Of a stretch of 47,647 nucleotides of DNA, positions 1-47,647 are shown piece by piece. The notes under the pieces were generated by a model that saw nothing but the letters and a program-made list of their open reading frames with translations, ran no database searches and was not told the DNA's origin. The position numbers and the translations under genes were made by a program. Location: the NCBI GenBank assembly GCA_045601085.1, contig JAZRZD010000019.1:1-47647 (forward strand). The letters run 5' to 3'. Each line of letters begins with the position of its first letter. The stretch's first letter is position 1. The DNA comes from Bacilli bacterium. Its GTDB lineage: Bacteria > Bacillota_I > Bacilli_A > RFN20 > CAG-826.

Positions 1-47
1 AATTTCGCATTAAAGCGAAATCATACAAAATTTTTCCGATTAAGATT

Positions 48-1397
48 TTATTTATTTAATGAACGTAATTCGTCTTCAAGAGTCTTATTATCTTTCGTAG
101 ATTTATGAGGAATTTTCTTCCATTTAACATGCATAAATAACGATAAGAAAGCGCATGGTATAGCCATTATATCAAACCATGGGAAAATAATAATATAAAA
201 TATTACTTTATATACAGGAGCGTTAATACTCTTCCATTCTCTAATGGTGATTAAAATCGCTAAGAACCAGCTACCAACACAGATACCACCAACAGTAAAT
301 CCTATGTAACTTAAAAATGACATAACAGCAACTTGAGGATCTCCACCCAATAGAACATCAATAACTAACCAAACTTGGTAGACAAGAGTCAAAATAATGT
401 TCACTAAAGCATATGGTAAAATTTCACAAATATTATCATATTTTGTCATAGAAGGTCTTTTTATAAAAGACCACACTAACTTAAACCAGTTTTGACAAAA
501 ATTAATTAATGAACCTTTTGCGCACCTAATTCTTTGTCTACAGGAAATAAAGAAATTAGTAGGGTGTTCAATATATACTTTGGCATCTTCACAGAAACCA
601 AATTTATATCCTTTTGTAACCATTTTTGTAACATATTCAGCGTCTTCAGTTAGAGTATGGGAATCCCATCCTTCTTTTAAAATTAATTCTTTGCTCACTA
701 ACCAACCAGTTCCACATCCGCCATCACCAACATGTAATACAGCTTTAGGTCTATGACATGACATAACCATTCTGTAATAGTTATATCCGTATGCTGAGGT
801 AACAACATTATCATTGAAGTTTACTGTATCTGGATAACCAACAACAGCTTCGAATTTACCTGTTGAATAAGCATCATTCATTTTAGAAAAGAAGTCTTTT
901 GAGATAATACAGTCAGCGTCTAAAACAATGAAAGCATCATAATTATGAATTGAACCATCTTCAATAATCTTTTTGAAAAAATATTCCATTCCCCAACCCT
1001 TTCTTGCTTTATCTGGTTCATTTCTTTCTACTACTATACAACCCTTACTTCTAGCAACGTCTGCAGTATGGTCAGAGCAGTTATCAGCGACAACAAAAAT
1101 ATCAATTAATTCTTGTGGATAATCTTGATATCTAACTGAATTAATGCCGGTTTCAATAACGTTTTCTTCATTTCTTGCACATATTAAAGCAGCAATTTTA
1201 TGTTTCTTTTCACTAACGGGAAAGGTAACTTTTTTATGGAAAAATCCGATAATAGTAAAAACAAATCTATAGGCAAATAGCACTACAAATACGAGACTTA
1301 AAATTGATATAACAAAATGATATGTGCCCAATGGAGAACCAATCTCATTTATGTGCAAAAAATCGTTTAAAAACCATTTAACAATAAAATCCCACAT
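48..1397 (-). CDS. GT2 family glycosyltransferase, membrane-embedded (cellulose synthase-like)
   Basis: ARNEE, ADNCSD, DAD and TED motifs; Q-x-x-R-(C) in place of QxxRW; N- and C-terminal TM helices. Confidence 0.88.
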   Translation of the reverse strand: MWDFIVKWFLNDFLHINEIGSPLGTYHFVISILSLVFVVLFAYRFVFTIIGFFHKKVTFPVSEKKHKIAALICARNEENVIETGINSVRYQDYPQELIDIFVVADNCSDHTADVARSKGCIVVERNEPDKARKGWGMEYFFKKIIEDGSIHNYDAFIVLDADCIISKDFFSKMNDAYSTGKFEAVVGYPDTVNFNDNVVTSAYGYNYYRMVMSCHRPKAVLHVGDGGCGTGWLVSKELILKEGWDSHTLTEDAEYVTKMVTKGYKFGFCEDAKVYIEHPTNFFISCRQRIRCAKGSLINFCQNWFKLVWSFIKRPSMTKYDNICEILPYALVNIILTLVYQVWLVIDVLLGGDPQVAVMSFLSYIGFTVGGICVGSWFLAILITIREWKSINAPVYKVIFYIIIFPWFDIMAIPCAFLSLFMHVKWKKIPHKSTKDNKTLEDELRSLNK

Positions 1398-1414
1398 AAC
1401 TATTTAATTTTACC

Positions 1415-2554
1415 TTATTTAAGTAAGTCTTTCCATATAGGAATAATGTTCGTATATGAAAGATCTTCACTTCTTTTTAATGATGATTTCTTTAATTCAA
1501 TTAATGTGTCTTTGTTAGATAATATCTCATATATTTTATTCGCAAAATCAGCTGGTTCATTACTTGTTAAATAATAACCATCTTTACCATTTTCAAACAT
1601 CTCGATTGTAGAATCTCCAAAATAAGTTGATATACATGGAACAGATAAAGCATTAGCCTCGCCTTTAACAAGGACAAAACCCTCATATCTAGAAGTTAAT
1701 AATAAAAGATCGCTCCCTCGTAATACTTCTTTTACCTTGGAAGTCATTGGATAAATAGTTACAACATTTTCTAAATTATGCTCTTTGATATATTTTTCCA
1801 TTGGCTCTTTAAGTGGTCCATCTCCATACATATCAAAAGAGAAATTTAAGTTAGTTTCTTTTAATTTATTAATAATTTCTAATGCAAAAAGTGGATTTTT
1901 TTGCTCTGAGAACCTTCCTAAGAACACAATCTTGTTATTATGAACATCGAAGTGTTCCTCTCCTTCAAACCTAATTGGATTATAAATATAGGAAACTTTA
2001 GACTTTAATTTTTGTTTTCTTAAAACTTCATCCATTGTGCTTTTGGTTAAGAACACAATTTGATCTGGTTTTCTAGACATCTTTAAAAGCATTTTATTAC
2101 CAAAAGTAAAATAGTTACGGGAATTAAAATGGAAATGGAATATGGAATACACTCCTTTAGGGGCGAACATGTAAGAATCGCCACTACTGGAGATAAGTTT
2201 TCCAGGATGCTCATTAATAAGCTTTTTAATGATTTTTCTATATTTATGTTTCTTAAAGAAAAAGTAATGTGCTGCCTTAAAGAATAATCCGATATTTTTA
2301 TATCCCTTTTTCTCTTTTTTATTTTTTAATGCATAGGCATCAAGTCTAGTAACATCTTGTGGAATATTTAAATAAAATAACTTAATACTTTTATCTAAAT
2401 TATAGACAACTTCATTTTCAACTTTAGCGGTAACAATACACACAATATGGAACGAATCCGCTAAATGGTTCATTAAATCAGTGGATACCATTTCTGTTCC
2501 GCCAATTTGATCTAGATGTTGTATATGCCAATATAAGTAAGGTTTATTGTCCAT
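1415..2554 (-). CDS. GT4 (GT-B) glycosyltransferase
   Basis: GGTE N-terminal motif, GRFSEQKN, SRYEGF(x6)E. Start moved to MDNKPY (2554) because the ORF-track start overlaps the upstream gene. Confidence 0.85.
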   Translation of the reverse strand: MDNKPYLYWHIQHLDQIGGTEMVSTDLMNHLADSFHIVCIVTAKVENEVVYNLDKSIKLFYLNIPQDVTRLDAYALKNKKEKKGYKNIGLFFKAAHYFFFKKHKYRKIIKKLINEHPGKLISSSGDSYMFAPKGVYSIFHFHFNSRNYFTFGNKMLLKMSRKPDQIVFLTKSTMDEVLRKQKLKSKVSYIYNPIRFEGEEHFDVHNNKIVFLGRFSEQKNPLFALEIINKLKETNLNFSFDMYGDGPLKEPMEKYIKEHNLENVVTIYPMTSKVKEVLRGSDLLLLTSRYEGFVLVKGEANALSVPCISTYFGDSTIEMFENGKDGYYLTSNEPADFANKIYEILSNKDTLIELKKSSLKRSEDLSYTNIIPIWKDLLK

Positions 2555-2582
2555 AAAATAATAGTTATAAATAACTTTTATA

Positions 2583-3881
2583 TTATACCAAATATAGCAT
2601 TCCAAGCGCTACAAATAGTAAAGGGATAGAAATAATCGCACCATACTTAATAAAGTCTAAAAAATTATATTTAATGTGTTGTTTTTTAACTAATCCAGTA
2701 AACATAATACCTGCTAATGCGCCTATAGGAGTTAAGAATGCTCCTAAGTTACTCCCTACCACTGTGCCATATATCATTCCTAAATTAGAACCACCACTAG
2801 AGGCAATAATTGAAGAATATAAAATTGACATTGGGATATTATTAATAATATTTGCAGATACAAACGAACTAATTCCATACACTAAAATGCTATGCTCAGT
2901 GCCAAAGAAGTTAGAAAGTTCTATAGTTATACCCTGTTTAGTAAGAGCGATAACAATTACAAACATAGAAAGAACAAATGGAACTAATGCATAAGGAAGA
3001 TGCTTAAAAGGCATAATTAAAAAGTGCATCTTATCTTTTCTAATAATTGATGTAATAATTCCATAAACAGTCAAAAACCCTGCACAAATCAAGGATATTA
3101 ACCACATATGAAGTTCGCTAACATAAGAAGAGACTACTAATAAAATAAGGCAAACTAGTAATGTGGCAATACCAACAGACATATCTAATTTGTTGATATG
3201 AATAGTCTCATCATTTTCACATGTGAATTTCTCTTTTAGTTTTTTATAAAAGAGCAATAAAAGAAGCAATATCTCAACCCCGCCCGTAACTAATGTTGCA
3301 GGGGCCATCACCATAAAATAATCAAAGAATGATATACCCGCACTTAAACCAAGATATATATTTGTAGGATTACCGATAATAAACATCATGCTCCAAGTAT
3401 TAGCAGCGGCAAATTCCATTACCAAATATGGAATAGGATTAATATTTGTCCTTTTAGCGAAATAACAAATAAATGGGGTGAAAGTCAAAATCACTACATC
3501 ATTAGATGTAAACATGGTCAATAGAGACACAAAAACAAAGATGATGATAAATAATCTAAGTTGGCTTCCTTTGGCCTTAGAAGCGGCTTTTGCGGCCAAA
3601 TATGAAAAGAATCCTACACTATCAAGGAATGTTGAGATAAATGTCATAGATAAGAAAAGCACAAGTACTTTTATAGGGTTAATTTCTGTATCAGCAGTTA
3701 GTCCTGCCCAAACATCTTCAAAACTTACTTGTTGAGCAATTAATAAAGCCAGTGCCCCCGCTAACGCAATAACCCAATATAAGGAGAAACTTAACTTCTT
3801 AAATTTGATATTTGGCAAGAATATGATTGAGCCAATAATTAACACGAATGTGACAATAGAAATGATAAGTGTTGTAATCAT
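2583..3881 (-). CDS. ArsB/NhaD (ion transporter superfamily) permease
   Basis: About 12 hydrophobic segments; SND...P, IGNPTN, INNIP and GSNLG...TPIGALA motifs. Confidence 0.85.
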   Translation of the reverse strand: MITTLIISIVTFVLIIGSIIFLPNIKFKKLSFSLYWVIALAGALALLIAQQVSFEDVWAGLTADTEINPIKVLVLFLSMTFISTFLDSVGFFSYLAAKAASKAKGSQLRLFIIIFVFVSLLTMFTSNDVVILTFTPFICYFAKRTNINPIPYLVMEFAAANTWSMMFIIGNPTNIYLGLSAGISFFDYFMVMAPATLVTGGVEILLLLLLFYKKLKEKFTCENDETIHINKLDMSVGIATLLVCLILLVVSSYVSELHMWLISLICAGFLTVYGIITSIIRKDKMHFLIMPFKHLPYALVPFVLSMFVIVIALTKQGITIELSNFFGTEHSILVYGISSFVSANIINNIPMSILYSSIIASSGGSNLGMIYGTVVGSNLGAFLTPIGALAGIMFTGLVKKQHIKYNFLDFIKYGAIISIPLLFVALGMLYLV

Positions 3882-3920
3882 AACGAATTAGATAATACCA
3901 CTATCAAAAATCTAAGCAAT

Positions 3921-3965
3921 AAAAATAGACTTTATTTTTCAGCTTTTTACTCAATAAAGTCTATT
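3921..3965 (-). terminator. Intrinsic terminator after GH3 gene
   Basis: Inverted repeat AATAGACTTTATT...AATAAAGTCTATT followed by a T-run on the minus strand; AT-rich stem with a long loop. Confidence 0.55.
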
Positions 3966-3987
3966 ATTTACTAATTATTTGAAGAAA

Positions 3988-6444
3988 TTACTTTTTCTTT
4001 TTCTTATCTTTCTTTTCTTCTTCTAAGAAAGCGAGTTCTTGATTTCTCTTCTTCTTACGTTTACCACCGCCAAGGAATTGGAATAAACCTTTGAAGAAGT
4101 GACCATCAAACATTTTGATCATACCATCGAGTTGATAATCACTGATAGCTCCACCAGTCATTCTTGAGAAGCTTCTTAATGGTTGATAGTAAACACCCAT
4201 GATAATGCTATTTGCAGTGGCTTTTGGTGAGCACTTAATAGCAACACGAAGTGCCCAAGCAAAGAATCTACCACTCCAACCACGTGCATATCTTAATGCG
4301 TTAACAGTGGTTAATCTATTTGGGTGTAAACGTTTCTTACGGTAGAATACTGGATCATTGTCGCTATATTCTTCACCAAATAACTTAACAAATTCTTCTT
4401 TAGTTAAATTATTGACATCGCCAGAATAGTATTTTGCAATATCTTTACCTTCATAAGGATTTGCACTAACTGTGCCTTTAACTTTGATATCGCCTGTGAG
4501 TCTAATATCAGCACTTGAAGCACCAACATAGATTTCATAAGCGCCATCTTCAACTTCCCATTTATTTGTTGCAACATCGAAATATCTAAATGTGTAATCA
4601 TCAAATGGAATTTCCACTTTTATGTCTTTTCCAGCTTCAATTTCAACTTTTGCGAATCCTTTGAGTTCCTTAATTGGTCTAAAGATTTTGCTATCTTTCT
4701 TACCAACATAAAGTTGAACAATTTCTTTACCTTTTACATTGCCAGTATTTTTAACTGTTAATGAAACGCCTTTGTCGGTAACTTTTAAATCACTATATTC
4801 AAATGTTGTATAGCTTAAGCCATATCCAAATGGATATAAGACTTCTTTATTAACTTTTTCATAATATCTATAGCCAACATAAATAGATTCTTTATATTCA
4901 GCGACATATTCTTTCTTATGGAAATAGTTAATAGATGGAGAATCTTCTAATGTTAATGGATAAGATTCTGAAAGTTTACCACTTGGATTAACTTTACCAG
5001 TAATAACATTAAGAACTGCGCCAGAAGAGGCTTCACCACCAAGGAAACCATGAACAACTGCGTTAGCGGATTTAACAAATCTTAAATCAGTAACACTACC
5101 TGCAGAAACAATAACAACAATCTTTTTACCTAAAGACGAGAGTTTCTTGAATAATTCCACTTGGTTATTTGGAATATTGATATCTTCTCTATCTAAGCCT
5201 TCAGCTTCTGTAACATCATCTAAACCAATATAGTAGAGAATTACATCAGCATTAGCGGCTAATTTGATAGCTTCTTTTTCTAACTTCTTATCAATTTTAT
5301 TTTTGAAATTATATCCAGCAGCATATCCAACTACATCTAACGAAGTATTTTTAATTTCTTCTAATGCTAAATCGATGTGGTGTGGATTGACCTTACTAGA
5401 GCCAGCGCCTTGATATCTTGGAATTTCAACGAATTTACCAATTAATGCGACTTTTGTAGCATCTTTTAATGGTAATACGCCATCATTTTCTAATAAGACA
5501 ATTGATTCTTCAGCAACTTGACGAGCAATATCATGATGTTTTGCTGGATCAATAGGTCCGTCTTTTTCTTTTAATGCTTTACTTGTACGGAATGTAACAT
5601 CAAGTAAAGAATCTAATCTTTCATCAATTTCTTTAATATCTAATTTGCCTTCATTAACTGCTGTGTAGAGTTCATATGTTGTATCTCCACCACCAGTAGG
5701 CATTTCAAGTTCATTAGTGCAGAGTAAACCTTTAATACGATCATTTTCTCCACCCCAGTCAGTAACAATAATTCCTTTATAACCCCATTCATTACGAAGG
5801 ATATCTTTTGCTAAGTGTTCACTTTCGTTAGTGTAAAAACCATTAACCAAGTTATAAGAGGACATTAATGCATGAGGTTGTCCTTCCTTAACTGCAATTT
5901 CAAAGTTTGTTAAATAGATTTCTCTAAGAGCTCTTTCATCAATTTTGGAATCAACAGTGCAACGGCATAATTCTTGGCTATTTGCAGCGAAGTGTTTAAC
6001 ACAAGCGCTAATACCTGTAGATTCAATACCTTTAATTAAGTTAGCGGCTAATTTACCTGCTAAATATGGATCTTCTGAGAAATATTCAAAGTTTCTACCA
6101 CATAAAACGTTTCTTTTAATATTGATGCCAGGGCCTAATAAAATATTTACATCTTGGTCTCTAGCTTCTTTTGATAAGGTTTCACCCATGGTTTTTAATA
6201 AGTCTAAGTTCCATGTGTTAGCACTACCACTAGCGGTAGGGAAACATGTTGCTTTAACAGATTCATTTAAACCTAAGTGATCGCTTGCGCAAGCTTGTTT
6301 TCTTAAACCATGAGGGCCATCAGAGAGAAACATGCTTGGAATACCAAGTCGATCAATGTTTTGTGTTTCCCAGAATGTTTTTCCGGTTAACAAAGCAACT
6401 TTCTCTTTTAAAGTAAGTTGGTCAATAATGTCCTTATATTTCAT
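3988..6444 (-). CDS. GH3 beta-glucosidase with Fn3-like domain
   Basis: SDGPHG, GRNFEYFSEDP, KHFAAN, IVTDW nucleophile motif, EGLDR, YPFGYGLSYT, EIVQLY; no signal peptide. Confidence 0.93.
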   Translation of the reverse strand: MKYKDIIDQLTLKEKVALLTGKTFWETQNIDRLGIPSMFLSDGPHGLRKQACASDHLGLNESVKATCFPTASGSANTWNLDLLKTMGETLSKEARDQDVNILLGPGINIKRNVLCGRNFEYFSEDPYLAGKLAANLIKGIESTGISACVKHFAANSQELCRCTVDSKIDERALREIYLTNFEIAVKEGQPHALMSSYNLVNGFYTNESEHLAKDILRNEWGYKGIIVTDWGGENDRIKGLLCTNELEMPTGGGDTTYELYTAVNEGKLDIKEIDERLDSLLDVTFRTSKALKEKDGPIDPAKHHDIARQVAEESIVLLENDGVLPLKDATKVALIGKFVEIPRYQGAGSSKVNPHHIDLALEEIKNTSLDVVGYAAGYNFKNKIDKKLEKEAIKLAANADVILYYIGLDDVTEAEGLDREDINIPNNQVELFKKLSSLGKKIVVIVSAGSVTDLRFVKSANAVVHGFLGGEASSGAVLNVITGKVNPSGKLSESYPLTLEDSPSINYFHKKEYVAEYKESIYVGYRYYEKVNKEVLYPFGYGLSYTTFEYSDLKVTDKGVSLTVKNTGNVKGKEIVQLYVGKKDSKIFRPIKELKGFAKVEIEAGKDIKVEIPFDDYTFRYFDVATNKWEVEDGAYEIYVGASSADIRLTGDIKVKGTVSANPYEGKDIAKYYSGDVNNLTKEEFVKLFGEEYSDNDPVFYRKKRLHPNRLTTVNALRYARGWSGRFFAWALRVAIKCSPKATANSIIMGVYYQPLRSFSRMTGGAISDYQLDGMIKMFDGHFFKGLFQFLGGGKRKKKRNQELAFLEEEKKDKKKKK

Positions 6445-6523
6445 ATAAAAATCCTCTTAAAATAATTTTATCATTATTTGAGATATTTTTTGAATAAAAA
6501 AATATACTTTGCAAAAGAGCAAG

Positions 6524-6550
6524 AAAAAAGGTAGCCCGAAGACTACCCTT
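6524..6550 (-). terminator. Intrinsic terminator after lipoprotein A1
   Basis: Minus strand AAGGGTAGTC-TTCG-GGCTACC-TTTTTT (cUUCGg tetraloop, U-tract). Confidence 0.85.
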
Positions 6551-6571
6551 ATTTTTAGTTAATTAAACTAA

Positions 6572-7888
6572 TTAAGCAATTGCTTTAACTTCGAAGTGTT
6601 TAACAGAACCACTTCTAATTAAATCTGTATTAGTAGAATTACCTTCTTGGACTGCGCCATCAAAGTAATATTCTAATCCATCAGCAACTTTAATTGTTCT
6701 GGTTTTGCTTGTATTACTTGAAGCAATAGATAAGACAGAACCAGTAACATCTAATAAGCCATTAACTGTAATATCAGTGTAACATGCACAGATACCATTA
6801 TCGAATCCGTCGATTGTTAATGAAGCACCTTCATTAATTTTGAGGATACTTTCGTTAAGACCGAATTTTGAGCTACCATCACCTGGACATGTAATGATAA
6901 CATCAGTATCAATAACACCGGTTAACATAGATCCAACTGTTGAAGAACCCCAGAATGAAAGACCATCACAGTTAGAATTTTCTGGAGCACTAATTGTTAA
7001 TGGGCCACCAGTAATAACGACTGTTCCTTTAGCATTTGCTGGGAATGTTAAAGTCATATCTTCAAATGTGAAACCAGTATCTGCAACTGTTAATGTTGTA
7101 GTCTTTGATGATGCATCATAGCTAAGTTCAACACCATCAAATGTGCTATTGAAGTTGTATGGTGTGTAGTGTGTTGCAACACCAGAAGCATCAGTAACTG
7201 TGACATAACCACCATTAACATAGTCTTTAGTAATGATATATTGATCTTTACCAATTGATGCTGGATCTTTTAATGTCCATTTTTCATGTAATGATCTAGA
7301 ATTTGTACCATCTCTAGTAACTTTTCTTGTGTAATCTGTTTCATTTAAAGCAGGAATTTCAAGTGCTTCTGCTTCATAACCACAGACTGGGCAGTAACCG
7401 CTAGCTGTATGACCAGCGACTCCGTAATCTGGTGCAACTTCTGGGTCACCATCATCGAAAAGGTGATCATTTAAATCAGCACCGAAGTTTTTGTCTTCAT
7501 AGCCTTCATCTAAACATGCGTGCCAGTGTTGTTCTGAGTCATTGGACCAATCATCAGCGTATGCGTGTTCTAATTTTGGAATGTCTCTAGTTTCATCAAC
7601 AAAACCACAAACTGTACATTTATGGCTTTCTAAACCTTTGGATTCGAAGCTTGCTTCTCTAGTAACAACCCATTCAAATGTGTGGTTGGCTTTGTCAGAA
7701 ACTTCTACACAGCTTGTATCAGTACAACTGTGCCAGTGATCTGTTGCGTCTGAACTCCAAACACTTGCCCATGTATGTTCGTGTGGAGTTGGACTTGGAC
7801 CAGGACCTGGACCTGGTTCATCACTTCCACCACATGCTGCTAATAAAGCAAAAAGTGGAAGTAAAACAAGTAACTTTGTTTTTTTCAT
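6572..7888 (-). CDS. Family A lipoprotein A1 (His/Cys repeats plus putative beta-helix C-terminal domain)
   Basis: Lipobox LLAAC, PG linker, two HWHxC...CxxCG units; paralog of 11010-12329 and 20188-21522; Shine-Dalgarno (SD) site AGAGG. Confidence 0.8.
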   Translation of the reverse strand: MKKTKLLVLLPLFALLAACGGSDEPGPGPGPSPTPHEHTWASVWSSDATDHWHSCTDTSCVEVSDKANHTFEWVVTREASFESKGLESHKCTVCGFVDETRDIPKLEHAYADDWSNDSEQHWHACLDEGYEDKNFGADLNDHLFDDGDPEVAPDYGVAGHTASGYCPVCGYEAEALEIPALNETDYTRKVTRDGTNSRSLHEKWTLKDPASIGKDQYIITKDYVNGGYVTVTDASGVATHYTPYNFNSTFDGVELSYDASSKTTTLTVADTGFTFEDMTLTFPANAKGTVVITGGPLTISAPENSNCDGLSFWGSSTVGSMLTGVIDTDVIITCPGDGSSKFGLNESILKINEGASLTIDGFDNGICACYTDITVNGLLDVTGSVLSIASSNTSKTRTIKVADGLEYYFDGAVQEGNSTNTDLIRSGSVKHFEVKAIA

Positions 7889-8036
7889 ATATATACCTCT
7901 TTGCTTTTAATATATTCAGTTATAAATAAAATTACAAGTAAAATGTGCTTAATAATACAATTATTACCGAGAATATTATTCTTTATATCGTGCACATATA
8001 TGCGCCTATTTTATTTATTAAATAAGGATAAATAAT

Positions 8037-8068
8037 AAAAAAAGGCTGATGTAATCTCATCAACCTTT
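8037..8068 (-). terminator. Intrinsic terminator after lipoprotein B1
   Basis: Minus strand AAAGGTTGATG-AGATTA-CATCAGCCTTT followed by T-run. Confidence 0.8.
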
Positions 8069-8080
8069 ATTTGTAATTAC

Positions 8081-10867
8081 TTACTTATCATTGAGTTGGC
8101 TATCTGTATAACCTTGTTCCCAGTTATTTAATGTGAATGGCATATAACCAACATGGTAAAGTTCATCAAATGTTACTGCATTAGTCTTCTTAGAAGAATA
8201 TGTATCGAAGTTGCAGTAGGATGTTGATTCACCACCATAGATGAATCTACCAGATTTTGGAGTAGATGTATCAGCATAATAAATCTTTGATTTAGCTGAA
8301 TCGATATGGCCGTTTGAATCATGGATAATATCTACACCAATGATCATTCTTACATGGGTTGTAGAACCTTGAACAGTTCCAGTTGGAACATTATCTTTAT
8401 ATGTTTTACCTCTAGAGACAATACCATCACCAGGAAGAATATTAGCATATACTTCTTCAAAAATGTTTGTACCCGCTGCTAGAAGATTTTCTTGAAGTTG
8501 GTATCCAAATAATGATGTTTCATCAGTTGGCATTTTTGGCATTACTGGGTCACCAGGAATATGGACAAAATCGTGGTGATCGATTTGGACAGGTACGCCA
8601 TTTGACTTTTGAGCATATTCAGCTATGTTGCCAATACCTTCATCAACGGTGTCACATGCATATTGTATACAACCATATAGAAGTTCTTTTTCAGGTGCAA
8701 CCTTATAGCTATTAAGGAATCTTTTACCAAATGTAAGTGTGTAAGCAGCACTTACAGAAGCAGCACAGTCAAGACCATGTACTTGTGTGGTATTTTTCAT
8801 GAAACATTCTTCGATATGTTCATAATCATAGAAGTCATCATTTGTTGTGTTATAAAGAGTTCCTCTATATTTACCTGGTTGGAATAACCATTCATTGTAA
8901 CCATCTTTATAGGTCCAAGGTCTATTTGTTTCCCAACGTGAGGAAGCAAGTGTATTCATGTAATCACATGCTAATTTCCTATTTCCTGTAGCGGTATAAG
9001 TAACTTCACCATCAACTTTCTTAACATATGTTCCGTCATAGCGTTGTGGAGCAGTTTTAACATATTTACCAACGCTCTTAATGAAGAATGTTTTGCTTTC
9101 TGCATCATAACCTAAATCTTCACTAGAAATCTTAAGGTTAATAGCAGGTCTTGTACCTTTAACATCAGTTACTGACTTGTGATACAATTTGAATTCACCA
9201 CTAGCCTTAACTTGATCGTTATTGGTACTGTTATCACTTCTTAATAAATAATCTTCAGGTAATTTAAGAATATCTGGAGTTATATATTCTTCAACTTCTG
9301 CTCTACTAAGGAAGAACATTTTAGCATTTTCTAATTGCTTTGTTGGATCAGTTGAACCTAATGGAGCACTAGATGGAGAAATAATACTGTTAAGTGAGTC
9401 TGGGAAGTATCTTCTCATATATTCTTCGCACCATGCTTCAGCAGCAGTGCCAGTGAAATAATAGTTTGAAGTAACTCCATCAGCTGGGTATTTTGTCATA
9501 CCAGCAAGGCCAGTAGACACTAAGAACATACCTGGTTTTCCATCATTAGCCTTAAAGTCTAAGATATAGAAATCATTATAGGATCCTTCTTTGTATGGAA
9601 TTCTAACGATATCAAGTTGTTTTGCATTAACATATCCAGGTTTTTCACCATTTTTACTTTCAAAGTTAGCAAAAATTTCAGTATTTGCGGATATCTTAAG
9701 TGGGAAGGTAACTTTTTGAGTTCCTTCTTCATCAAAAGACCAACCTATAAATTTGTAGCCTTCTTTTATGTTAGGCATACCAATAGAATTAATGATTTTG
9801 TTTTTTGGAATTTTAATGGACAATTTTTCTTGTCCTTCGTTAATAAGTGAACCACTTGTTGTTGAATATAAATCTAAATTGTAATCACTAATAACAACAT
9901 CTTCTGCGATATGTGGACCAAAGTGTTCACAATATGTACCTTTAGGACCATAAGCAGTTCTTGCGTAAATGAAAAGTTCTTCTGCAGTAACGTTTCCATC
10001 TTTATCATAGTCAGCGTAGAAATAACCATATGGGTTTTTAGTAACACCTACACTAAATTGTGAAGCAAGATCACTTGGTAAAGAAATTGTTTCATCACTA
10101 GTGCTAACAAAGCTATATGGTCTATATGTAAATTGGTTGTTATATGTTGAAGAACCAGCATCAACTGGACCAGTAATAACAGTAAATTTCTCTCCATCAA
10201 GCTTATCTAAGAAGTTATAGCTATATACATAATTTGGATTAAATACTTGTCCGACATATGGAGCACTAATTAAAACATAGAATTTTCCATTATAATTCTT
10301 AAACCAGTTAAACATTGTAGGAATATCAATGAATTTATTTCCACCAGTGGTGTAATCATCAAAAAGTTGAAGTTGACCTTTACCATCAGCATTACAGCTT
10401 AAGATGACATAGCTGACATCGTTTTCTTCGTTATTTCCAAAAACTTGGTCAAATTCTGCTTTTAATGCAGATTTAGCATCATTAACAGATGCTTCGTTGA
10501 TAGGATTACAAGAGAGGAGTTTTGTAGCAGGATTGAATGCTTGATCAAAATTATTGAATGCGTATTCGCCTGCTCTTTGTAAGCTGTAATAACCATCTTT
10601 TTGAGTGGTATTTTTAGAGTCCCAAGATCTTACATATAAATGTCTTTTGCCAACAGGATCTTCATCATCTTCAGATTCCATGACCTTAGCGCTTGTAATG
10701 TAATATGGGTAGTCATAATCATAAGGATCATCATTAACAGGACCTGGACCTGGGCCAGGACCAGGACCAACTGGATCACCACCACCGCCATCAGCGGCAA
10801 CACAACCAGTTGTTAAGCAGCACAATCCTAAAATAGTACTTAAAAACAATTTCTTTGCTCTTTTCAT
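8081..10867 (-). CDS. Family B lipoprotein B1: degenerate caspase-like domain, InlB-B repeat, DUF6273-like domain, NlpC/P60-like domain with Cys-His intact
   Basis: Lipobox LTTGC; ADYDKDGNVTAEELFIY; KEGYKFIGW; FFLS..E/YLLRS/GTRPA; GLDC701...PGD...TH838VRM. Confidence 0.72.
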   Translation of the reverse strand: MKRAKKLFLSTILGLCCLTTGCVAADGGGGDPVGPGPGPGPGPVNDDPYDYDYPYYITSAKVMESEDDEDPVGKRHLYVRSWDSKNTTQKDGYYSLQRAGEYAFNNFDQAFNPATKLLSCNPINEASVNDAKSALKAEFDQVFGNNEENDVSYVILSCNADGKGQLQLFDDYTTGGNKFIDIPTMFNWFKNYNGKFYVLISAPYVGQVFNPNYVYSYNFLDKLDGEKFTVITGPVDAGSSTYNNQFTYRPYSFVSTSDETISLPSDLASQFSVGVTKNPYGYFYADYDKDGNVTAEELFIYARTAYGPKGTYCEHFGPHIAEDVVISDYNLDLYSTTSGSLINEGQEKLSIKIPKNKIINSIGMPNIKEGYKFIGWSFDEEGTQKVTFPLKISANTEIFANFESKNGEKPGYVNAKQLDIVRIPYKEGSYNDFYILDFKANDGKPGMFLVSTGLAGMTKYPADGVTSNYYFTGTAAEAWCEEYMRRYFPDSLNSIISPSSAPLGSTDPTKQLENAKMFFLSRAEVEEYITPDILKLPEDYLLRSDNSTNNDQVKASGEFKLYHKSVTDVKGTRPAINLKISSEDLGYDAESKTFFIKSVGKYVKTAPQRYDGTYVKKVDGEVTYTATGNRKLACDYMNTLASSRWETNRPWTYKDGYNEWLFQPGKYRGTLYNTTNDDFYDYEHIEECFMKNTTQVHGLDCAASVSAAYTLTFGKRFLNSYKVAPEKELLYGCIQYACDTVDEGIGNIAEYAQKSNGVPVQIDHHDFVHIPGDPVMPKMPTDETSLFGYQLQENLLAAGTNIFEEVYANILPGDGIVSRGKTYKDNVPTGTVQGSTTHVRMIIGVDIIHDSNGHIDSAKSKIYYADTSTPKSGRFIYGGESTSYCNFDTYSSKKTNAVTFDELYHVGYMPFTLNNWEQGYTDSQLNDK
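10738..10769 (-). repeat. Degenerate hexamer repeat encoding (Gly-Pro)n linker
   Basis: GGWCCW-type units encode GPGPGPGPGP after the lipobox; a similar tract lies in A1 at about 7790-7817. Confidence 0.75.
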
Positions 10868-10958
10868 ATATGCTTTTTCCCTCTTTACTTATTAATATAT
10901 TAATTTATTTAATAAATAACAATAAAAAGTGTCTAATTAAGTTATATGAATTATAAAT

Positions 10959-10990
10959 AAAAAGGCTGACATTATTCATACCAACCCTTT
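10959..10990 (-). terminator. Probable terminator after lipoprotein A2
   Basis: Minus strand GGGTTGG...TCAGCC-TTTTT; imperfect stem resembling the B1 terminator. Confidence 0.55.
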
Positions 10991-11009
10991 ATAAAAAAAT
11001 AATTAAGCT

Positions 11010-12329
11010 TTATGCTTGGATTACCTGTAAATGAGTAACATTATTGTTTTTAATATTAGCAGTATCGGTAGAAGTCATACCTGATTGAAGGACATCATTA
11101 AAGTATACTTTTAAACCAGACGCAAATTTAATTGTTCTATTAACACTATTAGTAGAAACAATAGCATATTTAGTAGCAGTAATATCTAATTCGCCATTTA
11201 CGTTAATAGGTGAATAACCTGCTCTAATACCATTAGCGAAGTTACTAATTTTTAATTTAGCACCCGCATTAATATCAATGTAGTTTGCTTTTAATCCATA
11301 ACCATTATTAGCAGTAGAATAATCTTTTGAATAATTAAGCGTTAATTGATTATCAATAGTAACTTTTGAATAATATGCTGTAGATGAAGAGTTACATGAG
11401 AATAATAAAGCAGGATCAGTAACACCTTTAGGAGCATTAATTGTTAATGGGTATCCAGTAATAATAAATTTACCTGCAACAGAGTCACTACATGGGAAGA
11501 TAATAGCAACATTATTAAGTATTACTCCACCAGGTTTAGCGACATTAATTGTTGTAGTTTTTGTTGATTTATCGATATTAATTTCAATACCTGGGAATTT
11601 TTGTGCAAATTCTAAATAATTATAAGCAGTTGTAACCATTTTTCCTGTTGCATAGTCATCAACAATAGCAAAACCATAATCATGAGTTTTAGTAACAACA
11701 TATGAATCTCTATTAATAGTTGTTGCGTCTTTTAATGTCCATGTCTCGGTTAAAACACCATTACTCCATGAAGATTCTTTAGCGTAATCAACTTCATTTA
11801 GTTTTGGGATTTCTATTGCCTCAACATCAGCATTACAAACACTACATTTTCCAGTAGCGGTACTACCAGCTTCTGTATATGTTGGTTCTATATCATTTCC
11901 ACCATTAATAAGTGTATGTTCTGTAACATCTATACCAAACACCTTGTCTTCATAACCGGCATCAGTGCATGCATGCCAGTGATGAGTACCATCAGAAGAC
12001 CATTCAGTAGAATAATGAAGTTCTAATTTTGGAATATCTTCTTTTTCCTTAACATATCCGCATATTTTGCATTTATTGCTTCTAACACCTTTAGCAGTTG
12101 CGGTTGGTTGTTTTGTTATAATCCATTCAAATGTGTGAGGTGCTTTATTAAACATTTCTTCACATCCAGGATCAGCGCAATAATGCCAATGGTAAGTTTC
12201 ATCTTTATCCCAAGAATGAGAAACATTATGTTCTGCAGGGTTAGGACCAGGTGAAGGTTGTTCCCCAGCACTACATCCAACTACAAAAATAAGAATTGGA
12301 AGTAGAATGATTAAATTTTTCCTTTTCAT
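11010..12329 (-). CDS. Family A lipoprotein A2
   Basis: Lipobox VVGC; WDKDETYHWHYC, CKICG, HHWHAC, CSVC; starts 22 nt downstream of the B2 stop with no terminator between. Confidence 0.8.
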   Translation of the reverse strand: MKRKNLIILLPILIFVVGCSAGEQPSPGPNPAEHNVSHSWDKDETYHWHYCADPGCEEMFNKAPHTFEWIITKQPTATAKGVRSNKCKICGYVKEKEDIPKLELHYSTEWSSDGTHHWHACTDAGYEDKVFGIDVTEHTLINGGNDIEPTYTEAGSTATGKCSVCNADVEAIEIPKLNEVDYAKESSWSNGVLTETWTLKDATTINRDSYVVTKTHDYGFAIVDDYATGKMVTTAYNYLEFAQKFPGIEINIDKSTKTTTINVAKPGGVILNNVAIIFPCSDSVAGKFIITGYPLTINAPKGVTDPALLFSCNSSSTAYYSKVTIDNQLTLNYSKDYSTANNGYGLKANYIDINAGAKLKISNFANGIRAGYSPINVNGELDITATKYAIVSTNSVNRTIKFASGLKVYFNDVLQSGMTSTDTANIKNNNVTHLQVIQA

Positions 12330-12351
12330 AATCTTTTAATTCCTGGTTAAA

Positions 12352-14991
12352 TTAATGTCCGGTTTCCCAATTATTTAATGTGACTGGAAGATATCCAGAC
12401 ACTAAAAGGTCACTAAATGACATAACATTTGCACCACTTTCGGAATAAACATCAGATGTAAGGAATGATGTTAATTGACCACCATAGATGAATCTACCAA
12501 CTTGTGGAGCGGAGGTATCTGCAAATATAACTTTTGATAAATCTGGATCAATTTTGCCACTACCATTATGAACAAGTTCAACGGCAGTAATTAATCTTGT
12601 GTGAGAGATATCTGCACCAGTATCAATAGTTCCTCTAGCAATAATCATGTCTCCTGGAAGAATGTTAGCATATACATCATCATTAATATTCTTACCATTA
12701 TTATCTAAGTTTGCTTGAATGCCGTCTAAGAAAACACCAGTATCATTATTTGAAGCAACAGGAAGAGTTGGAGAACCAACAACAGAAACATAGTCTTGAT
12801 ACTTAACTCTACCAACATCTTTATAATCTCTAATATCACCTGTACCTGAAGTAACAGCGTCGGCTGCAAAGTTTTTAATGGTATATAAGCTATCAGGTTG
12901 AGTCATGTCTAAAGCAGTAAACTTATAGTCAAATGTCATAGAATATGAAGCACTAATGGCTGCGCCAGCATCAGTACCATGAATATCAACACCATCAATA
13001 CAAGTATCAATATTTTCATAATCATAGAATTCTCTATCTAATTCATTGTAAACAAGACCTCTATAGCCTCCAGCTTTAAAAAGGAAACGATCTGTTTCAT
13101 TATATGCGTATGTAAATCCTACATTAGTTTCCCAATAAGTTGAGGCAAGTGTGTTCATATTGTCACAAACGAGTTTTCTATTACCGCTTGCAGTATATGT
13201 AACATTACCGTCTGTTTTAACAGTGTAAGTGCCATCATAACGTTGTGGTGCTTTTTTAATATATCTACCAACACTCTTAATGTAGAATGTTTCACTATCA
13301 GGATCAAACGCTAAATCTTCTTTAGAAATACTAAGGTTAAATGCTGGTCTAGTGCCTCTAACTTCAGTGTTAGCTTTTGAGCCGTTATAGTAAATACTAC
13401 CGCTAGTTCCGACATAACAGTTTTTAAGATTACCATCGGACATTAAGAAGTAAGATTCTTTTAATCCTCTATTACTTGTTGTGAAGTATTTGTTAGCTTC
13501 ATCCTTATTAAGGAAGAATACTTTTTCATTATCTAACTTAAATGAATCACCTGATCCAAATGACGCATTAGATGGGGAAATTAAATTTATGGCATTTTCT
13601 GGGAATAATTTATTCATGTATTCATTACACCAAGCTTGTGCTTTAGTGCCATCAAAATAATATCCTTCAGTTTGTCCTTCGTTAGGGAAACAGGTCATAC
13701 CTGCAATATCTTTAGAAACAAGGAACATTCCTTCTTTATCATCATTTGTTTTGAAATCTAAGATAATAAAGTCGCCATAAGTGCCATCTTTATATGGAAT
13801 TCTAAGAATGTCTTTTTCTTTTGCAGAAATATAACCACTTGGTAATTCTATTTCTTCATCTTCACTCTTGTAATTAGCAAATAATTTAGTGTTCTCGCTT
13901 AATGTGAATGGGAAAGATACTCTATTTTTGCCTTGTTTATCATATGACCAGTATGCAAATTTATAGCCTTCTTTTGCAGTAGGCATACCAAGAGAATCAA
14001 TAATTTTGTTATCAGGAATATTAAAAATTAAATGTTCACCACTAGAGGCTAAAGAACCACTAGTTGTGGAGAATAATTCCAAAGTATGATTTGAAATAAA
14101 AATTTCGTTTCCACGGTTTGGAGCGTAATAATGACAATCAGTACCTTTACTACCAAATCCTGCTCTTCCATAATAGAAAATTTCATCGAGAGTGACATTG
14201 CCATCATGGTCAATATCAGCATCCATTTTATTGTTTGCATCAGGCACAATACCCGCACTGATTTTTCCATCTACATCAGCAACGCCATAATAGTAAGGTG
14301 TATATAAATTTGATGTAGAAGCTTCAAGATAAACTACGAATTTATCACCATATGAATCTAAGAAATTAATAAAGTTTGTACTCATATTTGGGTAATTTGG
14401 ATCAAGCCATCTACCACAGAAACAAGCATTAACGAATACATAAAATTTACCTTTATATTGGCTTAACCATTCAAAAACCTTATTAAGTTTAACTACATGG
14501 GAATAATTATCAGTGCTAATAACGCCATCATCAAAGATAGCTAATCCACCAGCGGCATCACCATGGGCACCAAATACAACATAGTTAATATCGTTATCTT
14601 CGTTATTTGCGAAGAATGCATCCATTTCATTTTTCAAAAGTTCATGGCAACCACTTTCACCAACACCAGCCATTGGATCAACAGAAAGCAAATGGGTGTC
14701 AGGATTTAAAGCAGCCATAAAATTATCGTAAGTAAATTCAGCAGCGCCTTGCATACCACGTTTACCATCTTTAATTTCTGGTCTTACTGTGTCCCAAGTT
14801 CTTATATAAAGGTGCTTTTTACCAACATTAGTAGGAATTTCTGATGTTTCCATTGCTTTGGAATCAGTAATTAAATAATCAAATTCATATTCTTTACTGG
14901 TTGGATCATCAACAGGATTACTAACACATCCAGTGGTTAAACAAGAAAGTGTTAATAATGAACCTAAAAGAAATTTTTTGCTTCTGCCCAT
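12352..14991 (-). CDS. Family B lipoprotein B2: caspase-like domain with intact His-Cys dyad, InlB-B repeat, DUF6273-like domain, NlpC/P60-like domain lacking catalytic Cys
   Basis: Lipobox LTTGC; YVVFGAH143G and YVFVNAC190FCG; ADIDHDGNVTLDEIFYY; GTDA675 in place of GLDC. Confidence 0.75.
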   Translation of the reverse strand: MGRSKKFLLGSLLTLSCLTTGCVSNPVDDPTSKEYEFDYLITDSKAMETSEIPTNVGKKHLYIRTWDTVRPEIKDGKRGMQGAAEFTYDNFMAALNPDTHLLSVDPMAGVGESGCHELLKNEMDAFFANNEDNDINYVVFGAHGDAAGGLAIFDDGVISTDNYSHVVKLNKVFEWLSQYKGKFYVFVNACFCGRWLDPNYPNMSTNFINFLDSYGDKFVVYLEASTSNLYTPYYYGVADVDGKISAGIVPDANNKMDADIDHDGNVTLDEIFYYGRAGFGSKGTDCHYYAPNRGNEIFISNHTLELFSTTSGSLASSGEHLIFNIPDNKIIDSLGMPTAKEGYKFAYWSYDKQGKNRVSFPFTLSENTKLFANYKSEDEEIELPSGYISAKEKDILRIPYKDGTYGDFIILDFKTNDDKEGMFLVSKDIAGMTCFPNEGQTEGYYFDGTKAQAWCNEYMNKLFPENAINLISPSNASFGSGDSFKLDNEKVFFLNKDEANKYFTTSNRGLKESYFLMSDGNLKNCYVGTSGSIYYNGSKANTEVRGTRPAFNLSISKEDLAFDPDSETFYIKSVGRYIKKAPQRYDGTYTVKTDGNVTYTASGNRKLVCDNMNTLASTYWETNVGFTYAYNETDRFLFKAGGYRGLVYNELDREFYDYENIDTCIDGVDIHGTDAGAAISASYSMTFDYKFTALDMTQPDSLYTIKNFAADAVTSGTGDIRDYKDVGRVKYQDYVSVVGSPTLPVASNNDTGVFLDGIQANLDNNGKNINDDVYANILPGDMIIARGTIDTGADISHTRLITAVELVHNGSGKIDPDLSKVIFADTSAPQVGRFIYGGQLTSFLTSDVYSESGANVMSFSDLLVSGYLPVTLNNWETGH

Positions 14992-15031
14992 ATGTTTTCT
15001 CCTTTTTTTATAAAAAAGTACTTATGCTGTC

Positions 15032-15060
15032 ATTATGTCATTACTAAAATAATTTTTCAA
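15032..15060 (-). promoter_or_regulatory. SigA-type promoter of B2-A2
   Basis: TTGAAA-17 nt-CATAAT with TGn extension; the same -35 and -10 hexamers occur upstream of B3. Confidence 0.65.
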
Positions 15061-15097
15061 ATAAAATCATTTTTGTAATTATCTAGTATATTTCCAA

Positions 15098-15133
15098 AAT
15101 AAAAGAACCACCAATTAATTATCAGCGGTTCTT
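15098..15133 (-). terminator. Intrinsic terminator after lipoprotein B3
   Basis: Minus strand AAGAACCGC...GTGGTTCTT-TT. Confidence 0.7.
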
Positions 15134-15150
15134 AAATATTTAGTTATAGA

Positions 15151-17925
15151 TTAGGCATTTGGAGTAACTGGAAAGCCAATATCCCAGTCATTTAATGTCA
15201 TTGGAAGGTATCCAACTTTAAGTAAATAATCAAATGTCATACTATTTGTCTTCTTAGAAGAATATGTATCAAATGTGCAGTATGATGTTGATTCACCACC
15301 ATAGACGAATCTACCTGATTTTGGAGTAGATGTATCAGCGTAATAAACTTTTGAATTAGCTGTATCAATATGACCATCTTTATCGTGGAAAACTTCCATA
15401 CCAATTGCCATTCTAGCGTGTGAAGTTTTATCAATAGCAACTCCACTTGCGTTATATTCTTTACCTCTAGAAACAATAGCGTCACCTGGACGAATCTTTA
15501 AGAAGACTTCTTCGTAAATGTTTTTACCAGCAGCTTCAAGATCGGCGGCTAATTGTTGTTGGAATAATGTTGTTTCATTATCTGGCATTGTAGGAGTTGC
15601 AGGATTACCAACAACAGAGACGATGTCATAATGTTTAGCAGTAGAACTATAAGTTACTTCACCAGTTGTGCTATTAACTTTTTTACTGTTATATTCAGGA
15701 ATTTCACCAACACCTGGATCAATAGCATCAGCAGCATATTCTATAACGCCATATAAGTATTCATCCTTTGGAGCAACATTGACATTTCTAAGGAATTTTT
15801 TACCAAATGTTAATGTATATGCAGCACTTACAGCAGCAGCACAGTCAAGACCATGTACTTGAGTACCAACAAAGCATTCTTCAATATGTTCATAATCATA
15901 GAAATCTCTAAGATTTGTGGTATAAAGAGTTCCTCTATATTTACCTGGTTTGAATAAGTGAATGCCATAGCCATCTTTATAAACCCAAGGAGTTGTTGTT
16001 TCCCATGGAGAAGAAGCAAGGCTATTCATATTATCACATGCAAGTTTTCTATTTCCTGTAGCAGTATAGACAACTTCACCATCAACTTTAACAGTGTATG
16101 TACCGTCATAACGTTTTGGAGTAGTCTTTACGTATTTACCAACACTCTTAATGTAATAAGTTTTAGTGGTCTCATCGTAACCTAAATCTTCTCTAGAAAT
16201 GTTAAGATTCATTGCAGGTCTTGTACCTTTAACATCTGTTACTGACTTGTTATATAATTTGAAATCACCACTAGCCTTAACTTGATCGTTATTGGTTGTG
16301 TTATCACTTCTTAACAAATAATCTTCAGGTAATCTTAAGATTTCATCATTAAGGAATCCTTGAACTTCTTCTCTACTAAGGAAGAACATTTTAGCATTTT
16401 CTAACCTCTTTGTTGGATCACTTGAACCTAATGGTGCATTACATGGAATGATTAAATTATTCAATGTGTCTGGGAAGAATCTTCTTATATATTCTTGGCA
16501 CCATGCTTCAGCAGCAGTTCCAGCAAAATAATAGTTTTTAGTCACACCATCAGCTGGGTATTTAGTCATACCAGCAAGGTCTGCAGAAACCACAAACATA
16601 CCGTCATTACCTTCATTAGTCTTGAAGTCTAAGATATAGAAATCATTATAAGTTCCATCAACATATGGAATTCTAATCTTATCTAACTTACTAGCGTTAA
16701 TATATCCAGGTTTTGAACCGTTTTTGTTTTCGTAATTAGCAAATAATTCTGTATTGCTACTAATTACAATTGGGAATGTAACTTTATCATTACCTTCTCT
16801 ATCATATGACCAACCTGTGAATTTATAGCCATCTTTAATGTTTGGCATACCAATGGAGTTAATAATCTTATTATTTGGTACTTTAATGGATAATTTTTCT
16901 TGCCCATCATTGATTAAAGAACCACTAGTTAAGGAATATAGGTCTAAATTATAATCACTTAATAAGACTTCACCTTCTATATTTGCGCCAAAAGCTTCAC
17001 AGAATGTTCCTGATGAACCATATGCGGTTCTAGTATACATAAATAGTTCTTCTACTGTGAGGTTACCATCACTATCAAGGTCTGCAACAAATTTATCGTG
17101 GGCATTTTTAGTTAAACCAACACTTAATTGAGAACCAAGGTCACTAGGTAACACTATTGTAGTGTCGCTTGTGCTCTTATAGCTATAAGGACTACTAAAT
17201 GTGTATGTTTCATCACTTTGGAGAAGTGCTGGACCTGTAATAATTGTGTATTTTTCCTTATTAAGGCTTTTTATAACATTAACAACAGCATCAGATCTAA
17301 TCAAACGACCAGAATATGCGGCAGTTAACACAAAGAAGAACTTACCTTTGTAGTTATTAAACCATTTAACAACATCAGAGAATGCAACCTTTTTGTTTCC
17401 GCCAGTTGTATAGTCATCAAAAATTTGAAGATTACCATTACCATCACCGGTACAACTTAAAACAACATAGTTCATATCATTTTCTTCGTTATCACCAAAG
17501 AATGTGTCTAATTCATTTTTCCAGGAAGCTTTAACAGCGTCTACTGTATCACCTGTAATAGGTTCATAAGAATATAGTTTTGTATCAGGTTTAAAAGCTT
17601 CGTCAAAATTATTAAATGTATATTCACCTGCTCTTTGTAAACCATAATAACCGTCTTTTTGTGTGGTATTTTTGCAATCCCACGCTCTTACATAAAGATG
17701 TTTTTTCCCAATTGGATCTTCGACATCTTCTGTTTCCATCGCCTTTGTGTCGGTGATGTAATATGGAAAATCATAATCATAAATTTCATCATCGGTAGGT
17801 TGAGTAGGTCCTACAGGATTGGTTGGATCAATAGGATTAATAGGATCGGCATTACTAACACAGCCGGTTGCTAAGACACAAAAACCTAAAACGCTCGTTA
17901 AAATTGCTTTTTTATTCTTAAACAT
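15151..17925 (-). CDS. Family B lipoprotein B3: degenerate caspase-like domain, InlB-B repeat, DUF6273-like domain, NlpC/P60-like domain with Cys-His intact
   Basis: Lipobox LATGC; closest paralog of B1; GLDC695...RPGD...SH836ARM; caspase positions are Thr159 and Ala203. Confidence 0.72.
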   Translation of the reverse strand: MFKNKKAILTSVLGFCVLATGCVSNADPINPIDPTNPVGPTQPTDDEIYDYDFPYYITDTKAMETEDVEDPIGKKHLYVRAWDCKNTTQKDGYYGLQRAGEYTFNNFDEAFKPDTKLYSYEPITGDTVDAVKASWKNELDTFFGDNEENDMNYVVLSCTGDGNGNLQIFDDYTTGGNKKVAFSDVVKWFNNYKGKFFFVLTAAYSGRLIRSDAVVNVIKSLNKEKYTIITGPALLQSDETYTFSSPYSYKSTSDTTIVLPSDLGSQLSVGLTKNAHDKFVADLDSDGNLTVEELFMYTRTAYGSSGTFCEAFGANIEGEVLLSDYNLDLYSLTSGSLINDGQEKLSIKVPNNKIINSIGMPNIKDGYKFTGWSYDREGNDKVTFPIVISSNTELFANYENKNGSKPGYINASKLDKIRIPYVDGTYNDFYILDFKTNEGNDGMFVVSADLAGMTKYPADGVTKNYYFAGTAAEAWCQEYIRRFFPDTLNNLIIPCNAPLGSSDPTKRLENAKMFFLSREEVQGFLNDEILRLPEDYLLRSDNTTNNDQVKASGDFKLYNKSVTDVKGTRPAMNLNISREDLGYDETTKTYYIKSVGKYVKTTPKRYDGTYTVKVDGEVVYTATGNRKLACDNMNSLASSPWETTTPWVYKDGYGIHLFKPGKYRGTLYTTNLRDFYDYEHIEECFVGTQVHGLDCAAAVSAAYTLTFGKKFLRNVNVAPKDEYLYGVIEYAADAIDPGVGEIPEYNSKKVNSTTGEVTYSSTAKHYDIVSVVGNPATPTMPDNETTLFQQQLAADLEAAGKNIYEEVFLKIRPGDAIVSRGKEYNASGVAIDKTSHARMAIGMEVFHDKDGHIDTANSKVYYADTSTPKSGRFVYGGESTSYCTFDTYSSKKTNSMTFDYLLKVGYLPMTLNDWDIGFPVTPNA

Positions 17926-17964
17926 AGGCTTCCTCCTTTTTATATAAAAAGATTTCTTTCCTTT

Positions 17965-17993
17965 ATTATGTTATAAAAATAGTATTTTTTCAA
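17965..17993 (-). promoter_or_regulatory. SigA-type promoter of B3
   Basis: TTGAAA-17 nt-CATAAT, matching the B2 promoter hexamers. Confidence 0.65.
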
Positions 17994-18134
17994 AGTATTT
18001 TAATTAATAAGTGCTTTATCAAAAACATATAAAAATTAAATAAACCTTACAATGTAAGATATCATCAAGCAAAAAATGCACTTATCACGAAATATATTTA
18101 AAAATGGTAAATACGCACATATAATTTAGTTATT

Positions 18135-20120
18135 ATGAAGAAAAGAAATATATTAAGTTATTTAGTTTTGCCTTTTGTGCTTGTTTCATGTGTCACAAAT
18201 ACTGATCCACAACCTGAACCAGAACCAGAAGTCCCTAAAACAATTGAGGTAACAGACATTAGATCAATCCACACTGATTTACAAAAAGAATACATTTACG
18301 GTATTTATTCACAACTTCCATCAAGTTTAAGTCCTGGTGCTTCTGAAAAATCAAAACCAGCACCAATTGTTATTAATGTTGAAGACTCAACGGAATATTC
18401 TAAAAGCCAAGTTAGTGAATATACATTAAAGGTAAGTAAATCTAGTGAATTTGAAACATATAAGGAATATGCCAGCAATACTGGCACATTTTCTTTAACT
18501 AACTTAAACATTAATTGTTGCTATTACTATAAATATGATGCTCTTGTGGGAGATCAAACATATGAAAGTGATATCAAAGGTTTTTATATTGAAGATGAAT
18601 GTCCAAGAAACATTGATATTGAAGGAGTAACTAATGTTAGAGATATTGGTGGCTGGAAAATAGCAGGCACTAATAAACATATTCCCCAAAACTTACTCTA
18701 TAGATCTGCAAAACTTAATAGCTCATCTAGCACAAACATCACACAAAAAGGAATGGAACAATTTGCAGAACTTGGTATCAAAACTGAAATTGATTTAAGA
18801 AATACTCAAGATGAAGATTTACCAGATGAATCTGTTTTACCTGGTGTTAGTTATTATCATTGCGATATGGTTAATAGTTCAAACATTTCAAGTGATTTAA
18901 GTAAACAAGGAATTAAAAAAACTATGCAAATCCTTGCTGATAAGGATAACTATCCTATTCTTTATCACTGCACTTACGGAGCTGATCGTACTGGTTTTAT
19001 TTCATTTGCACTTGAAGCTTTAGCAGGTGTTGAAGAAGAAACACTTTATAAAGATTATATGTGGACTAATTTTGCAAGTATTGGCGGAAAAAGATCCACA
19101 TCCATAATTAGTGGATATATAAATGATATGCGCTACAGAAGTGGATGCAATGATATTGGTCTAGGTGTTGAGGCCTTCTTGTTAAGTATAGGGGTTACTC
19201 AAGCAGAAATTGACTCCATTAAAGCTATTCTTACTGGAGAAGAAGAAAATTATTTTGATGGCCATACACCAAAAGATAATTGGGAAAAAGTAGATGAAAA
19301 TAAACATTCTTTGTTCTGCGATGAATGTGGAGACCCACTTGTTACTGAAGAACATATTTTCACCGCTCCATTTGTGAAATTAGATGACAACGATAACCAT
19401 TTTATAAAATGTAAGAAATGCGGTTATGAAAAATCATTTGCCCACTCCTATATTGATGGTATTTGTGAATGTGGTAAAACTGAACCAGGAAATTCAAAAG
19501 CATATTCCTTTACACATCCTGCTAATCAAGCACTTTCTAATAAAGACTTATCAAGTATTACTAACTCAAATATCGACTACTCATCATATATTGTTTTAGA
19601 CATGACATTAGATATGGATTACATAGTTGCTGATTCAAGTAAAGCTAATGTATTTAAAGCATCATTTACTTGTGAAAATGGTGATACTTATGGATTTGGC
19701 TTAGGAAATGAATGCCCATCCACGGTCAATAATCTATCTGCAAGAATATTAACTCCTACAGGCGCTTGGAAGGGCAGTGTTGCCTACATTAAACTAATGA
19801 GGGAACCAGATTTTGATCAATATCTTTTAGATGGTAATAAATTCAAATTCCAAGCCAGAATGATAATAAATAACTTAGATTTGACTATAAAAATGTATTT
19901 TAGAATAGCCAAAGCCTCAGGCGGATACACTGATTGGTTAGAATCATCTACTGGTTGTGATGCTGCTTCAGTTTATGAAGATAAACATTTACCTGCACCA
20001 GTCGCAAATATTTACTTCACACATACAAGAAAAGAATGTGGATACACAGTTAGTAATTTACACTATTATTCATCTAGTGAAGCACAAAAGTTAGCCCATA
20101 ACCCGTCATTAGATAGTTAA
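18135..20120 (+). CDS. Lipoprotein tyrosine/lipid phosphatase (Y_phosphatase3 / MptpB-like CX5R) with His/Cys repeats
   Basis: Lipobox LVSC; NVRDIGG, LYRS, EIDLR; P-loop HCTYGADRTG (18966-18995); H...CxxCG repeats after the catalytic domain. Confidence 0.85.
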   Translation: MKKRNILSYLVLPFVLVSCVTNTDPQPEPEPEVPKTIEVTDIRSIHTDLQKEYIYGIYSQLPSSLSPGASEKSKPAPIVINVEDSTEYSKSQVSEYTLKVSKSSEFETYKEYASNTGTFSLTNLNINCCYYYKYDALVGDQTYESDIKGFYIEDECPRNIDIEGVTNVRDIGGWKIAGTNKHIPQNLLYRSAKLNSSSSTNITQKGMEQFAELGIKTEIDLRNTQDEDLPDESVLPGVSYYHCDMVNSSNISSDLSKQGIKKTMQILADKDNYPILYHCTYGADRTGFISFALEALAGVEEETLYKDYMWTNFASIGGKRSTSIISGYINDMRYRSGCNDIGLGVEAFLLSIGVTQAEIDSIKAILTGEEENYFDGHTPKDNWEKVDENKHSLFCDECGDPLVTEEHIFTAPFVKLDDNDNHFIKCKKCGYEKSFAHSYIDGICECGKTEPGNSKAYSFTHPANQALSNKDLSSITNSNIDYSSYIVLDMTLDMDYIVADSSKANVFKASFTCENGDTYGFGLGNECPSTVNNLSARILTPTGAWKGSVAYIKLMREPDFDQYLLDGNKFKFQARMIINNLDLTIKMYFRIAKASGGYTDWLESSTGCDAASVYEDKHLPAPVANIYFTHTRKECGYTVSNLHYYSSSEAQKLAHNPSLDS

Positions 20121-20142
20121 GATTTACAGCTATTAGATATGG

Positions 20143-20168
20143 AAAAAGAGCCGGCTGGCTCTTTTCTT
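20143..20168. terminator. Bidirectional terminator between phosphatase and A3
   Basis: AAAAAGAGCC-GGCT-GGCTCTTTT between convergent genes. Confidence 0.85.
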
Positions 20169-20187
20169 TGTTTTGAATGGTTATAAT

Positions 20188-21522
20188 TTATGCTGGAACA
20201 ACTTGTAAGTGCTTAACACTATTATTCTTAATTCCGGTTGTATCTGTGATATCCAGGCTTGTTTGAAGAACATCATTAAAGTAAACTTTAGAACCGGATG
20301 CGAATTTAAGTTTTCTAGCATTGCTACCATTACTTACAACTGCAAGGTTTGTTGTAGTGATATCTAATGCTCCATTAACAGTAATTGGCGTATAGTATGC
20401 TTTAATACCATAATAATAACCTTTGATTGTTAATTTAGCGCCTTCATTAATTGTTAAGATACTTTCTCTCATAGCATATCCATTAGTGACACTAGGATAT
20501 GAACTTGGATAATTAATGGTTAAATTATTATCAATAATAACTTCAGACATAGCGGCAACTGCGGTGCTACTTGAGAATTTAAGTGTGCCATCTTCAACTC
20601 CCTTAGGAGCGTTAATTGTTAATGGTCCTCCAGTAATAATATATTTAGGAGCGGCAAACGAAGTGGATGGGAAGATTAAACAAGTATTATTAAGTGTTAC
20701 TCCACTAGATTTTTTTACATTAATTGTCACAGTTTGTGTGGACCAATTAACTGACATTTCAATATCAGGGAATAACTTATTAAAGTCTTTGTAATTGCAA
20801 TGTGTTGTAACCATCTTTCCAGTATCATAATTATCAACATCAACATATCCATAATCATAATTTTTAGTAACAACATATGAATCTCTAGAGATAATTGAGG
20901 CATCTTTAAGAGTCCATGTTTCAGTTAAAACGTTAGATTCTGCTCTAACGGAGGTTTTACTATAGTTAGTGTCATTTAATATAGGTATTTCCACTGCTTC
21001 AATAGTTGCATTACAAACACTACATGTTCCACTAGCGGTAAGACCAGGGGATTCTAAAGTTGGTTCAACTTCAGCAGTTGCATTTATAAGGGTATGTTCA
21101 TCAATGTCTTTTCCAAAAACTTTATCTTCATATCCTGCATCTGTACATCCATGCCAATGGTGTCTTCCATCAGATGACCATGATGAAGAATAATGGAGTT
21201 CTAATTTAGGAATATCTTGTTTTTCTATTACATAACCACAAACGGTGCATTTATTACTTTTTACACCTTTGGCGTCTACGGTTGGTTGTTTAGTGGTAAC
21301 CCATTCGAATGTATGTTTTGTTTTGTTAAACATTTCTTCACAACCAGGATCAGCACAATAATGCCAATGGTATGTATTATCTTTATCCCAAGCGGTAGAT
21401 ACATTATGACCTGTTGGATCAGGTGATGGTTCTGGAGCAGGATCTCCTCCAGCACTACAACCCACAGCAAAAACAATTAATGGGAGTAAAAATAATAATT
21501 TTGTCTTCTTATAACTTGCCAT
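20188..21522 (-). CDS. Family A lipoprotein A3
   Basis: Lipobox AVGC; N-terminal repeat region nearly identical to A2 (YHWHYCADPGCEEMFNK). Confidence 0.8.
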   Translation of the reverse strand: MASYKKTKLLFLLPLIVFAVGCSAGGDPAPEPSPDPTGHNVSTAWDKDNTYHWHYCADPGCEEMFNKTKHTFEWVTTKQPTVDAKGVKSNKCTVCGYVIEKQDIPKLELHYSSSWSSDGRHHWHGCTDAGYEDKVFGKDIDEHTLINATAEVEPTLESPGLTASGTCSVCNATIEAVEIPILNDTNYSKTSVRAESNVLTETWTLKDASIISRDSYVVTKNYDYGYVDVDNYDTGKMVTTHCNYKDFNKLFPDIEMSVNWSTQTVTINVKKSSGVTLNNTCLIFPSTSFAAPKYIITGGPLTINAPKGVEDGTLKFSSSTAVAAMSEVIIDNNLTINYPSSYPSVTNGYAMRESILTINEGAKLTIKGYYYGIKAYYTPITVNGALDITTTNLAVVSNGSNARKLKFASGSKVYFNDVLQTSLDITDTTGIKNNSVKHLQVVPA

Positions 21523-21681
21523 ATTGTTTACTTTTTTTATTTTAGTTTAAAACAAATAAAAATATCTAATAAAATTTCATTTTTTATCTAAAAAGAGCCA
21601 GTGATCCAATTTTCATAATTTTATTTTTCTCTTCTATTTGATTTGTGATTCCATTTTCATATATTCCATACAAATCCAAAC

Positions 21682-21710
21682 AAAAAGGACCCTATTGCTA
21701 GGGTCCCTTT
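21682..21710 (-). terminator. Terminator of rpsF-ssb-rpsR
   Basis: Minus strand GGGACCCTAG-CAA-TAGGGTCC-TTTTT. Confidence 0.85.
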
Positions 21711-21730
21711 AACTGCATTGTGAATTCTAA

Positions 21731-21958
21731 CTAATCAGCAATATATGGTAATAATGCCATGAATCTTGCATTTTTAATTGCTTTAGCGATTTCTCTTTGA
21801 TGTTTGGCACATGTACCGGTTTGTCTTCTAGGAGCAATCTTACCATTTGGGGTAATCATTGTCTTTAAAGTTTCGACATCTTTATAATCGATGACTTTAT
21901 TTTTTTCTTTACAGAAGATACACACTTTTTTGTGTGGTCTAACTTTCTTATAAACCAT
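21731..21958 (-). CDS. rpsR: 30S ribosomal protein S18 (Zn-binding C+ type)
   Basis: CxFC, IDYKD, GKI.PRR.TG.CAKHQR, AIK.AR...LLPY. Confidence 0.98.
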
Positions 21959-21978
21959 ATTTTATAATTCCTTTCTTT

Positions 21979-22404
21979 TTAGAATGGAAGATCATCATCA
22001 GTTGTATCAAGAGATTCACTGATTTTTGGTTCATTAGCAGTATCTGATGCAAATGTTGTATCAGCTTGAATTTCGTCGTTAGTGGATTTTGGTTCTAAGA
22101 ATTGAACTGAATCACAAATAACTTCGAATGCGCTACCTTTTGTACCATCTTGACGAGTGAATGATCTTTGATTGAGACGACCTTCAACACCAACTAAAGC
22201 ACCTTTTTTAATAAATTTGATCACATTGTCTGCAGAATTTTGGAAGCAAACGCAAGGAATGAAGCTAGCACTTTTAGTGCCATCAGGATTCTTTTGACGA
22301 TTGTCCACTGCTACAGTGAATGAACAAACTGATGTTCCAGTGTTTGTTGGTTTGAGTTCTGGGTCACGAGTTAAACGACCTACTAGAACGATACGATTAA
22401 TCAT
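21979..22404 (-). CDS. ssb: Single-stranded DNA-binding protein
   Basis: MINRIVLVGRLTRDPEL, C-terminal DDDLPF; canonical position between rpsF and rpsR. Confidence 0.98.
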   Translation of the reverse strand: MINRIVLVGRLTRDPELKPTNTGTSVCSFTVAVDNRQKNPDGTKSASFIPCVCFQNSADNVIKFIKKGALVGVEGRLNQRSFTRQDGTKGSAFEVICDSVQFLEPKSTNDEIQADTTFASDTANEPKISESLDTTDDDLPF

Positions 22405-22423
22405 TGGTTTTCTCCTCCTTTAC

Positions 22424-22708
22424 TTATTTAGAGACAATCAAATGACGTAATACGTTTGAGTCAATACGCACTAAACGATTGAATTCGTTAATTGCTTCAT
22501 TTCCCATTTCAACATCAAGAACGACATAAAAGCCTTTCTTTTGTTCTTTAATTGGGTAAGCAAGTTCGCGTAAGCCCATAGATTCATCAACTTTCTTAAC
22601 ATTAGCACCGTTGTCGGTGAGAATTTTAGAAAGTTTCTCAACAGCGTCTTTGTGTTGAGCTTCATCTAAATCGGCTCTCAAAATGTACATGATTTCATAA
22701 TTGTGCAT
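22424..22708 (-). CDS. rpsF: 30S ribosomal protein S6
   Basis: YEIMYIL, G.R.LAYPI, VLRHL. Confidence 0.98.
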   Translation of the reverse strand: MHNYEIMYILRADLDEAQHKDAVEKLSKILTDNGANVKKVDESMGLRELAYPIKEQKKGFYVVLDVEMGNEAINEFNRLVRIDSNVLRHLIVSK

Positions 22709-22711
22709 TTT

Positions 22712-22765
22712 TTCTACCTCCCTTTGGTCTTCTGGTTATTATTAATCTAATAACAGAGAGTACGC
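22712..22765 (-). promoter_or_regulatory. Candidate S6:S18 autoregulatory leader RNA
   Basis: Pyrimidine tract ACUCUC, hairpin CUGUUAUUA/UAAUAAccAG, then GACCA directly before SD GGGAGG; resembles the known rpsF leader layout. Confidence 0.45.
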
Positions 22766-22783
22766 TATATAAATAGCAATAGT

Positions 22784-22812
22784 ATTATAAACACAAGTTA
22801 TAAATATGTAAA
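22784..22812 (-). promoter_or_regulatory. SigA promoter of rpsF operon
   Basis: TTTACA-17 nt-TATAAT. Confidence 0.7.
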
Positions 22813-22881
22813 GCGTACACGTGAGAAATGATTATCTCTTACTTATATATGGGGTAGTTTTTGTGTATTTTATAAAACAAG

Positions 22882-22904
22882 AAAAAAGGAGGATGAATCC
22901 TCCT
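22882..22904 (-). terminator. Terminator after lysS
   Basis: Minus strand AGGAGGAT-TC-ATCCTCCT-TTTTT. Confidence 0.85.
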
Positions 22905-22910
22905 AATTTT

Positions 22911-24383
22911 TTATTTTGTTTTCATTGTTGGGAACAATATTACTTCCCTAATGTTTGGTTGGTTTGTAAGAAGCATTACGAATCTATCAATACCCATTCC
23001 GATACCACCGGTTGGAGGCATACCGTATTCAAGTGCTTCAATGAAGTCTTCATCAATATCACCTGCTTCTTCATCGCCAAGTTCTTTTGCTTTTAATTGA
23101 GCATCAAATCTTTCTTTTTGATCAATTGGATCATTAAGTTCGGTATATGCATTAGCAAGTTCATGACCATTCACAAATAACTCAAATCTTTCAACAAATC
23201 GAGGATCTGCACTCTTTTTGGTAAGTGGAGATACTTCAATTGGGTAGCAATATACGAATGTTGGTTGAATTAATGAAGATTCACAATATTCTTCAAAGAA
23301 TTCATTCATTACATAGCCAACAGTGTTTTTAAAATTATCAAGATGGATATCGTGTTCCTCTGCTAATTTTTTAGCTTCATCAAATGATGTTATCTTTTCA
23401 AAATCAATGCCTGTTTTTTCTTTAACAATGTCATTCATTTTGACCCATCTAAATGGTTTTTGGAAATTAATTTCAGTTCCTTGATAATCAATAATTGCAG
23501 AACCAGTAACATCTTTACTAACTTTTCTAATTAATCCTTCAAAGAGTTTTCCAATACCTTTTAAATCTGTATATGCTTGATATGCTTCAATCATAGTAAA
23601 TTCTGGATTATGTGTTGCGTCCATTCCTTCATTTCTAAAGATTCTACCAATTTCATATACTCTTTCTAAACCACCAACAATTAATCTTTTTAAGTTTAAT
23701 TCTGTAGCTATTCTCAAATAAAAGTTTTGATCTAATGTATTGTGATGAGTAACAAATGGACGAGCACTAGCACCACCTAAAATAGGAGATAACATACTTG
23801 TTTCAACTTCAATAAATCCTTGGCCATCAAGATAAGATTGAATTGCACGAATAATTTTTGCTCTTTTAATAGCAGTTTCTCTAGCGTCATCATTCATGAT
23901 TAAGTCTAGATATCTTCTTCTACTTCTTTCTTCAACATCCACTAAGCCATGGAATTTTTCTGGAAGAGGATGTAAACATTTTGTTAAATGTGTGTATTTT
24001 TCAGCTCTAATTGTTAGTTCGCCAGTTTTAGTCATCATGACTCTACCATAGATACCAACGATATCTCCAATGTCGCTTACTTTGAATAATTCATAAGTTT
24101 TCTTTCCGACAACATCAATACCCATATAGACTTGGATAGCGCCACTTTTATCTTGGATTTTCATAAATGAAGCTTTGCCCATTCTACGAATTGCCATGAT
24201 TCTTCCGGCAACAGAAACATAAAGATTCATTTTATCTAAAGCTTTAGAAGATTTTTTACCAACTTTTGCTCTAATATCCGATACATGTGCAGTAACTTTA
24301 TATGCTTTACCGTATGGATTTTTATATTTAGAAAGTTTTTCTCTTCTAACCACTTCTTGGTCACTTAATTCTCTAGTTTCCAT
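22911..24383 (-). CDS. lysS: Lysine--tRNA ligase (class II)
   Basis: GGASARPF.THHN, FRNEG, HNPEFT, YGMPPTGG.G.GIDR. Confidence 0.98.
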   Translation of the reverse strand: METRELSDQEVVRREKLSKYKNPYGKAYKVTAHVSDIRAKVGKKSSKALDKMNLYVSVAGRIMAIRRMGKASFMKIQDKSGAIQVYMGIDVVGKKTYELFKVSDIGDIVGIYGRVMMTKTGELTIRAEKYTHLTKCLHPLPEKFHGLVDVEERSRRRYLDLIMNDDARETAIKRAKIIRAIQSYLDGQGFIEVETSMLSPILGGASARPFVTHHNTLDQNFYLRIATELNLKRLIVGGLERVYEIGRIFRNEGMDATHNPEFTMIEAYQAYTDLKGIGKLFEGLIRKVSKDVTGSAIIDYQGTEINFQKPFRWVKMNDIVKEKTGIDFEKITSFDEAKKLAEEHDIHLDNFKNTVGYVMNEFFEEYCESSLIQPTFVYCYPIEVSPLTKKSADPRFVERFELFVNGHELANAYTELNDPIDQKERFDAQLKAKELGDEEAGDIDEDFIEALEYGMPPTGGIGMGIDRFVMLLTNQPNIREVILFPTMKTK

Positions 24384-24435
24384 AATTTCTACCTCGCATT
24401 ATATATTAATTAATATCTTGTTATTTTTCAAATAA

Positions 24436-25404
24436 TTACCCTAAATTGTCATTTAATATGTTTTCTAAATCTTCATAAGAATCCATTTCTGTGGATAGTC
24501 TATTTCTTAATTTCTTACAATTTGGGATAGAGGCAAAGAATTTAGGGGCAATGCCTCTAAACACTCTCATAGCGGTATCTTCACCTTTTTCTTCAATAAG
24601 CATCTTAGCTAACTTTAAACAGTATTTCTTTTGATCTTCAAAGTTATAGTTATTTTCATAACACCCTTTGTTGAAATAATCATTAATTTGCTTAATAAGT
24701 AGAGGATTGCCCACTCCACCACGAGCAATCATAACTGCATCAGCACCAGTAATATTTAGTGCATTAATTGCGTCTTCCACAGTAAATATATTCCCTGATA
24801 CGAGTAAAGGAACATGCATCTTTTTTCTTAAATCTTTAAGTAAATCAAAATGTGGTGTTCCAATATATAACTCTTTGGCAGTTCTAGCATGAATTGCAAT
24901 CATATCCACTCCTGCGTCTTCTAATTCAGAAATTACATCTAAGAAATTAATGTGTGAATTATCAAATCCAAGACGTATTTTAGCGCTTATAGGGAGAGAA
25001 GTTACTTTCTTAATTTCTCTAATAATATCTCCACATTTTTTAGGATTTTTTAATAAGGCAGAACCACTTCCTTGACGAGTAACTTTAGGTACTGGACACG
25101 CCATATTAACATCAAAAAAATCAATGTTTTGACATAGATTTAGACAGATTTGCACACTTTTTGCGATATTGTCTTTATCTGAACCAAATAACTGAACACC
25201 GGTTAAGAAATTACTTTTAGGAAATGATAAATAACTCTCAGTTTCTTTGTTCTTATATAAAAGCCCCATATCAGAAACCATTTCTGTATAGGTAAGGTTA
25301 ACACCAAACTCGGACATAAACTTACGATATGAAAAAGAAGTAATGCCCGCCATAGGTGCAAGTACTAGTTTTTCTTTAATTTCATAAGGTCCAAATTTAA
25401 ACAT
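24436..25404 (-). CDS. dusB: tRNA-dihydrouridine synthase
   Basis: LAPMAG, QLFG, NMACP, KIRLG, IHART; adjacent to lysS. Confidence 0.92.
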   Translation of the reverse strand: MFKFGPYEIKEKLVLAPMAGITSFSYRKFMSEFGVNLTYTEMVSDMGLLYKNKETESYLSFPKSNFLTGVQLFGSDKDNIAKSVQICLNLCQNIDFFDVNMACPVPKVTRQGSGSALLKNPKKCGDIIREIKKVTSLPISAKIRLGFDNSHINFLDVISELEDAGVDMIAIHARTAKELYIGTPHFDLLKDLRKKMHVPLLVSGNIFTVEDAINALNITGADAVMIARGGVGNPLLIKQINDYFNKGCYENNYNFEDQKKYCLKLAKMLIEEKGEDTAMRVFRGIAPKFFASIPNCKKLRNRLSTEMDSYEDLENILNDNLG

Positions 25405-25430
25405 AAAGAAAAAGGGGAATCACACCCCTT
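25405..25430 (-). terminator. Terminator-like hairpin after ftsH
   Basis: Minus strand AAGGGG-TGTGATT-CCCCTT-TTTCTTT, ending directly at the dusB ATG. Confidence 0.55.
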
Positions 25431-25433
25431 AAG

Positions 25434-27560
25434 TTATTTATTTTCGTCTTCTGTATTAGCGACTTCTGGAGAATCACTAACAGGGGTTTCTTCTTTAGGA
25501 GTATCTATAAATGTAGGAGATTCTTCTACTATTTCTTCCTCTTTTTTAGGTTCTTCTTTAGGTTCCTCGTCGCGTTTAAGGTGACCATTTTCTAATAAAT
25601 AATCGATTTCTTCAGCGGTTATTTGTTCATGTTCAATTAAAGTATTAGCAATTAAAGTAACTTCTTTCTTATACTTTTTGATTAATGCTTTAGCTTCTTC
25701 ATGAGCTTGTTCAATAATACCACGGACTTCTCTATCAATTTGTTCTGCAATAGCAGCGGAGAAGTTCTTTTGGTTAGAAGTATAGTCTCTTCCTAAGAAG
25801 ACACTACCTGTATCTCTTTCATATTGGATAGGACCTAATGAAGACATACCAAGTTCAGTAACCATCATTCTAGCGATTAAAGTAGCTTGTTCAATATCAT
25901 TTTGAGCACCTGTAGAAATATCATCAAAGAAGATTTCTTCACTACTTCTACCACCTAAGAAACCAACAATACGTGCAGTAAGTTCATTTTTAGTTAATAA
26001 GAATCTATCTTCTTCTGGAGTCATACGGACATGTCCACCAGTGTTGCCACGTGGAACGATAGTAATTTTTTGAACCTTATCACTATGTGGATATTTGATA
26101 CCAATAATTGCGTGACCAGCTTCATGGAAGGCTACAATCTTACGTTCATGTTCACTTAATGATTTAGAAGATTTAGCAGGTCCTGCAATTCTTCTATCAA
26201 TAGCCTCATCAATTTCATCAATATCAACTTGCTCTTTATTTTTACGAACTGCTAAAATAGCAGCTTCGTTCATAATATTTTCAATATCAGCACCAGAGAA
26301 GCCAACTGTACGTTTTGCAAGAGCCGCAAAATCAACATCACTAGCGACAACTTTATTTCTAGAATGCACTTTAAATATAGCTTCACGACCTAATCTATCT
26401 GGAAGTGAGACAGTAATTTTTCTATCAAATCTACCTGCTCTTAATAAGGCTGGATCAAGAACATCATCTCTATTAGTTGCGGCAATAACAATAATGCCAG
26501 AATTATCAGAGAAACCGTCCATTTCTACTAATAATTGGTTAAGTGTTTGTTCTCTTTCATCGTTACCACCACCAAGGCCAGCGCCTCTTTGTCTACCAAC
26601 AGCATCAATTTCATCAATAAACACTAAGCAAGGAGCGTTTTCTTTAGCAGTCTTAAACATATCTCTAACTCTACCAGCACCGACACCGACGAACATTTCA
26701 ACGAAGTCAGAACCAGAAATAGAATAGAAAGGAACTCCAGCTTCACCAGCAACAGCTTTTGCAAGTAATGTTTTACCTGTTCCTGGAGGACCAACTAAAA
26801 GAACACCTTTTGGTAATTTAGCGCCAAATTTAGCGTATTTTTTAGGTTCTTTTAAGTATGAAACAAGTTCTTCCATTTCGTATTTTTCTTCATCGCATCC
26901 AGCAACATCAGCAAATCTAACTTTACTAGTGGCTTTACGTGCTCTAGATTTATTAAATTCAAGGGCTTTATTGTTAGAATTACCAACAGCGCCAGACAAT
27001 CTAGAGAATAAGAATAAAACAATAATTACTGAACCAATCATTAAAATAATTGTTGGTCCCCATTGATCCCAGAAACTAACAACATAGGCATCACCAGCAT
27101 TTAGAATCTTTAATCCTGTATATGTTGATTTACCAGTAGCATTATATGTTTCAAGAGTGGATTCCCAACCATGGACTAATTCAGATAAGGATTTACCAGC
27201 AGGAATAGCGTGGGTAGTTGCCATATCATCTTCTAAATGATAGACAAATTCAACGTTATTGTTTTGTGTATAAAAAGTAGAATCAACTTTAAATGTGTAA
27301 TTTCTTTTACCATTTGGACTGTTATATTCACCAGAAAGAACTACAAAGGAATTGTAATTATCAGTTTCTTGAATTGTAGAGATTCTACAGTTAATAAAGT
27401 TATCAATAAAGACTTGTTCGCTTTCAAATACATCGGTGGTATTACCTCTTCCTAAAAGTAAATACACGAATAGGAAAACAATTCCAATGATTAAAAGGAA
27501 TGAAAATATTAAACCAGTTGGTCTTGGTCTTCTAATTTGTTGAGGATTGTTATTTGGCAT
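25434..27560 (-). CDS. ftsH: ATP-dependent zinc metalloprotease FtsH
   Basis: Two TM helices, GPPGTGKT, FIDEID, second region of homology, HEAGH. Confidence 0.98.
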   Translation of the reverse strand: MPNNNPQQIRRPRPTGLIFSFLLIIGIVFLFVYLLLGRGNTTDVFESEQVFIDNFINCRISTIQETDNYNSFVVLSGEYNSPNGKRNYTFKVDSTFYTQNNNVEFVYHLEDDMATTHAIPAGKSLSELVHGWESTLETYNATGKSTYTGLKILNAGDAYVVSFWDQWGPTIILMIGSVIIVLFLFSRLSGAVGNSNNKALEFNKSRARKATSKVRFADVAGCDEEKYEMEELVSYLKEPKKYAKFGAKLPKGVLLVGPPGTGKTLLAKAVAGEAGVPFYSISGSDFVEMFVGVGAGRVRDMFKTAKENAPCLVFIDEIDAVGRQRGAGLGGGNDEREQTLNQLLVEMDGFSDNSGIIVIAATNRDDVLDPALLRAGRFDRKITVSLPDRLGREAIFKVHSRNKVVASDVDFAALAKRTVGFSGADIENIMNEAAILAVRKNKEQVDIDEIDEAIDRRIAGPAKSSKSLSEHERKIVAFHEAGHAIIGIKYPHSDKVQKITIVPRGNTGGHVRMTPEEDRFLLTKNELTARIVGFLGGRSSEEIFFDDISTGAQNDIEQATLIARMMVTELGMSSLGPIQYERDTGSVFLGRDYTSNQKNFSAAIAEQIDREVRGIIEQAHEEAKALIKKYKKEVTLIANTLIEHEQITAEEIDYLLENGHLKRDEEPKEEPKKEEEIVEESPTFIDTPKEETPVSDSPEVANTEDENK

Positions 27561-27625
27561 AGAAGCCTCCTTTCATACGACACTAGTACAAGTATTATAT
27601 ATAATACCAAAAAAATAGATATAAA

Positions 27626-30600
27626 CTAACTAATTTCAATAACTTTGTTATGAATTAGTATCTCTCTAAGATTATACAAAACACCTTCAAGATTCTTTAA
27701 GTAACCATCATTTTTTGTGATGGTAACTTTAAATTTGTTCTGCAAATATCCGATTTTTACCACTGTTAAATATGGAATAATTGCTTCAAAAATCATATTG
27801 CCAACACCACGAATATTAATAAATTCATCACCTAAATTAAATTCCACAGATACTTGAGTTTCTTTAACATTATTCGCTCCAACATCAGCAAAAAGGAGCT
27901 CAATATTTTTTCTTGAGAATAATAGTTCAACCTCTTTAGGAATTATTCCATAAATATCTCTAACTTTAAGTTTAAGTTTACTAAGAGATTCTGTTGAAGA
28001 ACATGAAAGGATATCTTGATACATTTCAATCTTATTTGAATCTGCAGCATATTGGTCAGGAATATAACCACTAAAGTTAAGGAAATTATCTATTTTAGTG
28101 GCTTTTTGTTGGGTTTTTCCAGTTTTTTCTTGTACTGCTTCATTTAATAATTTGATATACAAATCTAGTCCAATTGAATCAATAAATCCTGCTTGGTCTG
28201 GACCTAAAATATCACCTGCTCCTCTAATCATTAAATCTCTTTGGGCAATCTTATATCCACTACCTAACTCAGTGAAATCTTGAATGGCTTTTAATCTTTT
28301 TTGAGCGTTCTCATTAAGTATCTTTTGACCGTTAAACATTAAATAAGCATAAGCAATTCTATTACCCCTACCAACACGGCCTTTAATTTGATAAAGCTGA
28401 GCCAAACCATAATGGTCACTATCATCAACAATAATCATATTTGCGTTAGGAATATCAATACCGTTTTCAATAATAGAGGTGCACACCAAAACATCGATAT
28501 TGCCACAATAGAAAGCATCCATAATTTTTTCTAATTCTTCTTTAGGCATCTGACCATGCGCCATTGCTATTTTTGCACTTGGTACTGCTTTATGTAATCT
28601 AGAAGCAACTGACGAAAGAGTAGAAACATTATTATGTAAGTAAAACACTTGTCCTTCTCTACCTAATTCTCTTTCAATAAGTTCTTTAACAACTTCTAAA
28701 GAATATGGCATTACATATGTTTGTATAGGCATTCTTTCGTTTGGTGCTGTATTAATTTGCGATAAGCTTCTTACTCCTAATAAAGATATTTGTAATGTTC
28801 TTGGAATAGGTGTCGCGGATAAAGTTAATACATCAATATTGGAACGTAATTCCTTAATCTTTTCTTTTTGTTCCACACCAAAACGTTGTTCCTCATCTAT
28901 TACAAGTAACCCTAAATCTTTAAAAGAAATCTTGTTTGATAATATTTTATGAGTGCCAATTGCAAGATGGATTGAACCATCTGCTAAACCTTTTATATAT
29001 TCTTTTTCTTGTTTATCAGTTACAAATCTAGAAAAAAGAGCAACCTTTATATCATAAGGAGAAAATCTTTCCACTGCTCGTTCAAAATGTTGTCTTGCTA
29101 AAAGTGTAGTTGGGCACAATATTACAGCTTGTTTCCCAGAAGAAATAGCCTTAAATATGGCTTCAAACGCAACTTCCGTTTTACCAAATCCTACATCACC
29201 ACAAACAAGTCTATCCATTGGGTGATCAGACATCATATCTTGTTTAATTTCCTGAACCGCTTTCTTTTGGTCTGGGGTTAATTCATGATGAAATGATTTT
29301 TCAAAGTCTTCTTGAATCTCATCATCCTCTTGGAAGGCATATCCCTTAATAGCACTTCGTTCTTTATATAAATCAAATAAACGTTTCGCTAAATCATTAA
29401 TCTTTTCTTTGATTCTTGCTTTAGTGTTTTCCCAGTCTTTGCTATGTAATCTAGATAATTTAGGAGCGGCTCCTTCTTTTCCTTGATACTTTCTAACTAA
29501 TTGGAATTGAGTTAAAGGAACATATAAGAATTCATTGCCACCATATTCAATTTTTAAATAATCACGCATCTCATTATTAACTTCCATTGTTTCTAATGAG
29601 ACAAATCTTCCAATACCTTGATATTCATGTACAACAAAGTCACCAGGCTCTAAATCTTCAAAGGAAGTTAATATTGTGGCTTTCTTAAATCTTGAATCAA
29701 ATCTAACCACTCTTACTTTCTCATTAAATAGTTCAAAGGAAGTTAACACTACTAACTTTTCATGCTCGCATACAAATCCTTTATTTAAATTAAAGGAAGT
29801 TAATAAGATGTCTTTTTGAGGAACACTTAAATCATGACCAAGTTCAAAATTGATATTTTCGGTAAGCAAGTATTCAGAAATTAAATTAATACTTTCACTG
29901 TTAGAGAGGGCCACTATAATCTTGTAGCCATCGTTTAAATAACTACGGATAACTCTAATAGCGTCTTCTTTATTTGAAGCTACAAATTTAACATCGCTAA
30001 CTCCAAAGTCATAATAATTATTTCCGTAAGCCAATAATGTAGTTTGTAAAATCTTATTCTTTCTAATTGCCATATCTAAAACTTGGTAATAAGAAAGATG
30101 GGATATTGATTTTCCATTATTAAAAAGTTCATATAAAAATTCATGAGACTCTTTAATTAACATTTCCTCACTTACTTTTAATGAATTTATGTCTACAAGC
30201 GAAACAATATAGTCTTCTGCATAGTCAAATAATGAATAATTTTTACATTGCATATATCCGAAATATTTATATAAGTTTACATCAATGTTGTTTTCTAAAA
30301 TCTTACTTATATCTTCATCAACATTTAAAAGTAGATTATCTGAAACCGTTCCAGTTAGCACAGATTTATCTTTTTCTAATTGGTTTTGTATTTTTTCTAT
30401 TCCGGATTTAACATCTTCATCTGATAATAAAATGTCATTACCTGGTAAAATCTTACATATTTGCAGTTTATTACTGGACTTTTGAGTGGAAATATCGAAC
30501 TCCCTAATTGATTCAACTTCATTTCCAAATAATTCAATTCTAATAGGAAATTCATTATTAACTGAATAAATATCAATAATGTCTCCACGTATTGCAAATT

Positions 30601-31093
30601 GAAGACTTTGATCAATTTTATTTACAAGTTGATAACCTGAATTAATTAGAGTCCTTCTAATTGATTTAACATCAATATTATCTCCTATTTTTATTTCAAT
30701 AATGTCTTTTTTAAATAACTCTGGACTTGGAAGATATCTTAAAGCCGCTGAAAGGTTAGTAACAATTATTTTTGGTTTGTTATTAATAATCTTATCTAGG
30801 GCAAAAATTCTATTAGCAATTAATTCTTTACTCGAAGAAATAGTTTCTGCTCTAATTAATTCGTCAGCAGGGAATAAAACTACATCATCTCCAACAAGTT
30901 GAGATAAAGTTGAAAATATCTTCTGCGCTTTATAAAGATTTGATGTGACTAAGATATATTTCTTATTAGAATTCTTAATTGCGACCGCTGTTAGAAGAGA
31001 AATTCCTACATTATCATCTACGACAAAAAGCCCCTTTCCGCTCAAGTAAGGGGGTATAGCAATATTATTTTTAAGTAGATCAATAATGTTAAT
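27626..31093 (-). CDS. mfd: Transcription-repair coupling factor; probable ATT start at 31093
   Basis: UvrB-like region, VVH..GIG, GDVGFGKTE, DEEQRFG, SATPIPRT, GRVGR, TRG motif. Start inferred from SD position (ORF track gives TTG at 31045). Confidence 0.95.
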   Translation of the reverse strand: MNIIDLLKNNIAIPPYLSGKGLFVVDDNVGISLLTAVAIKNSNKKYILVTSNLYKAQKIFSTLSQLVGDDVVLFPADELIRAETISSSKELIANRIFALDKIINNKPKIIVTNLSAALRYLPSPELFKKDIIEIKIGDNIDVKSIRRTLINSGYQLVNKIDQSLQFAIRGDIIDIYSVNNEFPIRIELFGNEVESIREFDISTQKSSNKLQICKILPGNDILLSDEDVKSGIEKIQNQLEKDKSVLTGTVSDNLLLNVDEDISKILENNIDVNLYKYFGYMQCKNYSLFDYAEDYIVSLVDINSLKVSEEMLIKESHEFLYELFNNGKSISHLSYYQVLDMAIRKNKILQTTLLAYGNNYYDFGVSDVKFVASNKEDAIRVIRSYLNDGYKIIVALSNSESINLISEYLLTENINFELGHDLSVPQKDILLTSFNLNKGFVCEHEKLVVLTSFELFNEKVRVVRFDSRFKKATILTSFEDLEPGDFVVHEYQGIGRFVSLETMEVNNEMRDYLKIEYGGNEFLYVPLTQFQLVRKYQGKEGAAPKLSRLHSKDWENTKARIKEKINDLAKRLFDLYKERSAIKGYAFQEDDEIQEDFEKSFHHELTPDQKKAVQEIKQDMMSDHPMDRLVCGDVGFGKTEVAFEAIFKAISSGKQAVILCPTTLLARQHFERAVERFSPYDIKVALFSRFVTDKQEKEYIKGLADGSIHLAIGTHKILSNKISFKDLGLLVIDEEQRFGVEQKEKIKELRSNIDVLTLSATPIPRTLQISLLGVRSLSQINTAPNERMPIQTYVMPYSLEVVKELIERELGREGQVFYLHNNVSTLSSVASRLHKAVPSAKIAMAHGQMPKEELEKIMDAFYCGNIDVLVCTSIIENGIDIPNANMIIVDDSDHYGLAQLYQIKGRVGRGNRIAYAYLMFNGQKILNENAQKRLKAIQDFTELGSGYKIAQRDLMIRGAGDILGPDQAGFIDSIGLDLYIKLLNEAVQEKTGKTQQKATKIDNFLNFSGYIPDQYAADSNKIEMYQDILSCSSTESLSKLKLKVRDIYGIIPKEVELLFSRKNIELLFADVGANNVKETQVSVEFNLGDEFINIRGVGNMIFEAIIPYLTVVKIGYLQNKFKVTITKNDGYLKNLEGVLYNLREILIHNKVIEIS

Positions 31094-31109
31094 CGATAAT
31101 CATCTCCTT

Positions 31110-31661
31110 CTAATTAAATTTAGACATCGCTTTATCAAAATTCTCTAGGAGAATATACTTAAGCGCTTCCGCTGCTTTATTAACACCTTCATCAATTAAA
31201 GGTTGTTCCTCTTTTGAAGGTTTACCAAGCACAAAGTCTATGCTATCTGATTTAGGTTCGCCTATCCCGACTCTAATACGCTTTATATTTTCAGTTCCAA
31301 GTTGTTCAATAATGTTTCTGATACCATTATGACCGCCACAAGAACCAGATTTTCTTAATCTAATCTGTCCTGGTTTTAACGCCATTTCATCATAGATAAC
31401 TATTATGTTTTCTAATGGAATCTTAAAGAAATGCACAATTTCTTGAACTGCAGTGCCGGATAAATTCATAAATGTTGTAGGCTTAAATAAAATTAAATCT
31501 TCATCAAAAGCTTTACCTTTTCCAGCTATACCTTTAAATACTTCTTTGTCCATTTCAATTTGTGTCATTGCACTAAAAAGATCAAGAACATCAAACCCCA
31601 TATTATGACGAGTATGTTCATATTTCTTTCCTGGATTTCCTAAACCAACAATAAGTTTCAT
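31110..31661 (-). CDS. pth: Peptidyl-tRNA hydrolase
   Basis: MKLIVGLGNPG, TRHN.G, KP.TFMNLSG, GGHNG; start set to the canonical MKLIV. Confidence 0.97.
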   Translation of the reverse strand: MKLIVGLGNPGKKYEHTRHNMGFDVLDLFSAMTQIEMDKEVFKGIAGKGKAFDEDLILFKPTTFMNLSGTAVQEIVHFFKIPLENIIVIYDEMALKPGQIRLRKSGSCGGHNGIRNIIEQLGTENIKRIRVGIGEPKSDSIDFVLGKPSKEEQPLIDEGVNKAAEALKYILLENFDKAMSKFN

Positions 31662-31723
31662 AGCAAACACAATTATATTACAAAAATTTAGTAAACACTA
31701 AAAACATGTTATATTTATTAAGT

Positions 31724-32689
31724 ATGAAAAACTGGTTTAAGTCATTTTTCTCAGGTGCTGCTATTGGAGTTGCCTCATCAATTCCAGGAGTTTCTGGTGG
31801 AACAATCGCTGTTATATTAAAAATCTACGACACCATAGTAGGTGCTGTTGGTGGATTATTAAAAAACTTTAAGAAAAACGTTTTAATTCTTTTACCAATT
31901 TTTCTTGGGGTAATAGTTGCATTTATGCCATGTTTACTCTTAATGGATATTGCATTAAATGGATTTATCTTTGCATTAGTGTGTTTATTTGCAGGCTTTA
32001 TTATTGGTAGTTTCCCTTCAATTACTGACAATGTAAAAGGCCAAAAAGTTACAAATAAAGACATTATTGCAGCGGTTATTTGTTTTGTTGTCACCATTTC
32101 ACTTGGAATAATAAGTGTCATTATAAAATCTAACAACACTATTGATGATTGGTTCCAAAATCCAAATGTTTGGTTATTTTTAACTCTTATTCCGGTAGGA
32201 GCTATTGGAGCGTCAGCATTAGTAATTCCAGGTATTTCTGGAGGAACATTATTACTAATTCTTGGATACTATAAACCTATTATTCAATACTGTTCCGAAT
32301 GGTTAAAAGAAATGCTTTCTGGTAACTTTGATCATACAGGCGCACTATTTGGAATAGCAGGATGCTTCTTAGTTGGAGCAATCTTAGGTTTCTTCTTTAT
32401 TAGCAAGTTTATGCATTTCTGTTTATCTAAATATAGAAAAATCACATTCTATTCCATTATTGGATTTATTTTAGGAAGCATTATTACATTATTTGTAAAC
32501 AATACATTATTTGATTATTTTAGAGTTTGGGCAGAAGGAAGTTATATTGCAATTCCAATGTTTGCTGAAATAATTATTGGCGCAGTTTTATTAATAGCTG
32601 CTGCCATAGGGGCGTATATGCTTGTACGTTATGAACGCAAACTAAAACAAGCAGAAGCTAATCAAATAACTCAATCAAAAGCTGAATAA
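31724..32689 (+). CDS. DUF368 family membrane protein (family implicated in undecaprenyl-phosphate recycling)
   Basis: Duplicated IPGVSGGT / IPGISGGT motifs, multiple TM helices; start moved to MKNWF. Confidence 0.88.
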   Translation: MKNWFKSFFSGAAIGVASSIPGVSGGTIAVILKIYDTIVGAVGGLLKNFKKNVLILLPIFLGVIVAFMPCLLLMDIALNGFIFALVCLFAGFIIGSFPSITDNVKGQKVTNKDIIAAVICFVVTISLGIISVIIKSNNTIDDWFQNPNVWLFLTLIPVGAIGASALVIPGISGGTLLLILGYYKPIIQYCSEWLKEMLSGNFDHTGALFGIAGCFLVGAILGFFFISKFMHFCLSKYRKITFYSIIGFILGSIITLFVNNTLFDYFRVWAEGSYIAIPMFAEIIIGAVLLIAAAIGAYMLVRYERKLKQAEANQITQSKAE

Positions 32690-34750
32690 TTATATCTTCA
32701 TGGCAACATCCCATGCACGCCATATAACAGTTCTTAAATTGCCAATTCCATTACAATCTCCCACTAAATGAACATGTGAAGATTTTTTAAATAATGGAGA
32801 TGGAATATATCCAATACAGCTAATTACTGCACTACCATCAATATCTTTTGTAGTGCCATCTTTTTCTTTAATGGTGACACCATGATCATTAATTACAGAT
32901 ACTCCCGTTTCAAGATATACAGGCACTTTATGTAATGCAAGATATTCTCTTAAATATGAGGAGTTAGCTAAACATACACCAGTTTGAGCAATTAAATCAT
33001 TCTTCATTTCAATAACTGTAGGATTTTTACCTTGTAATGATAATTCGTAAGCAATTTCACATCCTGTAAGACCGCCACCAATAATGATTGGATTATCACC
33101 AACATTGTTATTACCAGATAAATAACTAACTGCATCAATACATTTATCAAAGTTAGGCATATTAAGTTTTCTTGCCTTACTACCAGTAGCTACAATAATT
33201 TCTTTTTCTTTTATATCCTTAACATTATGGATTTCTTTATTGAATTCAATCTTAATATTTGGATATTTCTTTAATTCATTTTTATACCACTCAATAAGAG
33301 CTTTATCAGAATCTTTAAATGAGAAATTACTAGCAGCAATAAATACACCACCAAGTTTGTCTGTCTTTTCATAAATAGTTGGATTATGACCACGTTTTGC
33401 GAGTACTAATGCAGCTTCCATACCACCAACACCGCCACCAATAATAGCAACCTCCTTGGCTTTTTTAGCCTTCTTAATGAAGTATTTATTAGTGTGCATT
33501 GTTTCAGGATTTAATGCACATCTTGCCATGTGAAGTGAGTCATTTAAACTTTGGTCATTTGGTACACCTTTATAGTGAGCCATATTGAAACATCCATTAT
33601 GACAACAAATACAAGGATGGATTTCTTTTTCTCTACCTTGCATTAATTTTGTTATCCATTCAGGATCCACTAAGAATTGTCTAGCAACTCCCATAGCGGC
33701 AATTTTGCCTTCTTTAATAGATTTACTAGCAGCGTCAACTGTCATCTTGCCTGCACAAACAACAGGAATATCAACAAACTTAGAAATATGTTCAACATCT
33801 GCTAAGTTACAGTTATTTGGCATATATCCAGGAGGGTGAGCCCAGTACCAAGCATCATATGTTCCGTTATCACAGTTAAGCATATCGTAGCCTGCATCTT
33901 GTAAATATTTAGCGGCCTTTTCGCTTTCCTCTAAATCCCTACCAACTTCGACATAATCTTCATTTGGTAATGCGCCTTGTTGGAATCCTTTAGTTTTACT
34001 AACAACAGAATATCTTAATGATACTGGGAAATCTTCCCCACAAGCTTTCTTAATAGCTTTAACAATATCAACAGGGAATTTATAACGTCCTTCAAAACTA
34101 CCACCGTATTCATCTGTGCGTTGGTTAGTGTATTTCATTGTAAATTGATCAATTAAATATCCTTCGTGAACTGCATGGACTTCAATACCATCTACTCCGG
34201 CGTCTTTACAAAGTTTTGCAGTTTTAGCGAATGCTTCTACCATTTTATTAATTTGTTTTAGTGTTAATTCTTTAGCGATTACTTCATTATCCCATCTATT
34301 TGGGTTAGCAGAAGCAGATGCACATAAGTAATCAACATCAAATATTGGTTTAAGTAAAACTTTTAAGAATTTATTTTTACAAGCTTTTGCCATTAAAGGA
34401 TTAATTGCCATACTTCTTCCAAATCCAGCGGTAAGTTGAACAAATAATTTAGAATCAGTTTCTTTATGAAGTTTATCCATAAAGACTTTTAATTTCTTAT
34501 ACATTCCTTTATTGGAATATAACCAACCTCCCATCATTGGGTTTTTAATTGGGGCAATGCCTGGAAGAATTAAACCAACATTATTTTTCGCTCTTTGTAA
34601 AATAAAATTAGCGGCTTCTTTATCAAAATGGGCAGGTTCCATCCATCCAAATAATGATGTACCTCCCATAGAGGTCATAACAAACCTGTTTTTGATTTCA
34701 CAATCCCTAATTTTCCAAGGGGTTAATAGATTTTGATACTCTTCTTTCAT
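32690..34750 (-). CDS. Two-domain old-yellow-enzyme family oxidoreductase (2-enoate reductase-like; FMN, 4Fe-4S, FAD)
   Basis: EVHAVHEGYL, N.RTDEYGGS, CICCHNGC...C cluster motif, two GxGxxG motifs. SD AAGGAG precedes the ATG at 34750. Confidence 0.88.
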   Translation of the reverse strand: MKEEYQNLLTPWKIRDCEIKNRFVMTSMGGTSLFGWMEPAHFDKEAANFILQRAKNNVGLILPGIAPIKNPMMGGWLYSNKGMYKKLKVFMDKLHKETDSKLFVQLTAGFGRSMAINPLMAKACKNKFLKVLLKPIFDVDYLCASASANPNRWDNEVIAKELTLKQINKMVEAFAKTAKLCKDAGVDGIEVHAVHEGYLIDQFTMKYTNQRTDEYGGSFEGRYKFPVDIVKAIKKACGEDFPVSLRYSVVSKTKGFQQGALPNEDYVEVGRDLEESEKAAKYLQDAGYDMLNCDNGTYDAWYWAHPPGYMPNNCNLADVEHISKFVDIPVVCAGKMTVDAASKSIKEGKIAAMGVARQFLVDPEWITKLMQGREKEIHPCICCHNGCFNMAHYKGVPNDQSLNDSLHMARCALNPETMHTNKYFIKKAKKAKEVAIIGGGVGGMEAALVLAKRGHNPTIYEKTDKLGGVFIAASNFSFKDSDKALIEWYKNELKKYPNIKIEFNKEIHNVKDIKEKEIIVATGSKARKLNMPNFDKCIDAVSYLSGNNNVGDNPIIIGGGLTGCEIAYELSLQGKNPTVIEMKNDLIAQTGVCLANSSYLREYLALHKVPVYLETGVSVINDHGVTIKEKDGTTKDIDGSAVISCIGYIPSPLFKKSSHVHLVGDCNGIGNLRTVIWRAWDVAMKI

Positions 34751-34751
34751 T

Positions 34752-35348
34752 TTAGTTCTCCTTTTCACCTGGCTGTGAATGCATTAATGGTGATAATTCA
34801 TATAATCCTATATATAAAATTAATTCTGTTAAAGATGCCACAATCTCAAGAGGTGAACCACTATAAATGATTGTGTTAATGCTGGCAAAGATAACGCAAC
34901 CTAAAGCGCTGATAATTGCGATTAATGTTAGAATTTCTATTGCAAAATGAGCATATTTGTTATCTGTAAATTGATGAATTATAAGAAGTAAGACAGTAAA
35001 AAACAATGCAAAAGCACATATCGTGTACATAATTCCATAAGCAACTTCTGCCCAATTATATGACCCAGATAAATTAAGATCTAATAATCCAATAACAGGA
35101 GCGATAATACCATCATATGTTTTAAAAATAATATAGATTAATAACAAAGGTTTTTGTTCCTTTTTAAGTAACGCAAAGAAAAGAAAACAAGATAACAATA
35201 TTGTGAATACAAATGTAAATAATTCAAACCAACTAAATCCCTCTAAAGAGAAACTATAAATATAATGAAAAATATCTAAAATTGTAAAAATAACGAATGT
35301 AATAAAAGTTATTAAGCATCGTTTATCTTTACTCATATTTATATGCAT
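34752..35348 (-). CDS. Hypothetical membrane protein (about 6 TM)
   Basis: Hydrophobic ORF ending 1 nt before the oxidoreductase start; no recognised motif. Confidence 0.7.
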   Translation of the reverse strand: MHINMSKDKRCLITFITFVIFTILDIFHYIYSFSLEGFSWFELFTFVFTILLSCFLFFALLKKEQKPLLLIYIIFKTYDGIIAPVIGLLDLNLSGSYNWAEVAYGIMYTICAFALFFTVLLLIIHQFTDNKYAHFAIEILTLIAIISALGCVIFASINTIIYSGSPLEIVASLTELILYIGLYELSPLMHSQPGEKEN

Positions 35349-35428
35349 ATCTTGTACCTGCCATTTTTATTATAATTTTATTTTATAAAAATAGAATAAT
35401 TATCTAAAATTGTGATAGTCTATTAACA

Positions 35429-36091
35429 ATGAATATTAAAAGTCTTACAAAAGTATTTCTATTAGGCATCCTAGCAGGCGCGGCTATTGGGTTAGGTGGA
35501 TTCCTATTTGTAATCTTATCTGCTTATGTAGATAAATTATTAGGATCTATCGCTTTTGCGGTTGGTTTATTCTTAGTTTGTTTCTTTGGTTTACAACTTT
35601 ATACAGGCAAAATTGGTTTTGCTTTTGATATGAAAAGAAAATCATATGCAGTTGATTTAGTTGTCATGTTAATTGGAAATACCGTAGGAGCGTATGTGTT
35701 TGGTTTATTAATTAGACTTACTCAAATTACTTCTTTACCTGAAATCGCTAACAAAATTGCTGCAGTTTGTGCTTCAAGAAGTATTGGAGCTGGAGAAACA
35801 TGGTGGCAATGTTTAATCTCTGCTATATTCTGTGGGGCATTAGTATTTTTAGCGGTTTATTTCTATAAAAACAATAAACACTTTGTCTTTAAAGTTTTAG
35901 CGCTTGTAGCTTGTGTTGCTATATTTGTTTATTTTGGATTTGAACACGTTATCGCTAACATATTCTATTTCTCATTTGGTAATGTAGTGGATGTTAGCTT
36001 TATATCTAATACACTATTGTGTCTTGTAGGAAACTCCATTGGAGCGCTTATTCTAAGAGTCACAATGTTATTTATTGAAAAGACAAAATAA
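35429..36091 (+). CDS. Formate/nitrite transporter (FNT) family channel
   Basis: GILAGAAIG, F..GL......G.QLYTG, GFEHVIAN, GN.IG. Confidence 0.9.
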   Translation: MNIKSLTKVFLLGILAGAAIGLGGFLFVILSAYVDKLLGSIAFAVGLFLVCFFGLQLYTGKIGFAFDMKRKSYAVDLVVMLIGNTVGAYVFGLLIRLTQITSLPEIANKIAAVCASRSIGAGETWWQCLISAIFCGALVFLAVYFYKNNKHFVFKVLALVACVAIFVYFGFEHVIANIFYFSFGNVVDVSFISNTLLCLVGNSIGALILRVTMLFIEKTK

Positions 36092-36122
36092 AACCTCCTT
36101 CAATTAAGAAAGAGGTTTTTTA
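36090..36122. terminator. Bidirectional terminator
   Basis: AAAACCTC...GAGGTTTT between convergent genes. Confidence 0.75.
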
Positions 36123-36128
36123 ATACCT

Positions 36129-37151
36129 TTATTTAGTCCAGCCTGTTTTTCCTATTGTTATCTTATTAAAGAATCTAAGGATTGGATCTCTTAATGGTGG
36201 CCAGAAGAAGAATGTAAAGAAGAATGGGGTTCTAAAGTTAATCTTATTCGCTAACTTTCTATTAGCCTTTCTAATCTTTTTAATTTCGCTATGATAACGA
36301 TGTTTTTTATCTTTGTTTGCGTGGGTAAATGTTACATAATGCACGAGAATACTATCCGCAAAAATAATGTTAAATGCCCATTTTGCATGTGCTTTTCCTA
36401 ACGCTTTAATTTGATCATATGTTTTAAATGAATAGATTTCATTAATAACTCTTAGATAATCACCATGATGTTTATTAATGCTTTCATTAGAAACAGATTG
36501 GCCCACTCTACCAATGTAATAATGATAGAAAGGTAGAGGAATGTAATACATTGTGTTCGTGCATATAAGTGCTTTATATACTAATTCACAATCTTCATAA
36601 AAACATTTTTCTAATAAACGAGTGTTATTATCTTTTAACATGCTTGTTTTGAAAAAGAATGAATGAAGCATGATGGTTTTTGTTAATTTAATTTTGGCTT
36701 TATTCCAAGAAAACATCACATTTGCTGGATAAATCTTCTTTAAATCTTCTTCGTATTTATATCCTTCATCAAAATGATTGAAATAGAAGTTCGTAATATA
36801 TTCATCAGGATATAAATCTTTACTAGCGTTATCTTTAATAATTGATAAAACTTTTGGATAAGCTTCCTCATCCGCCCAGTCATCACAATCAATTACTTTT
36901 AAATATAAACCAGTGGCAAGCTCAATACCTTTATTGATTCCTGAACCATGTCCACCATTTTCTTTATTAACAACTTGGACATTATTATATTTAGCAGCGT
37001 AAGATTCTGCTACTTCTTGAGTATTATCTTTACTACCATCATTAACAATAATGATTTCTACATCATTACCACCTGGCGCTAAAGATTCTATTACTTTAGG
37101 TAAGTATTTGTCCCCATTGTAACAAGGGACAACAAATGTAATATATTTCAT
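36129..37151 (-). CDS. GT2 family glycosyltransferase
   Basis: VVPCYN, VNDGSKD, NGGHG, DCDD, FYED. Confidence 0.92.
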   Translation of the reverse strand: MKYITFVVPCYNGDKYLPKVIESLAPGGNDVEIIIVNDGSKDNTQEVAESYAAKYNNVQVVNKENGGHGSGINKGIELATGLYLKVIDCDDWADEEAYPKVLSIIKDNASKDLYPDEYITNFYFNHFDEGYKYEEDLKKIYPANVMFSWNKAKIKLTKTIMLHSFFFKTSMLKDNNTRLLEKCFYEDCELVYKALICTNTMYYIPLPFYHYYIGRVGQSVSNESINKHHGDYLRVINEIYSFKTYDQIKALGKAHAKWAFNIIFADSILVHYVTFTHANKDKKHRYHSEIKKIRKANRKLANKINFRTPFFFTFFFWPPLRDPILRFFNKITIGKTGWTK

Positions 37152-37185
37152 GACTAAATGCCTCGTGTATCTTTTATTATATCAT

Positions 37186-37216
37186 AAAAGAAAAGACAAC
37201 CTTATTAGTTGCCTTA
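37186..37216 (-). terminator. Terminator after DUF1846 gene
   Basis: Minus strand AAGGCAAC-TAATAAG-GTTGTCTT-TTCTTTT. Confidence 0.65.
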
Positions 37217-37219
37217 TCT

Positions 37220-38710
37220 TTATTTAAGAACATTAATCTTCTTAATATAGCTTATTGGTTCCTCAGTAACATTAATACCTAACTTCTTAAAAGTATTAAG
37301 GTCAACTTCTGAAAGAATACAAGATGAGTGTGCTTGGCAACCTCTTAATTTATCTAATTGTTTCATAGCGATTGCCGCTACTGGGTTATTATCTGCTTGA
37401 ATAGCAAGCGCAATAAGAGCTTCTTCAGCGTGGATTCTTGGATTGTTATTTCTTAATGGACCAACTTTTAAGTCGCGAATAGGATTAATAACACTTCTAG
37501 AAAGAAGAGGAATTCTATCATCAATCTTTCCTAAAACCTTTAAAGCGTTGAATAATGCTGCAGCACAAGCACCAAGAAGTTCACTACGTTTACCGGTAAC
37601 AATTTTATGATTCATTAATTCAATAGCCACACAAGGTTCACCAGTTTCATCGGCTTTTTGCAAACATTTTGCAACAGAAACTCTATTTTCTGGAGAAACA
37701 TTAGCTTCATTCATAAGCATTTCGCTTTTCTCTAATGTTTCATCTTTATATCTACCTAAAAAGATGTTTTTCTTGGTTTGATAATATCTTCTAACTATCT
37801 CTCTTTTAGAAGCACTAATTGCACCATCTTCATCTTTAATAGCAAATCCTGCCATATTGACACCCATATCAGTTGGAGATTTATATGGTGAGCCATTATA
37901 TAGTTGATCAAATATTGCTTTTAAAAGTGGGAATGTAGCAACATCTCTATTATAGTTAACTGCCATCTTACCATATGCTTCTAAGTGATATGGATCAATC
38001 ATATTAACATCATCAATATCTACAGTTGCAGCTTCATAAGCAAGATTAACTGGGTGTTTAAGTGGAAGATTCCAAATTGGGAATGTTTCATATTTAGCGT
38101 ATCCTGCATTAATTCCATGTAATGAATCATGATAGAGTTGGCTTAAACAAACCGCCATCTTACCACTATTTGGACCTGGAGCAGTGACAACTACGATAGG
38201 TTTTGTAGTTTCAATATAATCATTCTTACCTAAACCATCTTCTGAAAGAATTAAAGGAATATCACGAGGATATCCTGCGATAGCGTAGTGACGATATAAT
38301 TTAACGCCAATCTTATTTAATTTTGCTTCTAATTCATTAATTGCAGGAGAAGGTTCATAGAATGATACAACAACACCATTGACATAAATATCATGGCTTT
38401 GGAAAGCTTGGATTAATCTTTCAACTTCAGCGCTATAAGTAATACCAAAGTCATTTCTAATTTTATTAGAGTTAATATCTTTACTATTAACAACAATAAC
38501 AATTTCAGTTTTAGATTTTAATGATAATAATAATTGTAATTTTGCATCTGGAGCGAAACCAGGAAGAACACGAGAAGCATGATAATCATCGAAAAGTTTA
38601 CCACCAAATTCGAGGTATAACTTCTTGTCGAATTGATTTACACGCTTTAAAATCTCTTCTTTTTGGATTTTAAGATATTTATTTAAATCGAATACACTTT
38701 TGTTCTTCAT
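37220..38710 (-). CDS. DUF1846 / UPF0371 family protein
   Basis: KLYLEFGGKLFDDYHASRVLPGF, VTAPGP.SGKMA.CLSQLYH, YAK.ETFPIWN, YKSPTDMGVN. Confidence 0.92.
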   Translation of the reverse strand: MKNKSVFDLNKYLKIQKEEILKRVNQFDKKLYLEFGGKLFDDYHASRVLPGFAPDAKLQLLLSLKSKTEIVIVVNSKDINSNKIRNDFGITYSAEVERLIQAFQSHDIYVNGVVVSFYEPSPAINELEAKLNKIGVKLYRHYAIAGYPRDIPLILSEDGLGKNDYIETTKPIVVVTAPGPNSGKMAVCLSQLYHDSLHGINAGYAKYETFPIWNLPLKHPVNLAYEAATVDIDDVNMIDPYHLEAYGKMAVNYNRDVATFPLLKAIFDQLYNGSPYKSPTDMGVNMAGFAIKDEDGAISASKREIVRRYYQTKKNIFLGRYKDETLEKSEMLMNEANVSPENRVSVAKCLQKADETGEPCVAIELMNHKIVTGKRSELLGACAAALFNALKVLGKIDDRIPLLSRSVINPIRDLKVGPLRNNNPRIHAEEALIALAIQADNNPVAAIAMKQLDKLRGCQAHSSCILSEVDLNTFKKLGINVTEEPISYIKKINVLK

Positions 38711-38780
38711 AAAACATAATTAGTATAACTAACTACTTTAAAACTTGCTATATAAATATAGACAAAATAAAACAAGCAAC

Positions 38781-38808
38781 AAAAAAGTAGATGAACGATC
38801 ACCTACTT
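38781..38808 (-). terminator. Terminator after upp
   Basis: Minus strand AAGTAGGTGA-TCGT-TCATCTACTT-TTTT. Confidence 0.8.
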
Positions 38809-38823
38809 CTTTTAAATTAGATT

Positions 38824-39477
38824 CTATTTATTTTTTTGAGTACCAAAGATTCTATCACCAGCATCGCCTAAACCTGGGCAGATGTAAGCGTTTTCATTAA
38901 GTTCTCTATCTAATGCTCCAATATAAAGAGGGACATCAGGGTTTTCTTCACAGAATCTGGCAACACCTTCTGGTGCAGCAATGATACAAACAAATGTAAG
39001 TTTCTTAACACCATGACCTCTTAAGATTTTAATAGCGTCACAAGCAGATCCGCCAGTTGCAAGCATTGGGTCAATTAAGTAAACTTCTTTTTCGCCAATG
39101 TTATCTGGTAATTTGCAGTAATATTCATGTGGTTCATGAGTTACTTCATCACGGTATAAACCAATATGACCAACTCCTGCACCTGGAACAAGTTCAGTGA
39201 ATCCATCAACCATACCAAGACCTGCTCTTAAGATTGGAACGAAACATAAGTTTTCATAATCCATAACAGGACACATTGTGGTTTCAATAGGAGTTTCAAC
39301 TTCTTTTAAATGGGTAGGAACATTCTTTAAAGCTTCATATCCTTCAAGAATTGCTACTTCTTTAACGAGTTGTCTAAAATAATTTGTTTTAGTGGTAACA
39401 CTTCTCATTTTTGAAATCTTGTGTTTCAAAAGAGGGTGATCTAACACATTTACATTTTTGTATTTACTTAAATCCAT
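38824..39477 (-). CDS. upp: Uracil phosphoribosyltransferase
   Basis: PILRAGLGM, DPMLATGGS, PGLGDAGDRIFGT. Confidence 0.98.
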   Translation of the reverse strand: MDLSKYKNVNVLDHPLLKHKISKMRSVTTKTNYFRQLVKEVAILEGYEALKNVPTHLKEVETPIETTMCPVMDYENLCFVPILRAGLGMVDGFTELVPGAGVGHIGLYRDEVTHEPHEYYCKLPDNIGEKEVYLIDPMLATGGSACDAIKILRGHGVKKLTFVCIIAAPEGVARFCEENPDVPLYIGALDRELNENAYICPGLGDAGDRIFGTQKNK

Positions 39478-39549
39478 ATATTTTTACCTCCCTTATATTT
39501 TAGTTAATAAGGAATGATATTTCTATATTTATATAACATTTTTATTAAT

Positions 39550-39577
39550 AAAAAGAACCATAGAAATTCTATGGTCC
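39550..39577 (-). terminator. Terminator after thyA-folA
   Basis: Minus strand GGACCATAGA-ATT-TCTATGGTTC-TTTTT. Confidence 0.8.
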
Positions 39578-39602
39578 AATACGATATTTAATAAGTTAAA
39601 AC

Positions 39603-40106
39603 TTAAATCTTTGCTTTATTTAAATATGTTGTAAATCTAATTTCAATATCACCATCTAATATAGGTGAGCCATTATCTACACACACAAAGTTTGGATCTT
39701 CATCTAAATTAGTAAAGAAGACTTCTGCACCACCATCAGCGTTTACTTTAGTTAATAAGACTTTATCAACATATGGTAATGTTTGACGATATATTGATGC
39801 TCCTCCAATAATGTAGACATCATCTTTTTCACCAATCTCTTTTATCTTAGCGATGAAGTCATCAAATGTATGGACATTAATAACGTTTTCATAGTTATGA
39901 TCGGAATCATGGGATAAAACAATATGTGTTCTATTTTTAAGTGGCTTGCTATTAGGGAATGATAATAAAGTATTTTCTCCTAATGCAACATAATGTCCTT
40001 TTGTGGTTTCTCTAAAAAACTTCATATCTAAAGGTAATGAGAAAAGAAGACCATTCTTTTTCCCAATTCCCCATTTTTTATCAGCGTTTAATATTGAAAT
40101 AATCAT
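39603..40106 (-). CDS. folA: Dihydrofolate reductase
   Basis: GIG....L, DMKFF, PLKNR, IIGGASIY; TAATG overlap with thyA. Confidence 0.95.
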   Translation of the reverse strand: MIISILNADKKWGIGKKNGLLFSLPLDMKFFRETTKGHYVALGENTLLSFPNSKPLKNRTHIVLSHDSDHNYENVINVHTFDDFIAKIKEIGEKDDVYIIGGASIYRQTLPYVDKVLLTKVNADGGAEVFFTNLDEDPNFVCVDNGSPILDGDIEIRFTTYLNKAKI

Positions 40107-40945
40107 TATTCAGCAATCTCTATCTTATCTTCAAGTTTAGTGGCTTGATAATCTTCTAATTTAAAATCATCCACAGTAAATTTATAAAAGTCTTTAACTT
40201 CTGGATTAATCCAAAGTTTTGGAGCAGGATATTCAGGGTTTTGCATAACTTTTTTCACTAATGGAATATGTCTATCATAAATATGTAAATTATTAACAAC
40301 GTGGACAAATTCACCAACTTGATAACCACATACTTGGGCAATCATATGTTGAAGTAAGATGTATTGGCAACAGTTCCATCCTCCAGGGGCGGCTGCCGCT
40401 AACATATCGCCACTTCTTTGAAGTAAGGTCATATTGAGTTTACCATTACTAACGTCCCAAATTGTTTCGTATGCGCATGGGTATAAGTGCATATCGTGTA
40501 AATCCTCAAAACAATATATATTAGTCATAATTCTTCTTGATTGAGAATTATTCTTTAAATCATATATTAAGTGATCAACTTGATCAGAAATACCTTCTGA
40601 GAATTGATATTTTTTAGCAAGTTGATAACCATATGCTTTACCAATTGAACCAGTTTCATCTGCCCAAGCATCCCATACGTGAGCGTCTAAATCATGAATA
40701 TTATTACTTTTCTTTTGCCAAATCCAAAGAAGTTCTTTAACCATGTTTTTAAATGCTTGTTTTCTAATTGTTAGCATTGGGTATTCTTTAGATAAATCAT
40801 ATCTACAAACATAACAAAATGTTTTTATAGTGTGGGCAGGAGTGCCATCACTCCATTTAGGTCTAACTGGAAATCCTTCATCAGATACACCTTCATTAAT
40901 AATCTTATTTGCAGCTTCTTTAAAATACTTATCTGAAATACTCAT
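40106..40945 (-). CDS. thyA: Thymidylate synthase
   Basis: ELLWIW, IGKAYG, SRRI, LYPC, QRSGD, HIYDRH. Confidence 0.97.
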   Translation of the reverse strand: MSISDKYFKEAANKIINEGVSDEGFPVRPKWSDGTPAHTIKTFCYVCRYDLSKEYPMLTIRKQAFKNMVKELLWIWQKKSNNIHDLDAHVWDAWADETGSIGKAYGYQLAKKYQFSEGISDQVDHLIYDLKNNSQSRRIMTNIYCFEDLHDMHLYPCAYETIWDVSNGKLNMTLLQRSGDMLAAAAPGGWNCCQYILLQHMIAQVCGYQVGEFVHVVNNLHIYDRHIPLVKKVMQNPEYPAPKLWINPEVKDFYKFTVDDFKLEDYQATKLEDKIEIAE

Positions 40946-41001
40946 ACGTTAACTCCTATAATGAAAAGATTATAACATTATAACGTTACACTTAATAAGT
41001 G

Positions 41002-41580
41002 TTATTTTAGATTTTCTAACGATTTCTTATTATTAATATAAAGGTTTATTAAACCCACTACTGCACTTACAAATGTCATAATAGATGCAATCATATTTAA
41101 AATCGTTAATAAATCACTTTCAGGAATTAATATAGCGTAATAAGTAATGAACAATATCTGACCACATATGGTGAGAGATTTGCACCATTTTTGCTCTGTA
41201 AGATATAGTGCTGTCGTATTAATAATTGTGCCTACACAAGGAAGAATAGAAACAGGTGAACGATAAGTCCAGATTAAAGATAATGCAGTAATAATAAGTA
41301 AAACTCCTAAAATAGAATATCCTAGAGTTTTGCTATACTTTTCTTTAAACATAAACAAGATATCTCTAGTAGCGCCTATTGTGTTAATACCAATCGCAGG
41401 AAGTACTGCTTCTATACCTAAACCTAAATACATCACCACTAACTGGGCAATTGAAAGTAAGTCAAAAATAAGTTTAAGAAAAAGCGTTAAAAACCTAGAT
41501 TTAGAAAGATACACTAATGCACTATCTAAAATTATGAATATACCAAAAATGAATGCGACTATATATGGTGGTGACCACAT
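41002..41580 (-). CDS. YgjV-like inner membrane protein
   Basis: About 7 TM helices; ..IG..R and S.LP..GT motifs. Confidence 0.55.
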   Translation of the reverse strand: MWSPPYIVAFIFGIFIILDSALVYLSKSRFLTLFLKLIFDLLSIAQLVVMYLGLGIEAVLPAIGINTIGATRDILFMFKEKYSKTLGYSILGVLLIITALSLIWTYRSPVSILPCVGTIINTTALYLTEQKWCKSLTICGQILFITYYAILIPESDLLTILNMIASIMTFVSAVVGLINLYINNKKSLENLK

Positions 41581-41585
41581 AATTA

Positions 41586-42782
41586 TTAGTCCCTATTAAA
41601 TAAATCTCTTGTATATAGTTTGTCTTTAACTTGTTCTAATTGTTTATCGTATCTATTAGCAACAATCAAATTAACCTTATTATTAAATATATTAAAATCA
41701 TTAACTACTAAACTATCAGAGAAAATATCTCCATCATTTAGTGTTGGTTCATAAATAATTACTTCAATACCCTTTTCTTTAAGGCGTTTCATAACACCTT
41801 TAATAGCGGATGATCTAAAGTTATCGCTGTTAGTTTTCATTGTTAAACGATAAATGCCAACACAGCCTTTACCATTTAATAATTCAACAATACGGTCAGC
41901 AATGTAATCTTTTCTAATTGTGTTAGATTCTACTATTGCGGAAATTAATCTTTCAGGAGTTCCGTCAAAATCTTCTTTTAATTCTTTAGTATCTTTAGGC
42001 AAACAATATCCACCATAACCAAATGATGGGTTATTATAAAATTCTCCAATTCTTGGATCAGAACATACACCCTCAATAATTTCTTTACTATTGAGACCCT
42101 TGCTTTCTGCAAACGTATCTAGTTCGTTAAAATATGAAACTCTTAATGCCAAATATGCATTAGAGAATAACTTAACTGCTTCAGCTTCTGAAGAACACAT
42201 AATTAAAGATTTAATGTTTTCTTTAGCGGCGCATTTATTAAACATAGAAATTAGTTCTTCCGCATCATCTCTTAACGTTTCATTTGTAATTCCCATAATA
42301 ATTCTAGAAGGATATAAGTTATCACATAATGCCTTGCCTTCCCTTAAGAATTCAGGAGAAAAAATGATTTTATTTGTATTATATTTTTTACTTACATCGC
42401 TTGAATAATTAACCCCAATAGTTGATTTAATAATTATGACCGCATTAGGATTTAATTCAGTTACTAACTTAATATATGGTTCAACATTACTTGTATCAAA
42501 CTTGTTTATTTCTATGTCAAAATTTGTAGGAGTTGCAATAAAAATATATTTAGAAGATTTAATACTACTTTCTAAATCATTGTCAGAAACAGTAGATAGA
42601 TTTAAATCTTTTTTAATAAATTCAGAAATCCCCTTATCGTTTATTGGAGAAATTTTGTTTTTTATTAAATCTAATTTTTCTTTATTAATATCATAAATAT
42701 TAACATTAAAATATTGGCTAAGTAATAAAGCGTTACTTAAACCAACATAGCCAGCACCTATTATTAATATTCCAGGGTTCAT
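41586..42782 (-). CDS. ugd: UDP-glucose 6-dehydrogenase
   Basis: GAGYVGLS, IATPT, SPEFLREG, GYGGYCLPKD, SDNFR, YTRD. Confidence 0.95.
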   Translation of the reverse strand: MNPGILIIGAGYVGLSNALLLSQYFNVNIYDINKEKLDLIKNKISPINDKGISEFIKKDLNLSTVSDNDLESSIKSSKYIFIATPTNFDIEINKFDTSNVEPYIKLVTELNPNAVIIIKSTIGVNYSSDVSKKYNTNKIIFSPEFLREGKALCDNLYPSRIIMGITNETLRDDAEELISMFNKCAAKENIKSLIMCSSEAEAVKLFSNAYLALRVSYFNELDTFAESKGLNSKEIIEGVCSDPRIGEFYNNPSFGYGGYCLPKDTKELKEDFDGTPERLISAIVESNTIRKDYIADRIVELLNGKGCVGIYRLTMKTNSDNFRSSAIKGVMKRLKEKGIEVIIYEPTLNDGDIFSDSLVVNDFNIFNNKVNLIVANRYDKQLEQVKDKLYTRDLFNRD

Positions 42783-42846
42783 CTTTATCAGAATAGCACT
42801 TTAATTTGTTACTCACAATAAATTATTTTTGTATAATAATTGTGCT

Positions 42847-43464
42847 ATGTCAGAGAAAGAATATAAACCACTTAAAGGACATCAAAAATTCTACTTACTT
42901 GTTAAGAGATTAATAGATATATTCGGTTCTTTTATAGGGATACTTCTTTTGTCATTGCCTATGATAATTGTTGCTATAATCACTAGATGTTCCTCAAAAG
43001 GACCTGCTATTTTTAAACACAAAAGATATGGCAAGAATCTTAAAGTATTTAACTGTTTAAAATTTAGAAGCATGAGAGCAGATGCTCCAATAAAAGCACC
43101 TTCTGATATGTCAAAAGACGAACAACAATCTATGGTCACTAAATGGGGTAAATTCATGAGAAAGTGTTCTATTGATGAATGGCCACAATTATTCAATATT
43201 TTTGTTGGCCAAATGTCATTTGTCGGACCTAGACCCGGTTCCGCTAACAATGAAGAAGAACTAAAAGAGTTTAGGTTATCTCAAGAATATAACCCATATG
43301 CCGTTAGACCTGGATTAACTGGTTATGCACAAGTATGGATGAAAAGAGAACATGATGCTAAAGAAAAAGCCTGGTTTGACAGTGAATACGTGAAAAAAAT
43401 TAGTTTGTGGTTTGATACAAAATTATTTATTAGATCATTTATAAAACCTGGAAAGGGGAACTAG
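42847..43464 (+). CDS. Priming sugar (phosphoglycosyl) transferase
   Basis: KRLIDI, KFRSM, SIDE.PQLFN, MSFVGPRP, RPGLTG.AQV; start moved to MSEKE. Confidence 0.93.
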   Translation: MSEKEYKPLKGHQKFYLLVKRLIDIFGSFIGILLLSLPMIIVAIITRCSSKGPAIFKHKRYGKNLKVFNCLKFRSMRADAPIKAPSDMSKDEQQSMVTKWGKFMRKCSIDEWPQLFNIFVGQMSFVGPRPGSANNEEELKEFRLSQEYNPYAVRPGLTGYAQVWMKREHDAKEKAWFDSEYVKKISLWFDTKLFIRSFIKPGKGN

Positions 43465-43468
43465 TTTT

Positions 43469-44230
43469 TTACGTTTTTAAATACTTAATTTTCTTTATCC
43501 AATAGAAAACAGTATTACGTAACGAATAGCAAAAACTTTTAATTACAGAGAAATTATATAATTTTCTCCACATATCAATGTGATATTTAAATAATTTTAT
43601 TTTACATCCAGAAGATAGGGAATTTTTGTTTTTCCTATAAACTCCAAGAACATCATCAAAATAGCTACATGGGGCTTTTTCTGTAAGTTTCAACCAAAAA
43701 GCATAATCATTTCGTTTTGTAATTGAATCAGGAATTGAAATCTCAGGATAAATATCTCTTTTATAAATAACAGTTAAACAGCCAATATAATTGCATCTTT
43801 TGAGTTTTTTATGAGTAATTATTTTTGGACTACGCACTACCTTGTTTTGTGTTCCTTCTATTTTGTAGCTAGCACAAGAAAAACTTATATTTCCCTTTTG
43901 CATAAAACGCAGTTGTTTATCTAGTTTATCTTCGACCCATAAATCATCACTATCTAGGAACGCAATATAGTCACCTTTTGCTTGTTTTATTCCAATATTT
44001 CTAGAATATGCGGCCCCACAAATTTTGTTATTGTTTATTAGAGATATCCTTTTATCATTAAAACTTGCGATTACAGATAAAGTGTTGTCATTAGAGCAAT
44101 CATTAATTATGATAAGTTCCCAATTACTATATGTCTGATTAATAACAGAATTAATGCTATCAGCAATAAAATGGCCTGTATTGTATGCAGGCATAATAAT
44201 AGAGACCAAAGATAGTTGTTCAAATGACAT
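43469..44230 (-). CDS. GT2 glycosyltransferase (TuaG-like)
   Basis: IIMPAYN, NDCS.D, AFLDSDDLW, KRNDY. Confidence 0.92.
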   Translation of the reverse strand: MSFEQLSLVSIIMPAYNTGHFIADSINSVINQTYSNWELIIINDCSNDNTLSVIASFNDKRISLINNNKICGAAYSRNIGIKQAKGDYIAFLDSDDLWVEDKLDKQLRFMQKGNISFSCASYKIEGTQNKVVRSPKIITHKKLKRCNYIGCLTVIYKRDIYPEISIPDSITKRNDYAFWLKLTEKAPCSYFDDVLGVYRKNKNSLSSGCKIKLFKYHIDMWRKLYNFSVIKSFCYSLRNTVFYWIKKIKYLKT

Positions 44231-44318
44231 TTTTATTCCTCAATAAATAGAGCAAAACATTAGAGAAATATTTGTTTAATACTAAATTCATATCATTCTT
44301 TATCATATCATTATTCCA

Positions 44319-45434
44319 CTACTTATGCTTTTTTTCATTATTAATGATTAAGGGTTCATTATTAATTTTTCTAAAAAGAGATAAGTATTCATTACAAACA
44401 GTTTCAATAGAGTATAAATTTACATCACTTAAATTCTTTTTTGAAATATACGCATATAAATCTGAATCAGATAATAATTTAAGAATCATATCGAAACATG
44501 ATTCTTTATTATTTACATCAAACAATAAACCGTTTTCGCCATCTTTAATTACATCAGGAATTCCACCAACTTTTGTCGCAACAATAGGGAGCCCACAGTC
44601 CATTCCTTCTAATATTGATATTGGATTCCCTTCGTATAACGACGGCAAAATCATAATTTTTGACATCAAATAATAAGGATAAGGATCATTTACTTGCCCA
44701 GCAAAATGTATTTGACTGTTCAAATTGTTTTCTTGGACAAATCTTTGACAGTGAGTAAATGTTGGGCCATCACCTAAACAAATTAAAGATACAGTTTTGT
44801 TATATTTTTCCCTTAATTCCTTTATAACTTCTAATAAAAATATGTGGTTTTTAACGCTATTAAATCTAGCGCTCATGACGAGATCATACTTTTTATCATT
44901 ATTTATTAATCCATGGTTTTTAATATCTATTCCATTATAAATTGTGAATGCTTTAACATCATTACCATAAAACTTATAAATAGTATTTGTTATTTTGGGT
45001 GAAATTCCAACACCATAAAGCATATTCCTCTTAAAATACATTTTTCTTAATCTGCTTGAGTATTTATTAGTTTCTTTTTCTGCAATGTTATGGCAAGTAA
45101 AAACTAGATTCCATGGTTTTTGCTTTAAACCATATGCCAAAAAATATGTAGGCATCACAGATAAATGCATATGAATAATATCAGGTTCGAATTCTTCAAT
45201 AATTTCTCTTAATTTTTTCGCTGCTTTTAAGTCAAAGCCCTTCTTCTTGTCACAAGTTTTTAACCCAATATTCTTAAAAGAGAAAAAATCTCTGATTGCC
45301 TGGTCAACATTACTCCATAAAGAAACAACAATGACATCGTTTCCGCTTTTATTTATAGAATCAGATAAAGACATGACAAATGCTTCAGCCCCTGATTTTT
45401 TCTCTAACTCAAGGATTACTTCAAGAATTTTCAT
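44319..45434 (-). CDS. GT4 glycosyltransferase
   Basis: GAE, IYNG, R...KNH, PSLYEGNP...LE, VGGIP. Confidence 0.92.
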   Translation of the reverse strand: MKILEVILELEKKSGAEAFVMSLSDSINKSGNDVIVVSLWSNVDQAIRDFFSFKNIGLKTCDKKKGFDLKAAKKLREIIEEFEPDIIHMHLSVMPTYFLAYGLKQKPWNLVFTCHNIAEKETNKYSSRLRKMYFKRNMLYGVGISPKITNTIYKFYGNDVKAFTIYNGIDIKNHGLINNDKKYDLVMSARFNSVKNHIFLLEVIKELREKYNKTVSLICLGDGPTFTHCQRFVQENNLNSQIHFAGQVNDPYPYYLMSKIMILPSLYEGNPISILEGMDCGLPIVATKVGGIPDVIKDGENGLLFDVNNKESCFDMILKLLSDSDLYAYISKKNLSDVNLYSIETVCNEYLSLFRKINNEPLIINNEKKHK

Positions 45435-46729
45435 ATTTCTTCTGTTATCCTTTCTTTAAATAAATGAAACTTAATAGAAACAACTTCCTTAGTGTTAGTT
45501 AAACCAGCAAATGCAATTGGACAAGCATATGCGTAAATTTTTTGACTATTTAAAGCTACGCCAAGCATACTAGTTAAAAATAAAACCATAATTATAAAAA
45601 ACACATATTTATCTTTATCATCTGCTTTAAAATTTTTGAATGAAAATATAAATCCAGTATGGAAGAATAACGATCCTATTATTCCAAAATTACAAAATGA
45701 TTCAGAAATATTATTATGTGACCAGGCATTTACATAGTCAGTATGAGATGCATATCCCCATATTCCCCAACCAAATACAGGTTTTCTTAAAAACATTTCA
45801 AACCCTTCAACAAACATAGTAAGCCTTCCACTTGTACTAGAATCTGTAGAATGGCCACCTGGAATTTGTGTATGAAATATAAAATTAATAAAAGAGATTA
45901 ATCTCACTTTTAAACTTGCCAAGAAAGGAATAAAGCAAACTGCAAGAATAAACAAAAGCAATAATGATCCAATAATAATTAATGAAACCCACCACTTCTT
46001 TGTTCCCAACTTCATAAAAGAAAAAGCAATAATATCCACAATTAAGATAATTATAAAAATTTTGCTACCAGTGGATAAGCCAGCATATAAGAATAAAGAA
46101 CCCATTATGCCTGAGAAAACACGGAAAATAACTTCTTCTTTAAATAAGCATATATATGCTGAGACCGTTAAACCAAATGCCATAAATAATGAAATATCAT
46201 TAATATCGCCAAACAAATCTCCTAATCTATCAAAAGAAAAATGTATTAATTCATTAAAATATTGAATAAAAAATACACCTAAAAAGATTACTGTACCAAC
46301 ATAAGCAGAGAGAAGAAGAATCTTACGAATCCCTCCATTTGCTTTCGCATATGAATAAATAAAACAGGATACTAATGGCAATAGAACTGCTGTAGTACGG
46401 AAACTATTGATATTGTTTATTAATGTTGAGAAAATTGCACTTATACAAAACAAAACCAGGCTTATAGATACGGCATCAAGTTTAAAGCCATAAAATAAGA
46501 TACATGACAAAAACATACAGATTAAAAAACCAATGGTTAATATCCATGTCACAATATTGAGACCAGAAATAAATGAACAAGCCGGAATGGAAAAAAAGGC
46601 TAAAGCAAATAAAATTAAAGCAGCAATATCCAACGCAATATTAAACTTAGTTTTGTTTTGAAAGAATGGGGAAAAATAAGCTTTAATTGCGGAAATTAAT
46701 TTTATAGTATGCTTTTCTTGCATAGCCAC
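45431..46729 (-). CDS. O-antigen ligase / Wzy polymerase family membrane protein
   Basis: About 12 TM helices; TGSK, S...R, P.FG.G, SHNN; GTG start with SD GGAGG. Confidence 0.85.
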   Translation of the reverse strand: MAMQEKHTIKLISAIKAYFSPFFQNKTKFNIALDIAALILFALAFFSIPACSFISGLNIVTWILTIGFLICMFLSCILFYGFKLDAVSISLVLFCISAIFSTLINNINSFRTTAVLLPLVSCFIYSYAKANGGIRKILLLSAYVGTVIFLGVFFIQYFNELIHFSFDRLGDLFGDINDISLFMAFGLTVSAYICLFKEEVIFRVFSGIMGSLFLYAGLSTGSKIFIIILIVDIIAFSFMKLGTKKWWVSLIIIGSLLLLFILAVCFIPFLASLKVRLISFINFIFHTQIPGGHSTDSSTSGRLTMFVEGFEMFLRKPVFGWGIWGYASHTDYVNAWSHNNISESFCNFGIIGSLFFHTGFIFSFKNFKADDKDKYVFFIIMVLFLTSMLGVALNSQKIYAYACPIAFAGLTNTKEVVSIKFHLFKERITEEI

Positions 46730-47627
46730 TTATCTCCTCCCATTTCAAAATTATGTAAACAATCAACATTGTAATTGGAGTAACAGCAAAAAATGGAGAA
46801 ACAATAACAAATGTTGAAACAATACCATAGATTATCATCATTCCGCTAAGGACTAAAAAGGTACACAAAGCAAAGTTTTGATCGATTTTAGCTTTTTCAG
46901 AAAGGAAATAGAATAAACCCATTTGTGCAAAAAGTAGCGCAAATATAGATATGTACAATGCAATGTCATATTGATTCTCTATCGAGTAAAACTCTCTAGT
47001 TATTTTTGTATTAACTGAATACAACTCTCTCGTTCTATCGTATGTTAAAATTTTATACTCTGTATTTTCGCCATTATACCCTAATGAGAGACATCGATTA
47101 ATTGAAGTTGAAAAACAATATGGCGACCTTTTTAAGTCAATGTCAAATTTTAGATTAAATAAGGGTCTAATGTTCCATTGATCATAAAATAAACAGAAAT
47201 TCTCATTAAATTCTTTCACTCTTGGGCCTGTTTTTTTATCACTATGCAATATGTTGTTGATGCAAAATTTAACAATTCTATCATCTACATTAATTGGTAG
47301 TATAGCGTATTCTTCTTTTGTTATTAAATCCACATAAGGATCATCACTCTCAATGCCATAATAGTTAACTAATTTGTCTGCAAGAATATCAGATATAAAA
47401 ATAAAAGATTCACAATCAAATCTAATATCCAAGTAACCTCTATGTCCAAGTAGTTCATCGCAATAATATGAAGAGAAAAGATTATTATCCAATAAATATC
47501 CGCCTTCTTCATCTTCAACACTACGAATTGAATAGGTGTCTTGACAATGGAGTTGAATAGATTCGCCATCTAAAAAAGAAACTTGATAGTTTTGATCAGT
47601 ATATTGCCTTACCCCATAAACTAACAT
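46683..47627 (-). CDS. Hypothetical membrane protein, possibly 5'-truncated by the window edge
   Basis: Large soluble region followed by three C-terminal TM helices; the frame stays open to position 47647. Confidence 0.6.
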   Translation of the reverse strand: MLVYGVRQYTDQNYQVSFLDGESIQLHCQDTYSIRSVEDEEGGYLLDNNLFSSYYCDELLGHRGYLDIRFDCESFIFISDILADKLVNYYGIESDDPYVDLITKEEYAILPINVDDRIVKFCINNILHSDKKTGPRVKEFNENFCLFYDQWNIRPLFNLKFDIDLKRSPYCFSTSINRCLSLGYNGENTEYKILTYDRTRELYSVNTKITREFYSIENQYDIALYISIFALLFAQMGLFYFLSEKAKIDQNFALCTFLVLSGMMIIYGIVSTFVIVSPFFAVTPITMLIVYIILKWEEISGYARKAYYKINFRN

Positions 47628-47647
47628 ATTGTTATAAAAATTATTAT

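Follow-up and report, generated by a model that had tools for sequence, protein, structure and literature searches.

A divergent clan-CD, caspase-like domain with a putative His/Cys dyad in a predicted lipoprotein of an uncultured Bacilli lineage

The B2 gene, its neighbours and its domain architecture

The window analysed, a stretch of 47,647 nucleotides (contig JAZRZD010000019.1, assembly GCA_045601085.1), contains three tandem paralogous lipoproteins, all encoded on the reverse strand: B1 (928 aa; positions 8081-10867), B2 (879 aa; 12352-14991 in the list of open reading frames) and B3 (924 aa; 15151-17925). B2, a multidomain protein, is the subject of this study. The gene of a further lipoprotein, A2 (439 aa; 11010-12329, same strand), lies 22 bp 3′ of B2 and is probably co-transcribed with it. 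Between B3 and B2 (15032-15133, reverse strand), a consensus scan and the sequence revealed a terminator-like hairpin 3′ of B3 (15133-15103), then a promoter-like site 5′ of B2 (TTGAAA-17-CATAAT with a TG; 15060-15032). B2 was thereby found to have an RBS and a promoter-like site of its own, with a terminator ahead of them, and a second terminator-like site was located 3′ of A2 (10990-10960); all of these are pattern matches only. P0009, a relative of B2, has a Cys-rich tail, and a link by fusion of this tail to the A lipoproteins was not supported, with BLASTP E-values of only 0.06-0.14, and the A lipoproteins had no BLASTP match to P0010, another relative.

The N-terminus of B2 (MGRSKKFLLGSLLTLSCLTTGC) exhibits a basic n-region, a hydrophobic core and a lipobox ending in Cys, as expected of bacterial lipoproteins. 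Signal peptide and lipobox (LTTGC) occupy residues 1-22 (14926-14991, reverse strand), with Cys22 at 14926-14928, so the domain of interest is indeed preceded by a lipoprotein signal, as a first-pass annotation of this DNA had claimed. This N-terminus also fits a lipobox regular expression, a PROSITE-type rule. The first match in B2 ended at C17; in its two paralogs, it ended at the counterpart of B2 Cys22, a residue that is invariant across the three proteins. Lipid anchoring of B2 is plausible because the genome encodes both Lgt (E = 2e-42) and LspA (E = 2.6e-27), and B2 can plausibly be predicted from its sequence to be lipid-anchored on the outside of the membrane. No PBP transpeptidase and a single Mur-ligase-type match were found in this genome, which is 75% complete; the bacterium has a small genome and is probably wall-less.

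Downstream of its N-terminal domain, B2 contains a Flg_new/Listeria-Bacteroides repeat (PF09479; residues 327-372; 13876-14013, reverse strand), which scored 18.9 bits, or 23.3 bits on the excised segment, against a Pfam cut-off of 27; the same repeat scored 34.7 bits, above the cut-off, in the relative P0010. It is followed by a DUF6273-like (C-type-lectin-like) region (PF19789; residues about 423-526; 13414-13725, reverse strand), which was under the cut-off of 23.5 in B2 (15.8 bits) and above it in the aligned region of P0009 (24.6 bits). A gut IgA protease also begins with a lectin-like domain of this kind (PMC12402451).

Residues about 582-879 (12355-13248, reverse strand) correspond to a conserved C-terminal domain without an assigned family, delimited in alignment A6. 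It had no match among Pfam and PDB profiles, the PDB profile search matching the Flg_new region only, to internalin B, and its AlphaFold model was unusable (mean pLDDT of 40.7). A protein-atlas lead pointed to NlpC/P60 or CHAP, but hhalign against NlpC/P60 gave a probability of only 40%, over 24 columns around the His. The Cys conserved in this domain is kept in B1 and B3 and was lost in B2 alone, where it is replaced by Ala675 (12967-12969); His797 (12601-12603) is kept. A search for related loci recovered one genome locus, with the C-terminal domain only, and none in metagenomes.

Sequence and predicted fold of the caspase-like domain

The N-terminal domain of B2, residues about 55-300 (14092-14829, reverse strand), is a divergent clan-CD (caspase/legumain-like) domain, identified using AlphaFold, Foldseek, VIA, hhalign and phmmer. 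Direct comparison of B2 with C14, C13, C11 and C25 profiles, which the first-pass annotation had proposed, was negative for B2 itself. Peptidase_C14 (PF00656) gave no match in B2 at E ≤ 1, short of its gathering cut-off of 21.4 bits, nor any match in the whole genome even at E ≤ 1, and Peptidase_C13 (PF01650; gathering cut-off of 22.8 bits) did not match B2 either. Pfam, NCBIfam and PDB sequences (phmmer), as well as PADLOC, returned nothing for this domain.

Homology was detected through relatives. A phmmer search with B2 retrieved 11 of them among 1.84 billion representative proteins, with E-values of 5.1e-18, 2.5e-12 and 2.7e-5 for the dyad-bearing P0009, P0010 and P0012, respectively; by these E-values, the sequence pattern of B2 is more than chance. 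P0009 and P0010 share the entire architecture of B2 and keep both the His and the Cys of the dyad. Two relatives scored above the Peptidase_C14 cut-off of 21.4 bits, namely P0010 (22.0 bits) and P0012 (24.2 bits), and scores for C13 were sub-threshold in P0011, P0012 and P0010 (19.7, 19.1 and 15.4 bits, respectively; cut-off 22.8). BLASTP aligned B2 with P0012 at E = 1e-12, with the His, the Cys and the tail of the domain aligned. Moreover, profile A3 (11 sequences) aligned by hhalign with four independent Pfam-C14 domains at 95.8% probability (E = 8.1e-9), in a register that pairs His143 with the C14 His and Cys190 with the C14 Cys. When the profile was limited to the B family (six sequences, four of them without the dyad), the register was unchanged, but the probability was just 8.7% (E = 0.0038), and the sequence link from B2 to C14 thus depends on intermediate sequences.

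PDB profile searches with A3 and A4 yielded no clan-CD chain; they matched EF-hand proteins, through the tail, and Pumilio proteins weakly. When B2 residues 30-300 and 60-300 were used for word-index searches, B2 itself was the only protein recovered, with nothing among shorter proteins. A match, P0003, was found in one of 60 related genomes and covered only a 42-residue tail-like stretch; none of the 398 other genomes of the class that were scored (two more were not) matched A3 at E ≤ 1e-5.

The AlphaFold model of the domain had a mean pLDDT of 58.2, with a confident core and a poor tail, segment 224-300 being below 50. In this model, a clan-CD fold was recognised by two methods. Foldseek returned 32 PDB matches at E ≤ 0.001, all among the matches listed being caspase, CED-3 or MALT1, with CED-3 as the best (E = 1.7e-4). 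In the VIA all-against-all comparison, the best 30 of 48,161 chains were clan-CD or caspase-like (Z 8.6-12.1), and the first unrelated fold followed at Z 7.7. A clan-CD enzyme or pseudo-enzyme is named in the title of 26 of these 30 chains; the other four (GSU0716, Raptor twice and Hcp3-Tce1) are presumably or possibly caspase-like. The caspase fold put forward in the first-pass annotation, which a lack of clan-CD structural matches would have undermined, is therefore supported by both these fold matches and the C14 alignment with its dyad in register, and we regard the domain as a new, divergent branch within a clan already known.

C13 and C14 were not separable for B2 by VIA Z-score. Among the best structural matches are PIGK (Z 12.1, with an rmsd of 3.4 over 183 aligned residues, and Z 11.5) and OaAEP1 (Z 11.4), which might suggest a transpeptidase or ligase resembling GPI8/PIGK and the plant asparaginyl ligases, joining surface proteins to another molecule. 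We find this barely credible: these matches lie within one Z unit of hydrolytic metacaspases (metacaspase-4, Z 11.5), MALT1 (Z 11.2), caspases and legumain (Z 10.8), the Pfam scores of the relatives favour C14 over C13, and the neighbourhood of B2 gives no hint of an acceptor substrate.

The His143/Cys190 dyad and the EF-hand-type tail

From sequence, alignment and C14 register, the putative catalytic His of B2 is His143 (FGAHG; 14563-14565, reverse strand), in the context NYVVFGAHGD, and the putative nucleophile is Cys190 (NACFCG; 14422-14424, reverse strand), in the context KFYVFVNACFCG. The codons, the spacing of 47 residues and the position of each residue after a β-strand were all as first annotated; the predicted strands E135-141 and E182-188 end two residues before His143 and Cys190, respectively (AlphaFold). 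Clan CD is characterized by a catalytic His that precedes the Cys, each ending a hydrophobic strand, with a Gly beside the His and an Ala-Cys motif, as summarised in PMC12445089. B2 displays the same order and strand ends, with VVFGAH143G and FVNAC190, and both residues align with the C14 His and Cys.

Overall, among 14 aligned domains (alignment A4), His and Cys were invariant in ten and replaced together in the other four, a grouping that is defined by the dyad itself. The four domains without the dyad were B1, B3 and the orthologue fragments P0005 and P0007, with Thr/Ala (B3), Asn/Pro (B1), Ile/Ala and Gln/Pro as substitutions over the set; among the three paralogs, only B2 has the dyad. 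It was also kept in relatives at 21-31% identity (P0009, P0010, P0011, P0012, P0014, P0015 and the S. mitis group). The data contained no orthologue of B2 that spans the dyad, the similarity of P0008 ending at residue 140, nor was one found among the shorter proteins searched.

These losses suggest another reading, in which the domain serves all three paralogs as a scaffold or binding module with a caspase fold but no catalytic role, the His and Cys of B2 being an ancestral remnant that has yet to disappear. Indeed, B1, B3, P0005 and P0007 retain the domain, the EF-hand-type tail and structural columns (R64, F127, Y137, G148, G181, G193, D259, T267 and E270), and because two paralogs and two orthologue fragments keep it without the dyad, the domain has some non-catalytic value. 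The pseudo-state also appears stable, as P0007, the orthologue of B1 (72% identity over 301 aa), lacks the dyad as well. Pseudo-orthocaspases, described in bacteria, are caspase homologues with substitutions at both dyad positions (PMC6426788), and the four B-type domains resemble them in this respect; the proteins in that description are Tyr/Ser, cytoplasmic and cyanobacterial-type, whereas the dyad-less B-type domains belong to surface lipoproteins encoded beside an intact paralog. We nevertheless regard this reading as unlikely for B2, in which the H-G and A-C flanks are intact: the dyad is kept in B2 and in distant relatives, in all ten members having either residue, and where the residues were lost, they were lost together, as expected of a working pair.

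The position two residues before the Cys, which we take to be an S1 determinant in C13 and C14, is occupied by Asn188 in B2, by Asp in the S. mitis group and P0015, and by Ser in P0009 and P0010. As this residue varies among relatives, the P1 preference of B2 is not readable from sequence.

The domain ends in the tail ADIDHDGNVTLDEIFYY (residues 258-274; 14170-14220), in which the three paralogs agree at ten columns (A258, D259, D261, D263, G264, N265, T267, E270, F272 and Y274). Its conservation in the trio had been noted in the first-pass annotation, together with its likeness to the tails of bacterial caspase-like domains, and the motif does recur in relatives carrying Pfam C14/C13. Within the tail, sequence and profile matches revealed an EF-hand-type 12-residue loop, D259-E270 (DIDHDGNVTLDE; 14182-14217, reverse strand). 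In canonical EF-hand loops of 12 residues, positions 1, 3 and 5 are Asp, position 6 is Gly, position 8 is hydrophobic and position 12 is Glu, and the B2 loop (D259-I-D-H-D-G-N-V-T-L-D-E270) conforms to this rule. D259, D263, G264, T267 and E270 were invariant in the five full-length relatives (alignment A6). EF-hand proteins matched the tail in the PDB profile search (best E = 1.2e-4), and Pfam EF-hand scores in the relatives were sub-threshold only (11.6-16 bits versus cut-offs of 25-30). The model places a helix (268-277) after the loop, in the region with pLDDT below 50. The loop is a candidate Ca2+-binding site.

Proposed activity and comparison with known systems

The reading that we favour, and consider fairly probable, is that residues ~55-300 of B2 form a highly divergent, lipid-tethered and outward-facing clan-CD cysteine peptidase with His143/Cys190 as its dyad. 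His143 (H-G, after strand 3) would activate Cys190 (A-C, after strand 4), which would attack an extracellular protein at the peptide bond that follows a defined P1 residue. In the p10-like part, loop D259-E270 may bind Ca2+ and stabilise or switch the domain, while the Flg_new repeat, the DUF6273-like region and the C-terminal domain may position or recruit the target. Candidate substrates would be the sister lipoproteins B1, B3 and A2, or host or competitor proteins.

Clan-CD domains of family C80 autoprocess MARTX and large clostridial toxins. A similar cis-acting module in B2, freeing the distal domains from the lipid anchor, would fit the position of the domain between the two, the occurrence of self-cleaving domains in clan CD (PMC12445089) and the resemblance of the low-confidence linker 224-260 to an inter-subunit linker. 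It seems to us quite improbable, given that the dyad is missing from B1 and B3, which share the architecture of B2, so that release in cis is not general to the family; that the structural neighbours are C13 and C14 rather than C80; and that the distal Cys/His-type domain of B2, having lost its Cys, leaves little to activate.

As a peptidase, B2 would resemble family C14 (caspases, metacaspases, paracaspases and orthocaspases; PF00656), with which it shares the α/β fold, the His-then-Cys order after strands 3 and 4, the H-G and A-C motifs, and VIA Z-scores of 9-11.5 to metacaspases, MALT1 and caspases. Unlike C14 members, B2 falls below the Pfam cut-off, is predicted to be lipid-anchored and extracytoplasmic, and carries additional modules in its chain, namely Flg_new, a DUF6273-like region and another Cys/His-type domain. 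PIGK, OaAEP1 and legumain, among its top structural neighbours, connect it to C13 (legumain, GPI8/PIGK and asparaginyl ligases; PF01650), of which B2 itself has no match. As a putative extracellular clan-CD cysteine protease, B2 would also recall gingipain (C25), clostripain and the C11 enzymes of Bacteroides, which come from host-associated bacteria; however, its structural match to these was much weaker (clostripain Z 6.5, RgpB Z 6.4, iotapain Z 6.4), amid unrelated Rossmann-type folds.

Profile A3 also found Streptococcus mitis proteins named 'caspase family protein' (E about 1e-41), with precomputed PF00656/PF01650 assignments. These proteins have in common with B2 a surface-tethered caspase-like domain and the tail AD.N.NG.(I/V)TL.ELYQY, but they are anchored to the cell wall by choline-binding repeats, contain a single catalytic domain, and are just 25-32% identical to B2 over a quarter to half of the query. 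Literature searches found no functional study of this S. mitis protein by title, no caspase-like lipoprotein of Mollicutes, no title linking a DxDxDG loop to bacterial caspase homologues, and no bacterial clan-CD caspase-like lipoprotein by title or abstract. Most known examples of clan-CD proteases on the surface of bacteria come from a small number of oral and gut pathogens. B2 is too divergent for standard family models, has a predicted lipid anchor and is encoded by a bacterium with a tiny genome and probably no wall; if active, it would be a new clan-CD family and a candidate enzyme for processing host or self proteins in an uncultured lineage.

Within the trio, B2 is the sole keeper of the dyad and the sole loser of the C-terminal Cys, and therefore looks like the protease specialist. 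An extended version of the peptidase reading, which we hold to be distinctly doubtful, would have B1, B2 and B3 descend from a bifunctional ancestor resembling P0009/P0010, with two intact active sites, and divide its labour among them, B2 having kept the clan-CD site and B1 and B3 the C-terminal Cys/His site, possibly NlpC/P60-like. Acting in trans, B2 might be a surface maturase or sheddase of its sisters, in which the protease site would be dead, or the trio might capture host proteins, for instance immunoglobulins, through the DUF6273 lectin-like domains and cut them. Mycoplasmas have paired binder/protease surface systems, of which the trio could then be a cysteine-protease analogue. With two putative active sites lost reciprocally, the trio would provide a clean natural case of a bifunctional surface enzyme giving rise to specialists and pseudo-enzymes, and the pattern of loss predicts the paralog in which each activity should be sought.

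The B2 lipoprotein and its genomic surroundings

B2 is an 879-aa protein encoded on the minus strand (ORF 12352..14991), with two paralogous surface lipoproteins on the same strand, B3 (15151..17925, 924 aa) and B1 (8081..10867, 928 aa), which are 47% and 46% identical to it, respectively. Its N-terminus, MGRSKKFLLGSLLTLSCLTTGC, starts with basic residues that lead into a hydrophobic core and a lipobox-type end, and Cys22 is invariant in B1, B2 and B3. Genes for Lgt and LspA are present in the source genome (0.79 Mb, 75% complete), in which searches returned no PBP transpeptidase and a single Mur-ligase-type match; the cell is therefore presumed to be wall-less, in which case the lipoproteins would be directly exposed. 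The window, with a GC content of about 32%, reads with the standard bacterial code. Together, these features suggest a Mollicutes-like lifestyle without TGA reassignment.

A terminator-like hairpin lies between B3 and B2, followed by a promoter-like site and an RBS belonging to B2. The lipoprotein gene A2 starts 22 bp after B2, and the two are probably carried on one transcript. A2 belongs to a family of three paralogous lipoproteins (6572-7888, 11010-12329 and 20188-21522, all on the minus strand; 438-444 aa, 43-62% identical), whose genes are interleaved with the B genes and whose N-terminal halves contain repeated H.WH...C...C..CG modules with weak rubredoxin-like Pfam matches only. Within this cluster, the opposite strand encodes a 661-aa lipoprotein (18135-20120, plus strand) whose lipobox is LVSC; it has a tyrosine-phosphatase domain (Y_phosphatase3, E 2.5e-29) and, after it, zinc-ribbon-like modules rich in Cys. 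A GH3 beta-glucosidase-type protein (3988-6444, minus strand), has Glyco_hydro_3 N and C domains and an Fn3-like domain, and its long terminal tail, ...EEEKKDKKKKK, is rich in lysine.

Assignment of the B2 domain to clan CD

The first-pass annotation had proposed a caspase-fold protease domain in B2, pointing to His143 and Cys190. Both residues were found as described, His143 at codon 14563-14565 (NYVVFGAHGD) and Cys190 at codon 14422-14424 (KFYVFVNACFCG). The profile check against C14, C13, C11 and C25 gave no Peptidase match for B2 in Pfam at E <= 1, and there was no match for B2 in NCBIfam or, by phmmer, in the PDB; PF00656 matched nowhere in the source genome. A protein-language-model look-up returned C13/C14 clusters (scores of 0.90-0.92), which we treat as a lead only.

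An exhaustive phmmer search with B2 against 1.84 billion representatives gave 11 matches. Four of them, P0005, P0007, P0008 and B3 itself (P0006), are close, partial or paralogous. P0009 (1214 aa, E 5.1e-18) and P0010 (963 aa, E 2.5e-12) are distant full-length relatives that share the domain order of B2 and keep both His and Cys. The dyad was also present in four shorter proteins (P0011, P0012, P0014 and P0015), with motifs including FSGHG...VNTCNSG and TAHG...LDACHCG. P0013, a repeat protein matching the tail region only, was rejected as spurious. Peptidase_C14 scores of P0010 and P0012 (22.0 and 24.2 bits) passed the gathering score of 21.4, P0011 was near the Pfam C13 cut-off, and a BLASTP alignment of B2 with P0012 (E 1e-12) brought the His, the Cys and the tail of the two into register.

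A profile of 11 such domains (A3) matched many Streptococcus mitis proteins, named "caspase family protein" in the sources (E about 1e-41), which bear PF00656/PF01650 and choline-binding repeats and carry ADVNKNGRVTLDELYQYSY-type tails at their end; these tails support the first-pass statement that such an ending is common to bacterial caspase-like domains. For comparison with an independent set, four strong Peptidase_C14 domains (E 4e-35 to 1e-15) were taken from a scored set of 299 genomes within the phylum and aligned. With hhalign, A3 matched them with 95.8% probability (E 8.1e-9, 112 columns), placing FGAHG on YAGHG and VNAC on LDAC, whereas a B-family-only profile of six sequences, four of them without the dyad, gave the same register but a probability of 8.7% (E 0.0038). 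At the level of sequence, the link of B2 to C14 is thus real but dependent on intermediates.

The AlphaFold2 model of residues 1-300, built on a 14-row alignment, had a mean pLDDT of 58.2, with a good core at about 55-223 (10-residue block means mostly 65-96, three blocks at 53-60) and a poor segment at 224-300. The modelled order, namely strand 59-65, helix, strand 99-103, helix, strand 135-141, His143 and, further on, helix 169-176, strand 182-188 and Cys190, is that of the caspase topology. A Foldseek search of the PDB returned 32 matches at E <= 0.001, those listed being all CED-3, caspases or MALT1 (best 4m9r, E 1.7e-4; TM only 0.33-0.48). In an all-against-all VIA structure search of 48,161 chains, independent of Foldseek, ranks 1-30 were clan-CD or caspase-like: PIGK (Z 12.1, rmsd 3.4 Å, 183 aligned), metacaspase-4 (11.5), OaAEP1 (11.4), GSU0716 (11.3), MALT1 (11.2) and legumain (10.8), compared with 7.7 for the first unrelated fold and about 6.4-6.5 for C11 and C25 enzymes. 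Both searches support the proposed fold, with clan CD taken as defined in PMC12445089. As C13 and C14 were tied, the domain is assignable to neither family. That it acts as a transamidase or ligase is highly improbable.

Conservation of the dyad and of the EF-hand-type tail

Among the three paralogs, the dyad occurs only in B2, which the first-pass annotation had not stated. In an alignment of 14 caspase-like domains (A4), His143 and Cys190 were invariant in 10, that is, in every domain with either residue, and both were gone in B3, B1, P0005 and P0007 (Thr, Asn, Ile and Gln, respectively, in the His column; Ala, Pro, Ala and Pro in the Cys column). These four domains keep R64, F127, D134, Y137, G148, G181, F183, G193 and K217, as well as A258, D259, G264, T267, E270 and Y274. 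Since this grouping is defined by the dyad itself, what is informative is the coupled loss of His and Cys with all other conserved columns retained. Two of the dyad-less proteins have counterparts here, P0007 being orthologous to B1 (72% identity) and P0005 resembling B3 (51%), so the pseudo-state is older than the source genome. P0008 is B2-like (46%), but its similarity ends at residue 140, and no B2 orthologue spanning the dyad was found, including among shorter proteins. Relative to its sisters, B2 is most diverged in the caspase-like domain (34-35% identity versus 44-53% elsewhere).

The tail at residues 258-274 (ADIDHDGNVTLDEIFYY) is common to all three paralogs, as had been claimed. Within it, D259-I-D-H-D-G-N-V-T-L-D-E270 fits the canonical EF-hand loop, and D259, D263, G264, T267 and E270 are invariant in five full-length relatives. 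The only sequence matches of the family profile in the PDB were EF-hand proteins, exactly over the tail (best E 1.2e-4); Pfam EF-hand scores in the relatives were sub-threshold, and the model is unreliable over this region. We reasonably infer that the loop binds Ca2+.

Taken together, we lean towards B2 being an active, lipid-tethered clan-CD endopeptidase with a His143/Cys190 dyad and a Ca2+-binding loop, whose substrates may be its sister lipoproteins or captured external proteins. A non-catalytic scaffold is unlikely for B2, and a domain that only processes itself in cis is still less so.

The family is rare: its profile matched none of the other genomes scored within the class (398), two metagenome scans gave no related locus, and the clusters of the relatives looked up hold one or two metagenomic sequences each. 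Extracellular clan-CD proteases are already a known kind, as are pseudo-orthocaspases (PMC6426788); B2 thus represents a new and divergent branch, unusual in its architecture and paralog pattern, and not a new principle.

Downstream regions and the C-terminal domain

The protease domain is followed by a Flg_new (internalin-B-type) repeat and a DUF6273-like region, the latter above the cut-off in P0009 only. DUF6273 is reported to resemble C-type lectins in the targets of phage DGRs (PMC10743442) and to form the N-terminal domain of ThomasA, an IgA protease of the gut (PMC12402451).

The C-terminal domain (12355-13248, minus strand; ~300 aa) has no assigned family and had no match in Pfam or the PDB. 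It conserves a Cys in (H/R)G(L)(D/E)C (forms HGLDC, RGLDC and GLNC) and a His in (S/T)H, both present in B1, B3, P0009, P0010 and a Eubacteriales MAG locus (L005:7824-10115), where the domain also occurs by itself, as the N-terminal part of a Flg_new/fn3 surface protein of 763 aa. In B2 alone, the Cys position is occupied by Ala675 (12967-12969; HGTDAG), and the His (His797 in B2) was kept by all copies compared. A protein-atlas search (NlpC/P60 in 32% and CHAP in 28% of cluster members) and hhalign to NlpC/P60 (40%, around the His) are leads towards a papain fold of the NlpC/P60 or CHAP-like type; the AlphaFold model had a pLDDT of 40.7. P0009 and P0010 retain both putative sites. This pattern suggests reciprocal loss, in which a bifunctional ancestor would have given rise to B2, specialised as the protease, and to B1 and B3, both specialised for the other site.

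Cys modules like those of the A family occur in the C-terminal extension of P0009, with BLASTP similarity that was not significant. P0009 and P0010 have ordinary signal peptides, not lipoboxes, and after their Cys-rich modules share a hydrophobic C-terminal FF.RI...FSWLPF tail, possibly another kind of signal for anchoring or sorting.
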